Below, in pieces: positions 1-64,000 of a stretch of 64,000 nt of DNA; position 1 is the stretch's first letter; every line of letters starts with the position of its first letter. The position numbers and the translations under genes are program-made. The stretch comes from an uncultured Microthrixaceae bacterium (GTDB taxonomy: Bacteria > Actinomycetota > Acidimicrobiia > Acidimicrobiales > DATDAH01): positions 123,843-187,842 of the forward strand of contig CAWJSC010000017.1 in the NCBI GenBank assembly GCA_963845425.1. Direction: 5' to 3'. A model generated the notes under the pieces. It was not told the DNA's origin. It was given only the letters and a program-made list of their open reading frames with translations, and ran no database searches.

Positions 1-1352
1 GCGGTCAGGCGGCCCTCGGTGTCGCACCCCGCCTCGTAGGTCAGGCGGATCGGATGGCGCTTGGGGTGGATGAGCAGCGACTGCTCGCGGGTGAGCGTGC
101 ACTTCACTGGCCGCTGCAGGAGGTGGGCCGCCAGCGCCGTCTGGGCCTGGTTGGCCATGTCCTCCTTGCCGCCGAACGCGCCGCCGTTGGACACCAGCGT
201 CACCTCGACCCGGTCCGTGGGCAGGCCGAGCACCGAGGCGATCTGGTCCCGGTCGTCCCACACCCCCTGGCCGCCCGACCAGACCTGGAGGACGCCGTCG
301 GGCCGGGGCGCGGCCAACGTGGACTCGGGCTCCAGAAATGCCTGTTCGACCCGCTGGGTCTGGAACGTCTCCCGCACGACATGGGCCGACGCCGCCAGCG
401 CGTCGTCGATCGCCTCGCCCCGGGTGTAGGTGGACCGGGACAGCTCGTTGCCGTCGAGCCCCCACACGGCGTCCTCGTCGGCCGCCAGCGCGGCGTCGGG
501 GTCGACCAGGGGCGCCAGGACGTCGTAGTCGACCTCGACCAGCGCGGCCGCCCGCTCGGCTGTGGCCCGGTCCACGGCCACGACCAGCGCCAGGACGTCG
601 CCCAGGTAGGAGGTCCGCCCGCCCTCAGGGATGAACACCGGCCAGTCCTGGTGGATGAGCCCCACCCGGAGCTCGCCCGGGACGTCGGCCGCGGTCAGGA
701 CCGCTTCGACGCCCGGCGCGGCCGCCGCCGCGGCGGTGTCGATGGCCAGGACGTCGGCCCGGGCGTGGTCGGCCAGGCGGAGCACGCCGTGGAGGACGCC
801 CTCGGGGGCCAGGTCGTCGATGAACGGCCGGCTACCGGCCGACAGGGCCGTGCCCTGGTGCTTGGCCGCCGACGCGCCCACGCCGCCCGCCAGCGACGGG
901 GTCGGGGACTCGCCCCGGGCCAGCGTCTCGATGGCGTCGAGGATCTTCACGTAGCCCGTGCACCGGCAGAGATGGGCGCCGAGGTGGCGGGCCGCCTTCT
1001 CCCGGGTGAGCTCGGGGTCCTTGTCCAACAGCGCCTTCGTGCGGACCAGGATCCCCGGCGTGCAGAACCCGCACTGCAGAGCCCCCGCGGCGGCGAAGGC
1101 GTCGGCGTAGCGCTCCCGCTCCCGAATCCCCTCGAGGGTGACGACCTCCCGGCCCGCCACCTTCTCCAGCGAGACCTGGCAGGCCACGACCGCCTTGCCG
1201 TCGAGCAGCACGGTGCAGCAGCCGCACTGGCCGGACGGGGCGCAGCCGTCCTTGGTGGAGATGATCCCGAGGTCCTCCCGCAGCGCCACCAGCAGGTGGG
1301 CCCGGTCGTCGGGGACCTCCACCGCGGCGCCGTTCAGGGTGAAGGCCGTCAT
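1..1352 (-). CDS. Aldehyde-oxidoreductase / xanthine-dehydrogenase-family protein with fused N-terminal double [2Fe-2S] module and molybdopterin-binding domain (partial; 3' end beyond window)
   Basis: Absent from the ORF track because it is open at the window edge. My minus-strand translation from ATG 1352 reads MTAFTLNGAAVEVPDDRAHLLVALREDLGIISTKDGCAPSGQCGCCTVLLDGKAVVACQ...ALQCGFCTPGILV...HLCRCTGYVKI. It then continues without a stop into a Mo-domain-like sequence (...QRVEQAFLEPES...NGGAFGGKED...). The ATG overlaps the upstream stop (ATGA at 1349-1352). GC3 is high. Confidence 0.8.
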   Translation of the reverse strand, partial: MTAFTLNGAAVEVPDDRAHLLVALREDLGIISTKDGCAPSGQCGCCTVLLDGKAVVACQVSLEKVAGREVVTLEGIRERERYADAFAAAGALQCGFCTPGILVRTKALLDKDPELTREKAARHLGAHLCRCTGYVKILDAIETLARGESPTPSLAGGVGASAAKHQGTALSAGSRPFIDDLAPEGVLHGVLRLADHARADVLAIDTAAAAAAPGVEAVLTAADVPGELRVGLIHQDWPVFIPEGGRTSYLGDVLALVVAVDRATAERAAALVEVDYDVLAPLVDPDAALAADEDAVWGLDGNELSRSTYTRGEAIDDALAASAHVVRETFQTQRVEQAFLEPESTLAAPRPDGVLQVWSGGQGVWDDRDQIASVLGLPTDRVEVTLVSNGGAFGGKEDMANQAQTALAAHLLQRPVKCTLTREQSLLIHPKRHPIRLTYEAGCDTEGRLT

Positions 1353-2233
1353 GGCTCGCAGATCCTCCCATAGACCTCCGGTCGCCGGTACCGGCCGAAC
1401 TCGAACAGGGTCTCGCGGTAGTGGGCGCAGGCGGCGGGGTGCACGTCGGCCACCACGACCTCGTCACCGGTGGTCGTCGCCTCGGCCACGATCTCACCCG
1501 ACGGGGCGATGATGCAGCTCTCGGCCAGGAGCTCGACGCCCTCCTCCATGCCCCCCTTGGCCACGCCCACGACCCACATCCCGTTCTGGTAGGCCCCCGC
1601 CTGCATGACCAGCCGGTTGTGGAACCCGGCCAGCCGGTCCTGGTCCGGATCGGGCGGGTAGTGGACCGGCGTGTTGTAGCCGATGAGCACCACCTCGGCG
1701 CCCTCCAGGGCCAGGACGCGGTAGGTCTCCGGCCACCGTCGGTCATTGCAGGTGGCCAGGCCCAGCCGGGCCCCGAAGGCGGACCAGGTCTCGAAACCGT
1801 CGCCGGGCTCGAAGTAGGCCCGCTCGAGGTGCTGGAACGCCCGCCAGGGCTCGGGCTCCTCGTGGCCGGGCAGGTGGACCTTGCGGTACCGACCGACGAT
1901 CGTGCCACCGCCGTCGACCAGCACGGTCGTGTTGTAGCGGTGGCCATCGGTCAGCTCGGCGTAGCCGAGGGTGAAGCCGACCCCGAGGCGGGCGGCCTCG
2001 TCGAACAGCGGCTTGGTGTCGGGTCCCGGCATCTCGGTCTCGTAGAAGGCGTCGAGGTCGTCGCCCTCGAGCACCCAGCGGGGGAAGAAGGTGGTCAGCG
2101 CCAGCTCGGGGAAGGCCACCAGCTCGGCCCCGTCGGCCGCGGCCTGTCCCAACAGGTCCAGCAGGCGCTCGACCACCTCGGCGCGGCTCTCGTCCCGGGC
2201 GATCGGCCCCAGCTGCGCCGCCGCCACCCGCAT
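1349..2233 (-). CDS. N-carbamoyl-D-amino-acid hydrolase (D-carbamoylase)-like carbon-nitrogen hydrolase
   Basis: 294 aa from ATG 2233, inside track ORF 1349..2884 whose N-terminal 217 aa are Arg/Pro junk. Sequence: MRVAAAQLGPIARDESRAEVVERLL...FPELALTTFFPRW...YRKVHLPGH...CNDRRWPE...YNTP. As I remember it, this is collinear with Agrobacterium D-carbamoylase. Nitrilase-superfamily Glu/Lys/Cys contexts are present. Confidence 0.85.
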   Translation of the reverse strand: MRVAAAQLGPIARDESRAEVVERLLDLLGQAAADGAELVAFPELALTTFFPRWVLEGDDLDAFYETEMPGPDTKPLFDEAARLGVGFTLGYAELTDGHRYNTTVLVDGGGTIVGRYRKVHLPGHEEPEPWRAFQHLERAYFEPGDGFETWSAFGARLGLATCNDRRWPETYRVLALEGAEVVLIGYNTPVHYPPDPDQDRLAGFHNRLVMQAGAYQNGMWVVGVAKGGMEEGVELLAESCIIAPSGEIVAEATTTGDEVVVADVHPAACAHYRETLFEFGRYRRPEVYGRICEP

Positions 2234-2283
2234 CGTGGCCCGGTCCGATGGCCGGTCCGGGCCCCCGCTCGCGGTCGGCTCGC

Positions 2284-3525
2284 TCACACCCCGTCGTCCT
2301 CGGTGAGGGCCAGCAGGACCTGCAGGAGGACGTCGGCGCCGGCGTCGAGGTCGGCGGGCTCGGTGTGCTCGGCCGGGTTGTGGCTGATGCCGTCGTGGCT
2401 GGGGGTGAAGACCATGCCCGCCGGGCAGACGCCGGCCAGCAGGCCGGCGTCGTGGCCCGCGCCGGCGGGCAGGCGCAGGACCGAGTGGCCGAGGCGCTCG
2501 GCGGTGCCGGCGACCAGGTCGACCACCCGGGGGTCGAAGGTCACCGGCTCGAAGCGGGCGAGGGTGGCGGCGTCGACGGTGACCCCTTCGGCGGCGGCCA
2601 CCTCCCGGACGAGGTCGGCCAGGCCGCGCTCGGCGTTCTGGAGGAGCGCCTCGTCGGTGTTGCGCAGGTCGACGGTCATCCGGGCCCGGCGGGCGACGAC
2701 GTTGGTCAGGCCCGGGTCGAGGTCGATGACCCCCACCGTGCCCACCTGGGCGCCACCCAGCACCGTGACCAGGTCCCGGACCCCCTGGGTGATCGCGCCG
2801 GCGGCGAACCCGGCGTCGTGGCGCATGGCCATCGGCGTGGTGCCGGCGTGGTTGGCCTGACCATGGATGGTGAGCTGCTGCCACGAGATGCCCTGCACGC
2901 CGGTGACGGCGCCGATCGTCTGGCCCTGGCGCTCCAGGACCGGGCCCTGCTCGATGTGGAGCTCGACGAAGGCGTGGGGGACCGGTCCGGGCACGGGCAC
3001 GGGGCCGCGGTACCCGATGCGGTCGAGCTCGTCGCCGAGGACGACGCCGTCGGCATCGGTGCGGCCCAGGGCCTCCTCGAGGGGCAGGCCCCCGGCGTAG
3101 GTCATGCTGCCGAGCATGTCCGGGCTGAACCGAGCCCCTTCCTCATCGGTGAAGAAGGCCACCTCCAGCGGGCGCCGGGTGACGACGTCGGCGTCGTTCA
3201 GGGTGGCCACCACCTCGAGGCCCCCGAGCACGCCGAGGTTGCCGTCGTAGCGGCCCCCGCTGGCGACCGTGTCGATGTGGGAGCCGGTCATGACCGGGGC
3301 ACGGTCCTCCCGGCCCGCCCGGCGCCCGACCACGTTGCCGATGGCGTCGATGCGGACCTCGAGGCCCAGCTCCTGCATCCACTCCACGACCAGGTCCCGC
3401 CCGGCCTTGTCCTCGTCGGTCAGTGCCAGCCGGCAACAGCCCCCGTCGCCGGTGTCGCCGATCTCGGCCAGGGTGGCCAGCCGGCGTCGCAGCCGGTCAC
3501 CGTCCACCCGGAGGTCGTCCAGCAC
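2284..3525 (-). CDS. M20-family Zn amidohydrolase (allantoate amidohydrolase / N-carbamoyl-L-amino-acid hydrolase type)
   Basis: Track ORF 2284..3594. Motifs: LAEIGDTGDGGCCRLALTDEDKAGRDLV, MTGSHIDTV, GRYDGNLGV, FFTDEEGARF, HNPAEHT. I prefer GTG 3525 (VLDDLRVDG...), downstream of GAAGGAGG. The ATG at 3594 lies inside the 3555-3591 palindrome and would add an unconserved leader. Confidence 0.8.
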   Translation of the reverse strand: MLDDLRVDGDRLRRRLATLAEIGDTGDGGCCRLALTDEDKAGRDLVVEWMQELGLEVRIDAIGNVVGRRAGREDRAPVMTGSHIDTVASGGRYDGNLGVLGGLEVVATLNDADVVTRRPLEVAFFTDEEGARFSPDMLGSMTYAGGLPLEEALGRTDADGVVLGDELDRIGYRGPVPVPGPVPHAFVELHIEQGPVLERQGQTIGAVTGVQGISWQQLTIHGQANHAGTTPMAMRHDAGFAAGAITQGVRDLVTVLGGAQVGTVGVIDLDPGLTNVVARRARMTVDLRNTDEALLQNAERGLADLVREVAAAEGVTVDAATLARFEPVTFDPRVVDLVAGTAERLGHSVLRLPAGAGHDAGLLAGVCPAGMVFTPSHDGISHNPAEHTEPADLDAGADVLLQVLLALTEDDGV

Positions 3526-3554
3526 CGGCCCAGTCTGCCCCTCCTTCTGAAATT

Positions 3555-3591
3555 GCGCCGATTTGTCACGCCAGGCGTGACAAATCGGCGC
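3555..3591. repeat. 37-bp perfect inverted repeat (18-bp arms, 1-nt centre) between two co-directional operon genes
   Basis: GCGCCGATTTGTCACGCC-A-GGCGTGACAAATCGGCGC, read directly from the sequence. It lies between the Mo-subunit stop (3611) and the amidohydrolase SD/start. On the minus strand it is followed by AAUUUCAGAAGGAGG. Confidence 0.9.
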
Positions 3592-3610
3592 CATTTGGGC
3601 AGGGGGCGGG

Positions 3611-5773
3611 TCAGAGGCAGATGTCCTCGGGGCGGATGGGGACCCGGGGCAGCGCCCGACCGGTCGCGGCGCGGATGGCGGCGGCCACCGCAGGGGTCGA
3701 GGACAGGGTCGGGGGCTCGCCGACGCCCTTGGCCCCGAAGGGCGCGCCGGGCTCGGGCTCCTCGACGAGGGCGGCGATGCGCACCTCGGGGGCGTCGAGG
3801 GCGGTGGGGATCAGGTAGTCGGTGAACGTCGGGTTGAGGACCTGGCCCGCCGAGAGCTTCATCTCCTCCATGACGGCGAGGCCGACGCCCTGGAGCGTGC
3901 CCCCCTCGATCTGGCCCACGACCTGCAGCGGGTTCAGGACCCGGCCGACGTCCTGGGCCGTGGTCATGTCGACCACCTTGACGAGGCCGAGCGCCGGGTC
4001 GACGTCGACCACCGCCCGGTGGGCGGCGAAGGCGAACGACACGTGGGCGTCGCCCTGCCCGTCCTCGTCGAGGAGCGAGGTGGCGGCGTGGCGGAAGGTG
4101 ACCTCCTCTTCGATGACCCCGGTGTCGCCGGCGTCGATGCGGCGCTTGACCGCCAGGCAGGCCGCGTGCACGGCGCCCCCCGACATCCAGGTCTGCCGGC
4201 TGGCGGAGGTGGACCCCGCCGAGCCGATGGCGGTGTCGACCGGCCCCAGCACGACGTCGTCGACCCCCAACACCTCGTGGGCGATCTGGCGCACCAGCGT
4301 CACGAACCCCTGCCCGACCTCGGCGCAGGCGCACGTGACGGTCACCACGCCGTTCTCGAGCCGGCAGGACGCGGTGGAGTAGTCGTCGAACCCCTCGGAG
4401 AACATCAGGTTCTTGAAGCCCACGGCGTAGCCGACGCCCCGACGGACGTCCTCGGCATCGGTGGTCAGGCCGGCCCCACCGGGTCGGTCGAGGGCGTCCC
4501 CGTCCGGGGGTGGCGGCAGCGGGTGTTCCGCACAGGCCCGGAGCAGCTCGGCCACGGGCGCGGCACCGGTGATGACCTGGCCGGTGAGCAGGGTGTCCCC
4601 CGGCTTCAGCACGTTGCGCAGCCGGACCTCGACCGGGTCCAGGCCGAGCGCGTGGGCCAGCTGGTCCATCTGGGACTCGACGGCGAAGGTGGACTGCACT
4701 GCGCCGAACCCCCGCATGGCCCCGCACGGCGGGTTGTTGGTGCGCACGACCTTCCCGTCGATCACCCCGTTGGGCACGAGGTACGGGCCGGCGGCGAGGC
4801 AGGTGGCGTTGGCCAGCACCGCGGCGGAGGAGGACTGGTAGGCCCCCCCGTCGAGCAGCAGGCGGGCGTCGACCCGAACCAGACGGCCGTCCCGGTCGGC
4901 CTCGTGGCGGTAGTGCATGCGGGCCGGGTGACGGTGGACGTGGCCGACGAAGGACTCCACCCGCGTGTAGCTCATCCGCACCGGCCGCCCGGTGCGCAGC
5001 GCCAGGAGGCAGGCGTGGACGTGGAGGCTGAGGTCCTCCCGGGCGCCGAAGGCCCCGCCCACGCCGGCGAGGGTCAGGCGGACCTGCTCGGGGGCCAGCC
5101 CGAGGCAGGCCGCGACCTGGTCCCGGTCCGAGTGCAGCCACTGGGTCGAGACGTAGAGGTCCACGCCCCCGTCCTCGGCCGGGACGGCCATGCCCGACTC
5201 CGGGCCCATGAAGGCCTGGTCCTGCATCCCGACCTCGTAGGTCCCCTCGACCACGACCTCGCCGTGGGCGTCGGGATCGCCGTGGCGGACGACCAGCTCC
5301 CGGAAGAGGTTGCCGAACGGGTGGATGGGCTCGGCCTCGAGCGCGGCCTCGGCGTCGATCAGCGGGTCCATGGGCTCGTAGTCGACTTCGAGGGCGGCGG
5401 CCGCCCGGCGGGCCGTCTCGGGGTGGTCGGCGGCGATCGCCGCGACCGCCTCTCCCTGGTAGCGGATGACCTCCGAGGCGAAGACCGGCTGGTCGGCCCG
5501 GTCGAGGCCGTAGTGGGCCTCGCCCGGGACGTCCTCGGCGATCAGCACGGCGTACACGCCGGGGACGGCCAGCGCGGGGCCGACCCGGACGGCGCGGATA
5601 CGGGCGGCGGCGTGGGGGGAGCGCACCGTGCGCCCGAAGAGGGCGCCGTCGGCCCAGAGGTCGGAGCCGAAGGCGAAGCGCCCCCGGACCTTGGGGACGC
5701 CGTCGGGGCGGGGGACGCTGGTGCCGATGCGCGGCGGGGCGCCGGTGGTGGCGGTGTCGACGGTGTCGGTCAC
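3611..5773 (-). CDS. Xanthine-dehydrogenase-family molybdopterin-binding large subunit
   Basis: C-terminal 720 aa of track ORF 3611..6112. GTG 5773 (VTDTVDTATTGAPPRIGTSVPRPDGVPKVRG...) overlaps the small-subunit stop (GTGA). Motifs: GAFGARED, RTNNPPCGAMRGFG, GQGF, FGAKGVGEPP. Confidence 0.85.
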   Translation of the reverse strand: MTDTVDTATTGAPPRIGTSVPRPDGVPKVRGRFAFGSDLWADGALFGRTVRSPHAAARIRAVRVGPALAVPGVYAVLIAEDVPGEAHYGLDRADQPVFASEVIRYQGEAVAAIAADHPETARRAAAALEVDYEPMDPLIDAEAALEAEPIHPFGNLFRELVVRHGDPDAHGEVVVEGTYEVGMQDQAFMGPESGMAVPAEDGGVDLYVSTQWLHSDRDQVAACLGLAPEQVRLTLAGVGGAFGAREDLSLHVHACLLALRTGRPVRMSYTRVESFVGHVHRHPARMHYRHEADRDGRLVRVDARLLLDGGAYQSSSAAVLANATCLAAGPYLVPNGVIDGKVVRTNNPPCGAMRGFGAVQSTFAVESQMDQLAHALGLDPVEVRLRNVLKPGDTLLTGQVITGAAPVAELLRACAEHPLPPPPDGDALDRPGGAGLTTDAEDVRRGVGYAVGFKNLMFSEGFDDYSTASCRLENGVVTVTCACAEVGQGFVTLVRQIAHEVLGVDDVVLGPVDTAIGSAGSTSASRQTWMSGGAVHAACLAVKRRIDAGDTGVIEEEVTFRHAATSLLDEDGQGDAHVSFAFAAHRAVVDVDPALGLVKVVDMTTAQDVGRVLNPLQVVGQIEGGTLQGVGLAVMEEMKLSAGQVLNPTFTDYLIPTALDAPEVRIAALVEEPEPGAPFGAKGVGEPPTLSSTPAVAAAIRAATGRALPRVPIRPEDICL

Positions 5774-6249
5774 CGCGGGGAGCCTCGCTCCCGCGCCGCC
5801 ACCCGGACGGCCTCGATGATCCGCCCGTAGCCGGTGCACCGGCAAAGGTTCCCGGAGATGGCCTCCCGGATCTCGAGGTCGGTGGGGTCCGACGTCCGGT
5901 CCAGCAGGTCGTCCACCGCCATCACCAGCCCGGGTGTGCAGAACCCGCACTGCACGGCCCCCTCGGCGACGAACGCGGCCTGAACACCGGACAGCACCCC
6001 GTCGTCCTCCTGGCCCTCGACGGTCTCGACCTCCTCGCCCGCGACCGACGCGGCGAGCACCAGGCACGAGCAGACGAGGGTCCCGCCGACCTTCACCGAG
6101 CAGGACCCGCACTCGCCCTCTTCGCAGGCGTTCTTGGTGCCGGGCAGGTCGAGCCGGTCACGCAGGACGTTGAGCAGGCTCTCGCCGAGCCATGCGTCCT
6201 GGACCTCGTGGAGCCGGCCGTTGACGTTCAGGGTGTAGGCCAGGTTCAC
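5770..6249 (-). CDS. (2Fe-2S)-binding small subunit of XDH/CODH-family enzyme
   Basis: 159 aa. Motifs: CEEGECGSCSV...CSC and QCGFCTPG...CRCTGY. Its start overlaps the FAD-subunit stop (6246-6249). Confidence 0.9.
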   Translation of the reverse strand: MNLAYTLNVNGRLHEVQDAWLGESLLNVLRDRLDLPGTKNACEEGECGSCSVKVGGTLVCSCLVLAASVAGEEVETVEGQEDDGVLSGVQAAFVAEGAVQCGFCTPGLVMAVDDLLDRTSDPTDLEIREAISGNLCRCTGYGRIIEAVRVAARERGSPR

Positions 6250-7043
6250 GGGAACGCCCTCCGGACGGCCCGCTCGGCGAGCACCCCGACCGCATGGCGG
6301 CGGTAGGCCGCGGACGAGCGGTGGTCGTCGATCGGTCGGGCCGCCTCCGCCACCCGGGCGGGGAACGCCCCGCTGGTGGCCTCCTCGATGGTGGCCGTGA
6401 CCCGCAGGGGGGTGGGCCCCACCGAGCCGAGCCCCACCGTGACCGTGCCCGCGTCGGCGTCCACCACCAGGCCCAGGGACACGACGGCGATGACCATGGC
6501 GTTGCGGGTTCCCACCTTGAGGTAGTGCTGTGGCCCCCGGGCCACGGGGACGGAGACGGCTTCGATCAGCTCACCGGGCGCCAGGGCGGTGCGTTTGACC
6601 CCGGTGAGGAAGGCGGTGACGGGCAGGTCCCGCGCCCCGGCGGCCGACCGCAGGTGCACGATGGCGTCGAGGGCGACGAGCACGGGCAGCAGGTCACCGG
6701 CGGGGGAGGCGGTGCCGAGGTTGCCGCCGATCGTCCCGGCGTTGCGGATCTGGGGCGAGCCGACCGTCCGGGCGGCGTCGGCCAGGGCCGGCGCCAGCGT
6801 GACGAGATCGGGCCGACCCAGATCGGTGTAGGTGAGTCCCGCGCCGAGACGGATCCGATCGCCGTCCCGTTCCCAACCGCCCAGTTCCGGTACCCGGGCG
6901 ATGGCCACCACGGCGGTCGGTCGGCGCCGTCCGTGGTTGACCTCGACCATGAGGTCGGTCCCGCCGGCCAGGACGTCGGCCTCGGGATCCTCGGCCAGCG
7001 CGGCACAGGCGTCGGCCAGGCTGGTGGCGACTCGGACCGTCAC
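6246..7043 (-). CDS. FAD-binding (CoxM/XdhB-like) medium subunit
   Basis: 265 aa. Motifs: LAGGTDLMVE, IRNAGTIGGNL, AAYRRH. GTG start at 7043. Confidence 0.9.
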   Translation of the reverse strand: MTVRVATSLADACAALAEDPEADVLAGGTDLMVEVNHGRRRPTAVVAIARVPELGGWERDGDRIRLGAGLTYTDLGRPDLVTLAPALADAARTVGSPQIRNAGTIGGNLGTASPAGDLLPVLVALDAIVHLRSAAGARDLPVTAFLTGVKRTALAPGELIEAVSVPVARGPQHYLKVGTRNAMVIAVVSLGLVVDADAGTVTVGLGSVGPTPLRVTATIEEATSGAFPARVAEAARPIDDHRSSAAYRRHAVGVLAERAVRRAFP

Positions 7044-7049
7044 GGGCCC

Positions 7050-7493
7050 CTAGTGGGTCGGTGCCGTCTCGGCGTCCATGAGACGTTCTGCCGTGACCCA
7101 GAGCACTTTCACCGCGATACCCGGAACGTCGCTCAGCAGCCGCCGGAACTCGCTGGCATGGAAGGCTCGGACACTGAGATCGTCGTCGGCCACCACCGAC
7201 GCCGTACGCGGACGCTCGCCGATCAGGGCCATCTCGCCGAAGAAGTCCCCCGGGCCGAACTGGGCGACCTCCACGCCGTCCTTCACGCAGGTGGCCCGCC
7301 CGCTCATGACGAGGTAGGCGTCCCTCGAGTGGTCGCCCTGGGTCATCAGCCACTCGCCCTTCGGCACCGTCACCTCGGTGCCGAGAGCGGCGAGCTCGTT
7401 CAGCTCCTTGTCGTTGCACGCGGCGAAGAGGGGCACGGCCCGAAGTCGATCGAGGTACGCCTTCGGCGTCTTCTGGCTCTTCCTGCTCATCAT
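7050..7493 (-). CDS. Stand-alone cyclic-nucleotide-binding (CNB) domain protein
   Basis: 147 aa. Contains LRAVPLFAACNDKELNELA and the phosphate-binding-cassette-like FFGEMALIGERPRTASVVA. No DNA-binding or other output domain. Its stop lies 6 nt upstream of the FAD-subunit start. Confidence 0.85.
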   Translation of the reverse strand: MMSRKSQKTPKAYLDRLRAVPLFAACNDKELNELAALGTEVTVPKGEWLMTQGDHSRDAYLVMSGRATCVKDGVEVAQFGPGDFFGEMALIGERPRTASVVADDDLSVRAFHASEFRRLLSDVPGIAVKVLWVTAERLMDAETAPTH

Positions 7494-7601
7494 CTACCTT
7501 CCGGTTCGAGCGGTTCAGGTGGTCTGCGGCGGGGCACCCCCACGTCGAACTGACCTGCAAAGCGGCTCAGCAGTCTGCCACGCGCCGGCGGTGACCTGGC
7601 G

Positions 7602-8024
7602 CTATCCGGCCTGCCCCCGCGCCCTCCGCAGCGCGCCGGCCAGTCCCGCGAGCAACTGGGCGTTGAGGTCCGGGAACTCACGGAGCAGCGTGCGGAACAT
7701 GCGAACGCCGAGCACGGCCACCTCGAGCTCGGTCTCGGAGGTCACGGTGGCGGCCCTCGGCTCCCCGTCGAGCAGGGCCAGCTCACCGAAGTACTGCCCG
7801 GGACCGAGCGTGTCGGCCAACTCGCCGTTCACCGTGACCCGGGCATGACCATCCAGGATCACATAGAAGGCGTCTCCGGGATCACCCTGGCGGGTCAGCT
7901 CGACCCCGGGTTCGAGGCGAACGGTCTCGACATGACGGGTCACCGTCTTCAACTCGGCTCGGCTGCAGCGCGAGAACAGGTCCACCGCCGCGAGCAGCTC
8001 GGTCAGTTCGCGCTTCGATCGCAC
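7602..8024 (-). CDS. Stand-alone cyclic-nucleotide-binding (CNB) domain protein, second copy
   Basis: 140 aa. Contains LAAVDLFSRCSRAELKTV and YFGELALLDGEPRAATVTS. No output domain. Confidence 0.85.
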   Translation of the reverse strand: MRSKRELTELLAAVDLFSRCSRAELKTVTRHVETVRLEPGVELTRQGDPGDAFYVILDGHARVTVNGELADTLGPGQYFGELALLDGEPRAATVTSETELEVAVLGVRMFRTLLREFPDLNAQLLAGLAGALRRARGQAG

Positions 8025-8065
8025 GGGCGCCGAAGGTAGCCGTTGGGCCCGCGTAGGGTCTGGCC

Positions 8066-10306
8066 GTGCGACGTCTGGCCCGCTTCGTCATCCTGCGGCG
8101 CTGGATCGTCATCGCCGTCGCGGCCTTCGTGGTGATCGCCGCCGGGCTCTTCGGCGCGGGGGTCGCCGATCGCCTCTCGCTGGGGGGCTTCGGTGACCCG
8201 TCATCGGAATCCGAGCGGGCGCTGGAGATCCTCGACGAGGAGTTCCCGAGCAGCACACCGGACCTCGTCCTGGTCGTGACCGCGGCCAGCGGCGACGTCG
8301 ACGACCCCGGGGTCGTCGAGGTCGGTGAGGCCCTGACCGAGGACCTGGCGGCCGAGCCCGGCGTCACCGCCGCCCTGTCCCACTGGTCGATCGGGCTCGG
8401 CGAGCTGTCCCCCCTGCGCAGCGAGGACGGGACCCAGGCGCTGGTGTTCGCCACGCTGGAGGGCGACGAGAGCGACGTCGTGCACCTGTCCGGCGAGCTG
8501 TCCGAGACCTACTCGGGTGAGCGAGACGGCATCACCGTCGTCGCCACCGGCCGAGGGGAGGTCACCCGCCAGGTCAGCGAGCAGTCCGAGGAGGACCTCC
8601 AGCGAGCCGAATTGCTGAGTGCGCCGATCATCCTGGCCGCGCTCGTCATCGTCTTCGGGTCGCTGGTCGCCGCCTTCGTGCCCCTGGTGGTCGGCGTCGT
8701 GGCCGTGCTCGGCACCTTCCTCGTCCTCACCCTCCTCACGGGCCTGACCGACGTGTCGATCTTCGCCCTGAACATCACCACCGCCATGGGGTTGGGTCTC
8801 GGCATCGACTACAGCCTCTTCATGGTGTCGCGGTACCGGGAGGAGCTGGCCGCGGGCCAGCCGATGGAGGTCGCGTTGGCCCGCACGATGCAGACCGCAG
8901 GCCGCACCGTGGCGTTCAGCGGGGCGACGGTCGCCATCTCCCTCGCCGCGCTCCTGCTCTTCCCCGTGCCGTACATCCGGTCATTCGCCTACGCCGGCGT
9001 GGCCGTCGTGGTCCTGGCCGCGGTGAGCTCGGTGGTCGTGCTCCCCGCGATGCTGGCCATCCTCGGGCCCCGGATCGACAAGGGCCGGCTGTTCAAGCGC
9101 CGCGAGCCCGGGGGCCTCTGGCACCGGCAGGCCGTTCGGGTGATGAAGCGACCGTGGCCCTACATCCTGGCCGTCACGGCCCTCCTCCTGGCCCTCGCCG
9201 GCCCGTTCCTCGACCTGCGCACCGGCTCGGTCGACGACCGCGTCCTGCCGGAGACGGCGTCGAGTCGGGCGGCCCTCGACGACATCCGGGCCGGGTTCCC
9301 CGGCCGGGAGTCCTCCGCGCTGAGCATCGTGCTCCCCGGCGGCGCCGCCGACCTCGACGCGCTCACCGCCTACGCCATCGAGGTGTCGGCGCTGGACGAC
9401 GTCGAGCGGGTGGACGGCGTCACCGGCTCGTTCGTCGACGGCGAGCAGCTGGCCCCGGCCGAGCTGATCCCGCCGGACCTCCTCGCCCGGTTCGAGAGCG
9501 CGGAGGACCCCGAGGACACCTGGTTGTCCGCCGTGCCCACCGTCGAGCCGATCTCCAGCGCCGGTGAGGAGCTGGTGGGCGCCGTCCGCGCCGTGCCCGG
9601 CCCGGTCGACGAGGTGCTCGTGGGCGGCACCTCGGCCCAGCTGGTGGACACCAAGGCCGCCATCAGCGATCGCCTCCCGTGGGCGGTCGGCCTCGTCGTC
9701 GTGGCCACCTTCACCCTCCTCTTCCTCATGGTGGGCAGCCTCCTGGTCCCGCTCAAGGCGCTGGTGCTCAACGTGCTGTCGCTGACCGCCACCTTCGGCG
9801 CGATGGTCTGGGTGTTCCAGAAGGGGAACCTGGCCGACACCCTCGGGTTCACCGCGACCGGTTTCATCGACGTGACCACGCCGCTGCTGATGTTCTGCAT
9901 CGCCTTCGGTCTGTCGATGGACTACGAGGTCTTCCTCCTGTCCCGGATCAAGGAGGAGTACGACCTCGATCGCGACAACGAGCGAGCCGTGGCGATCGGG
10001 CTCGAGAAGACCGGTCGGATCGTCACCGCGGCCGCCCTGCTGTTGGCGATCGTGTTCGTGGCCATCGCCCTCTCCGAGGTGATGGTGGTGAAGCTCTTCG
10101 GTGTCGGGCTGGCGCTCGCGGTCCTGGTCGACGCCTTCCTGATCCGGGCGACCCTGGTCCCCGCCCTCATGCGACTGGCCGGCCGCGCCAACTGGTGGGC
10201 CCCCCGACCACTGCGCCGCTTCCACCTCCGCTTCGGCATCTGGGAGAACGAGCCGATCGACCTGCTCGACCGCCGGGACGGCCTGGTCGCTGAGGACGAT
10301 CGCTGA
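8066..10306 (+). CDS. MMPL-family (RND superfamily) membrane transporter
   Basis: 746 aa with two 6-TM-like hydrophobic blocks separated by soluble loops. Characteristic GLGIDYSLFMVSRYREE and GLSMDYEVFLLSRIKEEY repeats. Confidence 0.9.
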   Translation: MRRLARFVILRRWIVIAVAAFVVIAAGLFGAGVADRLSLGGFGDPSSESERALEILDEEFPSSTPDLVLVVTAASGDVDDPGVVEVGEALTEDLAAEPGVTAALSHWSIGLGELSPLRSEDGTQALVFATLEGDESDVVHLSGELSETYSGERDGITVVATGRGEVTRQVSEQSEEDLQRAELLSAPIILAALVIVFGSLVAAFVPLVVGVVAVLGTFLVLTLLTGLTDVSIFALNITTAMGLGLGIDYSLFMVSRYREELAAGQPMEVALARTMQTAGRTVAFSGATVAISLAALLLFPVPYIRSFAYAGVAVVVLAAVSSVVVLPAMLAILGPRIDKGRLFKRREPGGLWHRQAVRVMKRPWPYILAVTALLLALAGPFLDLRTGSVDDRVLPETASSRAALDDIRAGFPGRESSALSIVLPGGAADLDALTAYAIEVSALDDVERVDGVTGSFVDGEQLAPAELIPPDLLARFESAEDPEDTWLSAVPTVEPISSAGEELVGAVRAVPGPVDEVLVGGTSAQLVDTKAAISDRLPWAVGLVVVATFTLLFLMVGSLLVPLKALVLNVLSLTATFGAMVWVFQKGNLADTLGFTATGFIDVTTPLLMFCIAFGLSMDYEVFLLSRIKEEYDLDRDNERAVAIGLEKTGRIVTAAALLLAIVFVAIALSEVMVVKLFGVGLALAVLVDAFLIRATLVPALMRLAGRANWWAPRPLRRFHLRFGIWENEPIDLLDRRDGLVAEDDR

Positions 10307-10327
10307 CCTCAGGTCACGGCGAGGAGC

Positions 10328-12118
10328 TCAGTCCCGCGCCCGGACCTCGTCCCACCAAGGTCCCAACGTGGCCAACCCCTCCCGATGACCGACCGCCACG
10401 AGCTCGTCGAAGCGGTCGAAGTCGAGAATGGGGAACTGCTCGACGTCAGGGCGCACCAGCACGTCGCCCCGGTCCGCCGTGTCGTGGCTGCCTCCGCCCA
10501 ACTCGGTCAGCCGGGCCAGGAGGGAGACGATGCCCACGATCTCGGGTGAACGGCGGCCGGGATGGATGCGGTCCACGAGGATCCGCCATCCCCCCATGAC
10601 CGTGGAGTCGGGGAGGTCGCCGGCCTGCAGCCCTCGACGCACCCCGACGTCGACCGCGATCGCGGTGATGCCGTCGTGGCCCCGCCGCATCTCGTCCACG
10701 GGCAGGTTGTCGACCAGGCCACCGTCGACGAGGACGTCGCCGTCCTGTGCCACGGGAGGGAACACCCCGGGGATCGACATGCTGGCCCGGATGGCCCGCC
10801 ACGCCAGGCCCCTTCGGTGCACCATCGGCCCCATCCGGGTGAGGTTGGTCGAGACGCAGAAGAAGTCCAGCCAGAGGTCCTCGATGTCCGCATCCCCGGC
10901 CGCGGCCTGCAACCGCTCCGAGATCCGCCGTCCGGAGGCGATCGAAGAGACCGGAAGCGTCAGATCGAGCGGGTTGGACTCGGTCACCATGCCCCGCCGG
11001 AGCACGTCGGCGACCCCGTCGATCGGCCAGCCCCGGGCGACGGCGCCGGCGACGAGGGAACCCGCGCTGGTCCCACCGATGGCATCGATCGGGATCCCGA
11101 GCTCGCCCATGGCGCGGATGACACCGATCTCGGCCATGCCCCGGGCGCCGCCGCCCGAGAGCACCAGACCCAGGCCCCGGTCGGTCAGGAGCCGGCCGAC
11201 CCGGGCGACGTCGCCGACGGCTCCTTCGCGGACGTGGTGGTGCCGACGCAGATCCCGGTCCACCAGCCACCGATGCGTGCCCGTCGGGACCTTCAGCTGA
11301 GGTGAGTGCACCAGGACCAGCTCGACGGCGACGGGCACCCGTCGGCGATGGTCGGCCAGCACCCGCTCCACAGGGGCAGGGACCGGTGGTCGAGCGCCGT
11401 CGCCCACGAGGAGCACCACATCGGCTTGGCGCAGACAGCGTCGGGTCCACTCGTCGTCATCCGTGCCCGCGAGGTAGAGCACGAGGTGGTGGTCGTGCTC
11501 GAGCGCGTTCAGCCACGCAGTGACCGACGGACCGGCCGGCGCGTCCTCGGCGGCGACGACGGCGAGCGACGGCATCGCGGTGGCCAGTTCCGTCGCCAGC
11601 ATCTCCACGAACCCGCGGCCGCGGTCACCCTCGTGGAGCACGACCGCGGCGATCGTGGCCACGGGGCGGACGGAGCTCTCCCCCGCCGAGATCTTGCGCA
11701 GGCGCTCGATGACCTGCCCGGCGATGGGACGGAGCAGCATCGGGGACTGGGCCAGCAGCTCCTCGAAGGCCTCCACCGAGAGGCGGAGCACGAGGGAGTC
11801 GCGAAGCGCCACCACCGTCGCCCCCCGGGGCCGCGCGGTGAGCAGCGCCGCCTCGCCGACGACTTCACCACGACCGGCCTCCCCGATCACCGTGAGATCG
11901 TCATCGGCGCCCAGCCGGGCCTGCAGCCGCCCCGAGAAGACCAGGTAGATGCCGTCGGCGGGGTCGCCCTCGCGGATGAGGACCTCGCCGCCCTGGACCA
12001 TCACCGTCTCGAGTCGGCCGGCCAGCAATTGCCGCTCCGCGTCGTCCAGGGCGCCGAACAGCTCGGACTCGGCCAGGAACGCCAGCACCTCCTCGGATGC
12101 CAGTTCGGCCTCGGCCAT
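10328..12118 (-). CDS. CNB-domain / patatin-like phospholipase fusion (NTE-family esterase type)
   Basis: 596 aa. N-terminal CNB domain (LFGALDDAERQLL...VVGEAALLTARPRGATVVA). Patatin motifs: SGGGARG, GTSAG (GxSxG), DGGLVDNLP. Confidence 0.9.
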   Translation of the reverse strand: MAEAELASEEVLAFLAESELFGALDDAERQLLAGRLETVMVQGGEVLIREGDPADGIYLVFSGRLQARLGADDDLTVIGEAGRGEVVGEAALLTARPRGATVVALRDSLVLRLSVEAFEELLAQSPMLLRPIAGQVIERLRKISAGESSVRPVATIAAVVLHEGDRGRGFVEMLATELATAMPSLAVVAAEDAPAGPSVTAWLNALEHDHHLVLYLAGTDDDEWTRRCLRQADVVLLVGDGARPPVPAPVERVLADHRRRVPVAVELVLVHSPQLKVPTGTHRWLVDRDLRRHHHVREGAVGDVARVGRLLTDRGLGLVLSGGGARGMAEIGVIRAMGELGIPIDAIGGTSAGSLVAGAVARGWPIDGVADVLRRGMVTESNPLDLTLPVSSIASGRRISERLQAAAGDADIEDLWLDFFCVSTNLTRMGPMVHRRGLAWRAIRASMSIPGVFPPVAQDGDVLVDGGLVDNLPVDEMRRGHDGITAIAVDVGVRRGLQAGDLPDSTVMGGWRILVDRIHPGRRSPEIVGIVSLLARLTELGGGSHDTADRGDVLVRPDVEQFPILDFDRFDELVAVGHREGLATLGPWWDEVRARD

Positions 12119-12179
12119 CGACGAGAAGGTAGAGGACGGCGCGCCCCGCCCGCGACCGCGGTCGGCCCAGGCCCTTCGC

Positions 12180-13793
12180 TCAGCGCCTCTCGGCGGCGAT
12201 GCTGCTGGCCACCCCGTGGGCTTGGGGCGTCCCGGTCAGCGCCTCGATGAAGTCGGCCCGCTCCAGTGTCCAGAGCTCTCCGGCCGTCCGGGCCTCGACG
12301 GTGGCGTTGCGGGGCTCGTCGAGGAGCAGCGCGACCTCACCGAAGGAGTCCCCCGGGCCCAACTCGGCCAGGGACCCCTCACCGCGACGGACGCCGAAGA
12401 CCCCCCGCTCGACGATGTAGAAGCGGTCCCCGACCTCACCCTCGGTGATGACCCGCTGCCCAGCGTCGACGCCGACGCGCTCGAGCCGCAGGGCCAGGCC
12501 CTCCATGGTCGCCGGGTCGAGGGCCCGGGTGATGGGCACCAGGCGTAGGAGGCCGAGTTGGCGCTCGGGGGCCGCCGTGCCCTGCTCCGCCCGACTGAGG
12601 ACCCACCCCGACACCAGGGCGGCCACCACGGTCGCGGCACCGATGATCGCGAACGCCTGGGGCACGGTGAACAAGGAGTCGAGGGGCGCGGCGATGACCG
12701 CCCCGACGAACGTCGAGCCGATGAAGGCGGCCTCCGCCAGTCCGAGGGCGCGGGTGAGCAACGGACCGGGGACGAGCCGCTGCAGGAGGGTCCGGGTGGC
12801 CAGATCGGCGACGGCGGCCGCGGTGGCGGCCACCATCAGGACGAGGACAGCTGCGGCGAGATCGGGGGCATAGCCGACCGTCGCCAGCACCGCCCCCCAC
12901 CCGACCAGACCCTGCGCCACCCAGCGACTCAGCCGGGCCCGACCGGCGAGGAGGCCGGCGGCGATCCCGCCGAGCACCAACCCGGCCCCGAGCCCGGCGC
13001 TGAGCCACCCCACGGCGGCGTCGCCGACGTCCAGCGTGTCGACGGCGAGCGGGACCACCAGCACGCGGGCGGCGCCCATCGCGACGTTGATGACCACGAT
13101 GCTCCCGAAGGCGGCCCGGGCGCCGGGGCCCTGGCGCAGGACGCGGAGGCCGTCGCGCAACTCGCTGCGGGCGCTGGCCGGAGAGCGGGTGAGGGCCGGT
13201 CGATGATGGTGGTGAAGGGTGGCCAGTCCCAGGCCGGCCGGTACGAGGAGGGCCGCGGCGATGGCGAACACCGCGCCCACGGACATCAGGGCCAGGACCA
13301 GCCCGGCCAGGAGGGGGGCCACCAGGCTGCCGATCCCCTCGGCGCTGGAGAGCACGGCGTTCGCCGCCGTGAGGTCCTCGGGACCGTCGGCCACCTCGGG
13401 CAGGAGGCTGCGGTGCAGCGGTCGGGTGGCCGCCACGATCACCGAGATCAGGGCGGCGGCCACGTAGGCGACGGCCGGGGGCCCGTCGGCGAGCAGGACC
13501 GCGGCGCCGGCCGCGCACGACAACCCGAGGGCGAGATAGCGGCGCCGAAGGAGAACGGCCGGACCGTGGCGGTCACCGGCCGTCGCCGCCAACGGCGCGA
13601 TCAGGGCGGAGGGTGCGAGTTGGATCGCGGCCACGAGCGCCACGGCACCGGTACCGCCCCGTTCGTAGGCGTAGACGAGAATGGCGATGTAGGTGCTCAG
13701 GTCGGCGACGACGAACACGACATAGGCCAGCGCCAGGCGGCGGAGGTCACGTGACTCCATGACCCGCCGCAGCGGGCTGTCTCGCGTGGCCAC
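12180..13793 (-). CDS. MFS transporter with C-terminal CNB domain
   Basis: 537 aa with about 12 hydrophobic segments. The C-terminus reads VPITRALDPATMEGLA...RFYIVERG...SFGEVALLLDEPRNATVEA. GTG 13793 is the track start; ATG 13760 (MESRDLRR...) is an alternative. Confidence 0.85.
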   Translation of the reverse strand: MATRDSPLRRVMESRDLRRLALAYVVFVVADLSTYIAILVYAYERGGTGAVALVAAIQLAPSALIAPLAATAGDRHGPAVLLRRRYLALGLSCAAGAAVLLADGPPAVAYVAAALISVIVAATRPLHRSLLPEVADGPEDLTAANAVLSSAEGIGSLVAPLLAGLVLALMSVGAVFAIAAALLVPAGLGLATLHHHHRPALTRSPASARSELRDGLRVLRQGPGARAAFGSIVVINVAMGAARVLVVPLAVDTLDVGDAAVGWLSAGLGAGLVLGGIAAGLLAGRARLSRWVAQGLVGWGAVLATVGYAPDLAAAVLVLMVAATAAAVADLATRTLLQRLVPGPLLTRALGLAEAAFIGSTFVGAVIAAPLDSLFTVPQAFAIIGAATVVAALVSGWVLSRAEQGTAAPERQLGLLRLVPITRALDPATMEGLALRLERVGVDAGQRVITEGEVGDRFYIVERGVFGVRRGEGSLAELGPGDSFGEVALLLDEPRNATVEARTAGELWTLERADFIEALTGTPQAHGVASSIAAERR

Positions 13794-14035
13794 GGGCCGG
13801 AAGGTAACGAGCGAGGACCGCCGAATCCCGGGCTGTCAGATGCTCTTCACCGGCCCGTAACGAACGGGCCGGCCGCCTGTCCCGGGGCCCCGTCGGGCCG
13901 GTCGACGGCCCCAGAGGAAACATCTCGGCCACAAACGTCTCATGGTCGCGACAGCACCGGGCGAGCGGGGCCGCGGGACTGTCGCTGCGGCCCGAAGCGA
14001 TGTACCTTCGAGCGCCAGATGCGGAAGGGAACCCC

Positions 14036-15376
14036 ATGAACATTCGTCTACGAGCACTGATCGCGGTCGCCGCGGTCATCACGATGGTTGCGGTCGGCCT
14101 GACGACGGGCGGCGGATCCGATGCGGGCGCGACGTCCGGTGACCTACAACCGCCGGAGGGATGCATCGACGTCAGTCCGGAGACCGGCGAGGTCGTCTAC
14201 AGCTGCACGATCCGAGGCCGGGCTTCTGCGCCTGCACCTCGGAACCTCCGACTACTTCCGGTTCGAGCCGGTGGGCCCCAGGACCGATCAACCAGGCGAT
14301 CAGCACCTCCGGTTGCCGGGCGACCCTGGCCACGGCGAACCGACTGGTGACCCTCACCCCCGGTCCGTCCGGAGCGACGCTCGGGCAGCGACGGGACAGC
14401 CTCGGGACCCAGTTCAACGAGGGGAACGGCGAACCGTGCGCCCAGGTCAACAACACGGGTACGAACGGTCAGAGCCTGGTCCTCTCGCTCGGCTCCGGCA
14501 TCGGCGTCGACGGCGCGCTCGTGGACTGGGCCGAGATCGATTTCGAACGCAAGTACGACGGTGTCGTCCGAGCCCAGTTCTTCGCGGGCGGCCCGCAGGG
14601 AACGTCGGTCGGCGAGCTGCTCCTCGGCTGCTCCGCCACCCTCAGCGACTGCGGGCCGGACTCCGGCGACGGTGACAACTTCCGGCTCGACACCCAGAAC
14701 CCGCCCGGCGGCCAGCCCTCGCCGGAGCCGTTCGACACGATCGTCCTCAGCCTCGACGCCTCGGGCCCGTCCAACGGGGCGTTCTCCCTCGAGGGCGGGG
14801 CCGACGGCACCGCACCGGGACCGGTCGGCTCGACCCTGTCGGTGAACCCCAACGACTCGCTCTTCCACGTGATCACCCGCGAGACGATCACCTACGACGG
14901 GACGCTCGACTGCACCGACACCGCCACCGTCGACGTGCCGAGCGACCCGGAGAGCCCGGCCACGAGCTCCACGCGTCACCCGTATGGAGAACAAGGACGG
15001 CGGCTGCGCGCTCGTTCCCTACACCCTCGAGGCCGGGTACGACGGCGACGGCGAGCAGACGGTGGACTTCATCGTGGACCTGACCGGCCAGGCGACCGCC
15101 GAATTCGAGTGGCGCGTGGAGTGGGACCCCGAGCCCGCCACCTACCCGCTCACCAAGACGACCTCGATCGACTTCGGTGACGGCCCCAACCCGTTGCAGT
15201 GGTGCGGCGGCACCTATGACCCCGACGGGGCCACGCCCGACGACCGGATGGCGGCCGTCGTCCCCATCAGCGGGTTGAGCGGGTGCCTCGCCTACCAGCA
15301 GCAGGTCCTGACCGGCGGCCAGGTCCAGGTGACCGAGGTGCTCCTGCTCAGCGACGACCCACGCGTGTCCCGCTAG
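14036..15376 (+). pseudogene. Secreted protein of unknown function, reading frame broken at least 3 times
   Basis: GGAAGGGA SD followed by ATG 14036. Signal peptide MNIRLRALIAVAAVITMVAVGL. High-GC3 coding signal hops frames at about 14205-14215, 14285-14295 and 14955-14983. The pieces fall in track ORFs 14000.., 14121.., 14161.. and 14984... The joined product has Cys pairs and no family I recognise. Confidence 0.55.
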
Positions 15377-15379
15377 GCG

Positions 15380-18300
15380 TCACCCGCTGAGCTCCAGCGA
15401 GGCGGGTGGGCGCGCCCCCAGACGGGACAGCAGCTCACCCGCCTCCTGCCGGGCACCCGGATCGTCCTCGGCGACGGCGGCCCGGGCCGAGAGGAGCATC
15501 GCCAGGTCGTAGACGAGCTCCTGGCGCCGCGCCGTGGCGATGCCCTCGTCGATGCGCTCGAGCCCGACTCGACGGACCCCGCCGCGGCCAGGGCCAGACC
15601 CTCCACCCGGGCCAGCGCAGCCTCGAACATCGCCGTCCCCTCGCCGGCCACGCGCTCGGCCTCGGTGAGCCGGGTCAGCGCGGCGGCCGGGTCGCCGGCC
15701 ACGAGGTCGCACTCGGCCCGGTAGATGGCGGCTTCGAGCAGGCTGCTGTCGAGCCCCATGTCGGCCACGTCCACCAGCACCTGGTCCAGGAGCCCGGTGG
15801 CCACGCCGAGGTCGCCGAGGGCGAGCCGGGCCCGGGCCAGGTTGATCTCCGCGTAGGTGGCACCGTCGACGAAGCCCGACGCCCGCAGCGTGCGCGCGGC
15901 CTCGGTCAGCGGCTTGACCGCGTCCTCGATCCGACCCTGACACACCCGGATCTCCCCCACGAAGGCGGTCGCCAGCGCCGACTGCACGGTGTCGCCGGTC
16001 CGCTCCGCGGCCGCTCGCGCCTGTTCGAGATGATCGAGGGCCCGATCCCAGTCGCCGACGTAGTAGAGCTCGAAGGCGAGGTTGTTGTGGACCTTGGACT
16101 GGCCCGTCAGGTCGCCCAACTCCTCGTAGATGGCGAGCGCCTCGAGCGTGTTCTGCTCGCCCGCGGGCCGACCGAGCATCCGGGTCATCCCGTCGATCAT
16201 CAGCAGGGCCTGGGCGAGACCCTCGAGCTCGCCTGCGGCGCGGGCCCCCGCCACGGCGTCCTCGGCCAGCCGCAGGCTGTCCGCCGGCCGCTCCTGGGCA
16301 CAGCGGATCCCGGATCGAAGCGCCAGAGCCCGGGCGGCGAGCCGGTCCGCCTCGACCGAGTCGACGTCGTCGAGCACGCTGACGACCTTGGCCGTGTCGC
16401 GCAGGGCGACGCTGAAGCGACCGGCCCGCTCGTAGGCCCGGGCCCGCTTGAGGATCGCGCCGGCCACCATCTCGGGGCCGACGGCCAGCCGGGCGGCCCG
16501 ACCGTAGGCGTCGAGCGCCTCGTCGAAGCGCGCGGATGCGAGGTGCACGTCGCCGAGGTGCGTCCAGACCTCGCCGAGCTCGTCGAGCCCGACGGTGCCC
16601 AGCCGCCGGGCCGCCGCGAGCGCCCATTCGTAGTGCGTCGCCGCCGCCATGTTGGCCGCCGCGTCCCGGGCCCGGTCACCGGCGAGCCGGGCGTAGGTCC
16701 ACGCCTCGGCGTACTGCTGGGCCCGGAAGTGGTGCAGCGACAGCAGGTCGACCATCCCGTCGAGGTCGTCGCCGCCGGCCTCGCGGGTGATCGTCGCCGC
16801 GCGCGCGTGCAACTGGCGTCGACGGGCGAAGGACAGCCTCTCGTAGGCCGCGTCGCGCACGACGGCCTGGCGGAACCGGATCCGATCGGGTTCCTCGGGT
16901 TCCAGGAACCGGGCGAGATCGTCGCGGGTCGCCTCATCGATGTGCACGGCGTCGTCGGCCAGCAACGAGTTCAAGGACGACAGCCGCATGCTCGTCCCGA
17001 GCACCGAGGCGTAGCGCAGGACCCGGTGGGGCAGAGGCCGCAGGGCGTCGATCTGGGTGCCGATCACCGCCTCCAGCGTCTCGGGGAGGTCGGCGCCGTC
17101 CGCGTCGCGACGGGCCTGGAGCAGCCCGTCGAGGTGCAGGGGGTTGCCGCCGGACTGCTCCACGAGGCGAGCCACGTCGTGGGGACGCAGCGGCGAGGCC
17201 GCGGTCGCCTCGTTGACCAGCGCGGTGGCGGCATCCTCCTCGAGCGGCGCCAGCTCGATGGTCACCGAAGAACCCAGCTCGACACCCGGCGTGTCGGAGC
17301 GGCGGGTGGCGATCACGAGCCAGCCCTGGTCGTGGGCGCGGGCGGCGATCCGCTCCACCAGGCCGACCGACGTGTCATCCAGCCAGTGGGTGTCCTCGGC
17401 CACGACCACCACCGACGACCCCGAGACGAGGCTCGCCAACTCGACGATGACGTCGGCCGTGCGGTCGGGCAGGAATCGGGGCTCGATGGCCCGGGACTCG
17501 GGGGTCGAGGCGACATCGATGTGGGCGACCCGGGCCACGAGCGGCAGGAGCGGTTCGAGATGGGGGGCGAGCGTCCGCACCCGGTCGCGGAGCGCGGCCT
17601 GTTGGGCCTCCGGGCCCCCTGCTCCCGCCCCCAGGATCCGCCGCACCGGGTCACGGAAGGCCCGGTAGGGCATGGCGCTGCCGTAGGACTCGCCGCGGAT
17701 GGTGACGACCGGCATCGAGAGGCCGGTCGTCACCTCGTCGACCAGCCTCGACTTGCCCGCCCCCACCTCACCCACGAGTTCGATCACGCCGCCGACCCCG
17801 TCGGACACGAGTCGGTCCAGCGCGGTCTGCACGACGGCCAGTTCGGCGTCGCGGCCCACGAAGGGCAGCTCCTCGCTCGGCGGGTCTTGGCGATCACCGA
17901 CCTCACCGCCCACCGCGTAGGCGTGGACCTTGGCGGACTTGCCTTTGACCGCGAACGGCTCGAGCTCGACGGTCTCGAACACGGTCGCCGACCGGTCGAG
18001 CACGGCCGGGGTGGCGTAGAGCTCACCCGGCGGGGCCGCGGCCATCAGCCGGGCCGCCAGGTTCACCGTGTCGCCCATGACGGTGTAGGCGGAGCGGAAG
18101 GGCGCGCCGATCTCGCCGGCGAAGACATGGCCTCGATTGACGCCGATCTTGATCGGGAGGGTGGTCGGGGCATCGACGACGGCCCGCAGGGCCCGCAGCA
18201 TCCGCCGCTCGTCCTCCTCCACCGCGATCGGCACCCCGGCGGTGAGGATGAACTTGCCGCCGTCGGCGTCGATGTCGGAGGCGAGGAAGCAGATCCCCTG

Positions 18301-19161
18301 GCGCTCGGCCGCGTGCTGCACGACCCGGGTCACCTCGTCGAGGGCGGCGGCCACCGCATCGGGCCCGAGCCGGTCGTGCAGCTCGTCGACGCCCTTGTAC
18401 TTGACGAAGGCCACGACGCCGACGCGGTGCTCGGGCTCGACCTCACCGGTCTGCAGGTGGCCGCGCAGGCCGACCGGGATGCAGCGCACCACCGCTTCGA
18501 TCGGAACGGCGCGGCGGGTGCGAGGGCCGACGGGAGCCACCGGCGGCTTGCGCCACTTCAGGATCCAGCCGTCCCCCTTGGCGACGGTGGCCGCGCCCCG
18601 GGGGAGGGCGTCGCGGACGGCGGTGCTGACCACGATCTCCCCGGCGTCGGCCGTGCCCTCCATCTCGATGGTCCCGGTGGCGCCGGGGCCGGTGATGATC
18701 AGCTCCCGGTGGGAGTCGCCCACCAGGTAGGCGTGCATGGTGCCGGTGTGGAGGCCGATCGACATCTTCAGCGGTACCCGCCCGACCGAGGTGGCGATCC
18801 GAGCCGACTCCCGCAGCGCGGCCCGCATCTCCACCGCGGCCCCGCAGGCCTGCACCACGTGTCCGTCGCCGCGGAACAACAGGAGCAGGGCGTCGCCGCC
18901 GAACTTGACGAGGTTCCCGCCGCGCTCGTGGGCGAGCGAGATCATCGACCCGAACACCCGCCGGAGGACCTCGGTCAGCTCCTCGGCGCCGATCCGGCCC
19001 CGGGCGGCCAGCTTCTCGGAGAGGTTGGTGAAGCCGGAGATGTCGACGAAGCACATCGTCGCGTCGAGCTCCCGGTGGAGGGCACCCGGCGTGTCGAGGT
19101 CCCATTCCGCGGCGACAGCCGGCACGTAGCGGATCGCCGCACCACCGGTGTCCTCGCTCAC
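15380..19161 (-). CDS. Tandem class III adenylate/guanylate-cyclase domains + AAA/STAND ATPase + TPR-like repeats (one apparent frameshift near the 3' end)
   Basis: CHD1: FVDISGFT...KFGGDALLLLF. CHD2: ...GVNRGHVFAGEIG...YTVMGDTVNLAARL. P-loop: GEVGAGKSRL. Long helical-repeat C-terminus. After about 15560-15575 the plausible sequence continues in the frame of track ORF 15380..16627 (...GLERIDEGIATARRQELVYDLAMLLSARAAV...LELSG*). Confidence 0.85.
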
Positions 19162-19237
19162 CCGCGACCCGCTCCCGGCACGACCACCATTGTGGCGTGC
19201 CTCCGGGAGGGTGGTGATCGCGGGTGCTCGACCGGGC

Positions 19238-21031
<1,794 letters not shown>

Positions 21032-21305
21032 GCGACATGCACCGGGCCGACCGTAGCCAAGCGGGGCCTGCCGGACACCCGAGTCGTTCGCTGTCCCCGT
21101 CGATCTCGTGCGCCCCGTGACCGTCCGGTCCCTGGTCCCGGGCCGGTGGCGTGACGACCGATGCGGGTCGGGCCCGCCGGTAGGGTCCGCGCCGTCCCGT
21201 TCGTCCTGAATGGGCCCGAAAGGCGCATCGCATGACGGCAGTGCTCCCCCGCATGGTTCGGCTGTTCCTCGTAGCGCGGCTGACGGCCACCGGCGGGACT
21301 GACCC

Positions 21306-22685
21306 GTGGAGCGACTGAGCGGGCTGGATGCCAGCTTCCTGTACACCGAGTCGCCCACGGTGCATCTCCACACCCTGAAGATCGGGGTGATCGACCCGGC
21401 TGCCGCACCGGGTGGGTACGACTTCGAGCGCTTCGTCGACGTCCTCGAGGAGCGGCTCCCCCTGCTGCCTCCGTTCCGGCGCCGCGTGGTCCGGGTGCCG
21501 TTCGGCCTGCACCACCCGGTCTGGATCGAAGACGCCGACTTCGACATCCGTCGTCACGTGCGCCGGGTCCGCGCCCCCGCCCCGGGCGGGTCCCGGGAGC
21601 TGGATGCCTGCATCGCCGAGGTGGCGTCCACCCCGCTGCCCCGCGATCGCCCGCTCTGGGAGATCTGCGTCGTCGAGGGCCTGGCCGACGGCCGCGTGGG
21701 CTTCGTGGCCAAGCTGCACCACGCGGCCGCCGACGGGCTGGCGGCGGCCCGGCTGCTGGCCAACGTCATGACCCCGAGCGCGGAGAGCTCCGTCGCGGTC
21801 CCGACCCCGGCACCGCCTTCCTGGATGGGGGAGCCGGTGCCGGGCCGCCGACGGCTGCTGGCCGACGCCATCGCCGACCTCGGCCGACTGGCAATGGCCC
21901 TGCCCGCGCTGCTGGTCCGCACGCTCGGGCGGTTGCCGGGGGTCCTGCGGGCCCGCCGCCAGGCGACCGACCCTCCGCCCGGGGCCTTCGCCGGTCCCGC
22001 GACGTCCTTCAGCCGTGCGCTGACCGCCCGACGGGCGTTCGCGTCCTGTGCCCTGCCCCTCGATGACCTCCGGCAGGTCAAGGCCGCCTTCGGCGTCACC
22101 ATCAACGACGTGGTCCTCGCGTGTGTCGCCGGCGCCCTGCGGGCCCATCTCCTCGCCGGCGGCGAGCCCGTCGACCGACCGCTGGTCGCTTCCGTGCCGG
22201 TGTCGACCGACGCCGCGGACACGTCGCGCCTCATCGGCAACCGGACGTCGAACCTCCTGACGGCGCTGCGGGTGGACCTGGCCGACCCGGCCGAGCGCCT
22301 GCGCGCCACGGGAAGGCTGTCGGCGTCCGCCAAGGCCATCCAGGAGGCCCTCGGCGCCGAGACGATGGCGCAGTGGGTCGAGTACGCCCCGCCGGTCGTG
22401 TTCCGCCTGATCTGGCGCCATCTGGTTCCCCGGATCCGCCGGCCCCCGGTGAACGCCATCGTCTCCAACGTCACCGGGCCTCGGGAGCCGCTGTTCATCG
22501 CCGGGGCCGAACTGGTGGCGCTGCAGAGCGTCGGTCCGCTGCTGGAGGACGTCGGCCTGAACGTGACGGTGTGGAGCTACTGCGGCTCGATGCAGGTCGC
22601 GGTCCTGTGTTGTCCCGACACGCTGCCGGACCCCTACGTCATCACCGACGGCATGCGCGCCGCCCTCGCTGAGCTCCTGGCCTGA
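21306..22685 (+). CDS. Wax-ester synthase / diacylglycerol acyltransferase (WS/DGAT) family, copy 1
   Basis: 459 aa. LSGLDASFLYTESPTVHLH. Active-site-type HHAAADG. C-terminal PLFIAGAEL...GPLLEDVGLNV. Confidence 0.9.
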   Translation: MERLSGLDASFLYTESPTVHLHTLKIGVIDPAAAPGGYDFERFVDVLEERLPLLPPFRRRVVRVPFGLHHPVWIEDADFDIRRHVRRVRAPAPGGSRELDACIAEVASTPLPRDRPLWEICVVEGLADGRVGFVAKLHHAAADGLAAARLLANVMTPSAESSVAVPTPAPPSWMGEPVPGRRRLLADAIADLGRLAMALPALLVRTLGRLPGVLRARRQATDPPPGAFAGPATSFSRALTARRAFASCALPLDDLRQVKAAFGVTINDVVLACVAGALRAHLLAGGEPVDRPLVASVPVSTDAADTSRLIGNRTSNLLTALRVDLADPAERLRATGRLSASAKAIQEALGAETMAQWVEYAPPVVFRLIWRHLVPRIRRPPVNAIVSNVTGPREPLFIAGAELVALQSVGPLLEDVGLNVTVWSYCGSMQVAVLCCPDTLPDPYVITDGMRAALAELLA

Positions 22686-22814
22686 GGTCGCGCCGGCCGC
22701 GAGCGGGTAGGGCCATTGGCCCCTGGCCCGGGTCGCGCGGTCGGGGGAAGATGGCGCGATGGCACCCGTCACCGACCTGTTCCGTCCGTACCTGCGCCTG
22801 CGCGCGGTCGAGCC

Positions 22815-24197
22815 ATGATCCCCCGTCGGGTCGTGCTGGCCGTGGCCGTCGTCGGCGCGCTCCTCGGGGCCGCCTGCTCGGGCGACCGGGGCGTGGACGA
22901 GTCGGGCGGGTTGGGCGCGGGCGTCGAGGCCACGGCCTCCGCCGAGGAGGCCGGCGCGGGCGACTTCGGCGACCTGGCCGGCGTCTGCGGCCCGAACGAG
23001 GGCGGCGGCGCGGTCGCCGACGCCGGGCCCGAGGAGATCCAGGGGATCTCCGAGGACACCATCACGCTGGGCACCGTGGCCGATCCGGGCTTCGAGGGCC
23101 GCCCCGGCCTGAACCAGGAGATCTTCGACACCGCCGAGGCCTTCGTCGCGTGGTGCAACGCCGCGGGTGGCATCAACGGCAAGGAGCTCGAGCTCAACCT
23201 CCACGACGCCGCCATCACCGAGTACCAACCCGTGATGGCCGAAGCCTGCGCCCAGGACTTCGCCATCGTCGGGTCCGGTGCCGTCCAGGACAACTTCTGG
23301 GCCACGACCGGCGCGGCGTGTGACCTCATCGACATCGCCGGGTTCTCGGTCACCCCCGAGAAGGCGGGACTGGCCGGCCAGGACCCCATCGAGGCCCGCT
23401 CGGTCCAGCCCGTCCCCAACGCGGGCGACCGCTTCCAGGCCGGCGCGTTCCTGATGGTCGGCGAGGCCGCCCCGGAGGCCCAGGACCGAGCGGGCATCGT
23501 GTTCGGCGACCTGGACACCCTCATCTTCCGGAAGGACCAGGTGATCGACGCCCTCGAGCAGGTCGGGTACACGTTCGTCCACGAGTCGTCCTACAACCTC
23601 CTCGGCGAGTCCAACTGGGGTCTCTTCGCCGCCGCCCTCGACCAGGACCAGGTGGAGTACCTGCACTACGTCGGGGAAGGCGAGAACTTCGCGCTGCTCG
23701 CCCAGGCCATGGACGAGGTCGGTTACCGCCCCGAGCTGATGCTCATGGAGACCAACCTCTATGACGAGGGCTGGGTCGAGGCGGCGGGGGCCTCGGCCGA
23801 GGGGGTGTTCGTGCGCACGGTCTTCTGGCCCTTCGAGGAGGCCGACCAGAACCCGGCCACCCAGCAGTACCTGGACCTCCTGGAGGCCCAGGGGGGCAAG
23901 GTCGCCCAGCTCGGGGTCCAGGCCATGTCGGCCTGGCTGCTCTTCGCCCAAGCGGCCCGGGACTGCGACCGGGCCGACGACCTGACCCGCAGCTGCGTGC
24001 TGGAGGCGGCCGCCTCGGTGACGGACTGGACCGGCGGTGGGCTGCACGCGCCGACCGAGCCCGGGACCAACGAGCCCACGCCGTGCACGATCGTCCTCCA
24101 GGTCCAGGACGGCGAGTTCACCCGTTACGCCCCCGACGAGGGTTATGACTGCGGTGAGGAGAGCGACCAGCCCTACGTGGTCGAGATCGACGCCTGA
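22815..24197 (+). CDS. ABC-transporter substrate-binding lipoprotein (branched-chain-amino-acid/PBP1 type), orphan
   Basis: ATG 22815: MIPRRVVLAVAVVGALLGAAC, a lipobox. Leu/Ile/Val-binding-like body. No permease or ATPase genes adjacent. Confidence 0.8.
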   Translation: MIPRRVVLAVAVVGALLGAACSGDRGVDESGGLGAGVEATASAEEAGAGDFGDLAGVCGPNEGGGAVADAGPEEIQGISEDTITLGTVADPGFEGRPGLNQEIFDTAEAFVAWCNAAGGINGKELELNLHDAAITEYQPVMAEACAQDFAIVGSGAVQDNFWATTGAACDLIDIAGFSVTPEKAGLAGQDPIEARSVQPVPNAGDRFQAGAFLMVGEAAPEAQDRAGIVFGDLDTLIFRKDQVIDALEQVGYTFVHESSYNLLGESNWGLFAAALDQDQVEYLHYVGEGENFALLAQAMDEVGYRPELMLMETNLYDEGWVEAAGASAEGVFVRTVFWPFEEADQNPATQQYLDLLEAQGGKVAQLGVQAMSAWLLFAQAARDCDRADDLTRSCVLEAAASVTDWTGGGLHAPTEPGTNEPTPCTIVLQVQDGEFTRYAPDEGYDCGEESDQPYVVEIDA

Positions 24198-24364
24198 CCG
24201 TTGACGGCAGGTGGCGGCCGGCGTCGGGCCCCACCCCGCCGCTCGTCGCCGGCTCCTGGGCCGGCCTCCGCGGGTGATGACCGGACCGGCGCCCTCCTGG
24301 CTGACCCCTCCGGCGGGCTGAGGTCGCTTACGCTCTCGCCCTCGTCCCTACAGGAGCAGGCGGC

Positions 24365-26693
24365 ATGACCCAGCCCCGGACGGTGCCCACCGGCACCGGC
24401 CCCATGAGCGAACCGCGCGGCGTGATCGTCTGGGCCCTGGCGGGCGTGGCCGCGGTGGGGACGGTCCTCGCGGGCGCGGAACCGACGGCGTCGCCCGTGA
24501 CCGACGTCCTGGTAAACGGGGCGGTCACCGTGCTCGTGGTCGTCCTCTCCTCGCGGGCGAGCCCGTGGACATGGGTCCTCATGGCCGGCGTGGCCGCGGC
24601 CGGAGCCGACGGGCCCGGCCCGACCCTGGCCGGGGTCACTGCCCTCGTGGGCGCCTTCGCGGCGATCGCCTTCGACCGCCACGACCGATTCATCGGTGCC
24701 GCCGTGGGCGCCCTCGCCGTCCAGGGGCTGTTCCGCCTACCGGGGTGGGAGCCCCAGGGTCTGGCCACCGCGATGGCCGTGGCCGCCGTCGTCCCGGTGC
24801 TCGTCTCGGGCTTCCGGCGCAGCGAGGCCACCGTGCGCCGTCGTCTCGCCGTCGGAGCCGTCGTCGCCACCGTCGTCGCGCTCGCGTGCTCCGCTCTGGC
24901 CGTGGTGGTCGCCGTCGGGCAACGCTCGACCCTCCAGGAGGGCATCGACCGGGCCCGCGCCGGCCTGCGGGCCGCCGAAGCCGGTGACACGGGCGAGGCC
25001 ACGACGCTGCTCCGCGAGGCCGAGCGGGCGTTCGGGGACTCCGCCGACGCCCTCGGGGCCCCCTGGATGGCACCCGCGGCGGCCGTCCCCGTGGTCGGCC
25101 AGAACGTGGATGCGCTGGCGGTCGCGGCCGAGCAGGGCACCGAGCTCGCGGCCACGGCTGCCGACGCGCTGGTCGACGCCGATCTGGAGGAGCTGCGGTT
25201 CGACGACGGCGTGCTGGACCTCGAGCAGGTCGCGTCGTTCGGGCCCCCGCTGGACCGGTCGGCCACCGCGCTGCACGCCGCCCTCGACGACCTCGCGGCG
25301 GTGAACTCGTCGTGGCTGCTGCCGCCGGTCGGGGACCGGTACCGCACCTTCAGCGCGGAGCTGACCGATGCGGCCGCGGATGCCGAGGTGGCCGTCGAGG
25401 CCGTCGCCCTGGCCCCCGCACTCTTCGGCGGCGAGGGCGATCGTCGGTACCTGATCCTGTTCACCACACCCGCCGAGATGCGGGGCCTGGGCGGATTCGT
25501 GGGCAACTACGGCGAGCTCACCGCGGTCGACGGCGACGTCGAGCTCACCCGCTCCGGTCGCGTCAACGACGTGAAACCCGCCGTCGGCGCCCCCCCGTGG
25601 ACCATCACCGGCCCCGCCGACTACGTCGAGCGTTGGGGTCGGTACGAGGTCGGGAGGTACGTGCAGGACACGACGTACTCGCCGGACTTCCCCTCGGTGG
25701 CCCAGGTCTGGGAGGAGATGTACCCGCAGATGCCGGGCGGGGGAGCCGTCGACGGCGTCATCGTCGTGGACCCTTACGCCCTCGCCGCTCTCATGACCTT
25801 CACCGGCCCCATCGTGGTCCCCGGTTACGACACACCGCTCACGTCGGAGAACGCGGCCGACATCCTCCTCCGCGAGCAGTACCTCACCTTCGCCCAGGAC
25901 AACGAGCAGAGAATCGACTTCCTCGACGACGTGACCCGCCTGACCTTCGAGGCCCTCACCACCGGTGACCTGCCCGGGCCCAGAGAGGTCACCGAGGTCC
26001 TCGGGCCCATGGTCGCCCAGGGGCGGTTGCTGGTCCACAGCGTCACGCCGGGCGAACAGGACTTCTTCACCGGGATCGACCTCGACGGCGCCCTGCCGGA
26101 GGTCGACGGCGACTTCCTCTCGGTCACCACCCAGAACTCCGGCAACAACAAGATCGACATCTTCCTCCACCGCCGGATCCGCTACGACGTCCGCTACGAC
26201 CCGGACACCGGTCGGGTGGAGGCCGATGTCACGGTGACCCTCCGCAACGACGCACCGGCGTCCGGCCTGCCCAACTACGTGATCGGGAACCGGGACACCA
26301 CCCGGATCCCGCCCGGAGCCAACCAGATGTATCTCTCCGTGTACACACCCTGGGACATCGTCGACGCCACTCTCGGTGGGCGACCCATACCGGTCGAACA
26401 CGCCGAGGAGCTCGACCGTTTCGCCTACGCGCACCACCGTGCAGGTCCCCTCCGGCGGAACGAGGACGCTCGAGTTCCGCCTCCTCGGCTTCACTGATCC
26501 GGCCGTCGACTACCGACTGACGTTCGCGCCGCAGCCCCTCGTCCACCGCGACGACTTGACCGTCTCCGTGGAGCCCGCCGACGGGTGGTCGGTGTGTGGC
26601 GTCGACGGTTTCACCGACGACGGTTCGGGAGCGGGGGTGACCGTCGAGCCAGAGGAGGACGCGAGATGGACGGTCGAGTTCTGTCCTCAGTGA
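24365..26693 (+). CDS. DUF4012-like membrane-anchored protein (one apparent frameshift near 26425-26440)
   Basis: AGGAG SD. N-terminal TM helices. Conserved-looking RYLILFTTPAEMRGLGGFVGNYGEL and DGVIVVDPYALAALM. The C-terminus continues in the frame of track ORF 26376..26693 (TTVQVPSGGTRTLEFRLLG...EFCPQ*). The DUF4012 assignment is from memory of the family signature. Confidence 0.7.
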
Positions 26694-26712
26694 CGTCGCC
26701 CGCCTTACATGC

Positions 26713-26742
26713 TTGCGCCGGCCCCCGTCGAACCGCTACAGT
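26713..26742 (+). promoter_or_regulatory. Possible sigma70-type promoter for the LPXTG mini-protein gene
   Basis: TTGCGC, an 18-nt spacer, then TACAGT, within a locally low-GC stretch 28-57 nt upstream of ATG 26770. Pattern match only. Confidence 0.25.
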
Positions 26743-26769
26743 AACTGAAAGTCCTTGGGAGGGAATCCA

Positions 26770-27072
26770 ATGAAGAAGCTCATTCTCGGTGGTGCGATAG
26801 TCCTGTTCGCCCTGCTCGCCTTCAGCGGGTCGGCATCGGCCCAGGCCGTTGGCCAGGTCTACTGCGGCCCGACCGTCGGGTACGCCGACGTCTGCCCTGA
26901 CAACATCGAGCGCCCCTCTGGCGACGTGGATCCCGCCGCGGTCGCCGCCCTGCCCCGGACCGGTTCCGACAGCAGCATGCCATTGGCCCGTGCCGCCGTC
27001 GTGCTCATCGGTGTCGGCGCCGCGATGACGATCCTCGCCAATCGTCACCGCCTCCAGCGCGTCCCCTCCTGA
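26770..27072 (+). CDS. Small secreted protein with C-terminal LPXTG-type sorting signal
   Basis: GGGAGGG SD 6-7 nt before the ATG. Signal peptide MKKLILGGAIVLFALLAFSGSASA. Mature region of about 45 aa contains CGPTVGYADVC. This is followed by LPRTG, a hydrophobic stretch (AAVVLIGVGAAMTIL) and a basic tail (NRHRLQR). Confidence 0.7.
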   Translation: MKKLILGGAIVLFALLAFSGSASAQAVGQVYCGPTVGYADVCPDNIERPSGDVDPAAVAALPRTGSDSSMPLARAAVVLIGVGAAMTILANRHRLQRVPS

Positions 27073-27215
27073 ACCTGGCCACCGTCCCGGTGGCAACCAC
27101 ATCGCCCTAGCCGGGTGGTACCGGTCCCCCGTTCGCGCGGCTGATTCGGGGCTGCGGTCGAGCCGGGGTCGATCCGACGGCTCGATCGACGGCACCCTGA
27201 CCCCCCGTTGATCGG

Positions 27216-27834
27216 TCAGGCGGCGGTGGTCGCCGGGCCGGTGCCGACGTGGCGCTCGTGGCGCTGGGTCACGAACCGGAAGAGGCGGAGGCCCTCGGGC
27301 CAGGCGCGGGGGCCGCAGACCGGCCTTGAGCCAGAGGTGGTCGAGGAAGTCCTCGGGATGAGGGACCTGCTCCCAGACGCTGGGGAGGAACAGGCCCCGG
27401 CGCCGGCCGGCCTCGACCACCAGGCCGTCGTGGCCGGGGCGCAGGACCTCGAGGAGCTCGGTCCGGGACCGCACCGGGACGGGGGTGAGCGGCGACAGCA
27501 GCGACAGCTCGATGGTCAGGTGCGCACGATCCTCCGGGCGCAGGGCAGGTAGGCGGGGATCCTCGAAGGCGGCGGACAGGGCCAGGCGGGCGACGGCGTG
27601 GCCCAAGGGCTCGTGACCCTCGATCGTGCCGATGCAGCCGTTGAGCCGGCCGGCGACGGTGAGGGTGACGAACGCCCCGGTCGGCCGGTGCAGTTCGTCG
27701 GGCAGGGACCCCAGCGCCGGCAGGGCCAGGGGTCGGCCGGCCAGTGCGTCCTCCAGGGTCACCGCCGCGATGTCGAGCAGCGCCTCGGCCTCGACCGGCG
27801 AGACGGCGGGCTCAGGTGAGGGCGAAGGATCCAT
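27216..27834 (-). CDS. AMMECR1-domain protein (AmmeMemoRadiSam system protein A type), one apparent frameshift at a C/G homopolymer at about 27300-27312
   Basis: ATG 27834: MDPSPSPEPAVSPVEAEALLDIA...GAFVTLTVAGRLNGCIGTIEG...RGLFLPSVWEQ...LWLKAGLRP. The sequence then continues in another frame as WPEGLRLFRFVTQRHERHVG...*, with its stop at 27216. The start overlaps the Memo gene by 23 nt. Confidence 0.75.
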
Positions 27835-28618
27835 ACCCGACCACCCTCTCCTTGTCGCCGGCGGTGTCGCCGGAGGTCCGCCGGTCGACCTCCTCGACCG
27901 TGAGGTGCCGCTCGTCGGCCACCCGCAGCAGCCCGCGCAGGGGCCGGGCCCCACAGGCGTCCCGGTCGCCGATGACCTCGGGGCGCCGGGCCACGACGGC
28001 GGCCGCCGTGCGGGCGTCGAGGGCCACCGCCTCGTCGTGGCGGTGGTAGTGCGACAGATCGGTGCTGACCACGACGAGGGTCTCGGGCCCGCCCCAGAGC
28101 ACCTCGAGGGCGGCGGCGACCTCCTCGGTGGTGGCGTCGCCCACGACGACGGGGACCAGCGTGATCTCGTCCAGCACGGTCTGCAGGAAGGGGACCTGGA
28201 CCTCGAGGCTGTGCTCGGGGGCATGGGGCCGGTCGTCGACGACGACGAAGGGGAGGTGGGCCAGGTCGTCGGCGGCCGAGTGGTCGACCGGCACGAGGCC
28301 GAGCGGCGTGGCCCAGGCATCGGCGCTGCTCAGGGCCAGCCCCCGGAGGAACATCCGGTGGCTCGGCCCGAGGAGGACGACCCGGCGGATCGACCCGCGG
28401 GCGGGCGCCACCCGGGCGTAGGCACTGGCCGCGATCGGGCCGGAGTAGACGTAGCCGGCGTGGGGCACGACGAGGGCCCGGGGCACGGCGGCGTCCGGGG
28501 CGGGGCGGACGGCCCCGCCGAACGACCGGCGGATGGTCTCGGCCAGCACCGCCGGATCGGCCGGGTAGAAGGCACCCGACACCGCGGCGGGGCGGACGGT
28601 CGTCGGTCGGGTGGTCAC
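27812..28618 (-). CDS. Memo-like protein (AmmeMemoRadiSam system protein B type)
   Basis: GTG 28618 overlaps the radical-SAM stop (GTGA). Motifs: AVSGAFYPADP, VVPHAGYVYSGPIAA, EHSLEVQVPFLQ, STDLSHYH, CGARP. Frame is intact. Confidence 0.85.
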   Translation of the reverse strand: MTTRPTTVRPAAVSGAFYPADPAVLAETIRRSFGGAVRPAPDAAVPRALVVPHAGYVYSGPIAASAYARVAPARGSIRRVVLLGPSHRMFLRGLALSSADAWATPLGLVPVDHSAADDLAHLPFVVVDDRPHAPEHSLEVQVPFLQTVLDEITLVPVVVGDATTEEVAAALEVLWGGPETLVVVSTDLSHYHRHDEAVALDARTAAAVVARRPEVIGDRDACGARPLRGLLRVADERHLTVEEVDRRTSGDTAGDKERVVGYGSFALT

Positions 28619-29724
28619 GGGGTCCCTCGCCGGCCCATGACGACCGGTAGCCGGGTGGTGCCCCACTCCCCGGCGGGGCCGTCGAACACGCCGGGCAACG
28701 TGGTGCCGCAGGTGCCGCAGGCGCCGGCGTCGTCGAGGCCGTAGGCGCCGATCGTGTACCAGTCCCGCTCGATCACCCGGCTGCCACACCCCGGGCAGTA
28801 GGTGCTCTGGCCGTCCGCGTCATGGACGTTGCCCACGTACGGCGTGGCGCACCCCGTTGTCGAGGGCGATGCGTCGGGCCCGGGCCAGGGTCGCCGGCGG
28901 TGTCGGCGGACGGTCGACCAGGCGGTAGTCGGGGTGGAAGGCGGTGAAGTGCATGGGCACGTCGGGACCGAGGTGCTCGACCACCCAGGTGGTCATCTCG
29001 TCCAGCTCGGCGTCGCTGTCGTTGAGGCCGGGGATGAGCAGGGTGGTGAGCTCCAGCCAGACGTCGGTCTCGTGGCGGAGGTACTCGAGGGTCTCGAGCA
29101 CCGCGCCGAGCTCGGCGGCGCAGGTGTGCCGGTAGAAGTCCTCGGTGAAGCCCTTGAGGTCGATGTTGGCGGCGTCGAGGTGACCGAAGAGCTCGGCCCG
29201 CGGCTCGGGGTTGATGTAGCCGGCGGTCACCGCGACGGTGGCCAGGCCGAGGTCGTGACAGGCGTCGGCCACGTCGACGGCGTACTCGAGGAAGATCGTC
29301 GGGTCGTTGTAGGTGAAGGCCACGCTGCGGCAGCCCGAGGTCGCGGGCGGTGCGGGCGATGGCCTCCGGCGACGCTTCGTCGGCCAGCGTGTCGATCTCC
29401 TTGGACTTGGAGATGTCCCAGTTCTGGCAGAACCGGCAGGCCAGGTTGCAGCCGGCGGTGCCGAAGCTGAAGATCGCGGTGCCGGGCAGGAAGTGGTTGA
29501 GGGGCTTCTTCTCGACCGGGTCGACGCAGAACCCGCTCGAACGCCCGTAGGTCGACAGCACGATGCCGTCGCCCTCCCGGCCCCGCACGAAGCACACGCC
29601 CTGCTGGCCGTCCCGCAGCTTGCAGGCCCGGGGGCACACGTCGCACTGGACGCGACCGTCGTCGAGGGTGTGCCAGTGGCGTGGTGGGGACGGTGAAGCG
29701 GTCCACGAGCGGAGAGTCTACCAC
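28615..29724 (-). pseudogene. AmmeMemoRadiSam-system radical SAM enzyme, frame broken 3 times
   Basis: Joined translation: (MVDSPLVDRFTVPTTP)/(HWHTLDDGRVQCDVCPRACKL...GTAGCNLACRFCQNWDISK...ARDLG)/(CRSVAFTYNDPTIFLEY...HFTAFHPDY...ALDNGVRHA)/(YVGNVHDADGQSTYCPGCGSRVIERDWY...). Breaks are near 29676-29685, 29330-29337 and 28838-28848. CxxxCxxC is present. Confidence 0.8.
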
Positions 29725-29957
29725 TAAGGCTCAAGAAACATGAGTGTTATCTTGTCAAGTTTCGACGGTCCCTCGACGAGACGAGCGGCCAGGACGCCAG
29801 CACACCCCCGGAGCAGATCCCGCAGCCGACGCCCGGCTTATGGCCAGCTCGTGCGGTTCCGCGTGGACGACGTCGGGTCTTTCGGCCGTAGGAGGGCCGT
29901 CACCGGCACGGGATGATGGGGGTGTGCCCCGGTTCGCGGGCACGGAAGGAGGTCGAC

Positions 29958-30800
29958 ATGACCTTCCGAACCTCGACATTCCGGTGGGGCGGGCACGAGC
30001 TCGTCTATGACGACTATGGCGATCCTGGCTCGGACGGGGTCCTGGTCTACATCCATGGCCTGATGCTCGACTCGGAGATCAACCGGGGCATCGCCCAGGC
30101 TCTGGCCGATCGCGGCCACCGGGTCGTGCTGATCGACCTGCTGGGCCATGGTCGCAGCGACAAGCCCGCGCACGCCTCCGAGTACCGGATCGACACCTAC
30201 GCCGAGCAGATCGTCGGCCTGCTCGACCACCTGGAGGTCCCGTGCGCCGTCCTCGGCGGCATGTCGTTGGGCGCCAACGTCAGCCTGTTCACGGCCAGCC
30301 GCTACCCGGACCGGGTGGGGGGCCTCGTGCTGGAGATGCCCGTGCTCGAGTGGGCGGTCCCCACGGCCGCGCTGCTCTTCGCCCCGATGGTCCTCGTCGC
30401 GCACTACGGGCGCCCCGTGGTGGCCCGCCTGTCCTCGCTCCTCGCCCGGGTGCCCGACACCCCGATCGGGCCGCTGAACAGCTTCCTGCACGCGGCCTCG
30501 TTGCCGCCCGACAGCCTGGCCGCCCTGCTGCACGGCATCCTCGTCGGGCCCGTGGCCCCCACCGTCGAGGAGCGCAGCGCCATCGGGGCCCCGGCGCTCG
30601 TCCTCGCCCACCGCAACGACCTCATCCATCCCTTCGACGACGCCCACAACCTGGCCCGCCAGCTCCCGAACGGCCGGCTGGAACGGGCCCGGTCACCGGT
30701 CGAGCTGCGGCTGCGGCCTGACCGCCTCACCGACGTGATCGCCACGTTCCTCGACGAGGTCTGGGTCGGCGACGAGCAGGTCGGCACCCGCGCCGGCTGA
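29958..30800 (+). CDS. Alpha/beta-fold hydrolase
   Basis: GGAAGGAGG SD, then ATG 29958. Motifs: VYIHGLM, LLGHGRSDKP, nucleophile elbow GGMSLGA. Confidence 0.85.
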   Translation: MTFRTSTFRWGGHELVYDDYGDPGSDGVLVYIHGLMLDSEINRGIAQALADRGHRVVLIDLLGHGRSDKPAHASEYRIDTYAEQIVGLLDHLEVPCAVLGGMSLGANVSLFTASRYPDRVGGLVLEMPVLEWAVPTAALLFAPMVLVAHYGRPVVARLSSLLARVPDTPIGPLNSFLHAASLPPDSLAALLHGILVGPVAPTVEERSAIGAPALVLAHRNDLIHPFDDAHNLARQLPNGRLERARSPVELRLRPDRLTDVIATFLDEVWVGDEQVGTRAG

Positions 30801-30807
30801 TTCGGCG

Positions 30808-32219
30808 ATGGCCGCCGAACGCCTCAGCGCCCAGGACGCCACCCTGCTCTACGCGCAGGACCAGCGGGCGCCGCTGATCATCGGCGCGGTGTGCCGGTTC
30901 GAGCGGGCGCCGCTGGCCGACGCCGACGGCCGCCTGCGCACCGATGACCTCCGTCGCCACCTGGCCAGCCGCCTGCACCTCGTGCCCCGCTTCCGCCAGC
31001 GGCTGGCCCTCGTCCCCGGCGACTCGGGTCGGCCGCGGTGGGTCGACGACACCGACTTCGACATCCGGAACCACGCCCACGGGGCCCAGCTGCCGGCGCC
31101 GGGCGGGGAGCGCGAGTTGCACGCCTTCGTGGCCGAGCTGCTCGCCGTGCCCCTGGACCCCCGGCGCCCCCTGTGGGAGCTGTGGACCGTCGACGGGCTC
31201 GACGGCGACCGGGTCGCCGTCGTCCTGAAGGTGAGCCACGTGATGGCCGACGGCCTGGCGCTGCTGGGCTTCGCCCTGGCCCTGCTCGACTTCGAGCCCG
31301 ACGTCGCCCCCGTCGAGCCGCCGTCGTGGGTCCCCGAGCCGGCGCCGTCCGGGACCCGTCTGCTGGCCGACACCCTCGTCGACCAGGCCCGGACGTGGCC
31401 GGGGCCGCGGTGGGCGCCGTCCGGGCACTCACCCGACCCGGCCGGCTCGCCGCCGACCTGGCCGCGCTCGGTCGGGCCGCGGCGACCATGGTGGGCCTCG
31501 CTCCTCGTCTGGCGATCAACGGCCCGGTCGGTGACCGCCGTGGCTTCCTGCTGCTGCAGCTCCCGGCGGACCAGTTCCTGGCGGTGAAGGACGCGGCGGG
31601 GGTCACCTTCAACGACGTCGCCCTGACCGTCTCGTCCCTCGCCCTGCACCGCTACCTGGGCGACAAGGGCGGCCATCCCCACGGGACCCGGCCCCGGGTG
31701 CTGGTCCCGGTGTCGACCCACGGCACCGACCCCGCGGGCGAGATCGAGAACCGCTTCTCCCAGATGGTCGCCGACCTGCCCGGCCCGGAGGTGCCACCGG
31801 CGGAGGCCCTGGCCCGGATCCACGCCGCGATGGCCCGCGCCAAGGCGTCGGGCCAGGCCGAGATGGGCCCGCTGGTCTACTCGGTCGCCGCCACCGTGCC
31901 GGGCTGGCTGCTCCGCCGGGTGGCCCCCGTGCTGCTGCGGAACCAGCCGCTCGTGAACCTCGCCGTGTCCGACCTCCCCGGATCGCCCGAACCCCTCCAC
32001 CTACTGGGCGCCCGGATGCTCGACCTGGCGCCCTTCATCACCTGCACCGGGAACCTGGCCCTCATGATCGGCGTGCTGTCCTACGCGGACACCGTCGGCG
32101 TCGGGATCACCGTGGACCCCGATGTCGTGCCCGACGTCGAGGCCTTCGGTGATGCCCTGCGCTGGGCGAGCGGCGAGTTGGCCGACGCGGTTCTCGGGAC
32201 GCCGCGGGCTACCGGCTGA
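30808..32219 (+). CDS. WS/DGAT family acyltransferase, copy 2 (one apparent frameshift at about 31385-31400)
   Basis: N-terminal half in track ORF 30808..31587 (LSAQDATLLYAQD..., SHVMADG). C-terminal half in track ORF 31038..32219 (INGPVGDRRGF...NLAVSDLPGSPEPLHLLGA...). Confidence 0.8.
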
Positions 32220-32277
32220 CGCTCAACCCCGACATGGAGGGCCGACGAGGTGGCAACGGGTATGGACGCCGACCGGC

Positions 32278-32787
32278 TCAACTCGGGTTCGGGAACGCCA
32301 CCGCCGCCAGCGCCACCCGGACCTCGGGGTGCACCTTCACCAGCAGCAGACTCGGTGGCTGGACACCGAAGTCGGTGACGTCGAACTCGGCGGTGCCCCC
32401 GATCACCAGCTCGGCGTCGGCGTTCACGCCCACCGACAACACGCCCTTCAGTGAACGGGTGACACCGTGGAAGTCCAACTCGCCGACACCCTCGTAGCCA
32501 CCGCCTGCGGCGGGGGACAGGGCCGCGAGGCGTCCCATCACCCTCGGATGGCGGCGGACGTTCAGACGGCGCTCGGCCTCACGGTCGAGGAGGGGGTTGC
32601 CCGAGCGCATGCCGCCGAGGTCGAACTCGACCCTCCCGTCGACCGGGGCGTCGGGATCGACACGGCCCTGGGCATCGAGGGCGACGTCGATCCAGCCGGT
32701 CACCGGGGCCCCCGTCGTGATCGGGTGGAGGCTGGAGGAGGCGTGGATCGAGATGCTCGACCGGTTCGGGTCGAGGTGGTGGCGCAT
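32278..32787 (-). CDS. YceI-like domain protein
   Basis: 169 aa. The beta-barrel-like repeat pattern (FDLGGMRSGNPLLDRE..., GELDFHGVTRSL, AEFDVTDFGV) is typical of the YceI family. Confidence 0.8.
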   Translation of the reverse strand: MRHHLDPNRSSISIHASSSLHPITTGAPVTGWIDVALDAQGRVDPDAPVDGRVEFDLGGMRSGNPLLDREAERRLNVRRHPRVMGRLAALSPAAGGGYEGVGELDFHGVTRSLKGVLSVGVNADAELVIGGTAEFDVTDFGVQPPSLLLVKVHPEVRVALAAVAFPNPS

Positions 32788-32829
32788 TGGTGCCAGTGTG
32801 CCGGGGCCACGACCGTGCCGCCCGCCCCA

Positions 32830-34634
32830 TCATCGTCGGCGGCCGACCTGCAGGCCGCCGGAGCGGGCGCAGCGTTTGCTTCGACCGGGTTTCGTCGCCC
32901 TGGCGGGCGGCCCGGCCCGCGGCCCGGCGCTCCCGCAGGCGGCGCCGCGGCAGTACTCCAGCGGGTCGAAGCCGTCGGGGTCGGCCGGGATCGCGGCCGG
33001 GTCGGCCAGCACGGTGCCCAGCATCATCTCCACCAGCAGCGGCCGGTCCAGGATCTCCCCGGCGCAGTGCACGCCGCCGACCATCGTCCCGGCGACGCCG
33101 TGGCCCGACGCGGTGTTGGCGCCCGACCAGCCACAGCCCGTCGATCTCGGTGCGGTGCTGGGGCCGGTTGGTCGCCGGACTGCTCCGGCGAGTGGACGTA
33201 GCCGTAGCTGGTGCCGCCGGTGGAGCGGGTGTAGCGCTCCTGGGACAGCGGCGTGGCGGTCTCGACGTGCACGATGTGGTCGCGCAGGCGCTCGCCGCCG
33301 AGCTGGTCGGCCAGCACCCGCTCGGCGGCGTCGAGCAGCGCCTCGGTGAGCTGCTGCTTGCGCTCCCGGTAGCGCTCGCCGCGGCGGTAGGGGCCGCCCT
33401 CGGCCGGTGACGTCCTCGACGCCCCACCACTCCAGGCCCCGCGGGCGCCAGCGTCATGATCTGCAGGTTGGTCTGCCCGTCGGGCACAGGTGCGGCGTTG
33501 CCGGGGTCCTTGCGCGACGCCATGGCGACGTAGGCGAACACGTCCGGGCCCTCCAGCTCGCCGGCGTCGAGCCCCTCGTAGAGGCCGTCGGTCTCGTAGT
33601 CGGGGAACACGAAGTAGTTGGTGTTCGGCCCGCCGGTGAGGTCGACGTCGACCACCAGGTACACGCACACCAGGCCCAGGGTCATCTCGCGCCTCCCGGG
33701 TCCAGCGCACCGTGGCCGGGTCCCAGTGCTCCTCGCCCACCAGCCCGAACACGGTGCGGGCGTGGTCGGCGTTGGAGATCACCAGGTCGGCGGCGATCGT
33801 CGGTGCCGTCCTCCAGCACCACGCCGGTGGCCCGCCGGCCCTCCACCGACGATCCGCTGCACCGGGGTCAGGGTGCGGACCTCGCCGCCGTGGGCCTCGA
33901 TCACCTGGATCAGCCGGGCCGGGATCATCTGGCCGCCGCCCTCGGGGTAGTAGGCGCCCCGCATGTAGTGGTCGATGATCGACGGCGTGCATGGCCACCG
34001 CCGTCTGGCGGGGGCCGCCGGCGTACAGGCCCGACCAGTGGTCGAGCACCGCCCGGCACCGCTGGGACAGCTCGCCCTCGTCGAACAGCTCCGACAGCGG
34101 CCGGAACGCCCACCGGTCGAAGGTCGGGGTCTCGACGCCGGGGATGGGCCGGGCCCGGCCCTCCTCGGCCACCGCGTCGCAGCGTGCCGACGACCCGCTC
34201 GATGCCGGCCCGCTCCTCGGGGAACGCCTCGACCAGGCGGTCGCGGTAGCGGTCCCAGCCGGCCGGCACCACGAAGCTCCAGGTCCGGGAAGTGCAGCGT
34301 GTCGAACCCGTCGGGGTCGAGCGGCAGGAAGCGCATCCGGTCGCCGACGCCGAGCCCGCCGAAGATCGTGGGGAACAGCCCGCCCGGCCCGCAGTCGCCG
34401 ATGTAGTGCACGCCCACGTCGAACTCGATACTCGGCGCCCTCGTGGTGGCGCGGAACACCTGGGTGTTGCCGCCGGCCAGGTCGTGGCCCTCGAGCACCA
34501 GCACCCGCCGCCCCGCGGCGGCCAGGCACGCCGCGGCGGTCAGCCCGCCGGGGCCGGAGCCCACCACCACCACGTCCCACGTCGTCGGCCACTCCGGCCC
34601 CGGGGCGATGCTCAGCGGCGTGGACTGGGGCCAT
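32830..34634 (-). pseudogene. FAD-dependent oxidoreductase (phytoene-desaturase/CrtI-like superfamily), at least 8 frame switches
   Basis: Recognisable blocks alternate among all three minus frames:
- WDVVVVGSGPGGLTAAACLAAAGRRVLVLEGHDLAGGN
- VVPAGWDRYRDRLVEAFPEERAGIERV
- RPIPGVETPTFDRWAFRPLSELF...HWSGLYAGGP
- IIDHYMRGAYYPEGGGQMIPARLIQVIEAHGGEV
- IAADLVISNADHARTV
- MTLGLVCVYLVVDVDL...AYVAMASRKDPG
- LTEALLDAAERVL...VETATPLSQERYTRSTGGTSYG
- GLWLVG
- MVGGVHCAGEILDRPL
The gene ends are approximate. Confidence 0.65.
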
Positions 34635-34670
34635 GCAGACCAGTAGGCTGGCGGTGCCGCAGGCTGATGG

Positions 34671-35750
34671 CTAGGCGGGGCGGCGCGACGCCGCCGGCGC
34701 CGCTTCGAGCGAGCCTTGAAGAACGAGGCCTCGGCGGCCCGGCCCCCGGCGCAAGGGCTGTCGACCAGCTCGAGGGCGGCCTCCTCGTAGAGGTGCGGAT
34801 GTCGTGCACGGTGCTGATCGGGTCGCCCCCCGGGCAGGCCGGCCTCGGTCCAGTCGGCTCCGTCGACGATGGCGCAGGAGGGCCGACAGCGCATCGGGTA
34901 CCCCGTCGGGCCCGATCACCCTGCCGACCGACGTTCGGCCCCGAGCGGCCAACGACCGGTCATAGGCGTTGCGCAGGCCGCGGGCCTCGTCGACCGCGGG
35001 CGGCAGATCGGGGTCGAACGGGGCGGCAGGGCGCAGGCCATCGGGGTCTCATCGTACTCGAGGACCGTCGGGTGGTCGGCCAGCACCGGCCCGGTCGGCT
35101 CGTCGAGCAGAGCGAAGGCCCGAAGCAGCAGGTCCCGCTGGAAGGCGGCGTCGCCCGGCACGCCCAGCGGGCGGCCCAGGGGGAACTCGCCGTAGAAGGC
35201 CCGGGGCGGGTGCATCCGCTCGGCGACCGAGCGGACCGAGATCAGGGCCACGGTGGCGAGGCCTGACGGCTTCGAACACATGCGAGAGCACACACACGGT
35301 GCGCGAGCAGAGCGGTCAGACGGGGGTGAGCAGCACCACGTCGACGCCGTCGTGACGCAGGTGCCGCGGCGGCGGCCGGCCCGGAGTCCAGGCGGACGGT
35401 GGCCACGTCGTCGGGCTGGTTGCCCGCGAAGGACACGTGGCGGGGGCGACCCGGCCGATGACCCCGTCGGCGGCCAGTTCCTCGAGCCGGTCGATGGGGT
35501 AGACGACATCGAGGTCGGCGGCGAAGGCCGAGCGGTCGAAGTTGGGGCTCCAGTGGCCGAGGGCCAGGTCCCGGCGCTCCCGGTCGAGGAGCCGGAACCC
35601 GGTGTCGAAGCTGGAGAACCCCTCGTCGTCCATCGTGTGGATGGCGGCGGTGGTCACGATGGCCACGGTGGCCTCGGCCAGCGGTTTCGGGGCGGTGAAG
35701 GCCGTGGTGTCGAACTGGGGCACGGGCAGCGAGTCCGACAGGTCCCGCAT
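34671..35750 (-). pseudogene. Glycine/sarcosine/betaine/D-proline-reductase selenoprotein-B (GrdB/PrdB)-family homologue with in-frame TGA (35316-35318) and at least 6 frame switches
   Basis: GGAGA SD, then ATG 35750: MRDLSDSLPVPQFDTTAFTAPKPLAEATVAIVTTAAIH...DGVDVVLLTPV-TGA-PLCSRTV...GLATVALISVRSVAERMHPPRAFYGEFPLGRPLG...VLEYDE...LYEEAALELV. Frame changes fall near 35442-35446 (G/C run), 35365, 35265, 35000, 34870, 34826-34831 (G/C run) and 34785. The 3' end is uncertain. Confidence 0.6.
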
Positions 35751-35996
35751 CGCCTGATCTCCGGTGGTCACCGGAGGAGCTTGGCACACGGGGGAGGGCG
35801 CCCGGTCCGGCCCCTCAACGTGTCGTCGTGCGCACCCTGACCCCGATCATCGCGATACACCGCGAGTCGCGCCGGAGATGGGCCGGGAGGCGCTGAGCCA
35901 TCGCCGTGATCGAGCTGCCGGGCGGCGCGGTCGAGGGGCCGGGGCGAGGGCGGGAAGTACGCTCCGGCGTCCGAGGTGATTCAGACGGAGGACCAC

Positions 35997-37031
35997 GTGC
36001 AGACGTCGATGCGAGACGACCGTCCCCTGGCGCGACCCGGCGCCCGTGTGGGGGCGATCGTGGCCCTGGTGCTCCTCGCGGGTGCGTGCAGCAGCGCTGA
36101 CCGTGCTGAGGGCAACTCGGATGCCGCCGCGAGCTCGACCTCCATGGCTGCGTCCTCGAGCTCCGATAGGCAGACCCCGGAGCCGGTGCAACAGCTCGAC
36201 ATCGACGGCACCGAGTACACCTTCGCCGTGAGCCCCGATCCTTCGGGCGGCCTGCACCCCGGTTGGACCGAGGTGCGGTTCGACAACGTCGGGCATGAAG
36301 CCCATCAGGTGATGTTCGCTCGCCTCAAGGACGGGGTCGACATGGCCGAGTTGGCCGCGGCCGGGGAGGGCGACTCCTCCGGCGCCTCCGCCATCGAGTT
36401 CGTCGACATGATCGGCGGGGTCAGCTACATCGACCCCGGGCGGGACACCTCCGCGTTGGTCGATCTCTCCGAGGGCACGGTGGTGGCGATGTGTTACGTA
36501 CCGAACCCCGACGGGGTGGCCCACGCGCTCCTGGGGATGTCGACGATCCTCGCCGTGCCCCCCGCGGACGCAACGGTCCCGACGACTCCGGGGGCTGACC
36601 CAGCCCCGGCCGCCGCGGGGTCGACGCCGGCCCTGGAGGTCGGTGAGCGAGAGGTCGTCGGCACCATCGAGTTGGCGGCGGAGGGGTATCTCATCCCCGA
36701 CGACCCGGGGCCGGGCTGGTACCACGTCGTGAACACCGACGTCGACGCCCCCGGCGGTGGGCTGCACGAGCTGTCGCTGTTGCGGCTGGAGGGCCCGGTC
36801 GGCCGCGGCGGCATCGACCAGGTCGTGGACGACCTGGCGAACAACATCACCCCGAGTGTGGGGCTCGACGCCGTCGGGGGCATGGGCGCGATCTCCGCCG
36901 GCTTCGACGGGTACCTCTATCTCGACCTCACCCCCGGCGACTACCTCGCAGTGGACTTCATGCCCGATCCTGGTGAGCCCCGCCCCCACATGCTCGACGG
37001 CTACTACGCCGAGTTCAGCGTGGAGGCATAG
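35997..37031 (+). CDS. Lipoprotein of unknown function
   Basis: GGAGGA SD 4 nt before GTG 35997 (alternative ATG 36009). Lipobox LVLLAGAC. Ser/Ala-rich linker, then two similar beta-rich halves. No family recognised. Confidence 0.7.
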   Translation: MQTSMRDDRPLARPGARVGAIVALVLLAGACSSADRAEGNSDAAASSTSMAASSSSDRQTPEPVQQLDIDGTEYTFAVSPDPSGGLHPGWTEVRFDNVGHEAHQVMFARLKDGVDMAELAAAGEGDSSGASAIEFVDMIGGVSYIDPGRDTSALVDLSEGTVVAMCYVPNPDGVAHALLGMSTILAVPPADATVPTTPGADPAPAAAGSTPALEVGEREVVGTIELAAEGYLIPDDPGPGWYHVVNTDVDAPGGGLHELSLLRLEGPVGRGGIDQVVDDLANNITPSVGLDAVGGMGAISAGFDGYLYLDLTPGDYLAVDFMPDPGEPRPHMLDGYYAEFSVEA

Positions 37032-37166
37032 GTCGAGGCTGCAGTCGCAGGCGTCGACCGTGGGCCGGGGCAGACCCCTGCGGCCGAGCCAAGTGGTGAT
37101 GTCGGACCTGGTGTCGGGCGGATCCCGCCGCTCTTCGGCGGAGTCCGTCGAGCGCCGTGCCGTCCC

Positions 37167-38165
37167 CTAAGCCAGGTGGGGGAGGACCTTCTCGCCGTAG
37201 GCGGTCAGGGTCTCGTCCTGGTCGTCGTGTTGGAGGTAGACGGCGAACTGGTCGACGCCCAGGCCCCGGAGCTCTTCCAGGCGCTCGATGTGCGCCGACG
37301 GAGGACCCAGGAGGCAGAAGCGGTCGATGATCTCGTCGGTGACGAAGTCGACGTGCGTCGACGTCGCCTTGCCGTGTTCGGCGTAGTCGTAGCCCTCGCG
37401 GTTCTCGACGTAGCTGAGCAGGGCCTCGGGCACGAGGTCCGTGTCGGCGCCGTAGCGCTTGACGAGGTCGGCGACGTGGTTGCCGACCATGCCGCCGAAC
37501 CAGCGGACCTGGTCCCGCTGGTGAGCCAGGTCGTCACCGACATAGGCGGGAGCGGCCACGCAGACCTTGATCGCATCGGGGTCCCGGCCCGCGTCTGCAG
37601 CCGCGGTGCGCACGGCGTCGATCGTCCACTTCGCGATCTGGGGGTCGGCGAGCTGGAGGATGAAGCCGTCGGCCTGCTCGCCGCAGAGCTTCAGCGCCTT
37701 GGGGCCATAGGCGGCCATGTAGATGTCCAGTGACGACCCCCGGGACCAGGGGAACTGCTGGTCAGCGCCGTTGTAGGACACCGATCGACCCTCGGCCAGG
37801 CCCTTGATCACCGTCATGGCCTCGCCCAGGGTGGCCAGGTTCGACGGGGCGAAGCCGAGCACCCGCATGGCCGAGTCGCCCCGGCCGATGCCGCAGACGG
37901 TGCGGTCCCCGAACATGTCGTTGAGGGTGGCGAACATCGACGCCGTGACCGTCCAGTCCCGGGTCCCCGGGTTGGTGACCATGGGCCCCACCTTCATGGT
38001 GTGGGTGGCGGACAGGATCTGGCTGTAGACGACGAAGGGCTCCTGCCACAGCACGTGGCTGTCGAAGGTCCAGCCGTAGCCGAACCCGAGGGTCTCGGCC
38101 CGCCGGCACAGGTCGACCACCCGCCAGGCCGGCGGGTTGTTCTGCAACACGACACCGAACTCCAT
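37167..38165 (-). CDS. LLM-class (luciferase-like) flavin/F420-dependent oxidoreductase
   Basis: 332 aa from ATG 38165: MEFGVVLQNNPPAWRVVDLCRRAETLGFGYGWTFDSHVLWQEP...GIGRGDSA...YGPKALKL. TIM-barrel LLM signature. Confidence 0.85.
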   Translation of the reverse strand: MEFGVVLQNNPPAWRVVDLCRRAETLGFGYGWTFDSHVLWQEPFVVYSQILSATHTMKVGPMVTNPGTRDWTVTASMFATLNDMFGDRTVCGIGRGDSAMRVLGFAPSNLATLGEAMTVIKGLAEGRSVSYNGADQQFPWSRGSSLDIYMAAYGPKALKLCGEQADGFILQLADPQIAKWTIDAVRTAAADAGRDPDAIKVCVAAPAYVGDDLAHQRDQVRWFGGMVGNHVADLVKRYGADTDLVPEALLSYVENREGYDYAEHGKATSTHVDFVTDEIIDRFCLLGPPSAHIERLEELRGLGVDQFAVYLQHDDQDETLTAYGEKVLPHLA

Positions 38166-38193
38166 GGCCGTTCCTCGCCTCGTCGGGGTCCAG

Positions 38194-39606
38194 CTACTGC
38201 AGGTAGCCGCAGAGGCCCCGCCGCAGGTACATCCCATCGCCCTTGGCGCCCTCGTACTGATCGTTGCGCACGATCACCCGCCCCCGGGACAGCACCGTGT
38301 CGACCCGGCCGGCCACCTCGATGCCCTCATAGGCCGAGTAGTCCAGGCGCATGTGGTGGTTGTCGACGCTGATCGTCCAGGACCGGTCCGGGTCATAGAC
38401 GACGATGTCGGCGTCAGAACCCGGGGCGATGACGCCCTTCCGGGGGTAGAGGCCGAACATGCGGGCCGGGGTCGTCGAGCACAGCTCCACCCAGCGGGGG
38501 AGGGTCAGCTCGCCGGCGGCGACGCCCTGGTAGATCAGGTCCATCCGGTGCTCCACCCCGCCGATGCCGTTGGGGATGGCCCGGAAGTCGTCCACGCCCA
38601 GCTCCTTCTGCTCCGTCATGCAGAACGGGCAGTGGTCGGTGGACACCACGGACAGGTCGTTGGCCCGCAGGCCCTTCCACAGGTCGGCGTGGTGGTGCTC
38701 GTGCTTGGTCCGCAGCGGGGTCGAGCACACGTAGCCCGCCCCGGCGAACCCGGGCGCCCCCAGGTGGTCCTCCAGGTTCAGGTACAGGTACTGCGGGCAG
38801 GTCTCGGCGAACACGTTGCCGCCGGCGTCCCGGGCCATGGCCACCTGCACCAGCGCCTCGCTGGCCGACAGGTGGACGATGTAGAGCGGCGCGGCGCCGA
38901 CCTTGGCCAGCTGGATGGCCCGGTGGGTGGCCTCGCCCTCCAGCTCGGCCCGGCGCACGTAGCCGTGGTTGATCGGCGCCGTCTCGCCCCGTTCGACAGC
39001 CTGCTCGGCCAGGACGTCGATGGCGAGGCCGTTCTCGGCGTGCATCATGATCACCCCGCCGTTGCCCGCCGCCTGCTGCATGGCCCGCAGGATCTGGCCG
39101 TCGTCGGACAGGAACACACCCGGGTAGGCCATGAAGAGCTTGAAGCTGGTGATGCCCTCGTCCACCAGCACGTCCATGGCCTTCAGCGAAGCCTCGTCGA
39201 CCCCGCCGATGATCATGTGGAAGCCGTAGTCGACGGCACAGTTGCCCTCGGCTTTGGCCATCCAGGTGTCGAGCCGCTCCCGCACGTCCTCGCCCGCGGC
39301 CTGCACCGCGAAGTCGATGATCGTCGTGGTCCCGCCCCAGGCGGCGGCCCGGGTGCCGCTCTCGAAGTCGTCGGAGGCCACGGTGCCGCCGAATGGCAGC
39401 TCCATGTGGGTGTGGGCGTCGACCCCGCCGGGGACCACGTACTTCCCCGTGGCGTCCAGGACCTCGTGGGCCCCCCGCTCGGCGGCCTCGGCCGGCTCCG
39501 AGCCCGGCAGCAGCAGGGCGATGATGGTCTCGCCCTCCACCAGGACCTCCATGGGCTGGGCCCCGGTGGCGGAGACCACCGTGCCCCCCTTGATCAGCAG
39601 CGCCAT
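38194..39606 (-). CDS. hydA: Dihydropyrimidinase / D-hydantoinase
   Basis: 470 aa. Motifs: LIKGGTVV, GGVDAHTHMELPF, SFKLFMAY, HAENG, STDHCPF. This is the cyclic-amidohydrolase metal-ligand pattern. Confidence 0.9.
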   Translation of the reverse strand: MALLIKGGTVVSATGAQPMEVLVEGETIIALLLPGSEPAEAAERGAHEVLDATGKYVVPGGVDAHTHMELPFGGTVASDDFESGTRAAAWGGTTTIIDFAVQAAGEDVRERLDTWMAKAEGNCAVDYGFHMIIGGVDEASLKAMDVLVDEGITSFKLFMAYPGVFLSDDGQILRAMQQAAGNGGVIMMHAENGLAIDVLAEQAVERGETAPINHGYVRRAELEGEATHRAIQLAKVGAAPLYIVHLSASEALVQVAMARDAGGNVFAETCPQYLYLNLEDHLGAPGFAGAGYVCSTPLRTKHEHHHADLWKGLRANDLSVVSTDHCPFCMTEQKELGVDDFRAIPNGIGGVEHRMDLIYQGVAAGELTLPRWVELCSTTPARMFGLYPRKGVIAPGSDADIVVYDPDRSWTISVDNHHMRLDYSAYEGIEVAGRVDTVLSRGRVIVRNDQYEGAKGDGMYLRRGLCGYLQ

Positions 39607-39619
39607 GTCGTCTCCTCGG

Positions 39620-40477
39620 TCAGAGGTCGGTGAGGGGACCGTAGGTCTCGGGGCGGCGGTCCCGGTAGAAGGCCCAGCCGGCCCGGACCTCGTCGATGGT
39701 GTTCAGGTCCAGGTCCCGCACCACCAGCTCGGCCTCCCGGTCCGAGGCGGTACCGCCGACGATCTGGCCCCGGGGGTCGGCGAAGTAGGACGTGCCGTAG
39801 AAGTCGTTGTCGCCCAGGTCCTCGACCCCGATGCGGTTGAGCGCGCCGACGAAGTACATGTTGGCGCAGGCCGCCGAGGTCTGTTCGAGCTGCCACAGGT
39901 AGGCCGAAAGGCCCCGGCTGGTGGCCGACGGGTTGAACACGATCTGGGCGCCCGCCAGGCCCAGGGCCCGCCAGCCCTCGGGGAAGTGGCGGTCATAACA
40001 GATGTAGACGCCGACCCGGCCCACGGCGGTGTCGAACACGGGGTACCCCAGGTTCCCGGGCCGGAAGTAGAACTTCTCCCAGAACCCCTTCACCTGCGGG
40101 ATGTGGTTCTTGCGGTACTTGCCCAGGTAGGTGCCGTCGGCGTCGATGATCGCGGCGGTGTTGTAGAGGATCCCGGGCTGCTCCTCCTCGTAGACCGGCA
40201 GGACGAGCACGATCCCCAGCCGCTCGGCCACCTCCCGGAAGCGCTGGACCGTCGGTCCGTCGGGCACCGCCTCGGCGTAGGCGTAGAACTGGTCGTCCTG
40301 CACCTGGCAGAAGTACGGCCCGTAGAACAGCTCCTGGAAGCACACGACCTTGGCCCCGGCCGCGGCGGCCTCCTCGGCGTAGGCCACGTGCCGCTCGATC
40401 ATCGAGTCCTTGTCGCCGGTCCACTCGGCCTGGACCAGGGCCGCTCGCACGGTGGTCGACGGGTCTCCTGCGGCCAT
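39620..40477 (-). CDS. Beta-ureidopropionase-like carbon-nitrogen hydrolase
   Basis: 285 aa. Motifs: CFQELFYGPYF, YRKNHIP, ICYDRHFPE. Nitrilase-superfamily E/K/C. First gene of the operon with hydA. Confidence 0.8.
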   Translation of the reverse strand: MAAGDPSTTVRAALVQAEWTGDKDSMIERHVAYAEEAAAAGAKVVCFQELFYGPYFCQVQDDQFYAYAEAVPDGPTVQRFREVAERLGIVLVLPVYEEEQPGILYNTAAIIDADGTYLGKYRKNHIPQVKGFWEKFYFRPGNLGYPVFDTAVGRVGVYICYDRHFPEGWRALGLAGAQIVFNPSATSRGLSAYLWQLEQTSAACANMYFVGALNRIGVEDLGDNDFYGTSYFADPRGQIVGGTASDREAELVVRDLDLNTIDEVRAGWAFYRDRRPETYGPLTDL

Positions 40478-40615
40478 GGCACGGCTCCTCTTCCGCCCGG
40501 CTCCGGGCAGGCCCGCAACCTACACAACGCTGACGGACGACCGCCGGGGACAGTGACCCGACCGAGGCTCCTGCTGACCGCCCCGCGCGCGGGCGGATCT
40601 GGGCCCTGCGGTGGA

Positions 40616-41176
40616 TCAGCCGGTGAAGGGCGGGGTGGCGGCGACCACGTCGTCGTCCACGTCGGGCGGCGGTGGTGGCGGCGGCGGGGGCGGGGGCGGG
40701 GGCGGCTCTTCGGCGAAGGTGTTGGTGACGGTGATGGTGCCGGCGGCGCCGACGACCTCGCCGAAGCGCACGGTCTGGTCGTCGAGGCACTGCGCCGCGG
40801 GTTGGCCTTCGGCGCCGGCCGCGTCGACGGAGGGGATCACGACGTCGCAGGCGTAGGTGACCGTGGCACCGTTGGTCACGGTCTCCTCGGCGGTGCAGTC
40901 CGCGAACAGGCCGATGCCGAAGGTGTTCTGGCCGAGCGGTTCGCCGGTCTCGTCGAACTCCACCGTGACCGACTTGACGCCCTCGGCCGGGGCCGAGACG
41001 TCGAGGCTGTCGCAGCTGACGGTCACCTCGAACACCGAGCCGGCGGGCACCGGGCCCTCGACGACCTTGACCACCGTGAAGGTGTTCAGTTGCTGGCCGG
41101 CCGCCGGCGTGAGCAGCCCGACGCCCAGCGCGGCCATGGCGACCGCGACCATCCCGACAACGGCTTTGCTGCGCAT
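40616..41176 (-). CDS. Secreted protein with SpaA/prealbumin-like (DUF5979-type) domain and poly-proline tail
   Basis: GGGAG SD, then ATG 41176. Signal peptide MRSKAVVGMVAVAMAALGVGLL. Body ends in the ...TITVTNTF pattern. C-terminus EE-P14-DVDDDVVAATPPFTG*. This is only the last 186 aa of track ORF 40616..43075; the rest is antisense junk. Confidence 0.7.
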   Translation of the reverse strand: MRSKAVVGMVAVAMAALGVGLLTPAAGQQLNTFTVVKVVEGPVPAGSVFEVTVSCDSLDVSAPAEGVKSVTVEFDETGEPLGQNTFGIGLFADCTAEETVTNGATVTYACDVVIPSVDAAGAEGQPAAQCLDDQTVRFGEVVGAAGTITVTNTFAEEPPPPPPPPPPPPPPDVDDDVVAATPPFTG

Positions 41177-41368
41177 CTTGGCTCCCGGCGTGGAAATCCT
41201 CCGGAGCAACCTACACCGCGGGGTACCCGGGTTACGCGCTTTCGCCCGGTCGGGCCGGGCCCGACCCGGCGTTGGCGCACGTCGAAGCGCGGGGCCCGGG
41301 CTGCCGTCAGGCGACGCAGGGCCAATGGCCCTGGTGTCGCGGTTCTTGAGGCAATAGGCCTGTCGGTC

Positions 41369-42619
41369 ATGGCCATGAACGTGAACCCGATCCCGACCGT
41401 CGACGAGCGCATCAACGACATCCGGGGCCGCACCGCCGAGATCGTCAACGAGGACATCCTCCCCAACGAGCAGGTCCTCTGGCGTTCGACCGAGGACAGC
41501 ACCTTCACCGAGCACACCGAGGCCCTCGAGCTGCGGGCCGCGATCAAGGAGCGGGTGCGCACGGCCGGGCTCTGGGCGCCGCACCTGCCCCAGGAGTACG
41601 GGGGCATGGGCCTGGACTTCCTGGCCCACGCCTACATGAACGAGGTCCTGGCCTACGCGCTGGGCGCGGCTTCGCTCTTCGGCGTGGTGGCGCCCAACAG
41701 CGGCAACCAGTCCATCCTCGTGAAGTACGGCACGGAGGAGCAGAAGCAGCAGTGGCTGCACCCGCTCATCGAGGGCGAGATGGAGTCGGGCTTCTCCATG
41801 ACCGAGCCCCACAACCCCGGCTCGGACCCGCGGTCCCTGGACACCTCGGCGGTGCGGGACGGCGACGACTGGGTCATCAACGGCCACAAGTGGTTCACGT
41901 CCAACGGCATCGACGCCGACTTCTTCATCGTCATGTGCCGGGTCACCGACCCCGACGGCCCCGACGGGGGCCCCGGGCCGATGGTCCAGATCATCGTCCC
42001 CACCGCCACCCGGGGGGTCGACATCGTCCGGGGCATCGGGATCTGGGGGCGCAAGACCTCGGACCACTGCGAGGTGAAGTACGTCGACGTGCGGGTGCCG
42101 CTGGCCAACGCCCTCGGCGCCGTCGGGGAGGGCCACCAGGCCGCCCAGGACCGTCTCGGCGCCGGCCGGGTGTACCACTGCATGAACTCCGTCGGGCAGA
42201 TGTGGCGGGCCTTCGACCTCATGGTCGAGCGGGCCCGTAGCCGAGAGGTCCACGGTGGCCTGCTCCAGGACAAGCAGTTCATCCAGGGCTTCATCGCCGA
42301 TTCGTACATCGACATCCAGGCCGCCCGTCTGATGACGATCCACGCCGCGGAGAAGGTCGACCTCGGCATGCAGGAGGCCCGCACGGACATCTCGGCCATC
42401 AAGGTCTTCGTGCCCGCCGCCTACTCCCGGGTCGTGGACCGGGCCATCCAGGTGTGGGGCGCCGCGGGCGTCTCCAACGACCTGCCTCTGGCCGCCATGT
42501 ACCAGGGCGCCCGGACCCTGCGCATCGCCGACGGCCCCGACGAGGTCCACCGCATCCTCATCGCCAAGAACGTGCTCGGCCGGTACGCCGCAGGTGAGAG
42601 CTGGGACTTCGGAAACTGA
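41369..42619 (+). CDS. Acyl-CoA dehydrogenase family protein
   Basis: 416 aa from ATG 41369 (MAMNVNPIPT...), inside track ORF 39242..42619. Motifs: GFSMTEPHNPGSD, WVINGHKWFTSNG, GAGRVYHCM, IADGPDEVH. Confidence 0.9.
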   Translation: MAMNVNPIPTVDERINDIRGRTAEIVNEDILPNEQVLWRSTEDSTFTEHTEALELRAAIKERVRTAGLWAPHLPQEYGGMGLDFLAHAYMNEVLAYALGAASLFGVVAPNSGNQSILVKYGTEEQKQQWLHPLIEGEMESGFSMTEPHNPGSDPRSLDTSAVRDGDDWVINGHKWFTSNGIDADFFIVMCRVTDPDGPDGGPGPMVQIIVPTATRGVDIVRGIGIWGRKTSDHCEVKYVDVRVPLANALGAVGEGHQAAQDRLGAGRVYHCMNSVGQMWRAFDLMVERARSREVHGGLLQDKQFIQGFIADSYIDIQAARLMTIHAAEKVDLGMQEARTDISAIKVFVPAAYSRVVDRAIQVWGAAGVSNDLPLAAMYQGARTLRIADGPDEVHRILIAKNVLGRYAAGESWDFGN

Positions 42620-42728
42620 CAGAGGCTGACACATCGGGACTTTGGTCCCTGGCCTGCTCGCGGCCCGACGCCCACATTGGTTGGTGCCGGCCACAGGCCG
42701 CGGTCGGCCAGGGACAGAGGAGCACGCC

Positions 42729-43202
42729 ATGACGACCTGGATGCGACGGCTACCCCTCGTCGGGCGCCGGTTCCGTGAGGACATCGCCCCGCCCGGGGCC
42801 TGGTCCGGCCCGGCCGACGGCCGCCGCGTGCTCATCGAGGAGGACGACGGTGAGCTGCGCAGGGCCATGGCTGAGGCGCTGCGCGACGCCGGCTTCCAGA
42901 CCGCCGAGTGCGCGGGGCCCGGGACCCACGGTGAGCGACGCTGCCCCCTGGTCGAAGGGCATGGCTGTGATGCGGTGGACCGGGCCGATGCGGTGCTGCA
43001 GGTCTTCGTGCCCAGCGACGCCGCCATGCGGGAGGTCCGGGAGGCCATCGCCGTCCACGACCCCGACAAGCCCATCGCCGTGATCGCCCCGGCCCTGACC
43101 GCGGCCCGTCACGCGGACCAGCTGGCCGACACCACGGTGTCGACCGAGCCGCTCACCCGCCGGGGCGTGGTGGCGGCGGCCGACCGCGCCGTCGAGGGCT
43201 GA
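42729..43202 (+). CDS. Receiver-like (CheY-fold-like) protein with Cys cluster, function unknown
   Basis: GAGGAG SD 6 nt before ATG 42729. RRVLIEEDDGELRRAMAEALRDAGFQ resembles the start of a receiver domain. Contains CAGPGTHGERRCPLVEGHGC. No output domain. Confidence 0.5.
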   Translation: MTTWMRRLPLVGRRFREDIAPPGAWSGPADGRRVLIEEDDGELRRAMAEALRDAGFQTAECAGPGTHGERRCPLVEGHGCDAVDRADAVLQVFVPSDAAMREVREAIAVHDPDKPIAVIAPALTAARHADQLADTTVSTEPLTRRGVVAAADRAVEG

Positions 43203-43211
43203 GCCCCGGGC

Positions 43212-44288
43212 TCAGGCCTCGCGCAGCTGTTCGCGCTGGCCGCGGCGGATCGTGGTGGCCAGCTCGGTGGCCGACTCGAGCGAGTTGTCCAGGAGGCCCT
43301 CCAGGGCCTCCTTGCGGCTGCGCAGCCCTTCCTCGAGGGCGTCGCGCCGGTCCGAGCCCGCGGCGCTGACCGCTCGGGCGGCCTTGGTCCAGTTGGCGCG
43401 GAACATCCCGATGTCCAGGCTGCCGTCCTTCAGGCGGTTGCTGGCCAGCAGGGTGGCGGGCGGCGCCTTCATGTCCTTGACGATCCCCACCCAGCTCAGC
43501 GCCTTGAGGGCGTAGAAGCTCGGGTCCCACTCCCACCAGAAGAAGCCGTTGCGGCAGCTGCTGGGGGCGTAGTGGTGGTTGTTGTGCCAGCCCTCGCCCA
43601 TGGTCAGCACGGCGATGAGCACCGAGTTCCGGCTGGTGTCCTCGGTGGCGTAGCGGCGCCGGCCCATCACGTGGGCCAGGGAGTTCACGAAGAACGTCGA
43701 GTGCCAGAGCAGGATGGTCGAGACGAAGAAGCCCACCACCAGGCCCGACCAGCCGCCGACCGCCAGGCAGCCGAGGGCCACCAGCACGGCGGCGAAGGTG
43801 TCGTGGCGGTTCAGGAAGCGCAGCTCGGGATAGGCGGCGAAGTCCTTGATGCGGTCGGTGTTGGTGGCGCTGTACTTGTCGCACAGGATCCAGCCCACGT
43901 GGCTCCACCAGAAACCCTTCTGGGGGGAGTGCACGTCCTGTTCGGTGTCGGAGAACCGGTGGTGGTCCCGGTGGTTGGCGGCCCACCAGAGCGGCCCCTT
44001 CTGCAGGGCCGACGTGCCGCCCAGGGCCATGAGGAACTGGGGCACCCGGGCCAGCCGGTAGGTGCGGTGGGAGAAGTAGCGGTGATAGCCGGCGGTGATG
44101 AAGAACATCCGCCCCCAGTAGGTGACCAGCCCGAGGACCACGGCCTCGGCCGATATCCCGGTCCAGAGCAGGAGCAGGGGACTGGCATGGAAGGCCAGGA
44201 ACGGTAGAGAACTCAGCCAGTTCACCCGGTCATCCGGGCGACGGCGCATGGTGGAGAGCTGGGGGCTGGGGGCGGCTCCGGGGTCCAT
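43212..44288 (-). CDS. Membrane acyl-CoA (Delta9-type) fatty-acid desaturase with coiled-coil-like C-terminal extension
   Basis: 358 aa. Three His boxes: HRYFSH, HRDHHRFSD, HNNHH. TM segments. About 90-aa charged tail. Confidence 0.9.
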   Translation of the reverse strand: MDPGAAPSPQLSTMRRRPDDRVNWLSSLPFLAFHASPLLLLWTGISAEAVVLGLVTYWGRMFFITAGYHRYFSHRTYRLARVPQFLMALGGTSALQKGPLWWAANHRDHHRFSDTEQDVHSPQKGFWWSHVGWILCDKYSATNTDRIKDFAAYPELRFLNRHDTFAAVLVALGCLAVGGWSGLVVGFFVSTILLWHSTFFVNSLAHVMGRRRYATEDTSRNSVLIAVLTMGEGWHNNHHYAPSSCRNGFFWWEWDPSFYALKALSWVGIVKDMKAPPATLLASNRLKDGSLDIGMFRANWTKAARAVSAAGSDRRDALEEGLRSRKEALEGLLDNSLESATELATTIRRGQREQLREA

Positions 44289-44297
44289 CGGCCCACC

Positions 44298-44315
44298 CTA
44301 CCGACCAGTCGGTAG
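44298..44315. promoter_or_regulatory. 18-bp perfect palindrome in the divergent desaturase/ATPase promoter region (candidate operator)
   Basis: CTACCGAC-CA-GTCGGTAG. It lies 10 nt upstream of the desaturase ATG (44288) and 42 nt upstream of the ATPase ATG (44357). Confidence 0.3.
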
Positions 44316-44356
44316 AGAGCTGCGAATCACCGCTGGGAAAGGTCGAACGGCACCCC

Positions 44357-46717
44357 ATGGCATGGTTCCGGGCTGCGAAGCTGACCCCGATGACCCACGC
44401 CGCGGACCGCCCCCTCCGGCGCTCGAGCGAGGCGGTGCTGCTGTGGGTGGCGCTGGCCGGGCTGGCGCTCGGCACCGTCCTGCACCTGGCCGGGCAGGCC
44501 GACGCCGGTGACGCCGTCTGGGCGGTGACCGCCGGCCTCGGGGTGGTGGCGTCCACGGGCTGGGTCCTCGGCGCGGCACGACAGGGTCGCCTCGGCGTCG
44601 ACCTCCTCGCGGTGGTCGCCCTGATCGGCACGCTCGCGACCGAGGAGTACGTCGCCGGGGCGGTGATCACCGTGATGCTGGCCAGCGGCCGGACGTTGGA
44701 GGCCCGGGCCGCGGCCCGGGCCCGCCACGACCTGAGTGCGTTGCTCGAACGGGCACCCCGGGTGGCGCACCGGTACGAAGCCGGCGAGTTGACCTCACCG
44801 AAACTGGCCGCGGTCGTCCCCGGTGACCGGCTCCTGGTCCAGCCCGGTGAGGTCGTCCCGGTGGACGGGCTGGTCGAGGGTGAGCCCGCGGTGCTCGACG
44901 AGTCGGCCCTGACCGGCGAGCCACTGCCGGTCGAGCGGGGCGAGGGTGACCCTGTGCGCAGCGGGGTGATCAACGCGGGAGGCCCCTTCGACCTCCGAGC
45001 GACCACCACGGCCGACGACAGCACCTACGCCGGCATCGTGCGCCTGGTCGCCGACGCCGAGGCCTCGAGTGCTCCGTTCGTCCGATTGGCCGACCGGTAC
45101 GCCTCGGTCTTCCTCGTGGTCGGCTTCGCCGTGGCCGGCGCCGCCTGGCTCCTGTCCGGGGACCCGGTACGGGCGGTCGCCGTGCTGGTCGTGGCCACTC
45201 CCTGCCCGCTCATCCTGGCCGCTCCGGTGGCCATCGTCTCGGGCCTGTCCCGGGCGGCCAAGCGGGGCGTGGTGATCAAGGGTGGGGCTGCCCTGGAGAA
45301 GCTGGCTGACGCCGAGGTCCTGCTCTTCGACAAGACGGGGACCCTCACCCGGGGTCGACCGACCGTGGCCGAGATCGTGCCGGTGGACGCCGAGCGCATC
45401 GGCCCCGACGAGGTCCTCCGTCTCGCCGCCTCGCTCGACCAGGTCTCACCACACGTGCTCGCCGGGGCCGTGGTCCGGGCGGCCCGAAGCCGCGACCTGG
45501 CGCTCACGCTGCCCTCGGATGTCCACGAGCGCCCGGGTCAGGGCGTCGCCGGGCAGGTCGAGGGCCAGGTGGTCGAGGTCGGCAACGCGAACTGGATCCT
45601 CCCTGGTGCCCCGCCACCCTGGGCCCACGCCGTGCGCAGGCGGGCCGACCTCGACGGGTCCCTCACCGTGTTCGTACGGGTCGACGGCGAGCCGGCTGGC
45701 GCGATCGTCCTCGACGACCCCATCCGCCCCGACGCGGCCCGTACCATCCGGCGCCTCCGCCGGGGCGGGGTGCGCCGGGTGGTCATGGTCACCGGCGACC
45801 GGGCCGACGTGGCCCAGACCGTGGGCGCGGTCATCGGGGTCGACGAGGTGCTGGCCGAGCGCAGCCCCGGAGAAAAGGTGGAGGCGATCCGGGCGGAGGG
45901 CGACCGCCACACGATCATGGTCGGCGACGGGATCAACGATGCCCCGGCCCTGGCCCTGGCCGATGTGGGGGTGGCCATCGGGGCCCGAGGGGCCACCGCC
46001 TCGTCGGAGGCCGCCGACGTCGTCCTCACCGTGGACCGCCTCGACCGTCTCGGCGATGCCATTGCCATTGCCCGGCGGTCCCGGGACATCGCCCGGCAGA
46101 GCGCTCTCGCCGGCATGGGCCTGTCGTTGGTGGCGATGGGGGTCGCCGCGTTGGGGTACCTACCGCCGGCCTGGGGGGCGCTGCTCCAGGAGCTGATCGA
46201 TGTCGCGGTCATCCTCAACGCGCTCCGGGTCCTGCAGGTGCCGGGGAGCGAGACCCGGGTGAACGCGGCAGAGGAAGCGCTGGTGCACCAGTTCAGCGGT
46301 GAGCACCGCACCCTGCGGCCTGATCTCGATCGGCTCCGGGTCGCCGCGGACCAGATCGGCGTCGTCGCCCCCGACCGGGCGCTGGCCCTGGTGCGCCAGG
46401 TGCACCGCTTCCTCGTGGAGGACCTCCTGCCCCACGAAGAGGCCGAGGACGCCATCCTCTACCCGGTGTTCGCGAGGGTCCTCGGCGGTCACGACCCGAC
46501 CGGCACGATGAGCCGGGCCCACGTCGAGATCGCCCACCTCGTCCGTCGTATCGGCCGGCTGCTCGACGAGGCGGATCCCGCGCATCCCGACCCCGACGAC
46601 CTGCTGGAGCTCCGCCGGGTCCTCTACGGCCTGCATGCCATCCTCGAGCTGCACTTCGCCCAGGAGGACGAGGGCTATCTCTCCCTGGTCGACGAGCCCG
46701 ACGACCACGTCGAGTGA
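44357..46717 (+). CDS. P1B-type heavy-metal ATPase with TPCP membrane motif and C-terminal hemerythrin-like domain (P1B-5-like)
   Basis: 786 aa. Motifs: DKTGTLT, GDGINDAPAL, VVATPCPLILAAP. No N-terminal HMA domain. The C-terminal 150 aa carry HEEAEDAILYPVF and HFAQEDEGYL (HHE/hemerythrin-like). Confidence 0.9.
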   Translation: MAWFRAAKLTPMTHAADRPLRRSSEAVLLWVALAGLALGTVLHLAGQADAGDAVWAVTAGLGVVASTGWVLGAARQGRLGVDLLAVVALIGTLATEEYVAGAVITVMLASGRTLEARAAARARHDLSALLERAPRVAHRYEAGELTSPKLAAVVPGDRLLVQPGEVVPVDGLVEGEPAVLDESALTGEPLPVERGEGDPVRSGVINAGGPFDLRATTTADDSTYAGIVRLVADAEASSAPFVRLADRYASVFLVVGFAVAGAAWLLSGDPVRAVAVLVVATPCPLILAAPVAIVSGLSRAAKRGVVIKGGAALEKLADAEVLLFDKTGTLTRGRPTVAEIVPVDAERIGPDEVLRLAASLDQVSPHVLAGAVVRAARSRDLALTLPSDVHERPGQGVAGQVEGQVVEVGNANWILPGAPPPWAHAVRRRADLDGSLTVFVRVDGEPAGAIVLDDPIRPDAARTIRRLRRGGVRRVVMVTGDRADVAQTVGAVIGVDEVLAERSPGEKVEAIRAEGDRHTIMVGDGINDAPALALADVGVAIGARGATASSEAADVVLTVDRLDRLGDAIAIARRSRDIARQSALAGMGLSLVAMGVAALGYLPPAWGALLQELIDVAVILNALRVLQVPGSETRVNAAEEALVHQFSGEHRTLRPDLDRLRVAADQIGVVAPDRALALVRQVHRFLVEDLLPHEEAEDAILYPVFARVLGGHDPTGTMSRAHVEIAHLVRRIGRLLDEADPAHPDPDDLLELRRVLYGLHAILELHFAQEDEGYLSLVDEPDDHVE

Positions 46718-46775
46718 CCGCGGAATCGGGACCTTGTCCCCTTGGGACAGGGGTGACAGAGGTCAGAATGGGCCC

Positions 46776-47147
46776 ATGAGTGATCTCGTCACCGAACTCG
46801 GCGGCCGGGGGGCCTTGGACCAGATCGTCGAGGACTTCTACCTCCGCGTGCAGGCCGACCCCCATCTCGCCCCCATCTTCGCCGCCGCCGACCTGGACCG
46901 GCTGGTGGGCATGCAGCAGGAGTTCCTGGCCGCGGCGCTGACGGACTCAGGCCAACGGTCGGGTACCTCCCTGCAGGCCATCCACGCCGGCCGGGGCATC
47001 ACGCCCAGCCACTTCAGCCGCTTCGTCGAGCACTTCGTGGACACCCTCGAGGACCGCTTCGTCGACCGCGACACGATCCAGGCGGTGACCCAACGCCTCG
47101 GCCTGTACCTCGACGACGTCGTGGGCGGCACCGCCGAAGCCGGCTAG
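46776..47147 (+). CDS. Truncated (2-on-2) hemoglobin-like globin
   Basis: 123 aa from ATG 46776: LGGRGALDQIVEDFYLRVQADPHLAPIFAAADLDRLVGMQQEFLAAAL...IHAGRGITPSHFSRFVEHFVDTL. Confidence 0.8.
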   Translation: MSDLVTELGGRGALDQIVEDFYLRVQADPHLAPIFAAADLDRLVGMQQEFLAAALTDSGQRSGTSLQAIHAGRGITPSHFSRFVEHFVDTLEDRFVDRDTIQAVTQRLGLYLDDVVGGTAEAG

Positions 47148-47155
47148 CCGGGCCC

Positions 47156-48388
47156 GTGGACGGCACCGCACACCCCGACTTCGGAGGCGTGGCCCGCGAG
47201 TTCGAGCGCCAACTCGGCCGTACGTCGGGTGGGGCGGCGGTCACGGTGTTCCACCGGGGCGAGCCGGTGGTCGACCTCTGGGGCGGCCGGCGAACCGACG
47301 ACGGTGCGCCCTGGGAGCGGGACAGCCTGGCCATGTGCTTCAGCACGACCAAGGGCGCGGCCTCCTTCGCCCTCCACGTGCTGGCCGACCGGGGCCTCGT
47401 GGACTATGACGCCCCCGTCGCCACCTACTGGCCCGAGTTCGCCCAGAACGGCAAGGCGGGCGTCACCGTCCGGCACGTCCTCAGCCACTCGGCCGGCCTG
47501 CACCGCCTGCGCAGCCTCATCGACAGCGCCCACCACATGCTCGACTGGGAGCACATGGTCGACGCCCTCGCCCGAGAGGCGCCGGCTTACGAGCCCGGGA
47601 CCAAAGCGGGCTACCACGCGCTGACCTACGGCTGGCTGGTGGGCGAGATCGTCCGTCGGGTGACCGCCCTGCCGCTGTCCGAGGTGATCGCCACCGAGGT
47701 GGCCGGGCCGCTGGGCCTCGACGGGCTGTACCTCGGCTGTCCCCCCGAGGAGCGCCACCGGGTCGCGCCGCTGGAGCCCATCGGCTCGCCCCTTCGGCGG
47801 CTGCCCCGCCCGGTCCACTGGACCCAGAAGCGCATCGGCACCGCCGGGGGCAAGGCCCTCAGCCTGGTGCGCTCACCGGTGAACCCCCGCCGGATGATCA
47901 ACGCCCTCGTGCCCCGCGGCATGGAGGACGTCCTGTGGGGGCCGGAGGTGATGGACGCCTCCATCCCGGCCGCCAACGGCTTCTTCACCGCCCGCTCGTT
48001 GGCCGCGATGTACGCCGTCCTGGCCGGCCGGGGCGCCTTGGGTGAGACCCGCCTGCTCGCCGAGGCCACCGTCGCCCGCATCGGGGAGGTCCAGAACGAC
48101 ACCCGGGACCTCGTCCTCGTGGTCCCGATGCGCTGGCGGCTCGGATACCACCGGATCCTGACCAGCCGGGGCCAGATCGCCGAGGCCTTCGGCCACTTCG
48201 GCTTCGGCGGCTCCGGTGGCTGGGCCGACCCGTCCCGGGACCTGGCTGTGGCCATGGTCTGCAACCGGGGCTCGGGCACGCCGGTGGGCGATCTGCGCCT
48301 GGCCCGTCTGAGTCACGAGGCCAAGACGGCCGCCGACCGGCGCGGGGCCGACGGCTCCGCCGCGGTGGCCTCCGAGCTCGCGTCCTGA
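47156..48388 (+). CDS. Serine hydrolase (class C beta-lactamase/esterase family)
   Basis: 410 aa. SxxK motif (FSTTKGAAS). YHALTYGWLVGE. Typical EstB/beta-lactamase-related layout. Confidence 0.85.
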   Translation: MDGTAHPDFGGVAREFERQLGRTSGGAAVTVFHRGEPVVDLWGGRRTDDGAPWERDSLAMCFSTTKGAASFALHVLADRGLVDYDAPVATYWPEFAQNGKAGVTVRHVLSHSAGLHRLRSLIDSAHHMLDWEHMVDALAREAPAYEPGTKAGYHALTYGWLVGEIVRRVTALPLSEVIATEVAGPLGLDGLYLGCPPEERHRVAPLEPIGSPLRRLPRPVHWTQKRIGTAGGKALSLVRSPVNPRRMINALVPRGMEDVLWGPEVMDASIPAANGFFTARSLAAMYAVLAGRGALGETRLLAEATVARIGEVQNDTRDLVLVVPMRWRLGYHRILTSRGQIAEAFGHFGFGGSGGWADPSRDLAVAMVCNRGSGTPVGDLRLARLSHEAKTAADRRGADGSAAVASELAS

Positions 48389-48394
48389 CCGTCC

Positions 48395-49789
48395 TCAGAA
48401 GCGGTCGAGGCTGACCCGTTCCCCGACCCGGGGGACGACGGCCAGGAGCCCGGACTCGGCGTCGAGGCGGTCGGCCAGCACCCAGGAGGCCTCCTCTTCG
48501 CCATGGACGACGAACACCGACTCCGGCGGGCGGGTGGCGGTGCCGATCCAGGCCACGAGGTCGTCCTGATCGGCGTGGGCCGACAGGTCCAGCTGCACGA
48601 CCTTGGCCCGGACCCGCCGATAGCTGCCGAGCAGCTTGATCGAGGTGGCCCCCTGGGCCAGCCGGTCGCCGCGGGTTCCTCGGGCCTGGAAGCCGACGAG
48701 CAGGATCGTGTTCCGGCTGCTGCCGATCCGGGCGGCCAGGTGGTGCAGGACCCGTCCGCCGGAGGCCATGCCCGAGGCCGAGACCACGATGAAAGGCCCC
48801 CGGCGCGCGTTGATCTCTTTGGAGGCCTCCACGGTGGGTGTCTCCCGCAGGTCGAGATGGCCGAACAGGTCCTGGCCGTGGAGCTCCGGCCGCATCTCGG
48901 GGGAGCCGTCCGCCGCGGCCTCCCGGTAGACGTCGAGGGCTCGCAGGGCCATCGGGCTGTCCAGGAAGACGGGCAGCTGGGGGATGGTGCCCGCCGCGGT
49001 CAGCCGGTCGAGGTGCCACAGCACCACCTCGGTGCGGTCCACGGCGAAGGCCGGGATGAGCACCACCCCGCCTTGGTCGGCGGTCTCGGCCACGACCTCG
49101 GTGAGCACGCCTTCGGTGTCGTCCTCGGGGTGGCGCCGGTCGCCGTAGGTCGATTCGCAGAGCACGATGTCGGCGTCACCCAGCGGCGCCGGCGGCAGCA
49201 GCAGCGGGTGGGTCGAGCGGCCGAGGTCGCCGCTGAAGGCCACGGTGCGCTCCCCGCCCCGTCCGGTCACTCGCAGGGAGATGGTGGCTGCCCCCAGGAT
49301 GTGGCCCGCCCGCCGCCAGGTCGCCCACAGCCCGGGACCGATCTCGACGTCCTCGTCGTAGGGGACCGCCGCGAGCTGGCCGAGGGTCCGCCGGGCCTGC
49401 TGCTCGGTGTAGAGGGGCAGCGCCGGGTCGTGGCGGGAATAGCCCCGCCGGTTGGCGAACGCCGCCTCCTCCTCCTGGAGGTGGCCGCTGTCGGGCAGCA
49501 CGATGCGCACCAGCCGGGCGGTGCCCGCGGTGCAGAGGATCGGGCCCCGGAAGCCGCCGTTGGCCAGCCGAGGCAGCCAGCCGCAGTGGTCGACGTGGGC
49601 GTGGGTCAGGAGCACGGCGTCGATCGAGGACTCCGCCACCGGGAACGGCGCCCAGTTCCGCTCCCGCAGCTCCTTGGCCCCCTGGAACAGGCCGCAGTCG
49701 ACCAGGACCCGGCTCCCGGTGTCGGTCTCGACGAGGAAGCGGCTGCCGGTGACGGTGCGGGTGCCGCCGTGGAAGCTGAGCGAGCTCAC
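48395..49789 (-). CDS. MBL-fold beta-CASP family hydrolase (RNA-metabolising type)
   Basis: 464 aa from GTG 49789, which overlaps the pcm stop (GTGA). Motifs: LLTHAHVDHCGWLP, ESTYGDR, SAHADQDDL. Confidence 0.85.
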   Translation of the reverse strand: MSSLSFHGGTRTVTGSRFLVETDTGSRVLVDCGLFQGAKELRERNWAPFPVAESSIDAVLLTHAHVDHCGWLPRLANGGFRGPILCTAGTARLVRIVLPDSGHLQEEEAAFANRRGYSRHDPALPLYTEQQARRTLGQLAAVPYDEDVEIGPGLWATWRRAGHILGAATISLRVTGRGGERTVAFSGDLGRSTHPLLLPPAPLGDADIVLCESTYGDRRHPEDDTEGVLTEVVAETADQGGVVLIPAFAVDRTEVVLWHLDRLTAAGTIPQLPVFLDSPMALRALDVYREAAADGSPEMRPELHGQDLFGHLDLRETPTVEASKEINARRGPFIVVSASGMASGGRVLHHLAARIGSSRNTILLVGFQARGTRGDRLAQGATSIKLLGSYRRVRAKVVQLDLSAHADQDDLVAWIGTATRPPESVFVVHGEEEASWVLADRLDAESGLLAVVPRVGERVSLDRF

Positions 49790-50397
49790 CAGCCTTCGTC
49801 CCCGACGAGGGGGACGAAGGCGACCGGCCCCAGATCCTCCTCCACCAACTCGAGCCCGCGGCGGCGGACCCGGACGAGCTGCTGGGAGCCGCCCCGGGCC
49901 CCGACGGGCATGACCAGACGCCCCCCGTCCGCCAGCTGGGCCACGAGCGAGGGGGGGATCCTCGGCCCGGCCGCGGTGACCACGATGGCGTCGTAGGGCG
50001 CCAGCTCGGGCCAGCCGACGCTCCCGTCGCCCTGGACCACGATCACGTCGCCGGCGCCGGTCGCGGCCAGGTTGGCCGCGGCCGCCTCGGCCAGGTCCGG
50101 GTGGCGCTCCACGGTCACGACCACGTCGGCGAGACCGCGCAGGACCGCGGCGCCGTAGCCCGAGCCGGCGCCGACCTCGAGGACGCGGTCCTCGACCTGG
50201 AGCTCGGCGGCCTCGGCCATGGCCGCCACGATGTAGGGCTGGGAGATCGTCTGACCGGCGGCGATGGGCAGAGCGGAGTCGTCGTAGGCGTGCTCGGCCA
50301 GCGCCGGGGGCAGGAAGTCCTCCCGGCAGACCTCGCCCATCACGGCCAGGACGGCCCCGTCCCGGATGCCCCGGCGGGCCAGGTCCTGGTCGACCAT
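49786..50397 (-). CDS. pcm: Protein-L-isoaspartate O-methyltransferase
   Basis: 203 aa from ATG 50397. Motifs: GQTISQPYIVA, VLEVGAGSGYGAAVL, YDAIVVTAAGP. Confidence 0.85.
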   Translation of the reverse strand: MVDQDLARRGIRDGAVLAVMGEVCREDFLPPALAEHAYDDSALPIAAGQTISQPYIVAAMAEAAELQVEDRVLEVGAGSGYGAAVLRGLADVVVTVERHPDLAEAAAANLAATGAGDVIVVQGDGSVGWPELAPYDAIVVTAAGPRIPPSLVAQLADGGRLVMPVGARGGSQQLVRVRRRGLELVEEDLGPVAFVPLVGDEGW

Positions 50398-50435
50398 GCG
50401 ACCCCGGCGCCGGGCCTGGTCCGGGCGGGTGGGGG

Positions 50436-51848
50436 TCAACGCCGGACCCGCCGTTCGTAGAGCTCGGCCACGCCGGCCTCGATGCCCTCGGCCAGCACGT
50501 CGATGTCGTCGGCCGAGCCACGGTCGCCGGTGATGCCGAAGTAGAGCTCGCCGTCGTAGGACAGGATGGCGACGGCGAAACGGACGCCGAAGGCCACCGG
50601 CACATACGGGTAATAGGCAACCATCCGGCGTCCGGCGGCGAAGAGCGGCCGCGGCGGGCCGGGGACGTTGGTCGTCACCGTGTTGATGCTGCGCTGGGGG
50701 TGGCGGCGCAGCACGGCGGCGACCACGCGGCTGCCGTAGGCCATGAAGGGCGCGGGCACCAGCTCGGCCAGGGAGGTCACGCTCTCGATCGCCTCCGCCT
50801 CGTGGGACAGCTTCAGCCAGCGGGTCTCGCTGCGCACCGCCTCGTAGCGCAGCTCGGGCACGGCGATCTCGACGGGGAGGTCGGCCACCATGGCGGACAC
50901 CTCGTTGTCGAGCCGACCGTGCTCGGTACGCACCGATACCGGTACGAGGGTCCGGATCTCGGTGGCCTTCGGGTCCTCGCCCCGGCCCAGCAGGAGGTCC
51001 CGGAACCCCCGGGTGACCGCGGTGAGGATGACGTCGTTGACGGTGCCGCCCCGCTCGGTCCGGATCGCCTTCGCCTCGGCCAGCGGGATGTGGACGCCCC
51101 GCCAGCAGCGCTCGGGGCCGATGGTCCCGTCGACCGAGGTGGCCGGCGTCGGCCACGCCTCGCCCAGCCAGGAGCTGACCCCCGAGGTCAGGGTCCGCAG
51201 GCGACTGATCGCCTCGCCGGGCCGGGCCAGGGAGCTCAGGAGCTGGCCCGACCACCGGACGACGGTGGTGACCAGGTCCCCGAGGGCGTCGGCCACGAGG
51301 CGGGTCTCGGAGGGCCCGGGGGCCGCCGACCACGGCACCGCCCGCTCCGGGCCGCGCTCGGCGTCGGGCGTGGCGTCGAGGACCTCTTCCATGAGGCCCA
51401 CCCCGGCCACCCCGTCGACCATGCAGTGGTGCACCTTGGCCAGGAGCGCCCACTCGCCGTCGGGCAGGCCCTCGACCAGCCACATCTCCCAGAGGGGTCG
51501 GCGGCGGTCCAACTCTGTGCTCATCACTTCGGCCATGAGGTCCTGGAGGGCCGCGTCGTCGGCGGAATCGAGCGTGTTGTGGGAGAGGTGCTGCGCGAGG
51601 TCGAACTCAGGGTCGTCCTGCCAGACCGGCCGGCCGAGCTGGAAGGGCAGGGTGTGCACCCGCTGGCGGTACCGGGGGATGCGGTCGAGGCAGCGGTCCA
51701 TGAGGTCGAACAACTCGGCCTCGGTCGGTGCCGGGCCCTCGAATCGGGCACAGGCTCCGATGTGGAGGTGGTTGACCCCGTCTTCCAAGTGGAGGAACTC
51801 GGCGTCCAAGGCACTCATCTGGTCCACCACGTCATCCTCCCCGGTCAC
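50436..51848 (-). CDS. WS/DGAT family acyltransferase, copy 3
   Basis: 470 aa. MSALDAEFLHLEDGVNHLHIG. HHCMVDGVAG. NVPGPPRPLFAAG. An internal ATG (MSALD...) is an alternative start. Confidence 0.9.
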   Translation of the reverse strand: MTGEDDVVDQMSALDAEFLHLEDGVNHLHIGACARFEGPAPTEAELFDLMDRCLDRIPRYRQRVHTLPFQLGRPVWQDDPEFDLAQHLSHNTLDSADDAALQDLMAEVMSTELDRRRPLWEMWLVEGLPDGEWALLAKVHHCMVDGVAGVGLMEEVLDATPDAERGPERAVPWSAAPGPSETRLVADALGDLVTTVVRWSGQLLSSLARPGEAISRLRTLTSGVSSWLGEAWPTPATSVDGTIGPERCWRGVHIPLAEAKAIRTERGGTVNDVILTAVTRGFRDLLLGRGEDPKATEIRTLVPVSVRTEHGRLDNEVSAMVADLPVEIAVPELRYEAVRSETRWLKLSHEAEAIESVTSLAELVPAPFMAYGSRVVAAVLRRHPQRSINTVTTNVPGPPRPLFAAGRRMVAYYPYVPVAFGVRFAVAILSYDGELYFGITGDRGSADDIDVLAEGIEAGVAELYERRVRR

Positions 51849-51886
51849 CCGGGCCCTGACCAGGGCCGTTGGGCCCTGCGGTCGGC

Positions 51887-52240
51887 TCAGACGGCCTGCG
51901 GCACCCGGATGGGCCGGCCGTGGGGCGGGCAGGCTCCCGCCAGCAGGTCCTCGAGGAGGAGCGGGGCGTCCACCCCGCCGGTGTCCCGATAGCCGACGAG
52001 CAGCACCTCGGTCACCGGCGGGTTCCCGCCGGCGACCGTGATGATGCGCAGGTTCCCTTCGAGCACGGTCGTCTCGCCGCAGCGCCAGGTCACCGGGACC
52101 AGCGCCATCCAGTCGTGGAGGCGGATGGGGCTCCCGAGCCGGGCCTGCGGCCCGTCGCCCGCCGGGTGGTGGAGCTGGAGGGCGTCCAGCACCTCGGCCG
52201 GGGTCATGCTCACGTAGCGGCTGACGTACACATCAGGCAT
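51887..52240 (-). CDS. Hypothetical protein
   Basis: 117 aa. GAGGAGG SD 8 nt upstream of ATG 52240. Uniformly high GC3. No family recognised. Confidence 0.6.
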   Translation of the reverse strand: MPDVYVSRYVSMTPAEVLDALQLHHPAGDGPQARLGSPIRLHDWMALVPVTWRCGETTVLEGNLRIITVAGGNPPVTEVLLVGYRDTGGVDAPLLLEDLLAGACPPHGRPIRVPQAV

Positions 52241-52393
52241 CGTGATCGCCTCCTCTGCTCACTCAGCCTGCGCCGAGGCGCCCAGGTGGCCCAGGGTCGA
52301 AGGTCCCGGCCGGCCGTGTCCCGGCATCTACGCTCTGGGCACCGAGACCAAGGAGAGGGACATGATCGCACGCCAGACCCTGGAGGTGAGCCG

Positions 52394-52747
52394 ATGACCG
52401 GTAAGACCCGCAGCCCCTGGGGGGTGTGGTTCCTGACGTTGATCACCCTCGGCATCTACGGCCTGTACTGGTGGTTCAAGGCCAACGAGGAGGTGGGCAA
52501 CTACGACGCGAGTATCGACGTCAATCCCACCCTGTCGACGCTGGCCCTGTTCGTGCCCATCTGCAACATCGTCACGATCTTCCGCACGGGCGGCCGGATC
52601 GGCCAGGCGCAGCAGAACGGCCTGGGCGTCAACGCCACCAACGGCTGGCTGGGCCTCCTGTTGGCGCTGCTCGGCGGCTTCCACGTCGTCTACTACCAGT
52701 CGAACCTGAACAAGATCTGGGCCAACCCGGCCGCTCCCGCGGCCTGA
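52394..52747 (+). CDS. Small membrane protein (DUF4234-like)
   Basis: GGAGG SD, then ATG 52394. WGVWFLTLITLGIYGLYWWFK is the signature I associate with DUF4234. A GC-rich hairpin follows the stop. Confidence 0.7.
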   Translation: MTGKTRSPWGVWFLTLITLGIYGLYWWFKANEEVGNYDASIDVNPTLSTLALFVPICNIVTIFRTGGRIGQAQQNGLGVNATNGWLGLLLALLGGFHVVYYQSNLNKIWANPAAPAA

Positions 52748-52839
52748 TGATCGACGCGGTCGCCCGGCCGGTGCTCCGAGCGCCGGCCGGGAGGGCCCGT
52801 CGGCGGTGACTGTCACCCCCCGCCGGTAGAACAGGGGCC

Positions 52840-53592
52840 ATGGCGAGCGACCCCCGGCAGGCGACCATCGACGACCGGGCCGAGGGACCCCCGGCGGACC
52901 TCTTGGCCCGGATCCGGGCCCTGCTGGCCAAGGCCGAGTCCTCCACCTTCGAGGCCGAGGCCGAGGCGTTCACGGCCAAAGCCCAGGAGCTCATGGCCCG
53001 CCACCGCATCGACCGGGCCGTGCTGGCCGAGGCGGCGCCCGGGCGGCTGGCCGACGGGGTCGAAGGGCGTCGCATCACCGTCGACGACCCGTACGCGACG
53101 GCGAAGTTCCACCTGCTGGCGGGACTGGCCGAGGTCAACGGGGCGCGGGCCGTCTGGTCTCGGGCGGAGTCGGTGGCCACGGTCTTCGGCTTCCCCGTCG
53201 AGGTCGACATCATCGAGGAGCTCTTCACGTCGCTGCTGGTGCAGGCCACGGCCGCCATGCAGCGAGAGGGCTCCAAGCAGGACGCCTACGGCCGCAACCG
53301 GACCCGGGCGTTCCGGCGGTCGTTCCTGCTCGCCTTCGCCGACCGGGTCGCCCGCCGCCTCCAGGCGTCCGTCGACCGGGTCGTCGACGAGGCGGGGGCC
53401 GCCGCGGGCACCGACCTGGTCCCCCTGCTCGCCGCCCGCGACGAGGCCGTGGCGGTCAAGCTGCGGGAGACCTTCCCGAAGCTCGGGACGATGCGGACCT
53501 CGGTCAGCGACGCCGAGGGCCTCTTCGCCGGCCGCCTGGCCGCCGATCGCGCCGACCTGAGCGCCGGCCCCCGCCTCCACCGCTCGGCCTGA
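52840..53592 (+). CDS. DUF2786-like protein
   Basis: 250 aa. LLARIRALLAKAESSTFEAEAEAFTAKAQELMARH is the N-terminal motif I associate with DUF2786. Confidence 0.65.
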   Translation: MASDPRQATIDDRAEGPPADLLARIRALLAKAESSTFEAEAEAFTAKAQELMARHRIDRAVLAEAAPGRLADGVEGRRITVDDPYATAKFHLLAGLAEVNGARAVWSRAESVATVFGFPVEVDIIEELFTSLLVQATAAMQREGSKQDAYGRNRTRAFRRSFLLAFADRVARRLQASVDRVVDEAGAAAGTDLVPLLAARDEAVAVKLRETFPKLGTMRTSVSDAEGLFAGRLAADRADLSAGPRLHRSA

Positions 53593-53629
53593 GCCCACCG
53601 CTCCCGGCCAACGTGCCGTTGGACCCTGG

Positions 53630-54475
53630 GTGGGGGAGTGGGTGATCGGGCAGTCTCTGGAGGTGGATTTCGTCCGTCACCACCGGGTGCTGATCACGAT
53701 CGGGATCGTCGCCCTGCTCGTCGCAGGGGGGGTGGTCACCACGGTGTTGACCGTCGACACGCCGGGGCCGGCCTCGGTGGACGACGCGCTGGGCCGCTTC
53801 CGGGAGGACGGCGACGACGGGGAGCCGGACCTCCCGAGCAGTCGGCCGCCCGAAGGCGTCTACCTCTACGCAGGGGAGGGCGAGGCGGCCCTGTCCTTCC
53901 CTCCGCTGACCCAGCACGACGGTGCCGAGCTGCCGGCCACGGTCACCCACCGCCCCCGGGGATGCTGGACCCTTCGGGTCGACTTCAACACCGAGCACTG
54001 GCAGGAGTGGTCCTACTGCCGAGTGGGCGACGGCGTGGTCGAGACCCGGGGCCGCAGCGGTCAGGAATGGGACCTCGGCGTCAACTCGGCCGGCAACGTC
54101 AGCACCTTCCTCTGCCGGCCGCCCAATCCCGTCCTCGTCGCGGGGGCTGAGCCCGGCGACGAGGTCGAGCAGACCTGTTCGGGCAGCAACAGCGCCGTGG
54201 GGGGCACCACCACCAGCTCCGGGCCGTCGACCTTCGTCGGCGTGGAGACACTGGTCATCGGGGGGACCGAGGTGACGGCGAACCACCTGCACGGCGAGCG
54301 GACGCTCACCGGAGGCCAGGAGGGCGACGAGGTCATCGACGCCTGGTTCCGCGACGACGGCCTGCTCCTGCGCTACGGACGCGACATCGAGGTCCGCACG
54401 AACTCACCGGTGGGGGTCATCACCTACACCGAGGAAGGCGAGTTCGAGCTCACCGACCTGCAGCCCCAGACCTGA
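53630..54475 (+). CDS. Membrane-anchored hypothetical protein
   Basis: 281 aa. Single N-terminal TM (VLITIGIVALLVAGGVVTTVL). Extracytoplasmic beta-rich body with 4 Cys. Confidence 0.65.
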   Translation: MGEWVIGQSLEVDFVRHHRVLITIGIVALLVAGGVVTTVLTVDTPGPASVDDALGRFREDGDDGEPDLPSSRPPEGVYLYAGEGEAALSFPPLTQHDGAELPATVTHRPRGCWTLRVDFNTEHWQEWSYCRVGDGVVETRGRSGQEWDLGVNSAGNVSTFLCRPPNPVLVAGAEPGDEVEQTCSGSNSAVGGTTTSSGPSTFVGVETLVIGGTEVTANHLHGERTLTGGQEGDEVIDAWFRDDGLLLRYGRDIEVRTNSPVGVITYTEEGEFELTDLQPQT

Positions 54476-54495
54476 CCGGAGCCGTTCGGTTCACC

Positions 54496-54855
54496 TCAGA
54501 CGGCCGAGCCGCCGAGGCCGGAGTCCGGTCCGTAGGGGGTGTCGCCGTCGTGCCAGCGGCGGAGCGCGTCGAAGGGGTAGATGCCGGTGGCGTGGCCGTC
54601 GTTCCACGTCACGGCCAGGCCCCAGCCGCCGTGCAGGCCGGCCGTCGTGATGGCGAGCGGCTCGGGGCTGCCGGGGCGCGGCCAGGTCGGCTGGCCCCGG
54701 TCCCGCAGGGCACGGCAGGTCGCGCAGGGACAGCCCTGGCGCAGCTCGACCAGCTCGAAGCGGGCGACCTCGCCGTCCAGGAACTCGATGGTGACGGCTT
54801 CGGCCCGGTCGACGTCGATGGTGCCGGGCTCGTGGCGGTCGTCCCGCTCGGTCAA
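54496..54855 (-). CDS. DUF971-like protein
   Basis: 119 aa. LRQGCPCATCR and WNDGHATGIYPFDALR. TTG start overlaps the FKBP stop (TTGA). Confidence 0.7.
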   Translation of the reverse strand: MTERDDRHEPGTIDVDRAEAVTIEFLDGEVARFELVELRQGCPCATCRALRDRGQPTWPRPGSPEPLAITTAGLHGGWGLAVTWNDGHATGIYPFDALRRWHDGDTPYGPDSGLGGSAV

Positions 54856-55232
54856 CTGACTCCGAGGAGGTCGACCACGAAGACGAGGGTCTCGCCGCCC
54901 TTGATGACCCCGCCGGCGCCGGCCTTGCCGTAGCCCAGGTCGGGCGGGATGGTGATCTGGCGGCGGCCGCCGACCTTCATGCCGGCGACGCCCTGGTCCC
55001 AGCCCTTGATGACCTGGCCCTGACCGAGGCCGAAGCGGAACGTGTCACCCCGGTCCCAGCTGGCGTCGAACTGTTTGCGGGTGCTCCAGGCCACGCCGAC
55101 GTAGTGCACCTCGACCTCCTGGCCCGCGGCCGCCTCGACGCCGGTGCCCTCCTCGAGGTCCTGGATCGCCAGATCAGCGGGCGGGGCCTCGCCCGGCGGC
55201 ACGTACACGTGGGGCTTCTCGTTCTCAGCCAT
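54852..55232 (-). CDS. FKBP-type peptidyl-prolyl cis-trans isomerase
   Basis: 126 aa. VHYVGVAWSTRKQFDASWDRGDTFRFGLGQGQVIKGWDQGVAGMKVGGRR...PPDLGYG. Confidence 0.9.
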   Translation of the reverse strand: MAENEKPHVYVPPGEAPPADLAIQDLEEGTGVEAAAGQEVEVHYVGVAWSTRKQFDASWDRGDTFRFGLGQGQVIKGWDQGVAGMKVGGRRQITIPPDLGYGKAGAGGVIKGGETLVFVVDLLGVS

Positions 55233-55255
55233 GGCCCGGGACCGTATCCGGGTGG

Positions 55256-57089
<1,834 letters not shown>

Positions 57090-57191
57090 GGCAGGCAACT
57101 CTTTCGGAAAGGGATTCGTCCCGGGGGAAGGACCCCTGCAGGCTACCGCCGTGTCGGCCCGGTCGTGAGCACCTCACCCGACACGACGTCC

Positions 57192-57223
57192 GGAAAACGA
57201 AGGAACCGCCCCCGAAGGGGCGG
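57192..57223 (-). terminator. Intrinsic terminator downstream of the helicase/SHOCT operon
   Basis: Minus-strand RNA: CCGCCCC-UUCG-GGGGCGG followed by UUCCUUCGUUUUCC. A second UUCG-looped hairpin (GGCCC-UUCG-GGGCC) lies at 57241-57254, just after the stop at 57260. Confidence 0.6.
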
Positions 57224-57259
57224 CTCCCGCGGTTCCGGTCGGCCCCGAAGGGCCCGAGG

Positions 57260-57508
57260 TCACTCGACGCCGAGCTGCATCAGGATGTCGTCCCGACGCT
57301 CCTCGAACTCCTCGCTGTCCAGCTCGCCGGCGGCGTGCTGCTCGTTGATGATGCGGAACTCCTCCATCAACGCATCGAGGTCCGGGGCTTCCTCGGTCTC
57401 GACGCCCTCTTCGTCCTTGTCCAGGCGGCGGGCGCGCTTGGCGGCCTGCTTCTCCTGGCGGGCCTTCTCGCGCTGCCGCTTGGCGAACGTCTCTCCACTT
57501 CGTGCCAT
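57260..57508 (-). CDS. Small highly charged protein with SHOCT-like C-terminus
   Basis: 82 aa. Lys/Arg/Glu-rich N-terminus. C-terminal LMEEFRIINEQHAAGELDSEEFEERRDDILMQLG. Its start lies 1 nt after the helicase stop. Confidence 0.7.
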   Translation of the reverse strand: MARSGETFAKRQREKARQEKQAAKRARRLDKDEEGVETEEAPDLDALMEEFRIINEQHAAGELDSEEFEERRDDILMQLGVE

Positions 57509-57509
57509 G

Positions 57510-58877
57510 TCACACCACCCTCACGTTGCGGGCCTCGTCACCTTTTCGACCCTGGGCGATCTCGAACGACACCTGCTCGCCCTCGTCGAGGACTCCGCCG
57601 GTCACGGTCACGTTCGTGTGGTGCACGAACAGGTCATCGCGGCCCGGCACGGCGATGAAGCCGAAGCCGCGGCGGGTGTCGAAGAACTTCACCGTACCGG
57701 TCGGGCCACCGCTTTTCCGACCACCGTGAGGGCGCTCGGCCCGGGGCCGCGGGGGCTGGGTGTCGAGGGCTCCGGGGGCCGTGATGTCGCCCGGAAGACC
57801 CAGCTTGCGCTGCATCTTGCGGTTGTCGGACAGCTCCTCGCTGCGCACGAGGGAGACCACGACGCCGGTGGCGCCGGCCCGCGCGGTGCGGCCGGATCGA
57901 TGCAGGTAGGTCTTCTCGTCCTCGGGCGGATCGAAGTGCAGCACGCAGGCCACACCGTCGACGTGGATGCCCCGGGCGGCCACGTCGGTGGCCACCAAGG
58001 CGTCCACCCGGCCCTTGACGAAGGACTCGAGGGCCCGGTCCCGCTGACCCTGGGAACGGCCGCCGTGGATGGCCGCGGCCTTCACGCCGCTCTTGGTCAG
58101 CTGCTGGGTCAGACGGTCGGCGCCGCGCCGGGTCCGGCAGAAGACGATCGTCGGGCCGGCGTCCTTGATGGCGTCGACGGCGTGGTCCTTGCGGTCCATG
58201 TGGGCCACCTTCCAGAACAGGTGCCGGGCCGTGGTGATGTCGGGCTCGACGTCACCCACCTCGTGGCGGGTGGGGTTGTTCTGGTAGCGGTCGGTGACCA
58301 CTTTGACGTCGCCGTCCAGGGTGGCCGAGAAGAGCACCGTCTGACGGTCGTCTGGGGTGGCGTCCAGCAGGCGCTTGACCGCGGGCAGGAAGCCCATGTC
58401 GGCCAGGCGGTCGGCCTCGTCGATCACGACGATCTCGATGTCGGAGAGATCGACGTCCCGGGTCTGGATCAGGTCCTCGAGGCGGCCGGGGCAGGCCACC
58501 AGCACGTCGACGCCCTTGCGCAGCGCGCTGCGCTGGCCGCCGTAGCCGACCCCGCCGTAGACCGACACGGCCCGACGCTTGCGGAGGGCGAGCAGGGGGC
58601 TGAGCTCCTTGTGGATCTGCTCGGCCAGCTCGCGGGTGGGGGACAGGACCAGGGCGCGGGGGCGACGGGGCGTGCCCTTGCCGACGCGAGCGGCCAGGGG
58701 GATGCCGAAGGCCAGCGTCTTGCCCGAGCCGGTGGGGGCGCGGCCACAGACGTCGCGTCCGGCCAGCAGATCCGGGAGGGTGGACTCCTGGATGGGGAAC
58801 GGCTCGTTGATGCCCTTGTGGGCAAGGGTGCGCACGACGTCCTCGGGCACGCCGAGATCGGCGAAGGAGGGGGACAT
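57510..58877 (-). CDS. DEAD-box RNA helicase fused to a C-terminal cold-shock domain
   Basis: 455 aa from ATG 58877. Motifs: F...PIQ, APTGSGKTLAF, VIDEADRL (DEAD), SAT, HRSGRTARAG. The last 65 aa are GTVKFFDTRRGFGFIAVPGRDDLFVHHTNV...EGEQVSFEIAQGRKGDEARNV (CSD RNP motifs). Confidence 0.9.
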   Translation of the reverse strand: MSPSFADLGVPEDVVRTLAHKGINEPFPIQESTLPDLLAGRDVCGRAPTGSGKTLAFGIPLAARVGKGTPRRPRALVLSPTRELAEQIHKELSPLLALRKRRAVSVYGGVGYGGQRSALRKGVDVLVACPGRLEDLIQTRDVDLSDIEIVVIDEADRLADMGFLPAVKRLLDATPDDRQTVLFSATLDGDVKVVTDRYQNNPTRHEVGDVEPDITTARHLFWKVAHMDRKDHAVDAIKDAGPTIVFCRTRRGADRLTQQLTKSGVKAAAIHGGRSQGQRDRALESFVKGRVDALVATDVAARGIHVDGVACVLHFDPPEDEKTYLHRSGRTARAGATGVVVSLVRSEELSDNRKMQRKLGLPGDITAPGALDTQPPRPRAERPHGGRKSGGPTGTVKFFDTRRGFGFIAVPGRDDLFVHHTNVTVTGGVLDEGEQVSFEIAQGRKGDEARNVRVV

Positions 58878-59067
58878 GGGGGTACTGCTCCTGACTGCCC
58901 GCTTCGAGGCGGGCCGGCGCACGGGTGCGCCGCGGATCGAAACGGTGGAGAGGCGATCCAGCCGGAACGGGGGTGTATGGGGGGATGCCGTACCGGGGAG
59001 CTTCGTTGTGAACCTTGCCTCCACCCGGTGGCAGCGGCCCAGGGTATCGGCCCGGCCCCTGCCTTCC

Positions 59068-59613
59068 TCAGGTCAGGACGAGGGCGAGGATCAGCACCAG
59101 GAGACCCGTCGCCAGGACGAAGGGGGCGACCAGCGCGCTGATGCCGACCCGGATGAGCCGGGTGGGGCGCAGCGTCTGGAACAGGGCCGAGGCGGGGGCG
59201 ATGCCGCCCTGGTTGAGGACCTCGACGTCAGAGCGCAGGGCCCACAGCGCCCGGCCGAGGCTCGTCACCCGGCCCAGGCCCTTCGCCTCCACGAAGTGGC
59301 GCTCGCCGGAGCCGAGCTTGACGGCCAACGTCCCCGCCGCTTCCCGCAGCTCGGCTGCGCTCACCTCGGGAAGGGCGCGCACCGGGCCCAGCGCCGAGCC
59401 GAAGCGGGCCAGGCTGAAGGGGGCGATGGCGGCGACGAAGGCGACCACGCCGGCGAAGACCAGGGCGTCAACGGACCAGCGGTCAGCCGCGCCGACGCCC
59501 ACGACGAAGGCGACGATGCCGCCGACGGCGGCCACGGCCAGGACCCGCACCGTGGCCTGGATGATCCCGACGACGGCCGCGACCCGGGCCACCACCTCGT
59601 CGAGCAGGGTCAT
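59068..59613 (-). CDS. Integral membrane protein, unknown function
   Basis: 181 aa with 4-5 hydrophobic segments. High GC3. Confidence 0.6.
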   Translation of the reverse strand: MTLLDEVVARVAAVVGIIQATVRVLAVAAVGGIVAFVVGVGAADRWSVDALVFAGVVAFVAAIAPFSLARFGSALGPVRALPEVSAAELREAAGTLAVKLGSGERHFVEAKGLGRVTSLGRALWALRSDVEVLNQGGIAPASALFQTLRPTRLIRVGISALVAPFVLATGLLVLILALVLT

Positions 59614-59631
59614 GGGGTCACCGTAGGTCCG

Positions 59632-59687
59632 TTCTGGCGCCCGATCTGCCGGTCACGGCCGGGAAATCGGGCGCCAGAAGGCAGATC
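59632..59687. repeat. Two interleaved inverted repeats (pseudoknot topology) in a 72-nt intergenic spacer
   Basis: A = TTCTGGCGCCCGAT (59632-59645) pairs with A' = ATCGGGCGCCAGAA (59666-59679). B = GATCTGCC (59643-59650) pairs with B' = GGCAGATC (59680-59687). The order is A,B,A',B'. Confidence 0.7.
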
Positions 59688-60399
59688 AGACGTCCACGAA
59701 GAAGGTGGCGAGGGCCCGCTCGAGGGCCTCGACGTCGGCCTGCTGGGTGATCTGCACCCCGATGACGCCGTGGTAGCTCTGGTCGGGGGGCTCGAAGGCG
59801 ACCCAGGCGAAGTCGGTCTCGGTACCCGCACAGTCCTCGAAGACCTCCGAGACGCCGCTGTAGGCGGGGTCGGCGTAGGGCTGGCGGCCGAGGGAGGTGC
59901 ATTGACTGGCCTGCCCGGTGCTGACCGCGGTCAGGATCTCGTCGGTGGTCTGGTTGGTCTCGAGGCCCGTGGCCTGGAACTCCAGCCCGGACACGTTGTA
60001 GGTCTGGATCCACTCCTGGACGTTCGTCGAGGCGATGATGTCGGGGCCGAACAGGCCCTCGCCGCCGTCCACGTCGGTCCAGGCCGCGGGGACCTCGACG
60101 CTGAGCAGGCCGGAGTCGTCGGTGACGGTCACGTACTCGCCGTAGGTGGTGGTGTCGGTGGGGACGTCCTCCAAGTCGTCCTCGACGCTGTCGCCGAAGT
60201 CGCCGATGGCGTCGTCCCGATCGTCCTCGGCCACCTCGGTCGTGGTGGTCGTGGTCTCCTCGGGCTCGTCCTGCTCCTCGCCCTCGGTGGTGCTCGCGGT
60301 CTCGTCATCGCCGCCGCCGTCGTCACCACCACCACAGGCGGCCAACAACAGCCCGAAGACCATCAGGAGGGCGAGCAGGCGTAGGAACGTGCGGGTCAT
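59686..60399 (-). CDS. Acidic lipoprotein, unknown function
   Basis: 237 aa. Lipobox LLLAAC. Asp/Glu/Thr-rich linker, then a globular C-terminal domain with 2 Cys. Confidence 0.75.
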   Translation of the reverse strand: MTRTFLRLLALLMVFGLLLAACGGGDDGGGDDETASTTEGEEQDEPEETTTTTTEVAEDDRDDAIGDFGDSVEDDLEDVPTDTTTYGEYVTVTDDSGLLSVEVPAAWTDVDGGEGLFGPDIIASTNVQEWIQTYNVSGLEFQATGLETNQTTDEILTAVSTGQASQCTSLGRQPYADPAYSGVSEVFEDCAGTETDFAWVAFEPPDQSYHGVIGVQITQQADVEALERALATFFVDV

Positions 60400-60470
60400 G
60401 GGGGGTCCTCTCCGACCGGGGACGAGCGGCGGAATCCTACGCCCCGGCAGCGATCTACGATTCCGACATC

Positions 60471-62708
60471 ATGGTGAACGACGTCACCCACCTGCGTACC
60501 TGCCCGTTGTGCGAGGCCATGTGTGGCCTCGAGGTCACCGTGCGGGACGACCACGTCTCCCTCATCCGGGCCGACCGGGAGGACGTGTGGAGCCAGGGCT
60601 ACCTGTGCCCCAAGGGCACGACCCTCGGTCACCTCCACGAGGACCCCGACCGGCTGCGGGCCCCGCTGATCCGGGACGGTGACGGCTTCCGGGAGGTGAG
60701 CTGGCCGGAGGCGTTCGCCGAGGTGGAGCGCCTGCTCGCCCCGGTCCTGGCCGAGGACGGCGTCGACGCCGTGTCCTGCTACATCGGCAACCCGACGGCG
60801 CACAACTTCTCCCTCGGCCGCTACGCCGGGGCCTTCGTGCCGATGAGCGGCATCACCCAGCTCTATTCGGCGGGCACGGTCGACCAGTGGCCCAAGAACG
60901 TGGTGGCCACGCTGCTGTACGGGGGCATGTGGGACATCCCGGTGCCGGACCTGGACCGGGCGGACTTCGTCCTCATGCTCGGGGCCAACCCGGCCGCCAG
61001 CCAGGGCAGCCTCATGGCCTGTCCGGACGTGCTCGGGCGCATCGACGCCATCCGGGAGCGGGGTGGCCGCGTCGTGGTCGTCGACCCTCGCCGCACGAAG
61101 ACGGCCGACCGGGCGGGGGAGTGGGTGCCCGTCCAACCCGGTACCGACGCCCTCCTGCTGATGGCCATGGTCCAGGTGCTCTTCGCCGAGGGCCTGGTCG
61201 ATCTCGCCCACCTGGCCCCCCTGGTCGACGGCGTCGACGAGGTGGCCCGGCTGGCGACGCCCTTCACCCCGGAGGCGGTCGCGGCCGCCACCCGCGTCCC
61301 CGCGGACACCATTCGGGGCCTCGCCCGCAGCCTGGCCGCGGCCCCCGCGGGCGTCGTCTACGGGCGCATCGGCACCTGCAACCAGGAGTTCGGAACCCTG
61401 GCCTCCTGGCTGGTCGAGGTCCTGAACATCCTGACGGGCAACCTCGACCGCCCGGGTGGCTCCATGTTCGCCGACCCGGCGAGCTGGTCGATCATCTCGG
61501 TCCGGCCGCCGGACCAGGCCGACGGTTGGGCCTTCAACCGGTGGACCAGCCGGGTGCGGGGCGCGCCCGAGGTCCTGGGGCAGTACCCGGTGTCCTGCCT
61601 GGCCGAGGAGATCGCCACACCGGGTGACGGCCGCATCCGGGCGCTGGTCGTGATCGCCGGCAACCCCGTCATCTCCGCCCCCGACAGCGACCGGCTCGAC
61701 GCCGCCCTGCCCCAGCTCGAGGCCATGATCTCGATCGACAACTGGCTGAACGAGACCAGTCGCCATGCCCACGTGATCCTCCCGGGGCTGTCGGCGCTCG
61801 AACAGCCCCACTACGACGACCTCCTCTGGGGCTTCGCCACCCGCAACGCGGCCAACTTCTCCGAGGCCGTCTTCCCGCCTCCGCCGGACCGGCCCGCGGA
61901 GTGGGAGATCCTCCTGCGGGTGGCGGCCATCATCGGCGGCACCGCCGCGGTCGACGTGGATGTCGAGGGCTTCGACGACGGCTACTTCATGGGGGTGGTG
62001 ATGGCCAACCAGGCCCAGCCCGGCTCCCGCATCGCCGATCACGACCTGGCCGAGGTCCTCGAGGCGACGCCCGGCCGAGGCCCGGAGCGGATCCTGGACT
62101 TCGGGCTACGGGTCGGTCCCCACGGCGAGGGCTACGGGCGAGACCCCGACGGCCTGAGCCTCGCCAAGCTGCGGGAGCACCCCCACGGCATCGACCTCGG
62201 TCCGCTCGAGCCCCGCCTGCCGGGGATGCTGACCAGTCCCGGCCGACGCATCGACCTGGCCCCCGGCTACATCACCGGCGACCTCGACCGGCTGTCGGCC
62301 CGGATCGAGCGGGGCGACGAGGGCCTGGTGCTGGTCAGCCGCCGTCACCTCCGGTCCAACAACTCCTGGATGCACAACGTGAAGGTCCTGGTGAAGGGCA
62401 AGGACCGCTGCACGCTGGAGGTCAACACCGACGACGCCGAGCGCCTCGGCCTGGTCGACGGGGCCCGCGCCCGGATCAGCTCCGAGGCCGGCTCACTCGA
62501 GGTCCCCGTCGAGGTCACCGACACCATCACCGCCGGGGTGGTGTGCCTGCCCCACGGCTGGGGCCACGACAAGGAGGGAACCCGGCTGGCGGTGGCCCGC
62601 GAGCACGCCGGGGTCAACAACAACGTGCTGGCCCCAGGTCACCTGGTCGACGTCCTCAGCGGCAACGCCGTGGTCAACGGCATCCCCGTCGAAGTATCCG
62701 CACTCTGA
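60471..62708 (+). CDS. Molybdopterin-dependent oxidoreductase (formate-dehydrogenase-like MopB family)
   Basis: 745 aa. N-terminal 4Fe-4S motif CPLCEAMCG...CPKG. Typical MopB core and a C-terminal molybdopterin dinucleotide-binding segment (...GVVCLPHGWGH...). Confidence 0.9.
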   Translation: MVNDVTHLRTCPLCEAMCGLEVTVRDDHVSLIRADREDVWSQGYLCPKGTTLGHLHEDPDRLRAPLIRDGDGFREVSWPEAFAEVERLLAPVLAEDGVDAVSCYIGNPTAHNFSLGRYAGAFVPMSGITQLYSAGTVDQWPKNVVATLLYGGMWDIPVPDLDRADFVLMLGANPAASQGSLMACPDVLGRIDAIRERGGRVVVVDPRRTKTADRAGEWVPVQPGTDALLLMAMVQVLFAEGLVDLAHLAPLVDGVDEVARLATPFTPEAVAAATRVPADTIRGLARSLAAAPAGVVYGRIGTCNQEFGTLASWLVEVLNILTGNLDRPGGSMFADPASWSIISVRPPDQADGWAFNRWTSRVRGAPEVLGQYPVSCLAEEIATPGDGRIRALVVIAGNPVISAPDSDRLDAALPQLEAMISIDNWLNETSRHAHVILPGLSALEQPHYDDLLWGFATRNAANFSEAVFPPPPDRPAEWEILLRVAAIIGGTAAVDVDVEGFDDGYFMGVVMANQAQPGSRIADHDLAEVLEATPGRGPERILDFGLRVGPHGEGYGRDPDGLSLAKLREHPHGIDLGPLEPRLPGMLTSPGRRIDLAPGYITGDLDRLSARIERGDEGLVLVSRRHLRSNNSWMHNVKVLVKGKDRCTLEVNTDDAERLGLVDGARARISSEAGSLEVPVEVTDTITAGVVCLPHGWGHDKEGTRLAVAREHAGVNNNVLAPGHLVDVLSGNAVVNGIPVEVSAL

Positions 62709-62743
62709 CGCTCTGACCAGGAGAACTGCTGCGGAGTCGTAGC

Positions 62744-62890
62744 GGAGCAGCGCTGCCACCAGTTCGCCGATAGCTGCCGTAGGCAGCAGGAGCCGCGCAG
62801 GCGGCGACGAGGAATAGGGAGCAGCGCTGCCAATCGTTCGCCGATAGCTGCCGTCGGACAGCTTGGCCTCGCCGCGCAGGCGGCGACGAG
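62744..62890. repeat. Tandem direct repeat, 2 copies of about 74 bp, each with internal palindromes/hairpins, in a convergent intergenic region
   Basis: Both copies share three blocks: GGAGCAGCGCTGCCA (contains palindrome GCAGCGCTGC), TTCGCCGATAGCTGCCGT and GCGCAGGCGGCGACGAG (hairpin GCCGC-GCAG-GCGGC). The segments between them are divergent. Stop codons in several frames argue against coding. Confidence 0.75.
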
Positions 62891-62901
62891 AGATACAGAC
62901 C

Positions 62902-63396
62902 TCAGCCGTAGCGGGCGCCGCACCGGGGCCAGTGGCCGAGGCCGGAGGCGACGCGGACCCGTTCGGCCACCCGGGCCTGCCTCCAGGCCTCCTTCTGGTG
63001 GGGCATGCCGCTGCCGCCATAGGCCTCCCAGGTCCCCATGGAGAACTGCAGGCCGCCGTAGTGGCCGTTGCCGGTGTTGATGTGCCAGTTGCCGCCGCTC
63101 TCACAGTCGGCGACGCCCTGCCAGCGGTTCACCAGGGCCCGGCGCTGGCGGTTGACCTCGAGCTGGTACAGGTACGCCCGCAGGTTCCGGGCCTCGCGCT
63201 GGTAGGCGGTCCAGGTGTGGCCCGCGGTGCCCTGCCCGCCGAGGAACTGGCGGTGGCCGTGGTCGGCGTGCAGCCGGGCGATGTACTCAGCGTTGATCGT
63301 CGTGGCGCGGCCGGCCCCGGCGGTGCCGGCGCCGGTGGCCAGGGCCACCGCCGGCAGGGCGAGGGTCAGCAGGGTGAGCAGCACGATGCGGCGCAT
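62902..63396 (-). CDS. Secreted resuscitation-promoting-factor (Rpf)-like transglycosylase
   Basis: ATG 63396: MRRIVLLTLLTLALPAVALA signal peptide. C-terminal CESGGNWHINTGNGHYGGLQFSMGTWEAYGG is the Rpf-domain signature. Confidence 0.85.
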   Translation of the reverse strand: MRRIVLLTLLTLALPAVALATGAGTAGAGRATTINAEYIARLHADHGHRQFLGGQGTAGHTWTAYQREARNLRAYLYQLEVNRQRRALVNRWQGVADCESGGNWHINTGNGHYGGLQFSMGTWEAYGGSGMPHQKEAWRQARVAERVRVASGLGHWPRCGARYG

Positions 63397-63608
63397 GTTG
63401 TGGGGTGAGCCTCCTGGCGGCACCACCACGCGCGCGAGAAGCACGGCTGCGGGGGGAGGGAGTCGCCTGTCGGACCTGCGCTCGATGTGGTCGCGCCTGC
63501 GAATCGCCGGTTATCGGCGCACTCAGCAGGGGCCGTCGGCGCGGGCACTGTTCTTGGTCGTTGCCAACAGTGTCGTCATATTCGTCACCCAATTGAAACT
63601 TGCACCCG

Positions 63609-63644
63609 TGTGACTTGTGTCACTCACCTGTGACCGGCGTCACA
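63609..63644. promoter_or_regulatory. Two adjacent CRP/GlxR-type sites (TGTGA-N6-TCACA)
   Basis: TGTGACTTGTGTCACT (63609-63624, 9/10 half-site match) and TGTGACCGGCGTCACA (63629-63644, 10/10). Both sit in a low-GC stretch about 215-250 nt upstream of the rpf-like start. Confidence 0.55.
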
Positions 63645-63648
63645 ACGC

Positions 63649-64000
63649 TCAGCCGGGAACGGTGCGCAGCGGGGGCCCGTCGAGGGGGCAGCAGAGGTCG
63701 GCCGGGGCGGCGTCGGCCGCCTCCGGGCCGGGGCCGGTCAGCGAGACGAGGGCCACGACACCGGAGGACGCGGCCAGCCCGCCGGCGATCAGCAGGGCGG
63801 TTTGGAAGCCCTCGGTGAAGGCCGCCGGGTCGCCGAAGTCGTCGGCCGCGATGCCGGCCAGTCCGGGTAGGGCGGCCACGGCGAGGAGGCCGGCGGTCCG
63901 AGCCACCGTGTTGTTGACGCCGGACGCGATCCCGGCGTGACGCTCGTCGGCGGAGGCCAGCACGGTGGCGGTGAGCGGGGCCACCGTGGCCACGAGGCCG
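63649..64000 (-). CDS. MFS (DHA2/EmrB-QacA-like) transporter, C-terminal part only (5' end beyond window)
   Basis: The frame is open to the window edge: ...GLVATVAPLTATVLASADERHAGIASGVNNTVARTAGLLAVAALPGLAGI...LLIAGGLAASSGVVALVSL. This resembles the last TM helices of a 14-TM MFS. Confidence 0.7.
   Translation of the reverse strand, partial: GLVATVAPLTATVLASADERHAGIASGVNNTVARTAGLLAVAALPGLAGIAADDFGDPAAFTEGFQTALLIAGGLAASSGVVALVSLTGPGPEAADAAPADLCCPLDGPPLRTVPG

Follow-up and report, generated by a model that had tools for sequence, protein, structure and literature searches.

The AmmeMemoRadiSam locus

We analyzed a 64,000-nucleotide stretch of DNA (hereafter the window) from an uncultured Microthrixaceae bacterium. 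Its minus strand carries three genes of the AmmeMemoRadiSam type, which are faced by two genes on the plus strand. The features are as follows, with coordinates given as positions in the window.

28615..29706, minus strand: AmmeMemoRadiSam radical SAM gene; 362 aa after removal of three extra bases, four reading frames as deposited
27812..28618, minus strand: AmmeMemoRadiSam protein B (Memo family) gene; intact, 268 aa, GTG start
27216..27834, minus strand: AmmeMemoRadiSam protein A (AMMECR1 family) gene; 205 aa once one extra base (27316) is removed
26770..27072, plus strand: LPXTG mini-protein gene; 100 aa, secreted and sortase-anchored (signal peptide, cysteines paired as C-x9-C, LPRTG signal); convergent with the AMMECR1 gene
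24365..26693, plus strand: DUF4012 gene; PF13196 match, ~775 aa if intact; private extra base at 26432

The radical SAM and Memo genes share a GTGA at 28615-28618, in which the radical SAM stop codon TGA (28617-28615) overlaps the Memo start codon GTG (28618-28616). A second overlap of 23 nt (27812-27834) extends from the ATG of the AMMECR1 gene (27834-27832) to the Memo stop codon (27814-27812), and the AMMECR1 gene ends in a stop codon at 27218-27216. Both overlaps had been pointed out in the first-pass annotation of this DNA; they are present, and they are also kept in the closely related contigs from other samples described below (sister contigs). Judged from the sequence, the start/stop overlaps of 4 and 23 nt are suggestive of translational coupling, and the three minus-strand genes would be co-transcribed. 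The transcript is probably leaderless, with a putative promoter just 5′ of the GTG at 29706. Scans of the region for Rfam families, tRNAs and promoter/terminator consensus sequences returned no match. An 11-nt inverted repeat is the sole element found in the convergent spacer.

We place the radical SAM start at GTG 29706 because the similarity to all sister contigs ends there, and the product called from this codon has 362 aa. The first-pass annotation had extended the cassette to 29724, where there is indeed an in-frame alternative GTG further upstream, although the conserved start is the one at 29706. The same annotation called the gene order canonical, which holds within the Acidimicrobiia clade and not overall. 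Among 81 Memo-anchored genome loci, the order radical SAM-Memo-AMMECR1 occurs in six and is the usual one only among the closest, Acidimicrobiia-type relatives; Memo-AMMECR1-radical SAM (41 of 81) and arrangements with a divergent radical SAM gene (23 of 81) are commoner. The trio is compact in 69 of the 71 complete Memo-anchored loci, and the window copy is contiguous across 27216-29706.

Family identity and conserved residues

All three proteins match the models specific to the AmmeMemoRadiSam system. With the extra bases described below removed (“corrected”), the radical SAM protein reaches 626.8 bits against TIGR04337, whose cut-off is 220 (positions 1-348 of 349, E = 8e-189). The score of the Memo protein against TIGR04336 is 263.3 bits (cut-off 26; positions 1-269 of 270, E = 2e-78), and that of the corrected AMMECR1 protein against TIGR04335 is 176.3 bits (cut-off 99; E = 3e-52). 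As deposited, the AMMECR1 protein still reaches 161.0 bits over positions 2-158 of 175, and the radical SAM pieces score 192.5, 287.9 and 80.1 bits on TIGR04337. These three large pieces tile positions 16-117, 118-284 and 284-348 of the model without gaps. Pfam matches are to Radical_SAM, Memo (PF01875) and AMMECR1. The HMM check thus bears out the earlier recognition of the AmmeMemoRadiSam trio, with all three models above their cut-offs.

The corrected proteins also retain the residues that define these families. The radical SAM protein keeps the CX3CX2C motif (C86/C90/C93), the N-terminal C21/C24/C28/C38 and the C-terminal C303/C306/C329/C332, and all three sets of cysteines are ≥97% conserved among 142 homologues. 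Near-invariant columns kept after correction number 115 of 115 in radical SAM, 44 of 45 in Memo and 25 of 25 in AMMECR1, and those of radical SAM include residues 3′ of every break. The Memo protein retains the metal-site residues H53, H87, D187, H190 and C222, and the AMMECR1 protein retains C67 of the GCIG motif.

Hundreds of radical SAM homologues with 76-98% identity are uninterrupted proteins of 349-381 aa, and those named by NCBI (76-98% identity, Acidimicrobiales) are designated AmmeMemoRadiSam system radical SAM enzyme. The system is also found in Gram-negative bacteria and archaea. The AmmeMemoRadiSam trio is already catalogued and widespread, and the window holds a typical example for its clade.

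The frame breaks are private single-base insertions

As deposited, the radical SAM gene has three frame breaks and the AMMECR1 gene one. In a plot of GC content at third codon positions (GC3), the frame switches at ~29680, ~29336 and ~28843 in the radical SAM gene and at ~27316 in the AMMECR1 gene, with Memo uninterrupted, and GC3 holds at 0.95-1.0 over the breaks.

Sister contigs L001, L162 and L163, which come from three other samples, are 98.6%, ~99.2% and 94.5% identical to the window, respectively, and represent different strains that differ by 0.6-5% substitutions. In each of them all three genes are intact (362, 268 and 205 aa) and overlap as they do in the window, and the Memo protein of the window is identical to that of ENA contig L001. 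Synonymous and non-synonymous differences stand at 10:4 against L001 and 16:7 against L162 (pN/pS ~0.15-0.16). The sister assemblies have private breaks of their own in other genes, those of L001 affecting DUF4012 and the peptide gene. P0127 contains a compensated frameshift patch.

We placed the extra bases by base-by-base comparison with L001 and L162. This comparison covers the five bases between 26432 and 29680, the ~9 breaks of a CrtI-family gene lying outside it. Those in the cassette are:

29680, minus strand: private extra base at radical SAM codon 9-10; G on the coding strand, C on the plus strand; absent from L001 and L162
29334-29336, minus strand: private extra base at about radical SAM codon 124; GG run extended to GGG; absent from L001 and L162
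28843, minus strand: private extra base at about radical SAM codon 288 (VRH-P-YVGNVHD); absent from L001 and L162
27316, minus strand: private extra base at AMMECR1 codon 173 (LKAGL-GPRAWPEG); absent from L001 and L162

Together with the DUF4012 base, the five private extra bases (26432, 27316, 28843, 29334-6 and 29680) are the same whether L001 or L162 is the reference, and all five are C on the plus strand. Of the four cassette insertions, just one lengthens a homopolymer. Without the extra base at 29680, the radical SAM N-terminus reads VDRFTVPTTHWHTLDDG, the same as in the sister contigs. Once the four cassette bases are deleted, the genes measure exactly 1089, 807 and 618 nt and are free of internal stops. 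An exact-pattern scan of metagenome contigs over the 28843 site, with either variant allowed, gave no matches.

The breaks are not confined to the cassette. The window has ~17 in total, four in the cassette and ~13 elsewhere, all of them within 14.9-35.5 kb, and nearly all those with a readable direction are +1. None occurs in 1-14 kb or 36-64 kb, and the other ~42 kb of the window is clean. The unrelated genes that are broken encode DUF4012, WS/DGAT, CrtI-family (~9 breaks; gene at 32.8-34.7 kb) and GRDB-like proteins. At least 15 breaks, nearly all +1, fall in six unrelated genes within 9 kb. In L001, the segment corresponding to 29.75-37.17 kb of the window is replaced, which identifies it as a strain-variable island. 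Look-up of the island proteins (an abhydrolase in two start versions, a YceI and a luciferase-like protein) returned no record.

These observations could reflect recent gene loss in this strain: +1 insertions would have disabled radical SAM and AMMECR1, with Memo intact, in a decaying region beside the strain-variable island. The breaks do stand in the sequence as given, and they cluster beside and inside the region in which the strains differ (29.75-37.17 kb, replaced in L001). Moreover, the sister contigs were obtained from other samples and show substitutions relative to the window, so private mutations could have arisen. However, the cassette lesions are single extra bases alone, with no nonsense codon, deletion or loss of a conserved residue seen, and a pN/pS of ~0.16 also speaks against decay. 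The five local insertions are all the same base on the same strand, and the sister assemblies carry private breaks in genes that are intact in the window. Bacterial indels are usually biased toward deletion, so it would be unusual for natural mutation to produce at least 15 mostly +1 breaks across six unrelated genes within 9 kb. We regard recent gene loss as unlikely. Still less likely is that the four +1 insertions are genuine and make this strain a natural knock-out of radical SAM and AMMECR1 with an intact, identical Memo. If they were genuine, the system would be dispensable in this lineage and Memo may act independently of both partners.

We give next to no credence to programmed +1 ribosomal frameshifting, by which the breaks would regulate expression of the enzymes. 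The four shifts do share one direction (+1), but the sites are absent from the three sister contigs and from the hundreds of uninterrupted homologues (349-381 aa), and similar breaks occur in unrelated neighboring genes. We know of no precedent for three programmed shifts within one gene. Given that the sites lack any conservation, this explanation was rejected.

The cassette breaks would instead be single bases added in the assembly consensus, not inactivating mutations, and would lie in a region of poor consensus extending across the strain-variable island and into its flanks. Consensus error appears far more likely than gene decay because the insertions are private, the genes of L001, L162 and L163 are intact, no other lesion is present, and +1 breaks cluster regionally in unrelated genes. 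The window may derive from long reads, to judge only by the contig names of the sister assemblies, which are Flye-style; one homopolymer extension among four cassette insertions does not fit the classic signature of long-read errors. The first-pass statement that two of the three genes are damaged and Memo is intact is accurate for the letters as deposited; as a statement about biology it is not supported, the insertions being private and the sister genes intact. We conclude, with a probability of roughly 0.85, that the locus is an ordinary AmmeMemoRadiSam operon, predicted to be intact in function, from an actinobacterium of the Acidimicrobiia type and that its breaks are consensus errors.

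The convergent LPXTG peptide belongs with DUF4012

The first-pass annotation had raised a possible link between the cassette and the convergent peptide. According to this idea, the cassette would mature the Cys-containing LPXTG peptide by radical SAM chemistry resembling that of RiPP pathways. Peptide and cassette are adjacent and convergent in the window and in L001, L162 and L163, and two cysteines are invariant across the peptide family, which comprises eight protein clusters with 54-100% identity. The cassette locus of L015 also has a downstream LPTTG protein, which is not homologous to the peptide.

Against this, no homologue of the LPXTG peptide was found by tblastn in 160 other cassette loci, and a regular-expression scan for sortase signals near cassettes gave only L015 and chance matches. 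From the peptide side, the gene follows DUF4012 in L162, L163 and L164. The L164 peptide is the most divergent homologue (54% identity), and it has DUF4012 upstream and no cassette within 5 kb. DUF4012 itself is intact in L162 and L163 (775 and 777 aa). The signal peptide and sortase signal indicate that the LPXTG peptide is exported, which also argues against its maturation by the cassette. The radical SAM protein has no significant full-length match to SPASM-type or peptide-maturase families, and the system extends to Gram-negative bacteria and archaea, groups without such sortase substrates. Comparative genomics contradicts the link from both the cassette side and the peptide side; we consider it highly improbable and rejected the peptide as the cassette substrate. 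The LPXTG mini-protein is a real small family that, from its gene context, is part of a DUF4012 unit and unrelated to the cassette.

The cassette has no other recurrent companion either. In an all-against-all comparison of 3109 flanking ORFs from 160 loci, no family occurred in more than 14 loci. The top flanking families reflect betaproteobacterial housekeeping synteny (PgpA, CinA, NusB, ThiL, RibBA and IspD, names assigned by reading representative sequences). A conserved neighbor besides the cassette itself, on which the first-pass annotation had made its account depend, is thus not seen across these loci.

Comparison with known systems and predicted function

The window locus shares with other AmmeMemoRadiSam systems the full-length matches to three models above their cut-offs, contiguous and overlapping genes and the family-invariant residues. 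It differs in having the radical SAM gene first, a minority order (6 of 81), and in the four extra bases; biologically, it differs in nothing. The radical SAM core with its CX3CX2C motif (residues ~75-240) resembles those of the PflA/NrdG activases (PFLA, E = 5e-13; NrdG2, E = 1.6e-12), and it aligns with the PflA structure (PDB 3C8F/3CB8) at E = 4e-6. However, the protein falls below both family cut-offs (48.9 versus 231.75 bits for PFLA and 47.2 versus 131.15 bits for NrdG2) and adds the invariant C21/C24/C28/C38 and C303/C306/C329/C332 motifs. No glycyl-radical enzyme partner was found among the genes examined at 14-37 kb, so that neither the family score nor the partner enzyme of a glycyl-radical activase is present.

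With the radical SAM maturases of RiPP pathways (SPASM/RRE), the protein shares the superfamily core alone. The cassette has no conserved precursor gene, and the peptide encoded next to it is exported as a sortase substrate and goes with DUF4012. The search for a SPASM, twitch or RRE domain in the radical SAM protein gave only marginal matches to the core (ScmF, PqqE and StsB; E ~0.003-0.006, 16-17 bits), and no SPASM-type family matched the corrected protein at E ≤ 0.001. Thus, neither the conserved precursor nor the accessory domain expected of a RiPP-type system was detected.

The window Memo protein matches the MEMO1 structures in fold and family (E = 1.5e-19), with the metal-site residues conserved. 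The AMMECR1 protein matches archaeal AMMECR1-type hypothetical proteins of known structure (PH0010, MM0484 and ST0229; E = 4e-21 to 8e-18), including the GCIG cysteine. In contrast, eukaryotic MEMO1 and AMMECR1 are separate genes, studied for signaling and metal homeostasis.

In the literature searched, we found no experimental characterization of the AmmeMemoRadiSam system and no established enzymatic reaction for any member of the MEMO1 or AMMECR1 families, and the relatives of the three proteins in the PDB have no functional names. This agrees with the first-pass description of the biochemical function as not known. Burroughs et al. in 2019 reportedly described contexts related to nucleotide bases and to isoprenoids for the system. 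Other work predicts modification of an RNA base, with the AMMECR1 cysteine taking part (PMC2034487, PMC4075521).

A mechanism can be proposed from knowledge of the families, and it rests wholly on such published predictions and on conserved residues. The radical SAM enzyme has a PflA/NrdG-related core and, in addition, two invariant motifs of four cysteines each; it would initiate radical chemistry by reductive cleavage of SAM. Memo, in which the His/His/Asp/His/Cys metal site is retained, may perform a metal-dependent redox step, and the invariant GCIG cysteine of AMMECR1 may be a carrier or transfer site. The trio would jointly modify a substrate common to many lineages, predicted to be an RNA or nucleotide base or an isoprenoid.

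Implications

The AmmeMemoRadiSam trio being catalogued and widespread and this copy typical of its clade, the locus has little biological weight of its own. It offers no new handle on the role of the system, as it has no informative conserved neighbor. The 9-kb patch of +1 consensus errors beside the strain-variable island has a more general consequence: the “pseudogenes” of the window should not be counted as gene loss, and any observation of gene decay or frameshifting at 14.9-35.5 kb deserves the same suspicion.

Identity and coding layout of the cassette

Scored on the frame-joined proteins, the three system-specific NCBIfam models were matched over nearly their whole length.

Radical SAM, frames joined: TIGR04337, 626.8 bits (cut-off 220), model positions 1-348 of 349
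Memo: TIGR04336, 263.3 bits (cut-off 26), model positions 1-269 of 270
AMMECR1, frames joined: TIGR04335, 176.3 bits (cut-off 99), model positions 2-173 of 175

With all three above cut-off at full length, the first-pass identification of the trio as AmmeMemoRadiSam holds. The Pfam matches are Radical_SAM, Memo and AMMECR1. The three large fragments of the deposited radical SAM line up end to end along TIGR04337 (positions 16-117, 118-284 and 284-348), and thus represent a single split gene rather than several. Among 5.8 billion proteins searched, hundreds of radical SAM relatives were found (349-381 aa, 76-98% identity); those that NCBI names come from Acidimicrobiales, Ilumatobacteraceae or Microthrixaceae and are labelled "AmmeMemoRadiSam system radical SAM enzyme". 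For Memo, the nearest genome locus belongs to an Ilumatobacteraceae MAG (64% identity). We conclude that the cassette is a typical copy of a known system.

29706 (GTG) to 28617-28615 (TGA), minus strand: radical SAM gene
28618 (GTG) to 27812 (TGA), minus strand: Memo, a single unbroken ORF of 268 aa
27834-27832 (ATG) to 27218-27216 (frame-corrected stop), minus strand: AMMECR1, starting 23 nt ahead of the Memo stop

The G+C content of the window is ~72%, making the signal at the third codon position very strong. On the GC3 frame plot the coding frame jumps near 29680, 29336 and 28843 in the radical SAM gene and near 27316 in AMMECR1, and no jump was seen along the whole of Memo. The radical SAM stop overlaps the Memo start in GTGA at 28615-28618. 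Together, the ORF list, the sequence and this plot confirm what had been described before: gene pieces on the minus strand at 27216-29724, overlaps, frame breaks and an intact Memo. The cassette edge moves from GTG 29724 to GTG 29706, the conserved radical SAM start.

By eye, no Shine-Dalgarno-like sequence precedes GTG 29706, either in the window (29707-29760) or in L001, a sister contig from another sample (8868-8915). TAGACT lies 8 nt ahead of this start in the window and TACAAT lies at 7 nt in L001. Together, these features suggest a leaderless operon transcript. No consensus promoter or terminator was found in 26.6-29.95 kb. The 143-nt convergent spacer between AMMECR1 and the neighboring peptide gene contains an 11-nt inverted repeat (CGGTCGAGCCG / CGGCTCGATCG, 12-nt loop, 27155-27188), possibly a terminator hairpin serving both genes, though it lacks a T tract.

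Conserved residues and proposed function

Besides the CX3CX2C motif, the radical SAM enzyme contains two more invariant motifs of four cysteines each, and its core has the PflA/NrdG activases as relatives (E = 5e-13 and 1.6e-12; PDB 3C8F at E = 4e-6). Memo retains its metal-site residues and AMMECR1 retains the GCIG cysteine. AMMECR1 has been suggested to act through its conserved cysteine, transferring a group in an as yet uncharacterised modification of an RNA base (PMC2034487; repeated in PMC4075521), and was still termed functionally uncharacterised in a 2026 preprint. Our literature search found no experimental function for the AmmeMemoRadiSam system, and relatives in the PDB were only MEMO1 and hypothetical AMMECR1-type proteins. 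Burroughs et al. are said to have widened the AMMECR1 prediction in 2019 to nucleotide-base and isoprenoid contexts. As a working mechanism, the three enzymes would form a small-molecule or RNA modification pathway; any assignment of its substrate is tentative.

Gene order and the neighboring peptide gene

Among Memo-anchored loci, 41 have the order Memo-AMMECR1-radical SAM, 23 have a divergent radical SAM gene, and only six, all Acidimicrobiia-type, have the order radical SAM-Memo-AMMECR1. The radical SAM-first order predominates in the closest radical SAM relatives. The constant core of the cassette is Memo followed by AMMECR1. Clustering of 3109 flanking ORFs from 160 loci revealed no neighbor family in more than 14 loci, and the top families reflect ordinary betaproteobacterial synteny. 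Across these loci the cassette thus has no conserved neighbor of any kind, the outcome that the first-pass annotation itself named as refuting, here for the peptide idea.

24365-26693, plus strand: DUF4012 gene
26770-27072, plus strand: LPXTG peptide gene

The peptide ORF is a real gene from a small family (~100 aa, 8 clusters, 54-100% identity). Its members combine a signal peptide with an LPRTG sorting signal, a membrane anchor and a basic tail, and share two invariant cysteines spaced C-x9-10-C; the family motif is QAVGQ..CGPTVGY.DVCPD...LPRTG. No Pfam or NCBIfam family scored above cut-off, and no source gave an informative name. The gene is always directly 3′ of a co-directional DUF4012 gene, in the window, in two further sister contigs (L162 and L163) and in L164, the locus of the most distant member (54% identity). 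These four loci share a conserved two-gene unit (24365-27072, plus strand, in the window) of DUF4012 (~775 aa) followed by the 100-aa mini-protein.

Within 5 kb of the L164 peptide, radical SAM, Memo and AMMECR1 were sought and none was found. Peptide homologues were also absent from 80 Memo-anchored genome loci and 80 radical-SAM-anchored metagenome loci. We therefore interpret the adjacency of cassette and peptide as lineage synteny, and reject the proposed peptide-radical SAM link. The peptide is not a plausible cassette substrate, being exported, whereas the system is cytoplasmic and also found in proteobacteria and archaea. The surroundings of cassettes were also scanned for sortase-substrate motifs, and the only protein to emerge was an unrelated T/P-rich LPTTG one where a contig ends (L015).

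Sister contigs and the extra bases

Three contigs from samples other than that of the window carry the same locus.

L001: ENA ERZ25039524 contig_411, 98.6% identity to the window
L162: ERZ25039597 contig_30116, ~99.2% identity, same flanking genes
L163: ERZ25039600 contig_4825, 94.5% identity

In L162 and L163 the genes are called at 362 aa (radical SAM), 268 aa (Memo) and 205 aa (AMMECR1). L001 agrees for Memo and AMMECR1; its radical SAM was called at 401 aa from an upstream start, and is 362 aa if read from the conserved GTG. The 4-nt and 23-nt overlaps and the tight packing are kept in all four contigs.

Base-by-base alignment placed one extra base in the window at each of 29680, 29334-29336, 28843 and 27316 in the cassette, and at 26432 in the DUF4012 gene. 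All five are an additional C on the plus strand and are missing from both L001 and L162. Once the four cassette bases are removed, the ORFs measure exactly 1089, 807 and 618 nt and contain no internal stop. Of the columns conserved at ≥97%, the corrected proteins keep 115/115 in radical SAM (142 homologues), including residues downstream of every break, 44/45 in Memo (127) and 25/25 in AMMECR1 (37). Synonymous differences outnumber non-synonymous ones by 10 to 4 against L001 and 16 to 7 against L162 (pN/pS ~0.15-0.16). Given full-length ORFs, retained columns and mostly synonymous differences, the cassette damage amounts to the four extra bases only.

A patch of frame breaks across a strain-variable island

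Coding frames were traced across the whole window with a codon-position Viterbi census, and the ends of coding segments were then compared with stop codons; this gave ~17 frame breaks. All lie within 14.9-35.5 kb, at least 15 of them within 26.4-35.3 kb. Within 1-14 kb and 36-64 kb (~36 coding segments) no break was detected. Almost every break is +1 (one base too many).

14161-15376: secreted-protein ORF, break at 14984
3′ end of the large cyclase/AAA/TPR gene: break near 15600
DUF4012: one break
AMMECR1: one break
Radical SAM: three breaks
30808-32219: WS/DGAT gene, one break; its halves are the catalytic then the C-terminal domain, in order
~32790-34720: CrtI-family FAD oxidoreductase, ~9 breaks
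34916-35789, minus strand: GRDB-like gene, one break

The stitched CrtI-family product gives one continuous match to TIGR02734 positions 174-488 across the junctions.

The patch coincides with a strain-variable island plus the adjoining flank. Lying immediately upstream of the cassette, the island (29.75-37.17 kb; 29755-37175) is exchanged for other genes in L001 (2612-8900). The window, L162 and L163 encode an alpha/beta hydrolase and WS/DGAT here, and the window island continues with YceI, CrtI-family and GRDB-like genes and a 351-aa secreted protein. L001 has TrkA_N/RyR, a TIR_2-domain protein, a VWA protein and several hypotheticals, a set that looks defence-type.

The GRDB-family gene (PF07355, positions 203-345 of 347) has a TGA at 35318-35316 that coincides with the model end. 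Past it the frame reads TPV-[TGA]-PLCSRTVCVLSHVFEA, a U-x-x-C-like redox motif, and a hairpin is predicted for a 71-nt stretch that spans the TGA and continues past it (-25.8 kcal/mol, z = -2.3). In this Acidimicrobiia-type genome the TGA may encode selenocysteine. About 55 nt beyond it, a further +1 break joins ORF 34916-35509.

Assembly artefact or gene decay

The breaks are only +1 insertions of a single base type and strike six unrelated adjacent genes; nonsense codons, deletions and losses of conserved residues are all absent. This combination would not be expected under decay, and we infer, with a probability of about 85%, that the breaks are consensus errors. Real mutation private to the window's strain is unlikely. 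Weighing slightly against consensus error, just one of the four cassette insertions lengthens a homopolymer run. Thus, the breaks reported in two of the three genes are present in the sequence, but most probably reflect assembly rather than gene damage.

L001 has its own private breaks in genes intact in the window, in the peptide gene and twice in DUF4012. In P0127, a peptide homologue on an 855-kb ENA contig, an out-of-frame patch (RPTWIPPRSPPCPGPG) replaces the conserved DVDPAAVAALPRTG, a compensated indel pair that fits assembly-level indel noise in ENA-source data.

Any pseudogene calls inside the patch (26400-35300, plus 14984 and ~15600) are suspect.

Follow-up and report, generated by a model that had tools for sequence, protein, structure and literature searches.

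Tandem CRP-type sites and a covarying leader stem-loop upstream of an rpf gene in uncultured Microthrixaceae

St-Onge et al. reportedly described, in 2015, Crp and ppGpp inputs to rpfA of Streptomyces coelicolor. In S. coelicolor and other Streptomyces, ydaO c-di-AMP riboswitches are found in the 5' leaders of rpfA and of further cell-wall hydrolase genes (PMC10117811). In Mycobacterium tuberculosis, rpfA is activated by CRP(Mt) (Rv3676) according to the papers that cite the original report (Rickman et al., 2005, cited in PMC2844151, PMC4117774), and whiB1 of the same species has tandem CRP sites 21 bp apart, of which the one at -58.5 is activating and the one at -37.5 repressing (PMC2844151). 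Three regulators, GlxR, RamA and RamB, are cited for rpf2 of Corynebacterium glutamicum (Jungwirth et al., 2008, in PMC3917453).

We analysed a 64,000-nt stretch of DNA from an uncultured Microthrixaceae bacterium, hereafter the window, in which a 252-nt intergenic region (63397-63648) separates two genes that are both on the minus strand. Taken jointly with the mechanism set out below, this is probably the regulatory region of a Microthrixaceae rpf gene. The genes and the two palindromic sites are as follows.

62902..63396, minus strand: rpf-like gene, ATG at 63396 and stop at 62902, encoding a 164-aa protein in which a signal-peptide-like N-terminus and some 85 uncharacterised residues precede the C-terminal Rpf domain
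63649..64000, minus strand: 3' end of an MFS transporter gene, co-directional with and upstream of rpf, with the stop codon TGA at 63651-63649
63629..63644 (read 63644-63629): CRP-type site 1, TGTGACGCCGGTCACA, TGTGAC-GCCG-GTCACA, a perfect TGTGA-N6-TCACA (10/10)
63609..63624 (read 63624-63609): CRP-type site 2, AGTGACACAAGTCACA, AGTGAC-ACAA-GTCACA, a 9/10 match

The gene had been called rpf-like in the original prediction, correctly so because the 164-aa ORF contains a transglycosylase-like (Rpf) domain (PF06737, E 7e-26 in Pfam) and its residues 91-164 align to the solved domains of RpfE, RpfC and RpfB in the PDB (E ~1e-21), with the catalytic CESGGNW motif intact in the alignment to RpfE (4cge). 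Its orthologues, about 40 in number, are 163-165 aa long, and the closest genomes are metagenome-assembled genomes (MAGs) of uncultured Microthrixaceae (Acidimicrobiia), in which the Rpf proteins are 65-93% identical. The upstream gene is identified as an MFS transporter because its 3' coding end is homologous to that of an orthologous locus (L001, see below) whose full ORF matches MFS_1. On the other side of rpf, the gap to a convergent molybdopterin oxidoreductase gene is filled by two tandem hairpin-rich units (62744-62895) with a period of 74-79 nt and an identity of 90-92%, the place of which is taken by an FG-GAP repeat gene in three of the orthologous loci (L006, L010, L022). Elsewhere in the window, two domain fusions were recorded, a DEAD-box helicase with a C-terminal cold-shock domain (57510-59024) and a P-type ATPase with a C-terminal hemerythrin domain (44357-46717).

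The two palindromes, one perfect and one matching at 9/10 positions, were found as originally described, 4 nt apart and 213-248 nt upstream of the rpf ATG; their centres are separated by 20 bp, and the stop codon of the MFS gene lies 4 nt ahead of site 1. In the entire 64 kb of the window, no other sequence matches with one mismatch or fewer. The pair is far beyond chance because shuffled sequences give just 0.64 such matches for the whole window, and by a rough estimate the chance of two matches within 36 bp of one intergenic region is <1e-3. In the window as a whole, TGTGACNNNNGTCACA with up to three mismatches is under-represented (9 occurrences vs 23.5 ± 5 in shuffles), and the rpf operators are the only good matches among the TGTGACNNNNGTCACA-like sequences. 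The half-site TGTGA is of the CRP type with G at position 4 in all lineages, which rules out an operator of the Cmr/CooA type, TGTCA-N6-TGACA (PMC4705688), with C at this position. The molybdopterin oxidoreductase gene has a third sequence of the form GTGA-N6-TCAC (60474-60487, GTGAACGACGTCAC) that overlaps its start codon (60471). L001, L002 and L004 share this sequence, which may reflect mere coding constraint (MVNDVTH) or be a CRP-type site over the start codon.

Orthologous loci were collected from a genome scan (L001-L004, on the MAG contigs CAVPAN010000010.1, CAVZRY010000015.1, CAVSIG010000002.1 and CAVVIF010000008.1), from exact-protein look-ups of diverse orthologues (L005-L011, L022, L023) and from a metagenome scan (L015-L021), for which the query was a 21-base pattern from the invariant block beside site 2 that includes the right half-site. 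The metagenome matches that reach the gene start all lie 200-217 nt upstream of an rpf orthologue; L017 ends before it. Both sites are kept in 10 of the 14 distinct lineages, at a fixed distance of about -226 and -246 from the ATG, and L009 has one full site, shifted by ~12 bp. Where both sites are present (10 lineages), GTGAC...GTCACA never varies, nGTGACACAAGTCACA of site 2 is always kept, the central 4 nt of site 1 take six forms (GCCG, ACCG, CGGG, GACG, GGCC, GGGC), and the 4-nt gap between the sites varies in sequence and is constant in length except in L019, where it is 3 nt. With half-sites that do not change and a site 1 centre and inter-site gap that do, the palindromes are best read as the phylogenetic footprint of a two-fold symmetric dimer. 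In every locus examined, such sites were found only upstream of this rpf orthologue, with no further ones in the 2.5-6.5 kb of each orthologous locus or elsewhere in the window.

The comparison of orthologues also identified a clade (L003/L010 and L023) from which the sites have been lost. In L003 (2751-2800) and L010, ~35 bp have been cleanly deleted, starting immediately behind the MFS stop codon and ending midway through site 2, and L023 (1900-1925) contains a decayed operator remnant, GCGACAAATCACA; the right half-site of site 2 persists even in this clade. The sites are dispensable there, because everything else has been retained without them: the leader stem-loop, the block that contains the core promoter, and the synteny with a cyclase gene. 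The rpf reading frame is broken in the MAG-derived loci L002, L004 and L011, probably by assembly indel errors, and single-base indels in these leaders are thus not to be trusted. Two further Rpf homologues with 53-58% identity, in L012 (1345-1827) and L013 (2001-2498), are without CRP-type sites or leader element and lie among many short genes without Pfam matches, in what looks like a phage-like context.

Between the sites and the leader, the following elements were delineated.

63593..63604, minus strand: most conserved block, the near-palindrome TGCAAGTTTCA, consensus TGAAA-G-TTTCA (TGAAAGTTTCA), identity 0.86-0.90
63598-63593, minus strand: -35-like TTTCAA inside this near-palindrome
63574..63588, minus strand: direct repeat GTGACG-AAT-ATGACG, consensus GTGACG-N3-GTGACG with a 9-bp period (alignment A3)
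63569..63574, minus strand: best -10 candidate GACACT (pattern GAnAnT), 18 nt after TTTCAA
63551..63562, minus strand: invariant box AACGACCAAGAA, consensus ACCGACCAAGAA, which starts exactly 7 nt after the -10 candidate, identity 0.85

Conservation is highest from the right half-site of site 2 to position 63574 (pairwise identity 0.83-0.90), with AAGTT.C..TT invariant in the near-palindrome block (alignments A2 and A3). Positions G, A2, A4 and T6 of GAnAnT are invariant in 15 of 15 aligned lineages, in which the element takes the forms GACACT, GATACT, GACAAT, GAGAAT, GAAACT and GATAAT. The 6-7 nt that follow vary more than any other part of the core region, as a discriminator would, and conservation resumes with the ACCGACCAAGAA box exactly at the predicted +1 (63562). 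We infer that the promoter is TTTCAA-N18-GACACT, with a start at ~63562 and the 5' end of the mRNA at the ACCGACCAAGAA box. This would place the centres of sites 1 and 2 at ~-74.5 and ~-54.5, positions that differ from the optima in E. coli (-41.5, -61.5, -71.5), and would give a leader of ~166 nt, shorter than the 200 nt or more originally proposed. Both hexamers are weak matches, with G instead of T at position 1 of the -10 candidate, and a sigma-70 scan found no promoter at the rpf upstream region. The patterns of ECF, SigF and SigD-like promoters did not fit by eye, and an alternative promoter, GTGaAA-N16-GAAnAT, was ranked second since its -10 element is less conserved than GAnAnT.

The near-palindrome TGCAAGTTTCA could be either the -35 element or a second operator. 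The GTGACG repeat, situated between the -35-like and -10-like elements, is also present in lineages listed as being without CRP-type sites (L003, L009, L020), and both elements (63574-63604) are kept even in the clade that lacks them. Neither element matches a known motif; together, TGAAAGTTTCA and the repeat suggest at least one further regulator, or unusual promoter elements.

The locus shares with M. tuberculosis rpfA an Rpf-domain muralytic gene with an upstream CRP-type TGTGA-N6-TCACA, in a setting where cAMP is tied to resuscitation and growth. The mycobacterial gene belongs to the Mycobacteriales and has one reported site, whereas the locus described here is from the Acidimicrobiia, is known from sequence alone, and has two adjacent high-quality sites; the encoded protein is also of a different paralogue type, with 164 aa and an uncharacterised N-terminal region. 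As in whiB1, two adjacent CRP sites lie on one helix face, with a spacing of 20 bp instead of 21 bp. A repressing role for the proximal site, as at -37.5 in whiB1, is not implied here, because both sites appear to lie upstream of the -35 region. The likeness to C. glutamicum rpf2 is that of an rpf promoter which integrates a CRP-type regulator with others; here, TGAAAGTTTCA and the GTGACG repeat hint at more inputs, but these extra elements match no motif that we can name. With S. coelicolor rpfA, the locus has in common a long structured 5' leader and, putatively, a cyclic-nucleotide-dependent transcriptional input; there the leader is of the ydaO class, whereas here no ydaO motif was found and an unbranched, lineage-specific stem-loop is present instead.

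Every relative with enough flanking sequence has a gene for a class III adenylate/guanylate cyclase (PF00211) upstream of rpf, either directly (L005-L008) or in the order cyclase, MFS transporter, rpf (L001, L009-L011, L022); in several loci the cyclase has a PF16701 regulatory domain as well. In the window's own locus, the cyclase would fall beyond base 64000. This conserved neighbour fits control by cAMP and CRP, of the kind reported in the literature for rpfA of M. tuberculosis and rpf2 of C. glutamicum. No CRP-type regulator (cNMP_binding with HTH) was identified among the ~40 window ORFs that were scanned; the cNMP-binding proteins among them are without HTH. The window also contains a cluster of cyclic-nucleotide genes (7050-21547), no member of which has a CRP-type HTH.

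7050-7493 and 7602-8024: small cNMP-binding proteins
10328-12118: patatin-cNMP protein
12180-13793: MFS-cNMP fusion
15373-19161: cyclase-AAA-TPR protein, 1262 aa
19238-21547: metallo-beta-lactamase-GAF protein

In the explanation that we consider the most probable, and that we hold with some confidence, a dimeric CRP/GlxR-type regulator would bind each of the two adjacent operators (GTGAC-N4-GTCACA), and the bound pair, ~54.5 and ~74.5 bp upstream of the start at ~63562, would raise transcription of rpf from the promoter at ~63562-63598 when cAMP rises. Activation is the most likely outcome because the sites are at upstream positions (-54.5/-74.5); alternatively, the response may be graded or biphasic, on the model of the tandem whiB1 sites in M. 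tuberculosis. The linked class III adenylate cyclase is a plausible source of the cAMP. The resulting mRNA would have a 5' leader of ~166 nt, in which the ACCGACCAAGAA box comes first and is followed by a 73-nt stem-loop that would add control after transcription has started. The features of the leader are listed below.

63474..63546, minus strand: unbranched stem-loop of 73 nt with ~29 base pairs
63572-63546, minus strand: hairpin CACUGUUGG...CCAAGAACAGUG of the original prediction
63474-63467, minus strand: segment UCCGACAG, originally likened to the conserved 3' core of ydaO
63451..63467, minus strand: GGCGACUCC (consensus GGCGGCUCC) followed by a C/U-rich tract, identity 0.81
63410..63421, minus strand: GCCGCC and, directly after it, the Shine-Dalgarno sequence AGGAGG (63415-63410), 13 nt upstream of the ATG

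The leader contains a covarying stem-loop and not a ydaO riboswitch. The stem-loop is imperfect, 66-79 nt long, and follows directly on the ACCGACCAAGAA box in every orthologue; a covariance model recovered it exactly once in each locus and nowhere else in the window. Its base helix differs by lineage (GCC/GGU, UCCUGAC/GUCAGGA, UCCUGAG/CUCAGGA, UCCCGG/UCGGGA), and the z-scores of its minimum free energy range from -1.3 to -4.9 in 11 lineages, with values of -1.9 or below in 9 of them. In a plain MAFFT alignment, 80.8% of the cells were pairing vs 73.9 ± 1.1% in shuffled alignments (0/500 reached the observed value), changes on both sides occurred at 12 of 29 pairs (reached by 2/500 shuffles), and the covariation score was 0.186 vs 0.116 for shuffled and 0.05-0.09 for slid controls; these numbers, like those of the second alignment, are for sequences related to each other and for a structure that was derived from the window sequence, with boundaries set after viewing the folds. 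In an alignment made with the covariance model, the corresponding values were 85.6% vs 75.9 ± 1.1% (0/500), 14 of 29 pairs (0/500), and 0.244 vs 0.115 for shuffled and 0.03-0.08 for slid controls. Folding is about equally good for the antisense strand, and the assignment to the sense strand rests on context and on 19 G-U cells.

No Rfam family matches the stem-loop in the window or in 12 orthologous loci, and across the orthologues it has no invariant loop or bulge nucleotides and no multi-helix junction. On its 3' side there is no U-run, and CCGACAGGCGAC comes next. It is not an intrinsic terminator or attenuator, because a U-tract is missing, and we read it as a structural element rather than an aptamer because invariant loop nucleotides, a junction and a U-run are all absent. 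Its role is most likely to be exerted after initiation, in mRNA stability or processing or as the target of a protein or an antisense RNA. The element is previously undescribed and lineage-specific, with a distribution limited to one gene family in one bacterial family.

An antisense sRNA reportedly acts on the rpfA leader of Streptomyces (work of St-Onge and Elliot from 2017). A reading compatible with CRP control, and one that we regard as possible rather than probable, is that rpf expression is controlled mainly at the stem-loop rather than at the operators, the stem-loop being either a new regulatory RNA that senses a ligand or a protein, or a target for antisense RNA. The covariation, the invariant single-stranded flanks ACCGACCAAGAA and GGCGGCUCC, the ability of the antisense strand to fold well and the retention of the element even in the clade without operators would all fit. 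The lack of conserved loop and bulge nucleotides and of a multi-helix junction, and the length variation of 66-79 nt, are however unlike ligand-binding aptamers; there is no consistent pairing with the Shine-Dalgarno sequence, no U-tract by which it could act as an intrinsic attenuator, and the distribution is narrow. Equally tentative is the suggestion that the stem-loop and its two flanks together make up an undescribed cis-regulatory leader RNA, which in Microthrixaceae would take the place of the ydaO riboswitch of Streptomyces rpf leaders, respond to a small molecule, a protein or an antisense RNA, and form a second layer over cAMP-CRP.

Other proposals for the leader were examined in the same alignments. 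The long hairpin CACUGUUGG...CCAAGAACAGUG does exist in the window but is not maintained in more distant orthologues, where its 3' arm reads AGAAGAGCU (L006, L011, L009, L003, L020, L022, L023) with no compensating change; its 5' arm overlaps the best -10 candidate. The CCUCC sequence (63459-63455), put forward as an anti-Shine-Dalgarno element, is part of the conserved C/U-rich tract, but its pairing with the Shine-Dalgarno sequence is inconsistent; the predicted partners of the latter differ among orthologues, and the sequestration model was dropped. GCCGCCAGGAGGC is invariant in the 14 sequences of alignment A3 and is also present in L023, with ACCGCC in L022. RNAalifold, run on the MAFFT leader alignment, gave a covariation term of +0.75 and paired GGCGGC with the GCCGCC beside the Shine-Dalgarno sequence, a pairing that is uninformative because these pairs hardly vary and never do so with a compensating change. 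The stability of the whole leader is like that of shuffled sequence (z = -0.09), only the sub-domain being stable. A leader peptide is ruled out by indels of 1-4 nt between orthologues that break any frame, and a terminator of the upstream gene by the missing U-run and by the position of the hairpin downstream of the conserved promoter-like block; a terminator scan found no terminator-like site in 62600-64000.

It is also conceivable, and in our view unlikely, that the palindromes are bound by another regulator than a cAMP-responsive one, either a member of the CRP/FNR family that does not use cAMP or an MtrA-like response regulator. Paralogues in the CRP family can share near-identical motifs (PMC4705688), and MtrA-like regulators, which recognise GTCACA-type repeats and are known to control cell-wall hydrolase genes, have as their motif a direct repeat of GTCACAgcg in mycobacteria and GTnAcC-n5-GTnAcn in Streptomyces (PMC13189361, PMC2945938). 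GTCACA occurs four times here, twice per strand, in addition to the conserved direct repeat GTGACG-N3-GTGACG at 63588-63574. However, the spacing of GTCACA on the same strand is 20 bp and the period of GTGACG is 9 bp, as compared to ~11 bp for MtrA (PMC13189361), and the conservation of both halves of each 16-bp inverted repeat around a variable centre argues for a symmetric dimer and not for direct-repeat binding. Position 4 of the half-site is that of CRP (G) and not that of Cmr (C), and the conserved adenylate cyclase neighbour points to cAMP.

That the palindromes are due to chance or are purely structural, for example as the terminal part of the transcript from the upstream gene, and play no part in regulation is very improbable: the sites do begin 4 nt after the MFS stop codon and one clade is without them, but their position is fixed to the rpf ATG and not to the upstream stop, which belongs to a cyclase gene in L005-L008 and lies ~290 nt (L005) or ~125 nt (L006-L008) above the sites, the half-sites are invariant although the Rpf proteins are only 66-93% identical to that of the window, and no terminator-like feature is present.

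The architecture of ydaO is branched and pseudo-two-fold symmetric, with conserved junction nucleotides. Dual control of rpf by cAMP and, through a ydaO-class riboswitch, by c-di-AMP, as for Streptomyces rpfA and in keeping with a long and partly conserved leader, is scarcely credible, since neither RF00379 nor any other Rfam family gave a match at E<=10 in 62600-64000 even with permissive filters, no Rfam family reached its gathering score anywhere in the 64-kb window or matched at E<=1 in 12 orthologous loci, the supposed core UCCGACAG varies freely among orthologues (CCUACAG, CCUACCG, CCAGACG, CCAAGCG), and what is conserved structurally is one hairpin that has no branches and no conserved nucleotides in loops or junctions. 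The riboswitch half of the original prediction thus falls away, whereas its CRP half gains from the conservation of the sites, the cyclase neighbour and the published precedents, which are consistent with control by cAMP.

Under the preferred reading, in which a CRP/GlxR-type dimer pair would act on the tandem operators, the locus extends a known theme. CRP-family control of rpf has already been documented in Mycobacterium and Corynebacterium, and what is new here is its probable occurrence in Microthrixaceae, in another class of the Actinomycetota. The same logic in this deep-branching and mostly uncultured family, with a linked cyclase, points to an old and widespread control of resuscitation and growth enzymes by cAMP in the Actinomycetota. 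The locus also cautions against taking every long leader of an rpf gene for a c-di-AMP riboswitch, and the covarying stem-loop is a concrete candidate RNA element. Microthrixaceae matter in the bulking of activated sludge, and a defined circuit from cAMP to rpf would offer a handle on their dormancy and regrowth.
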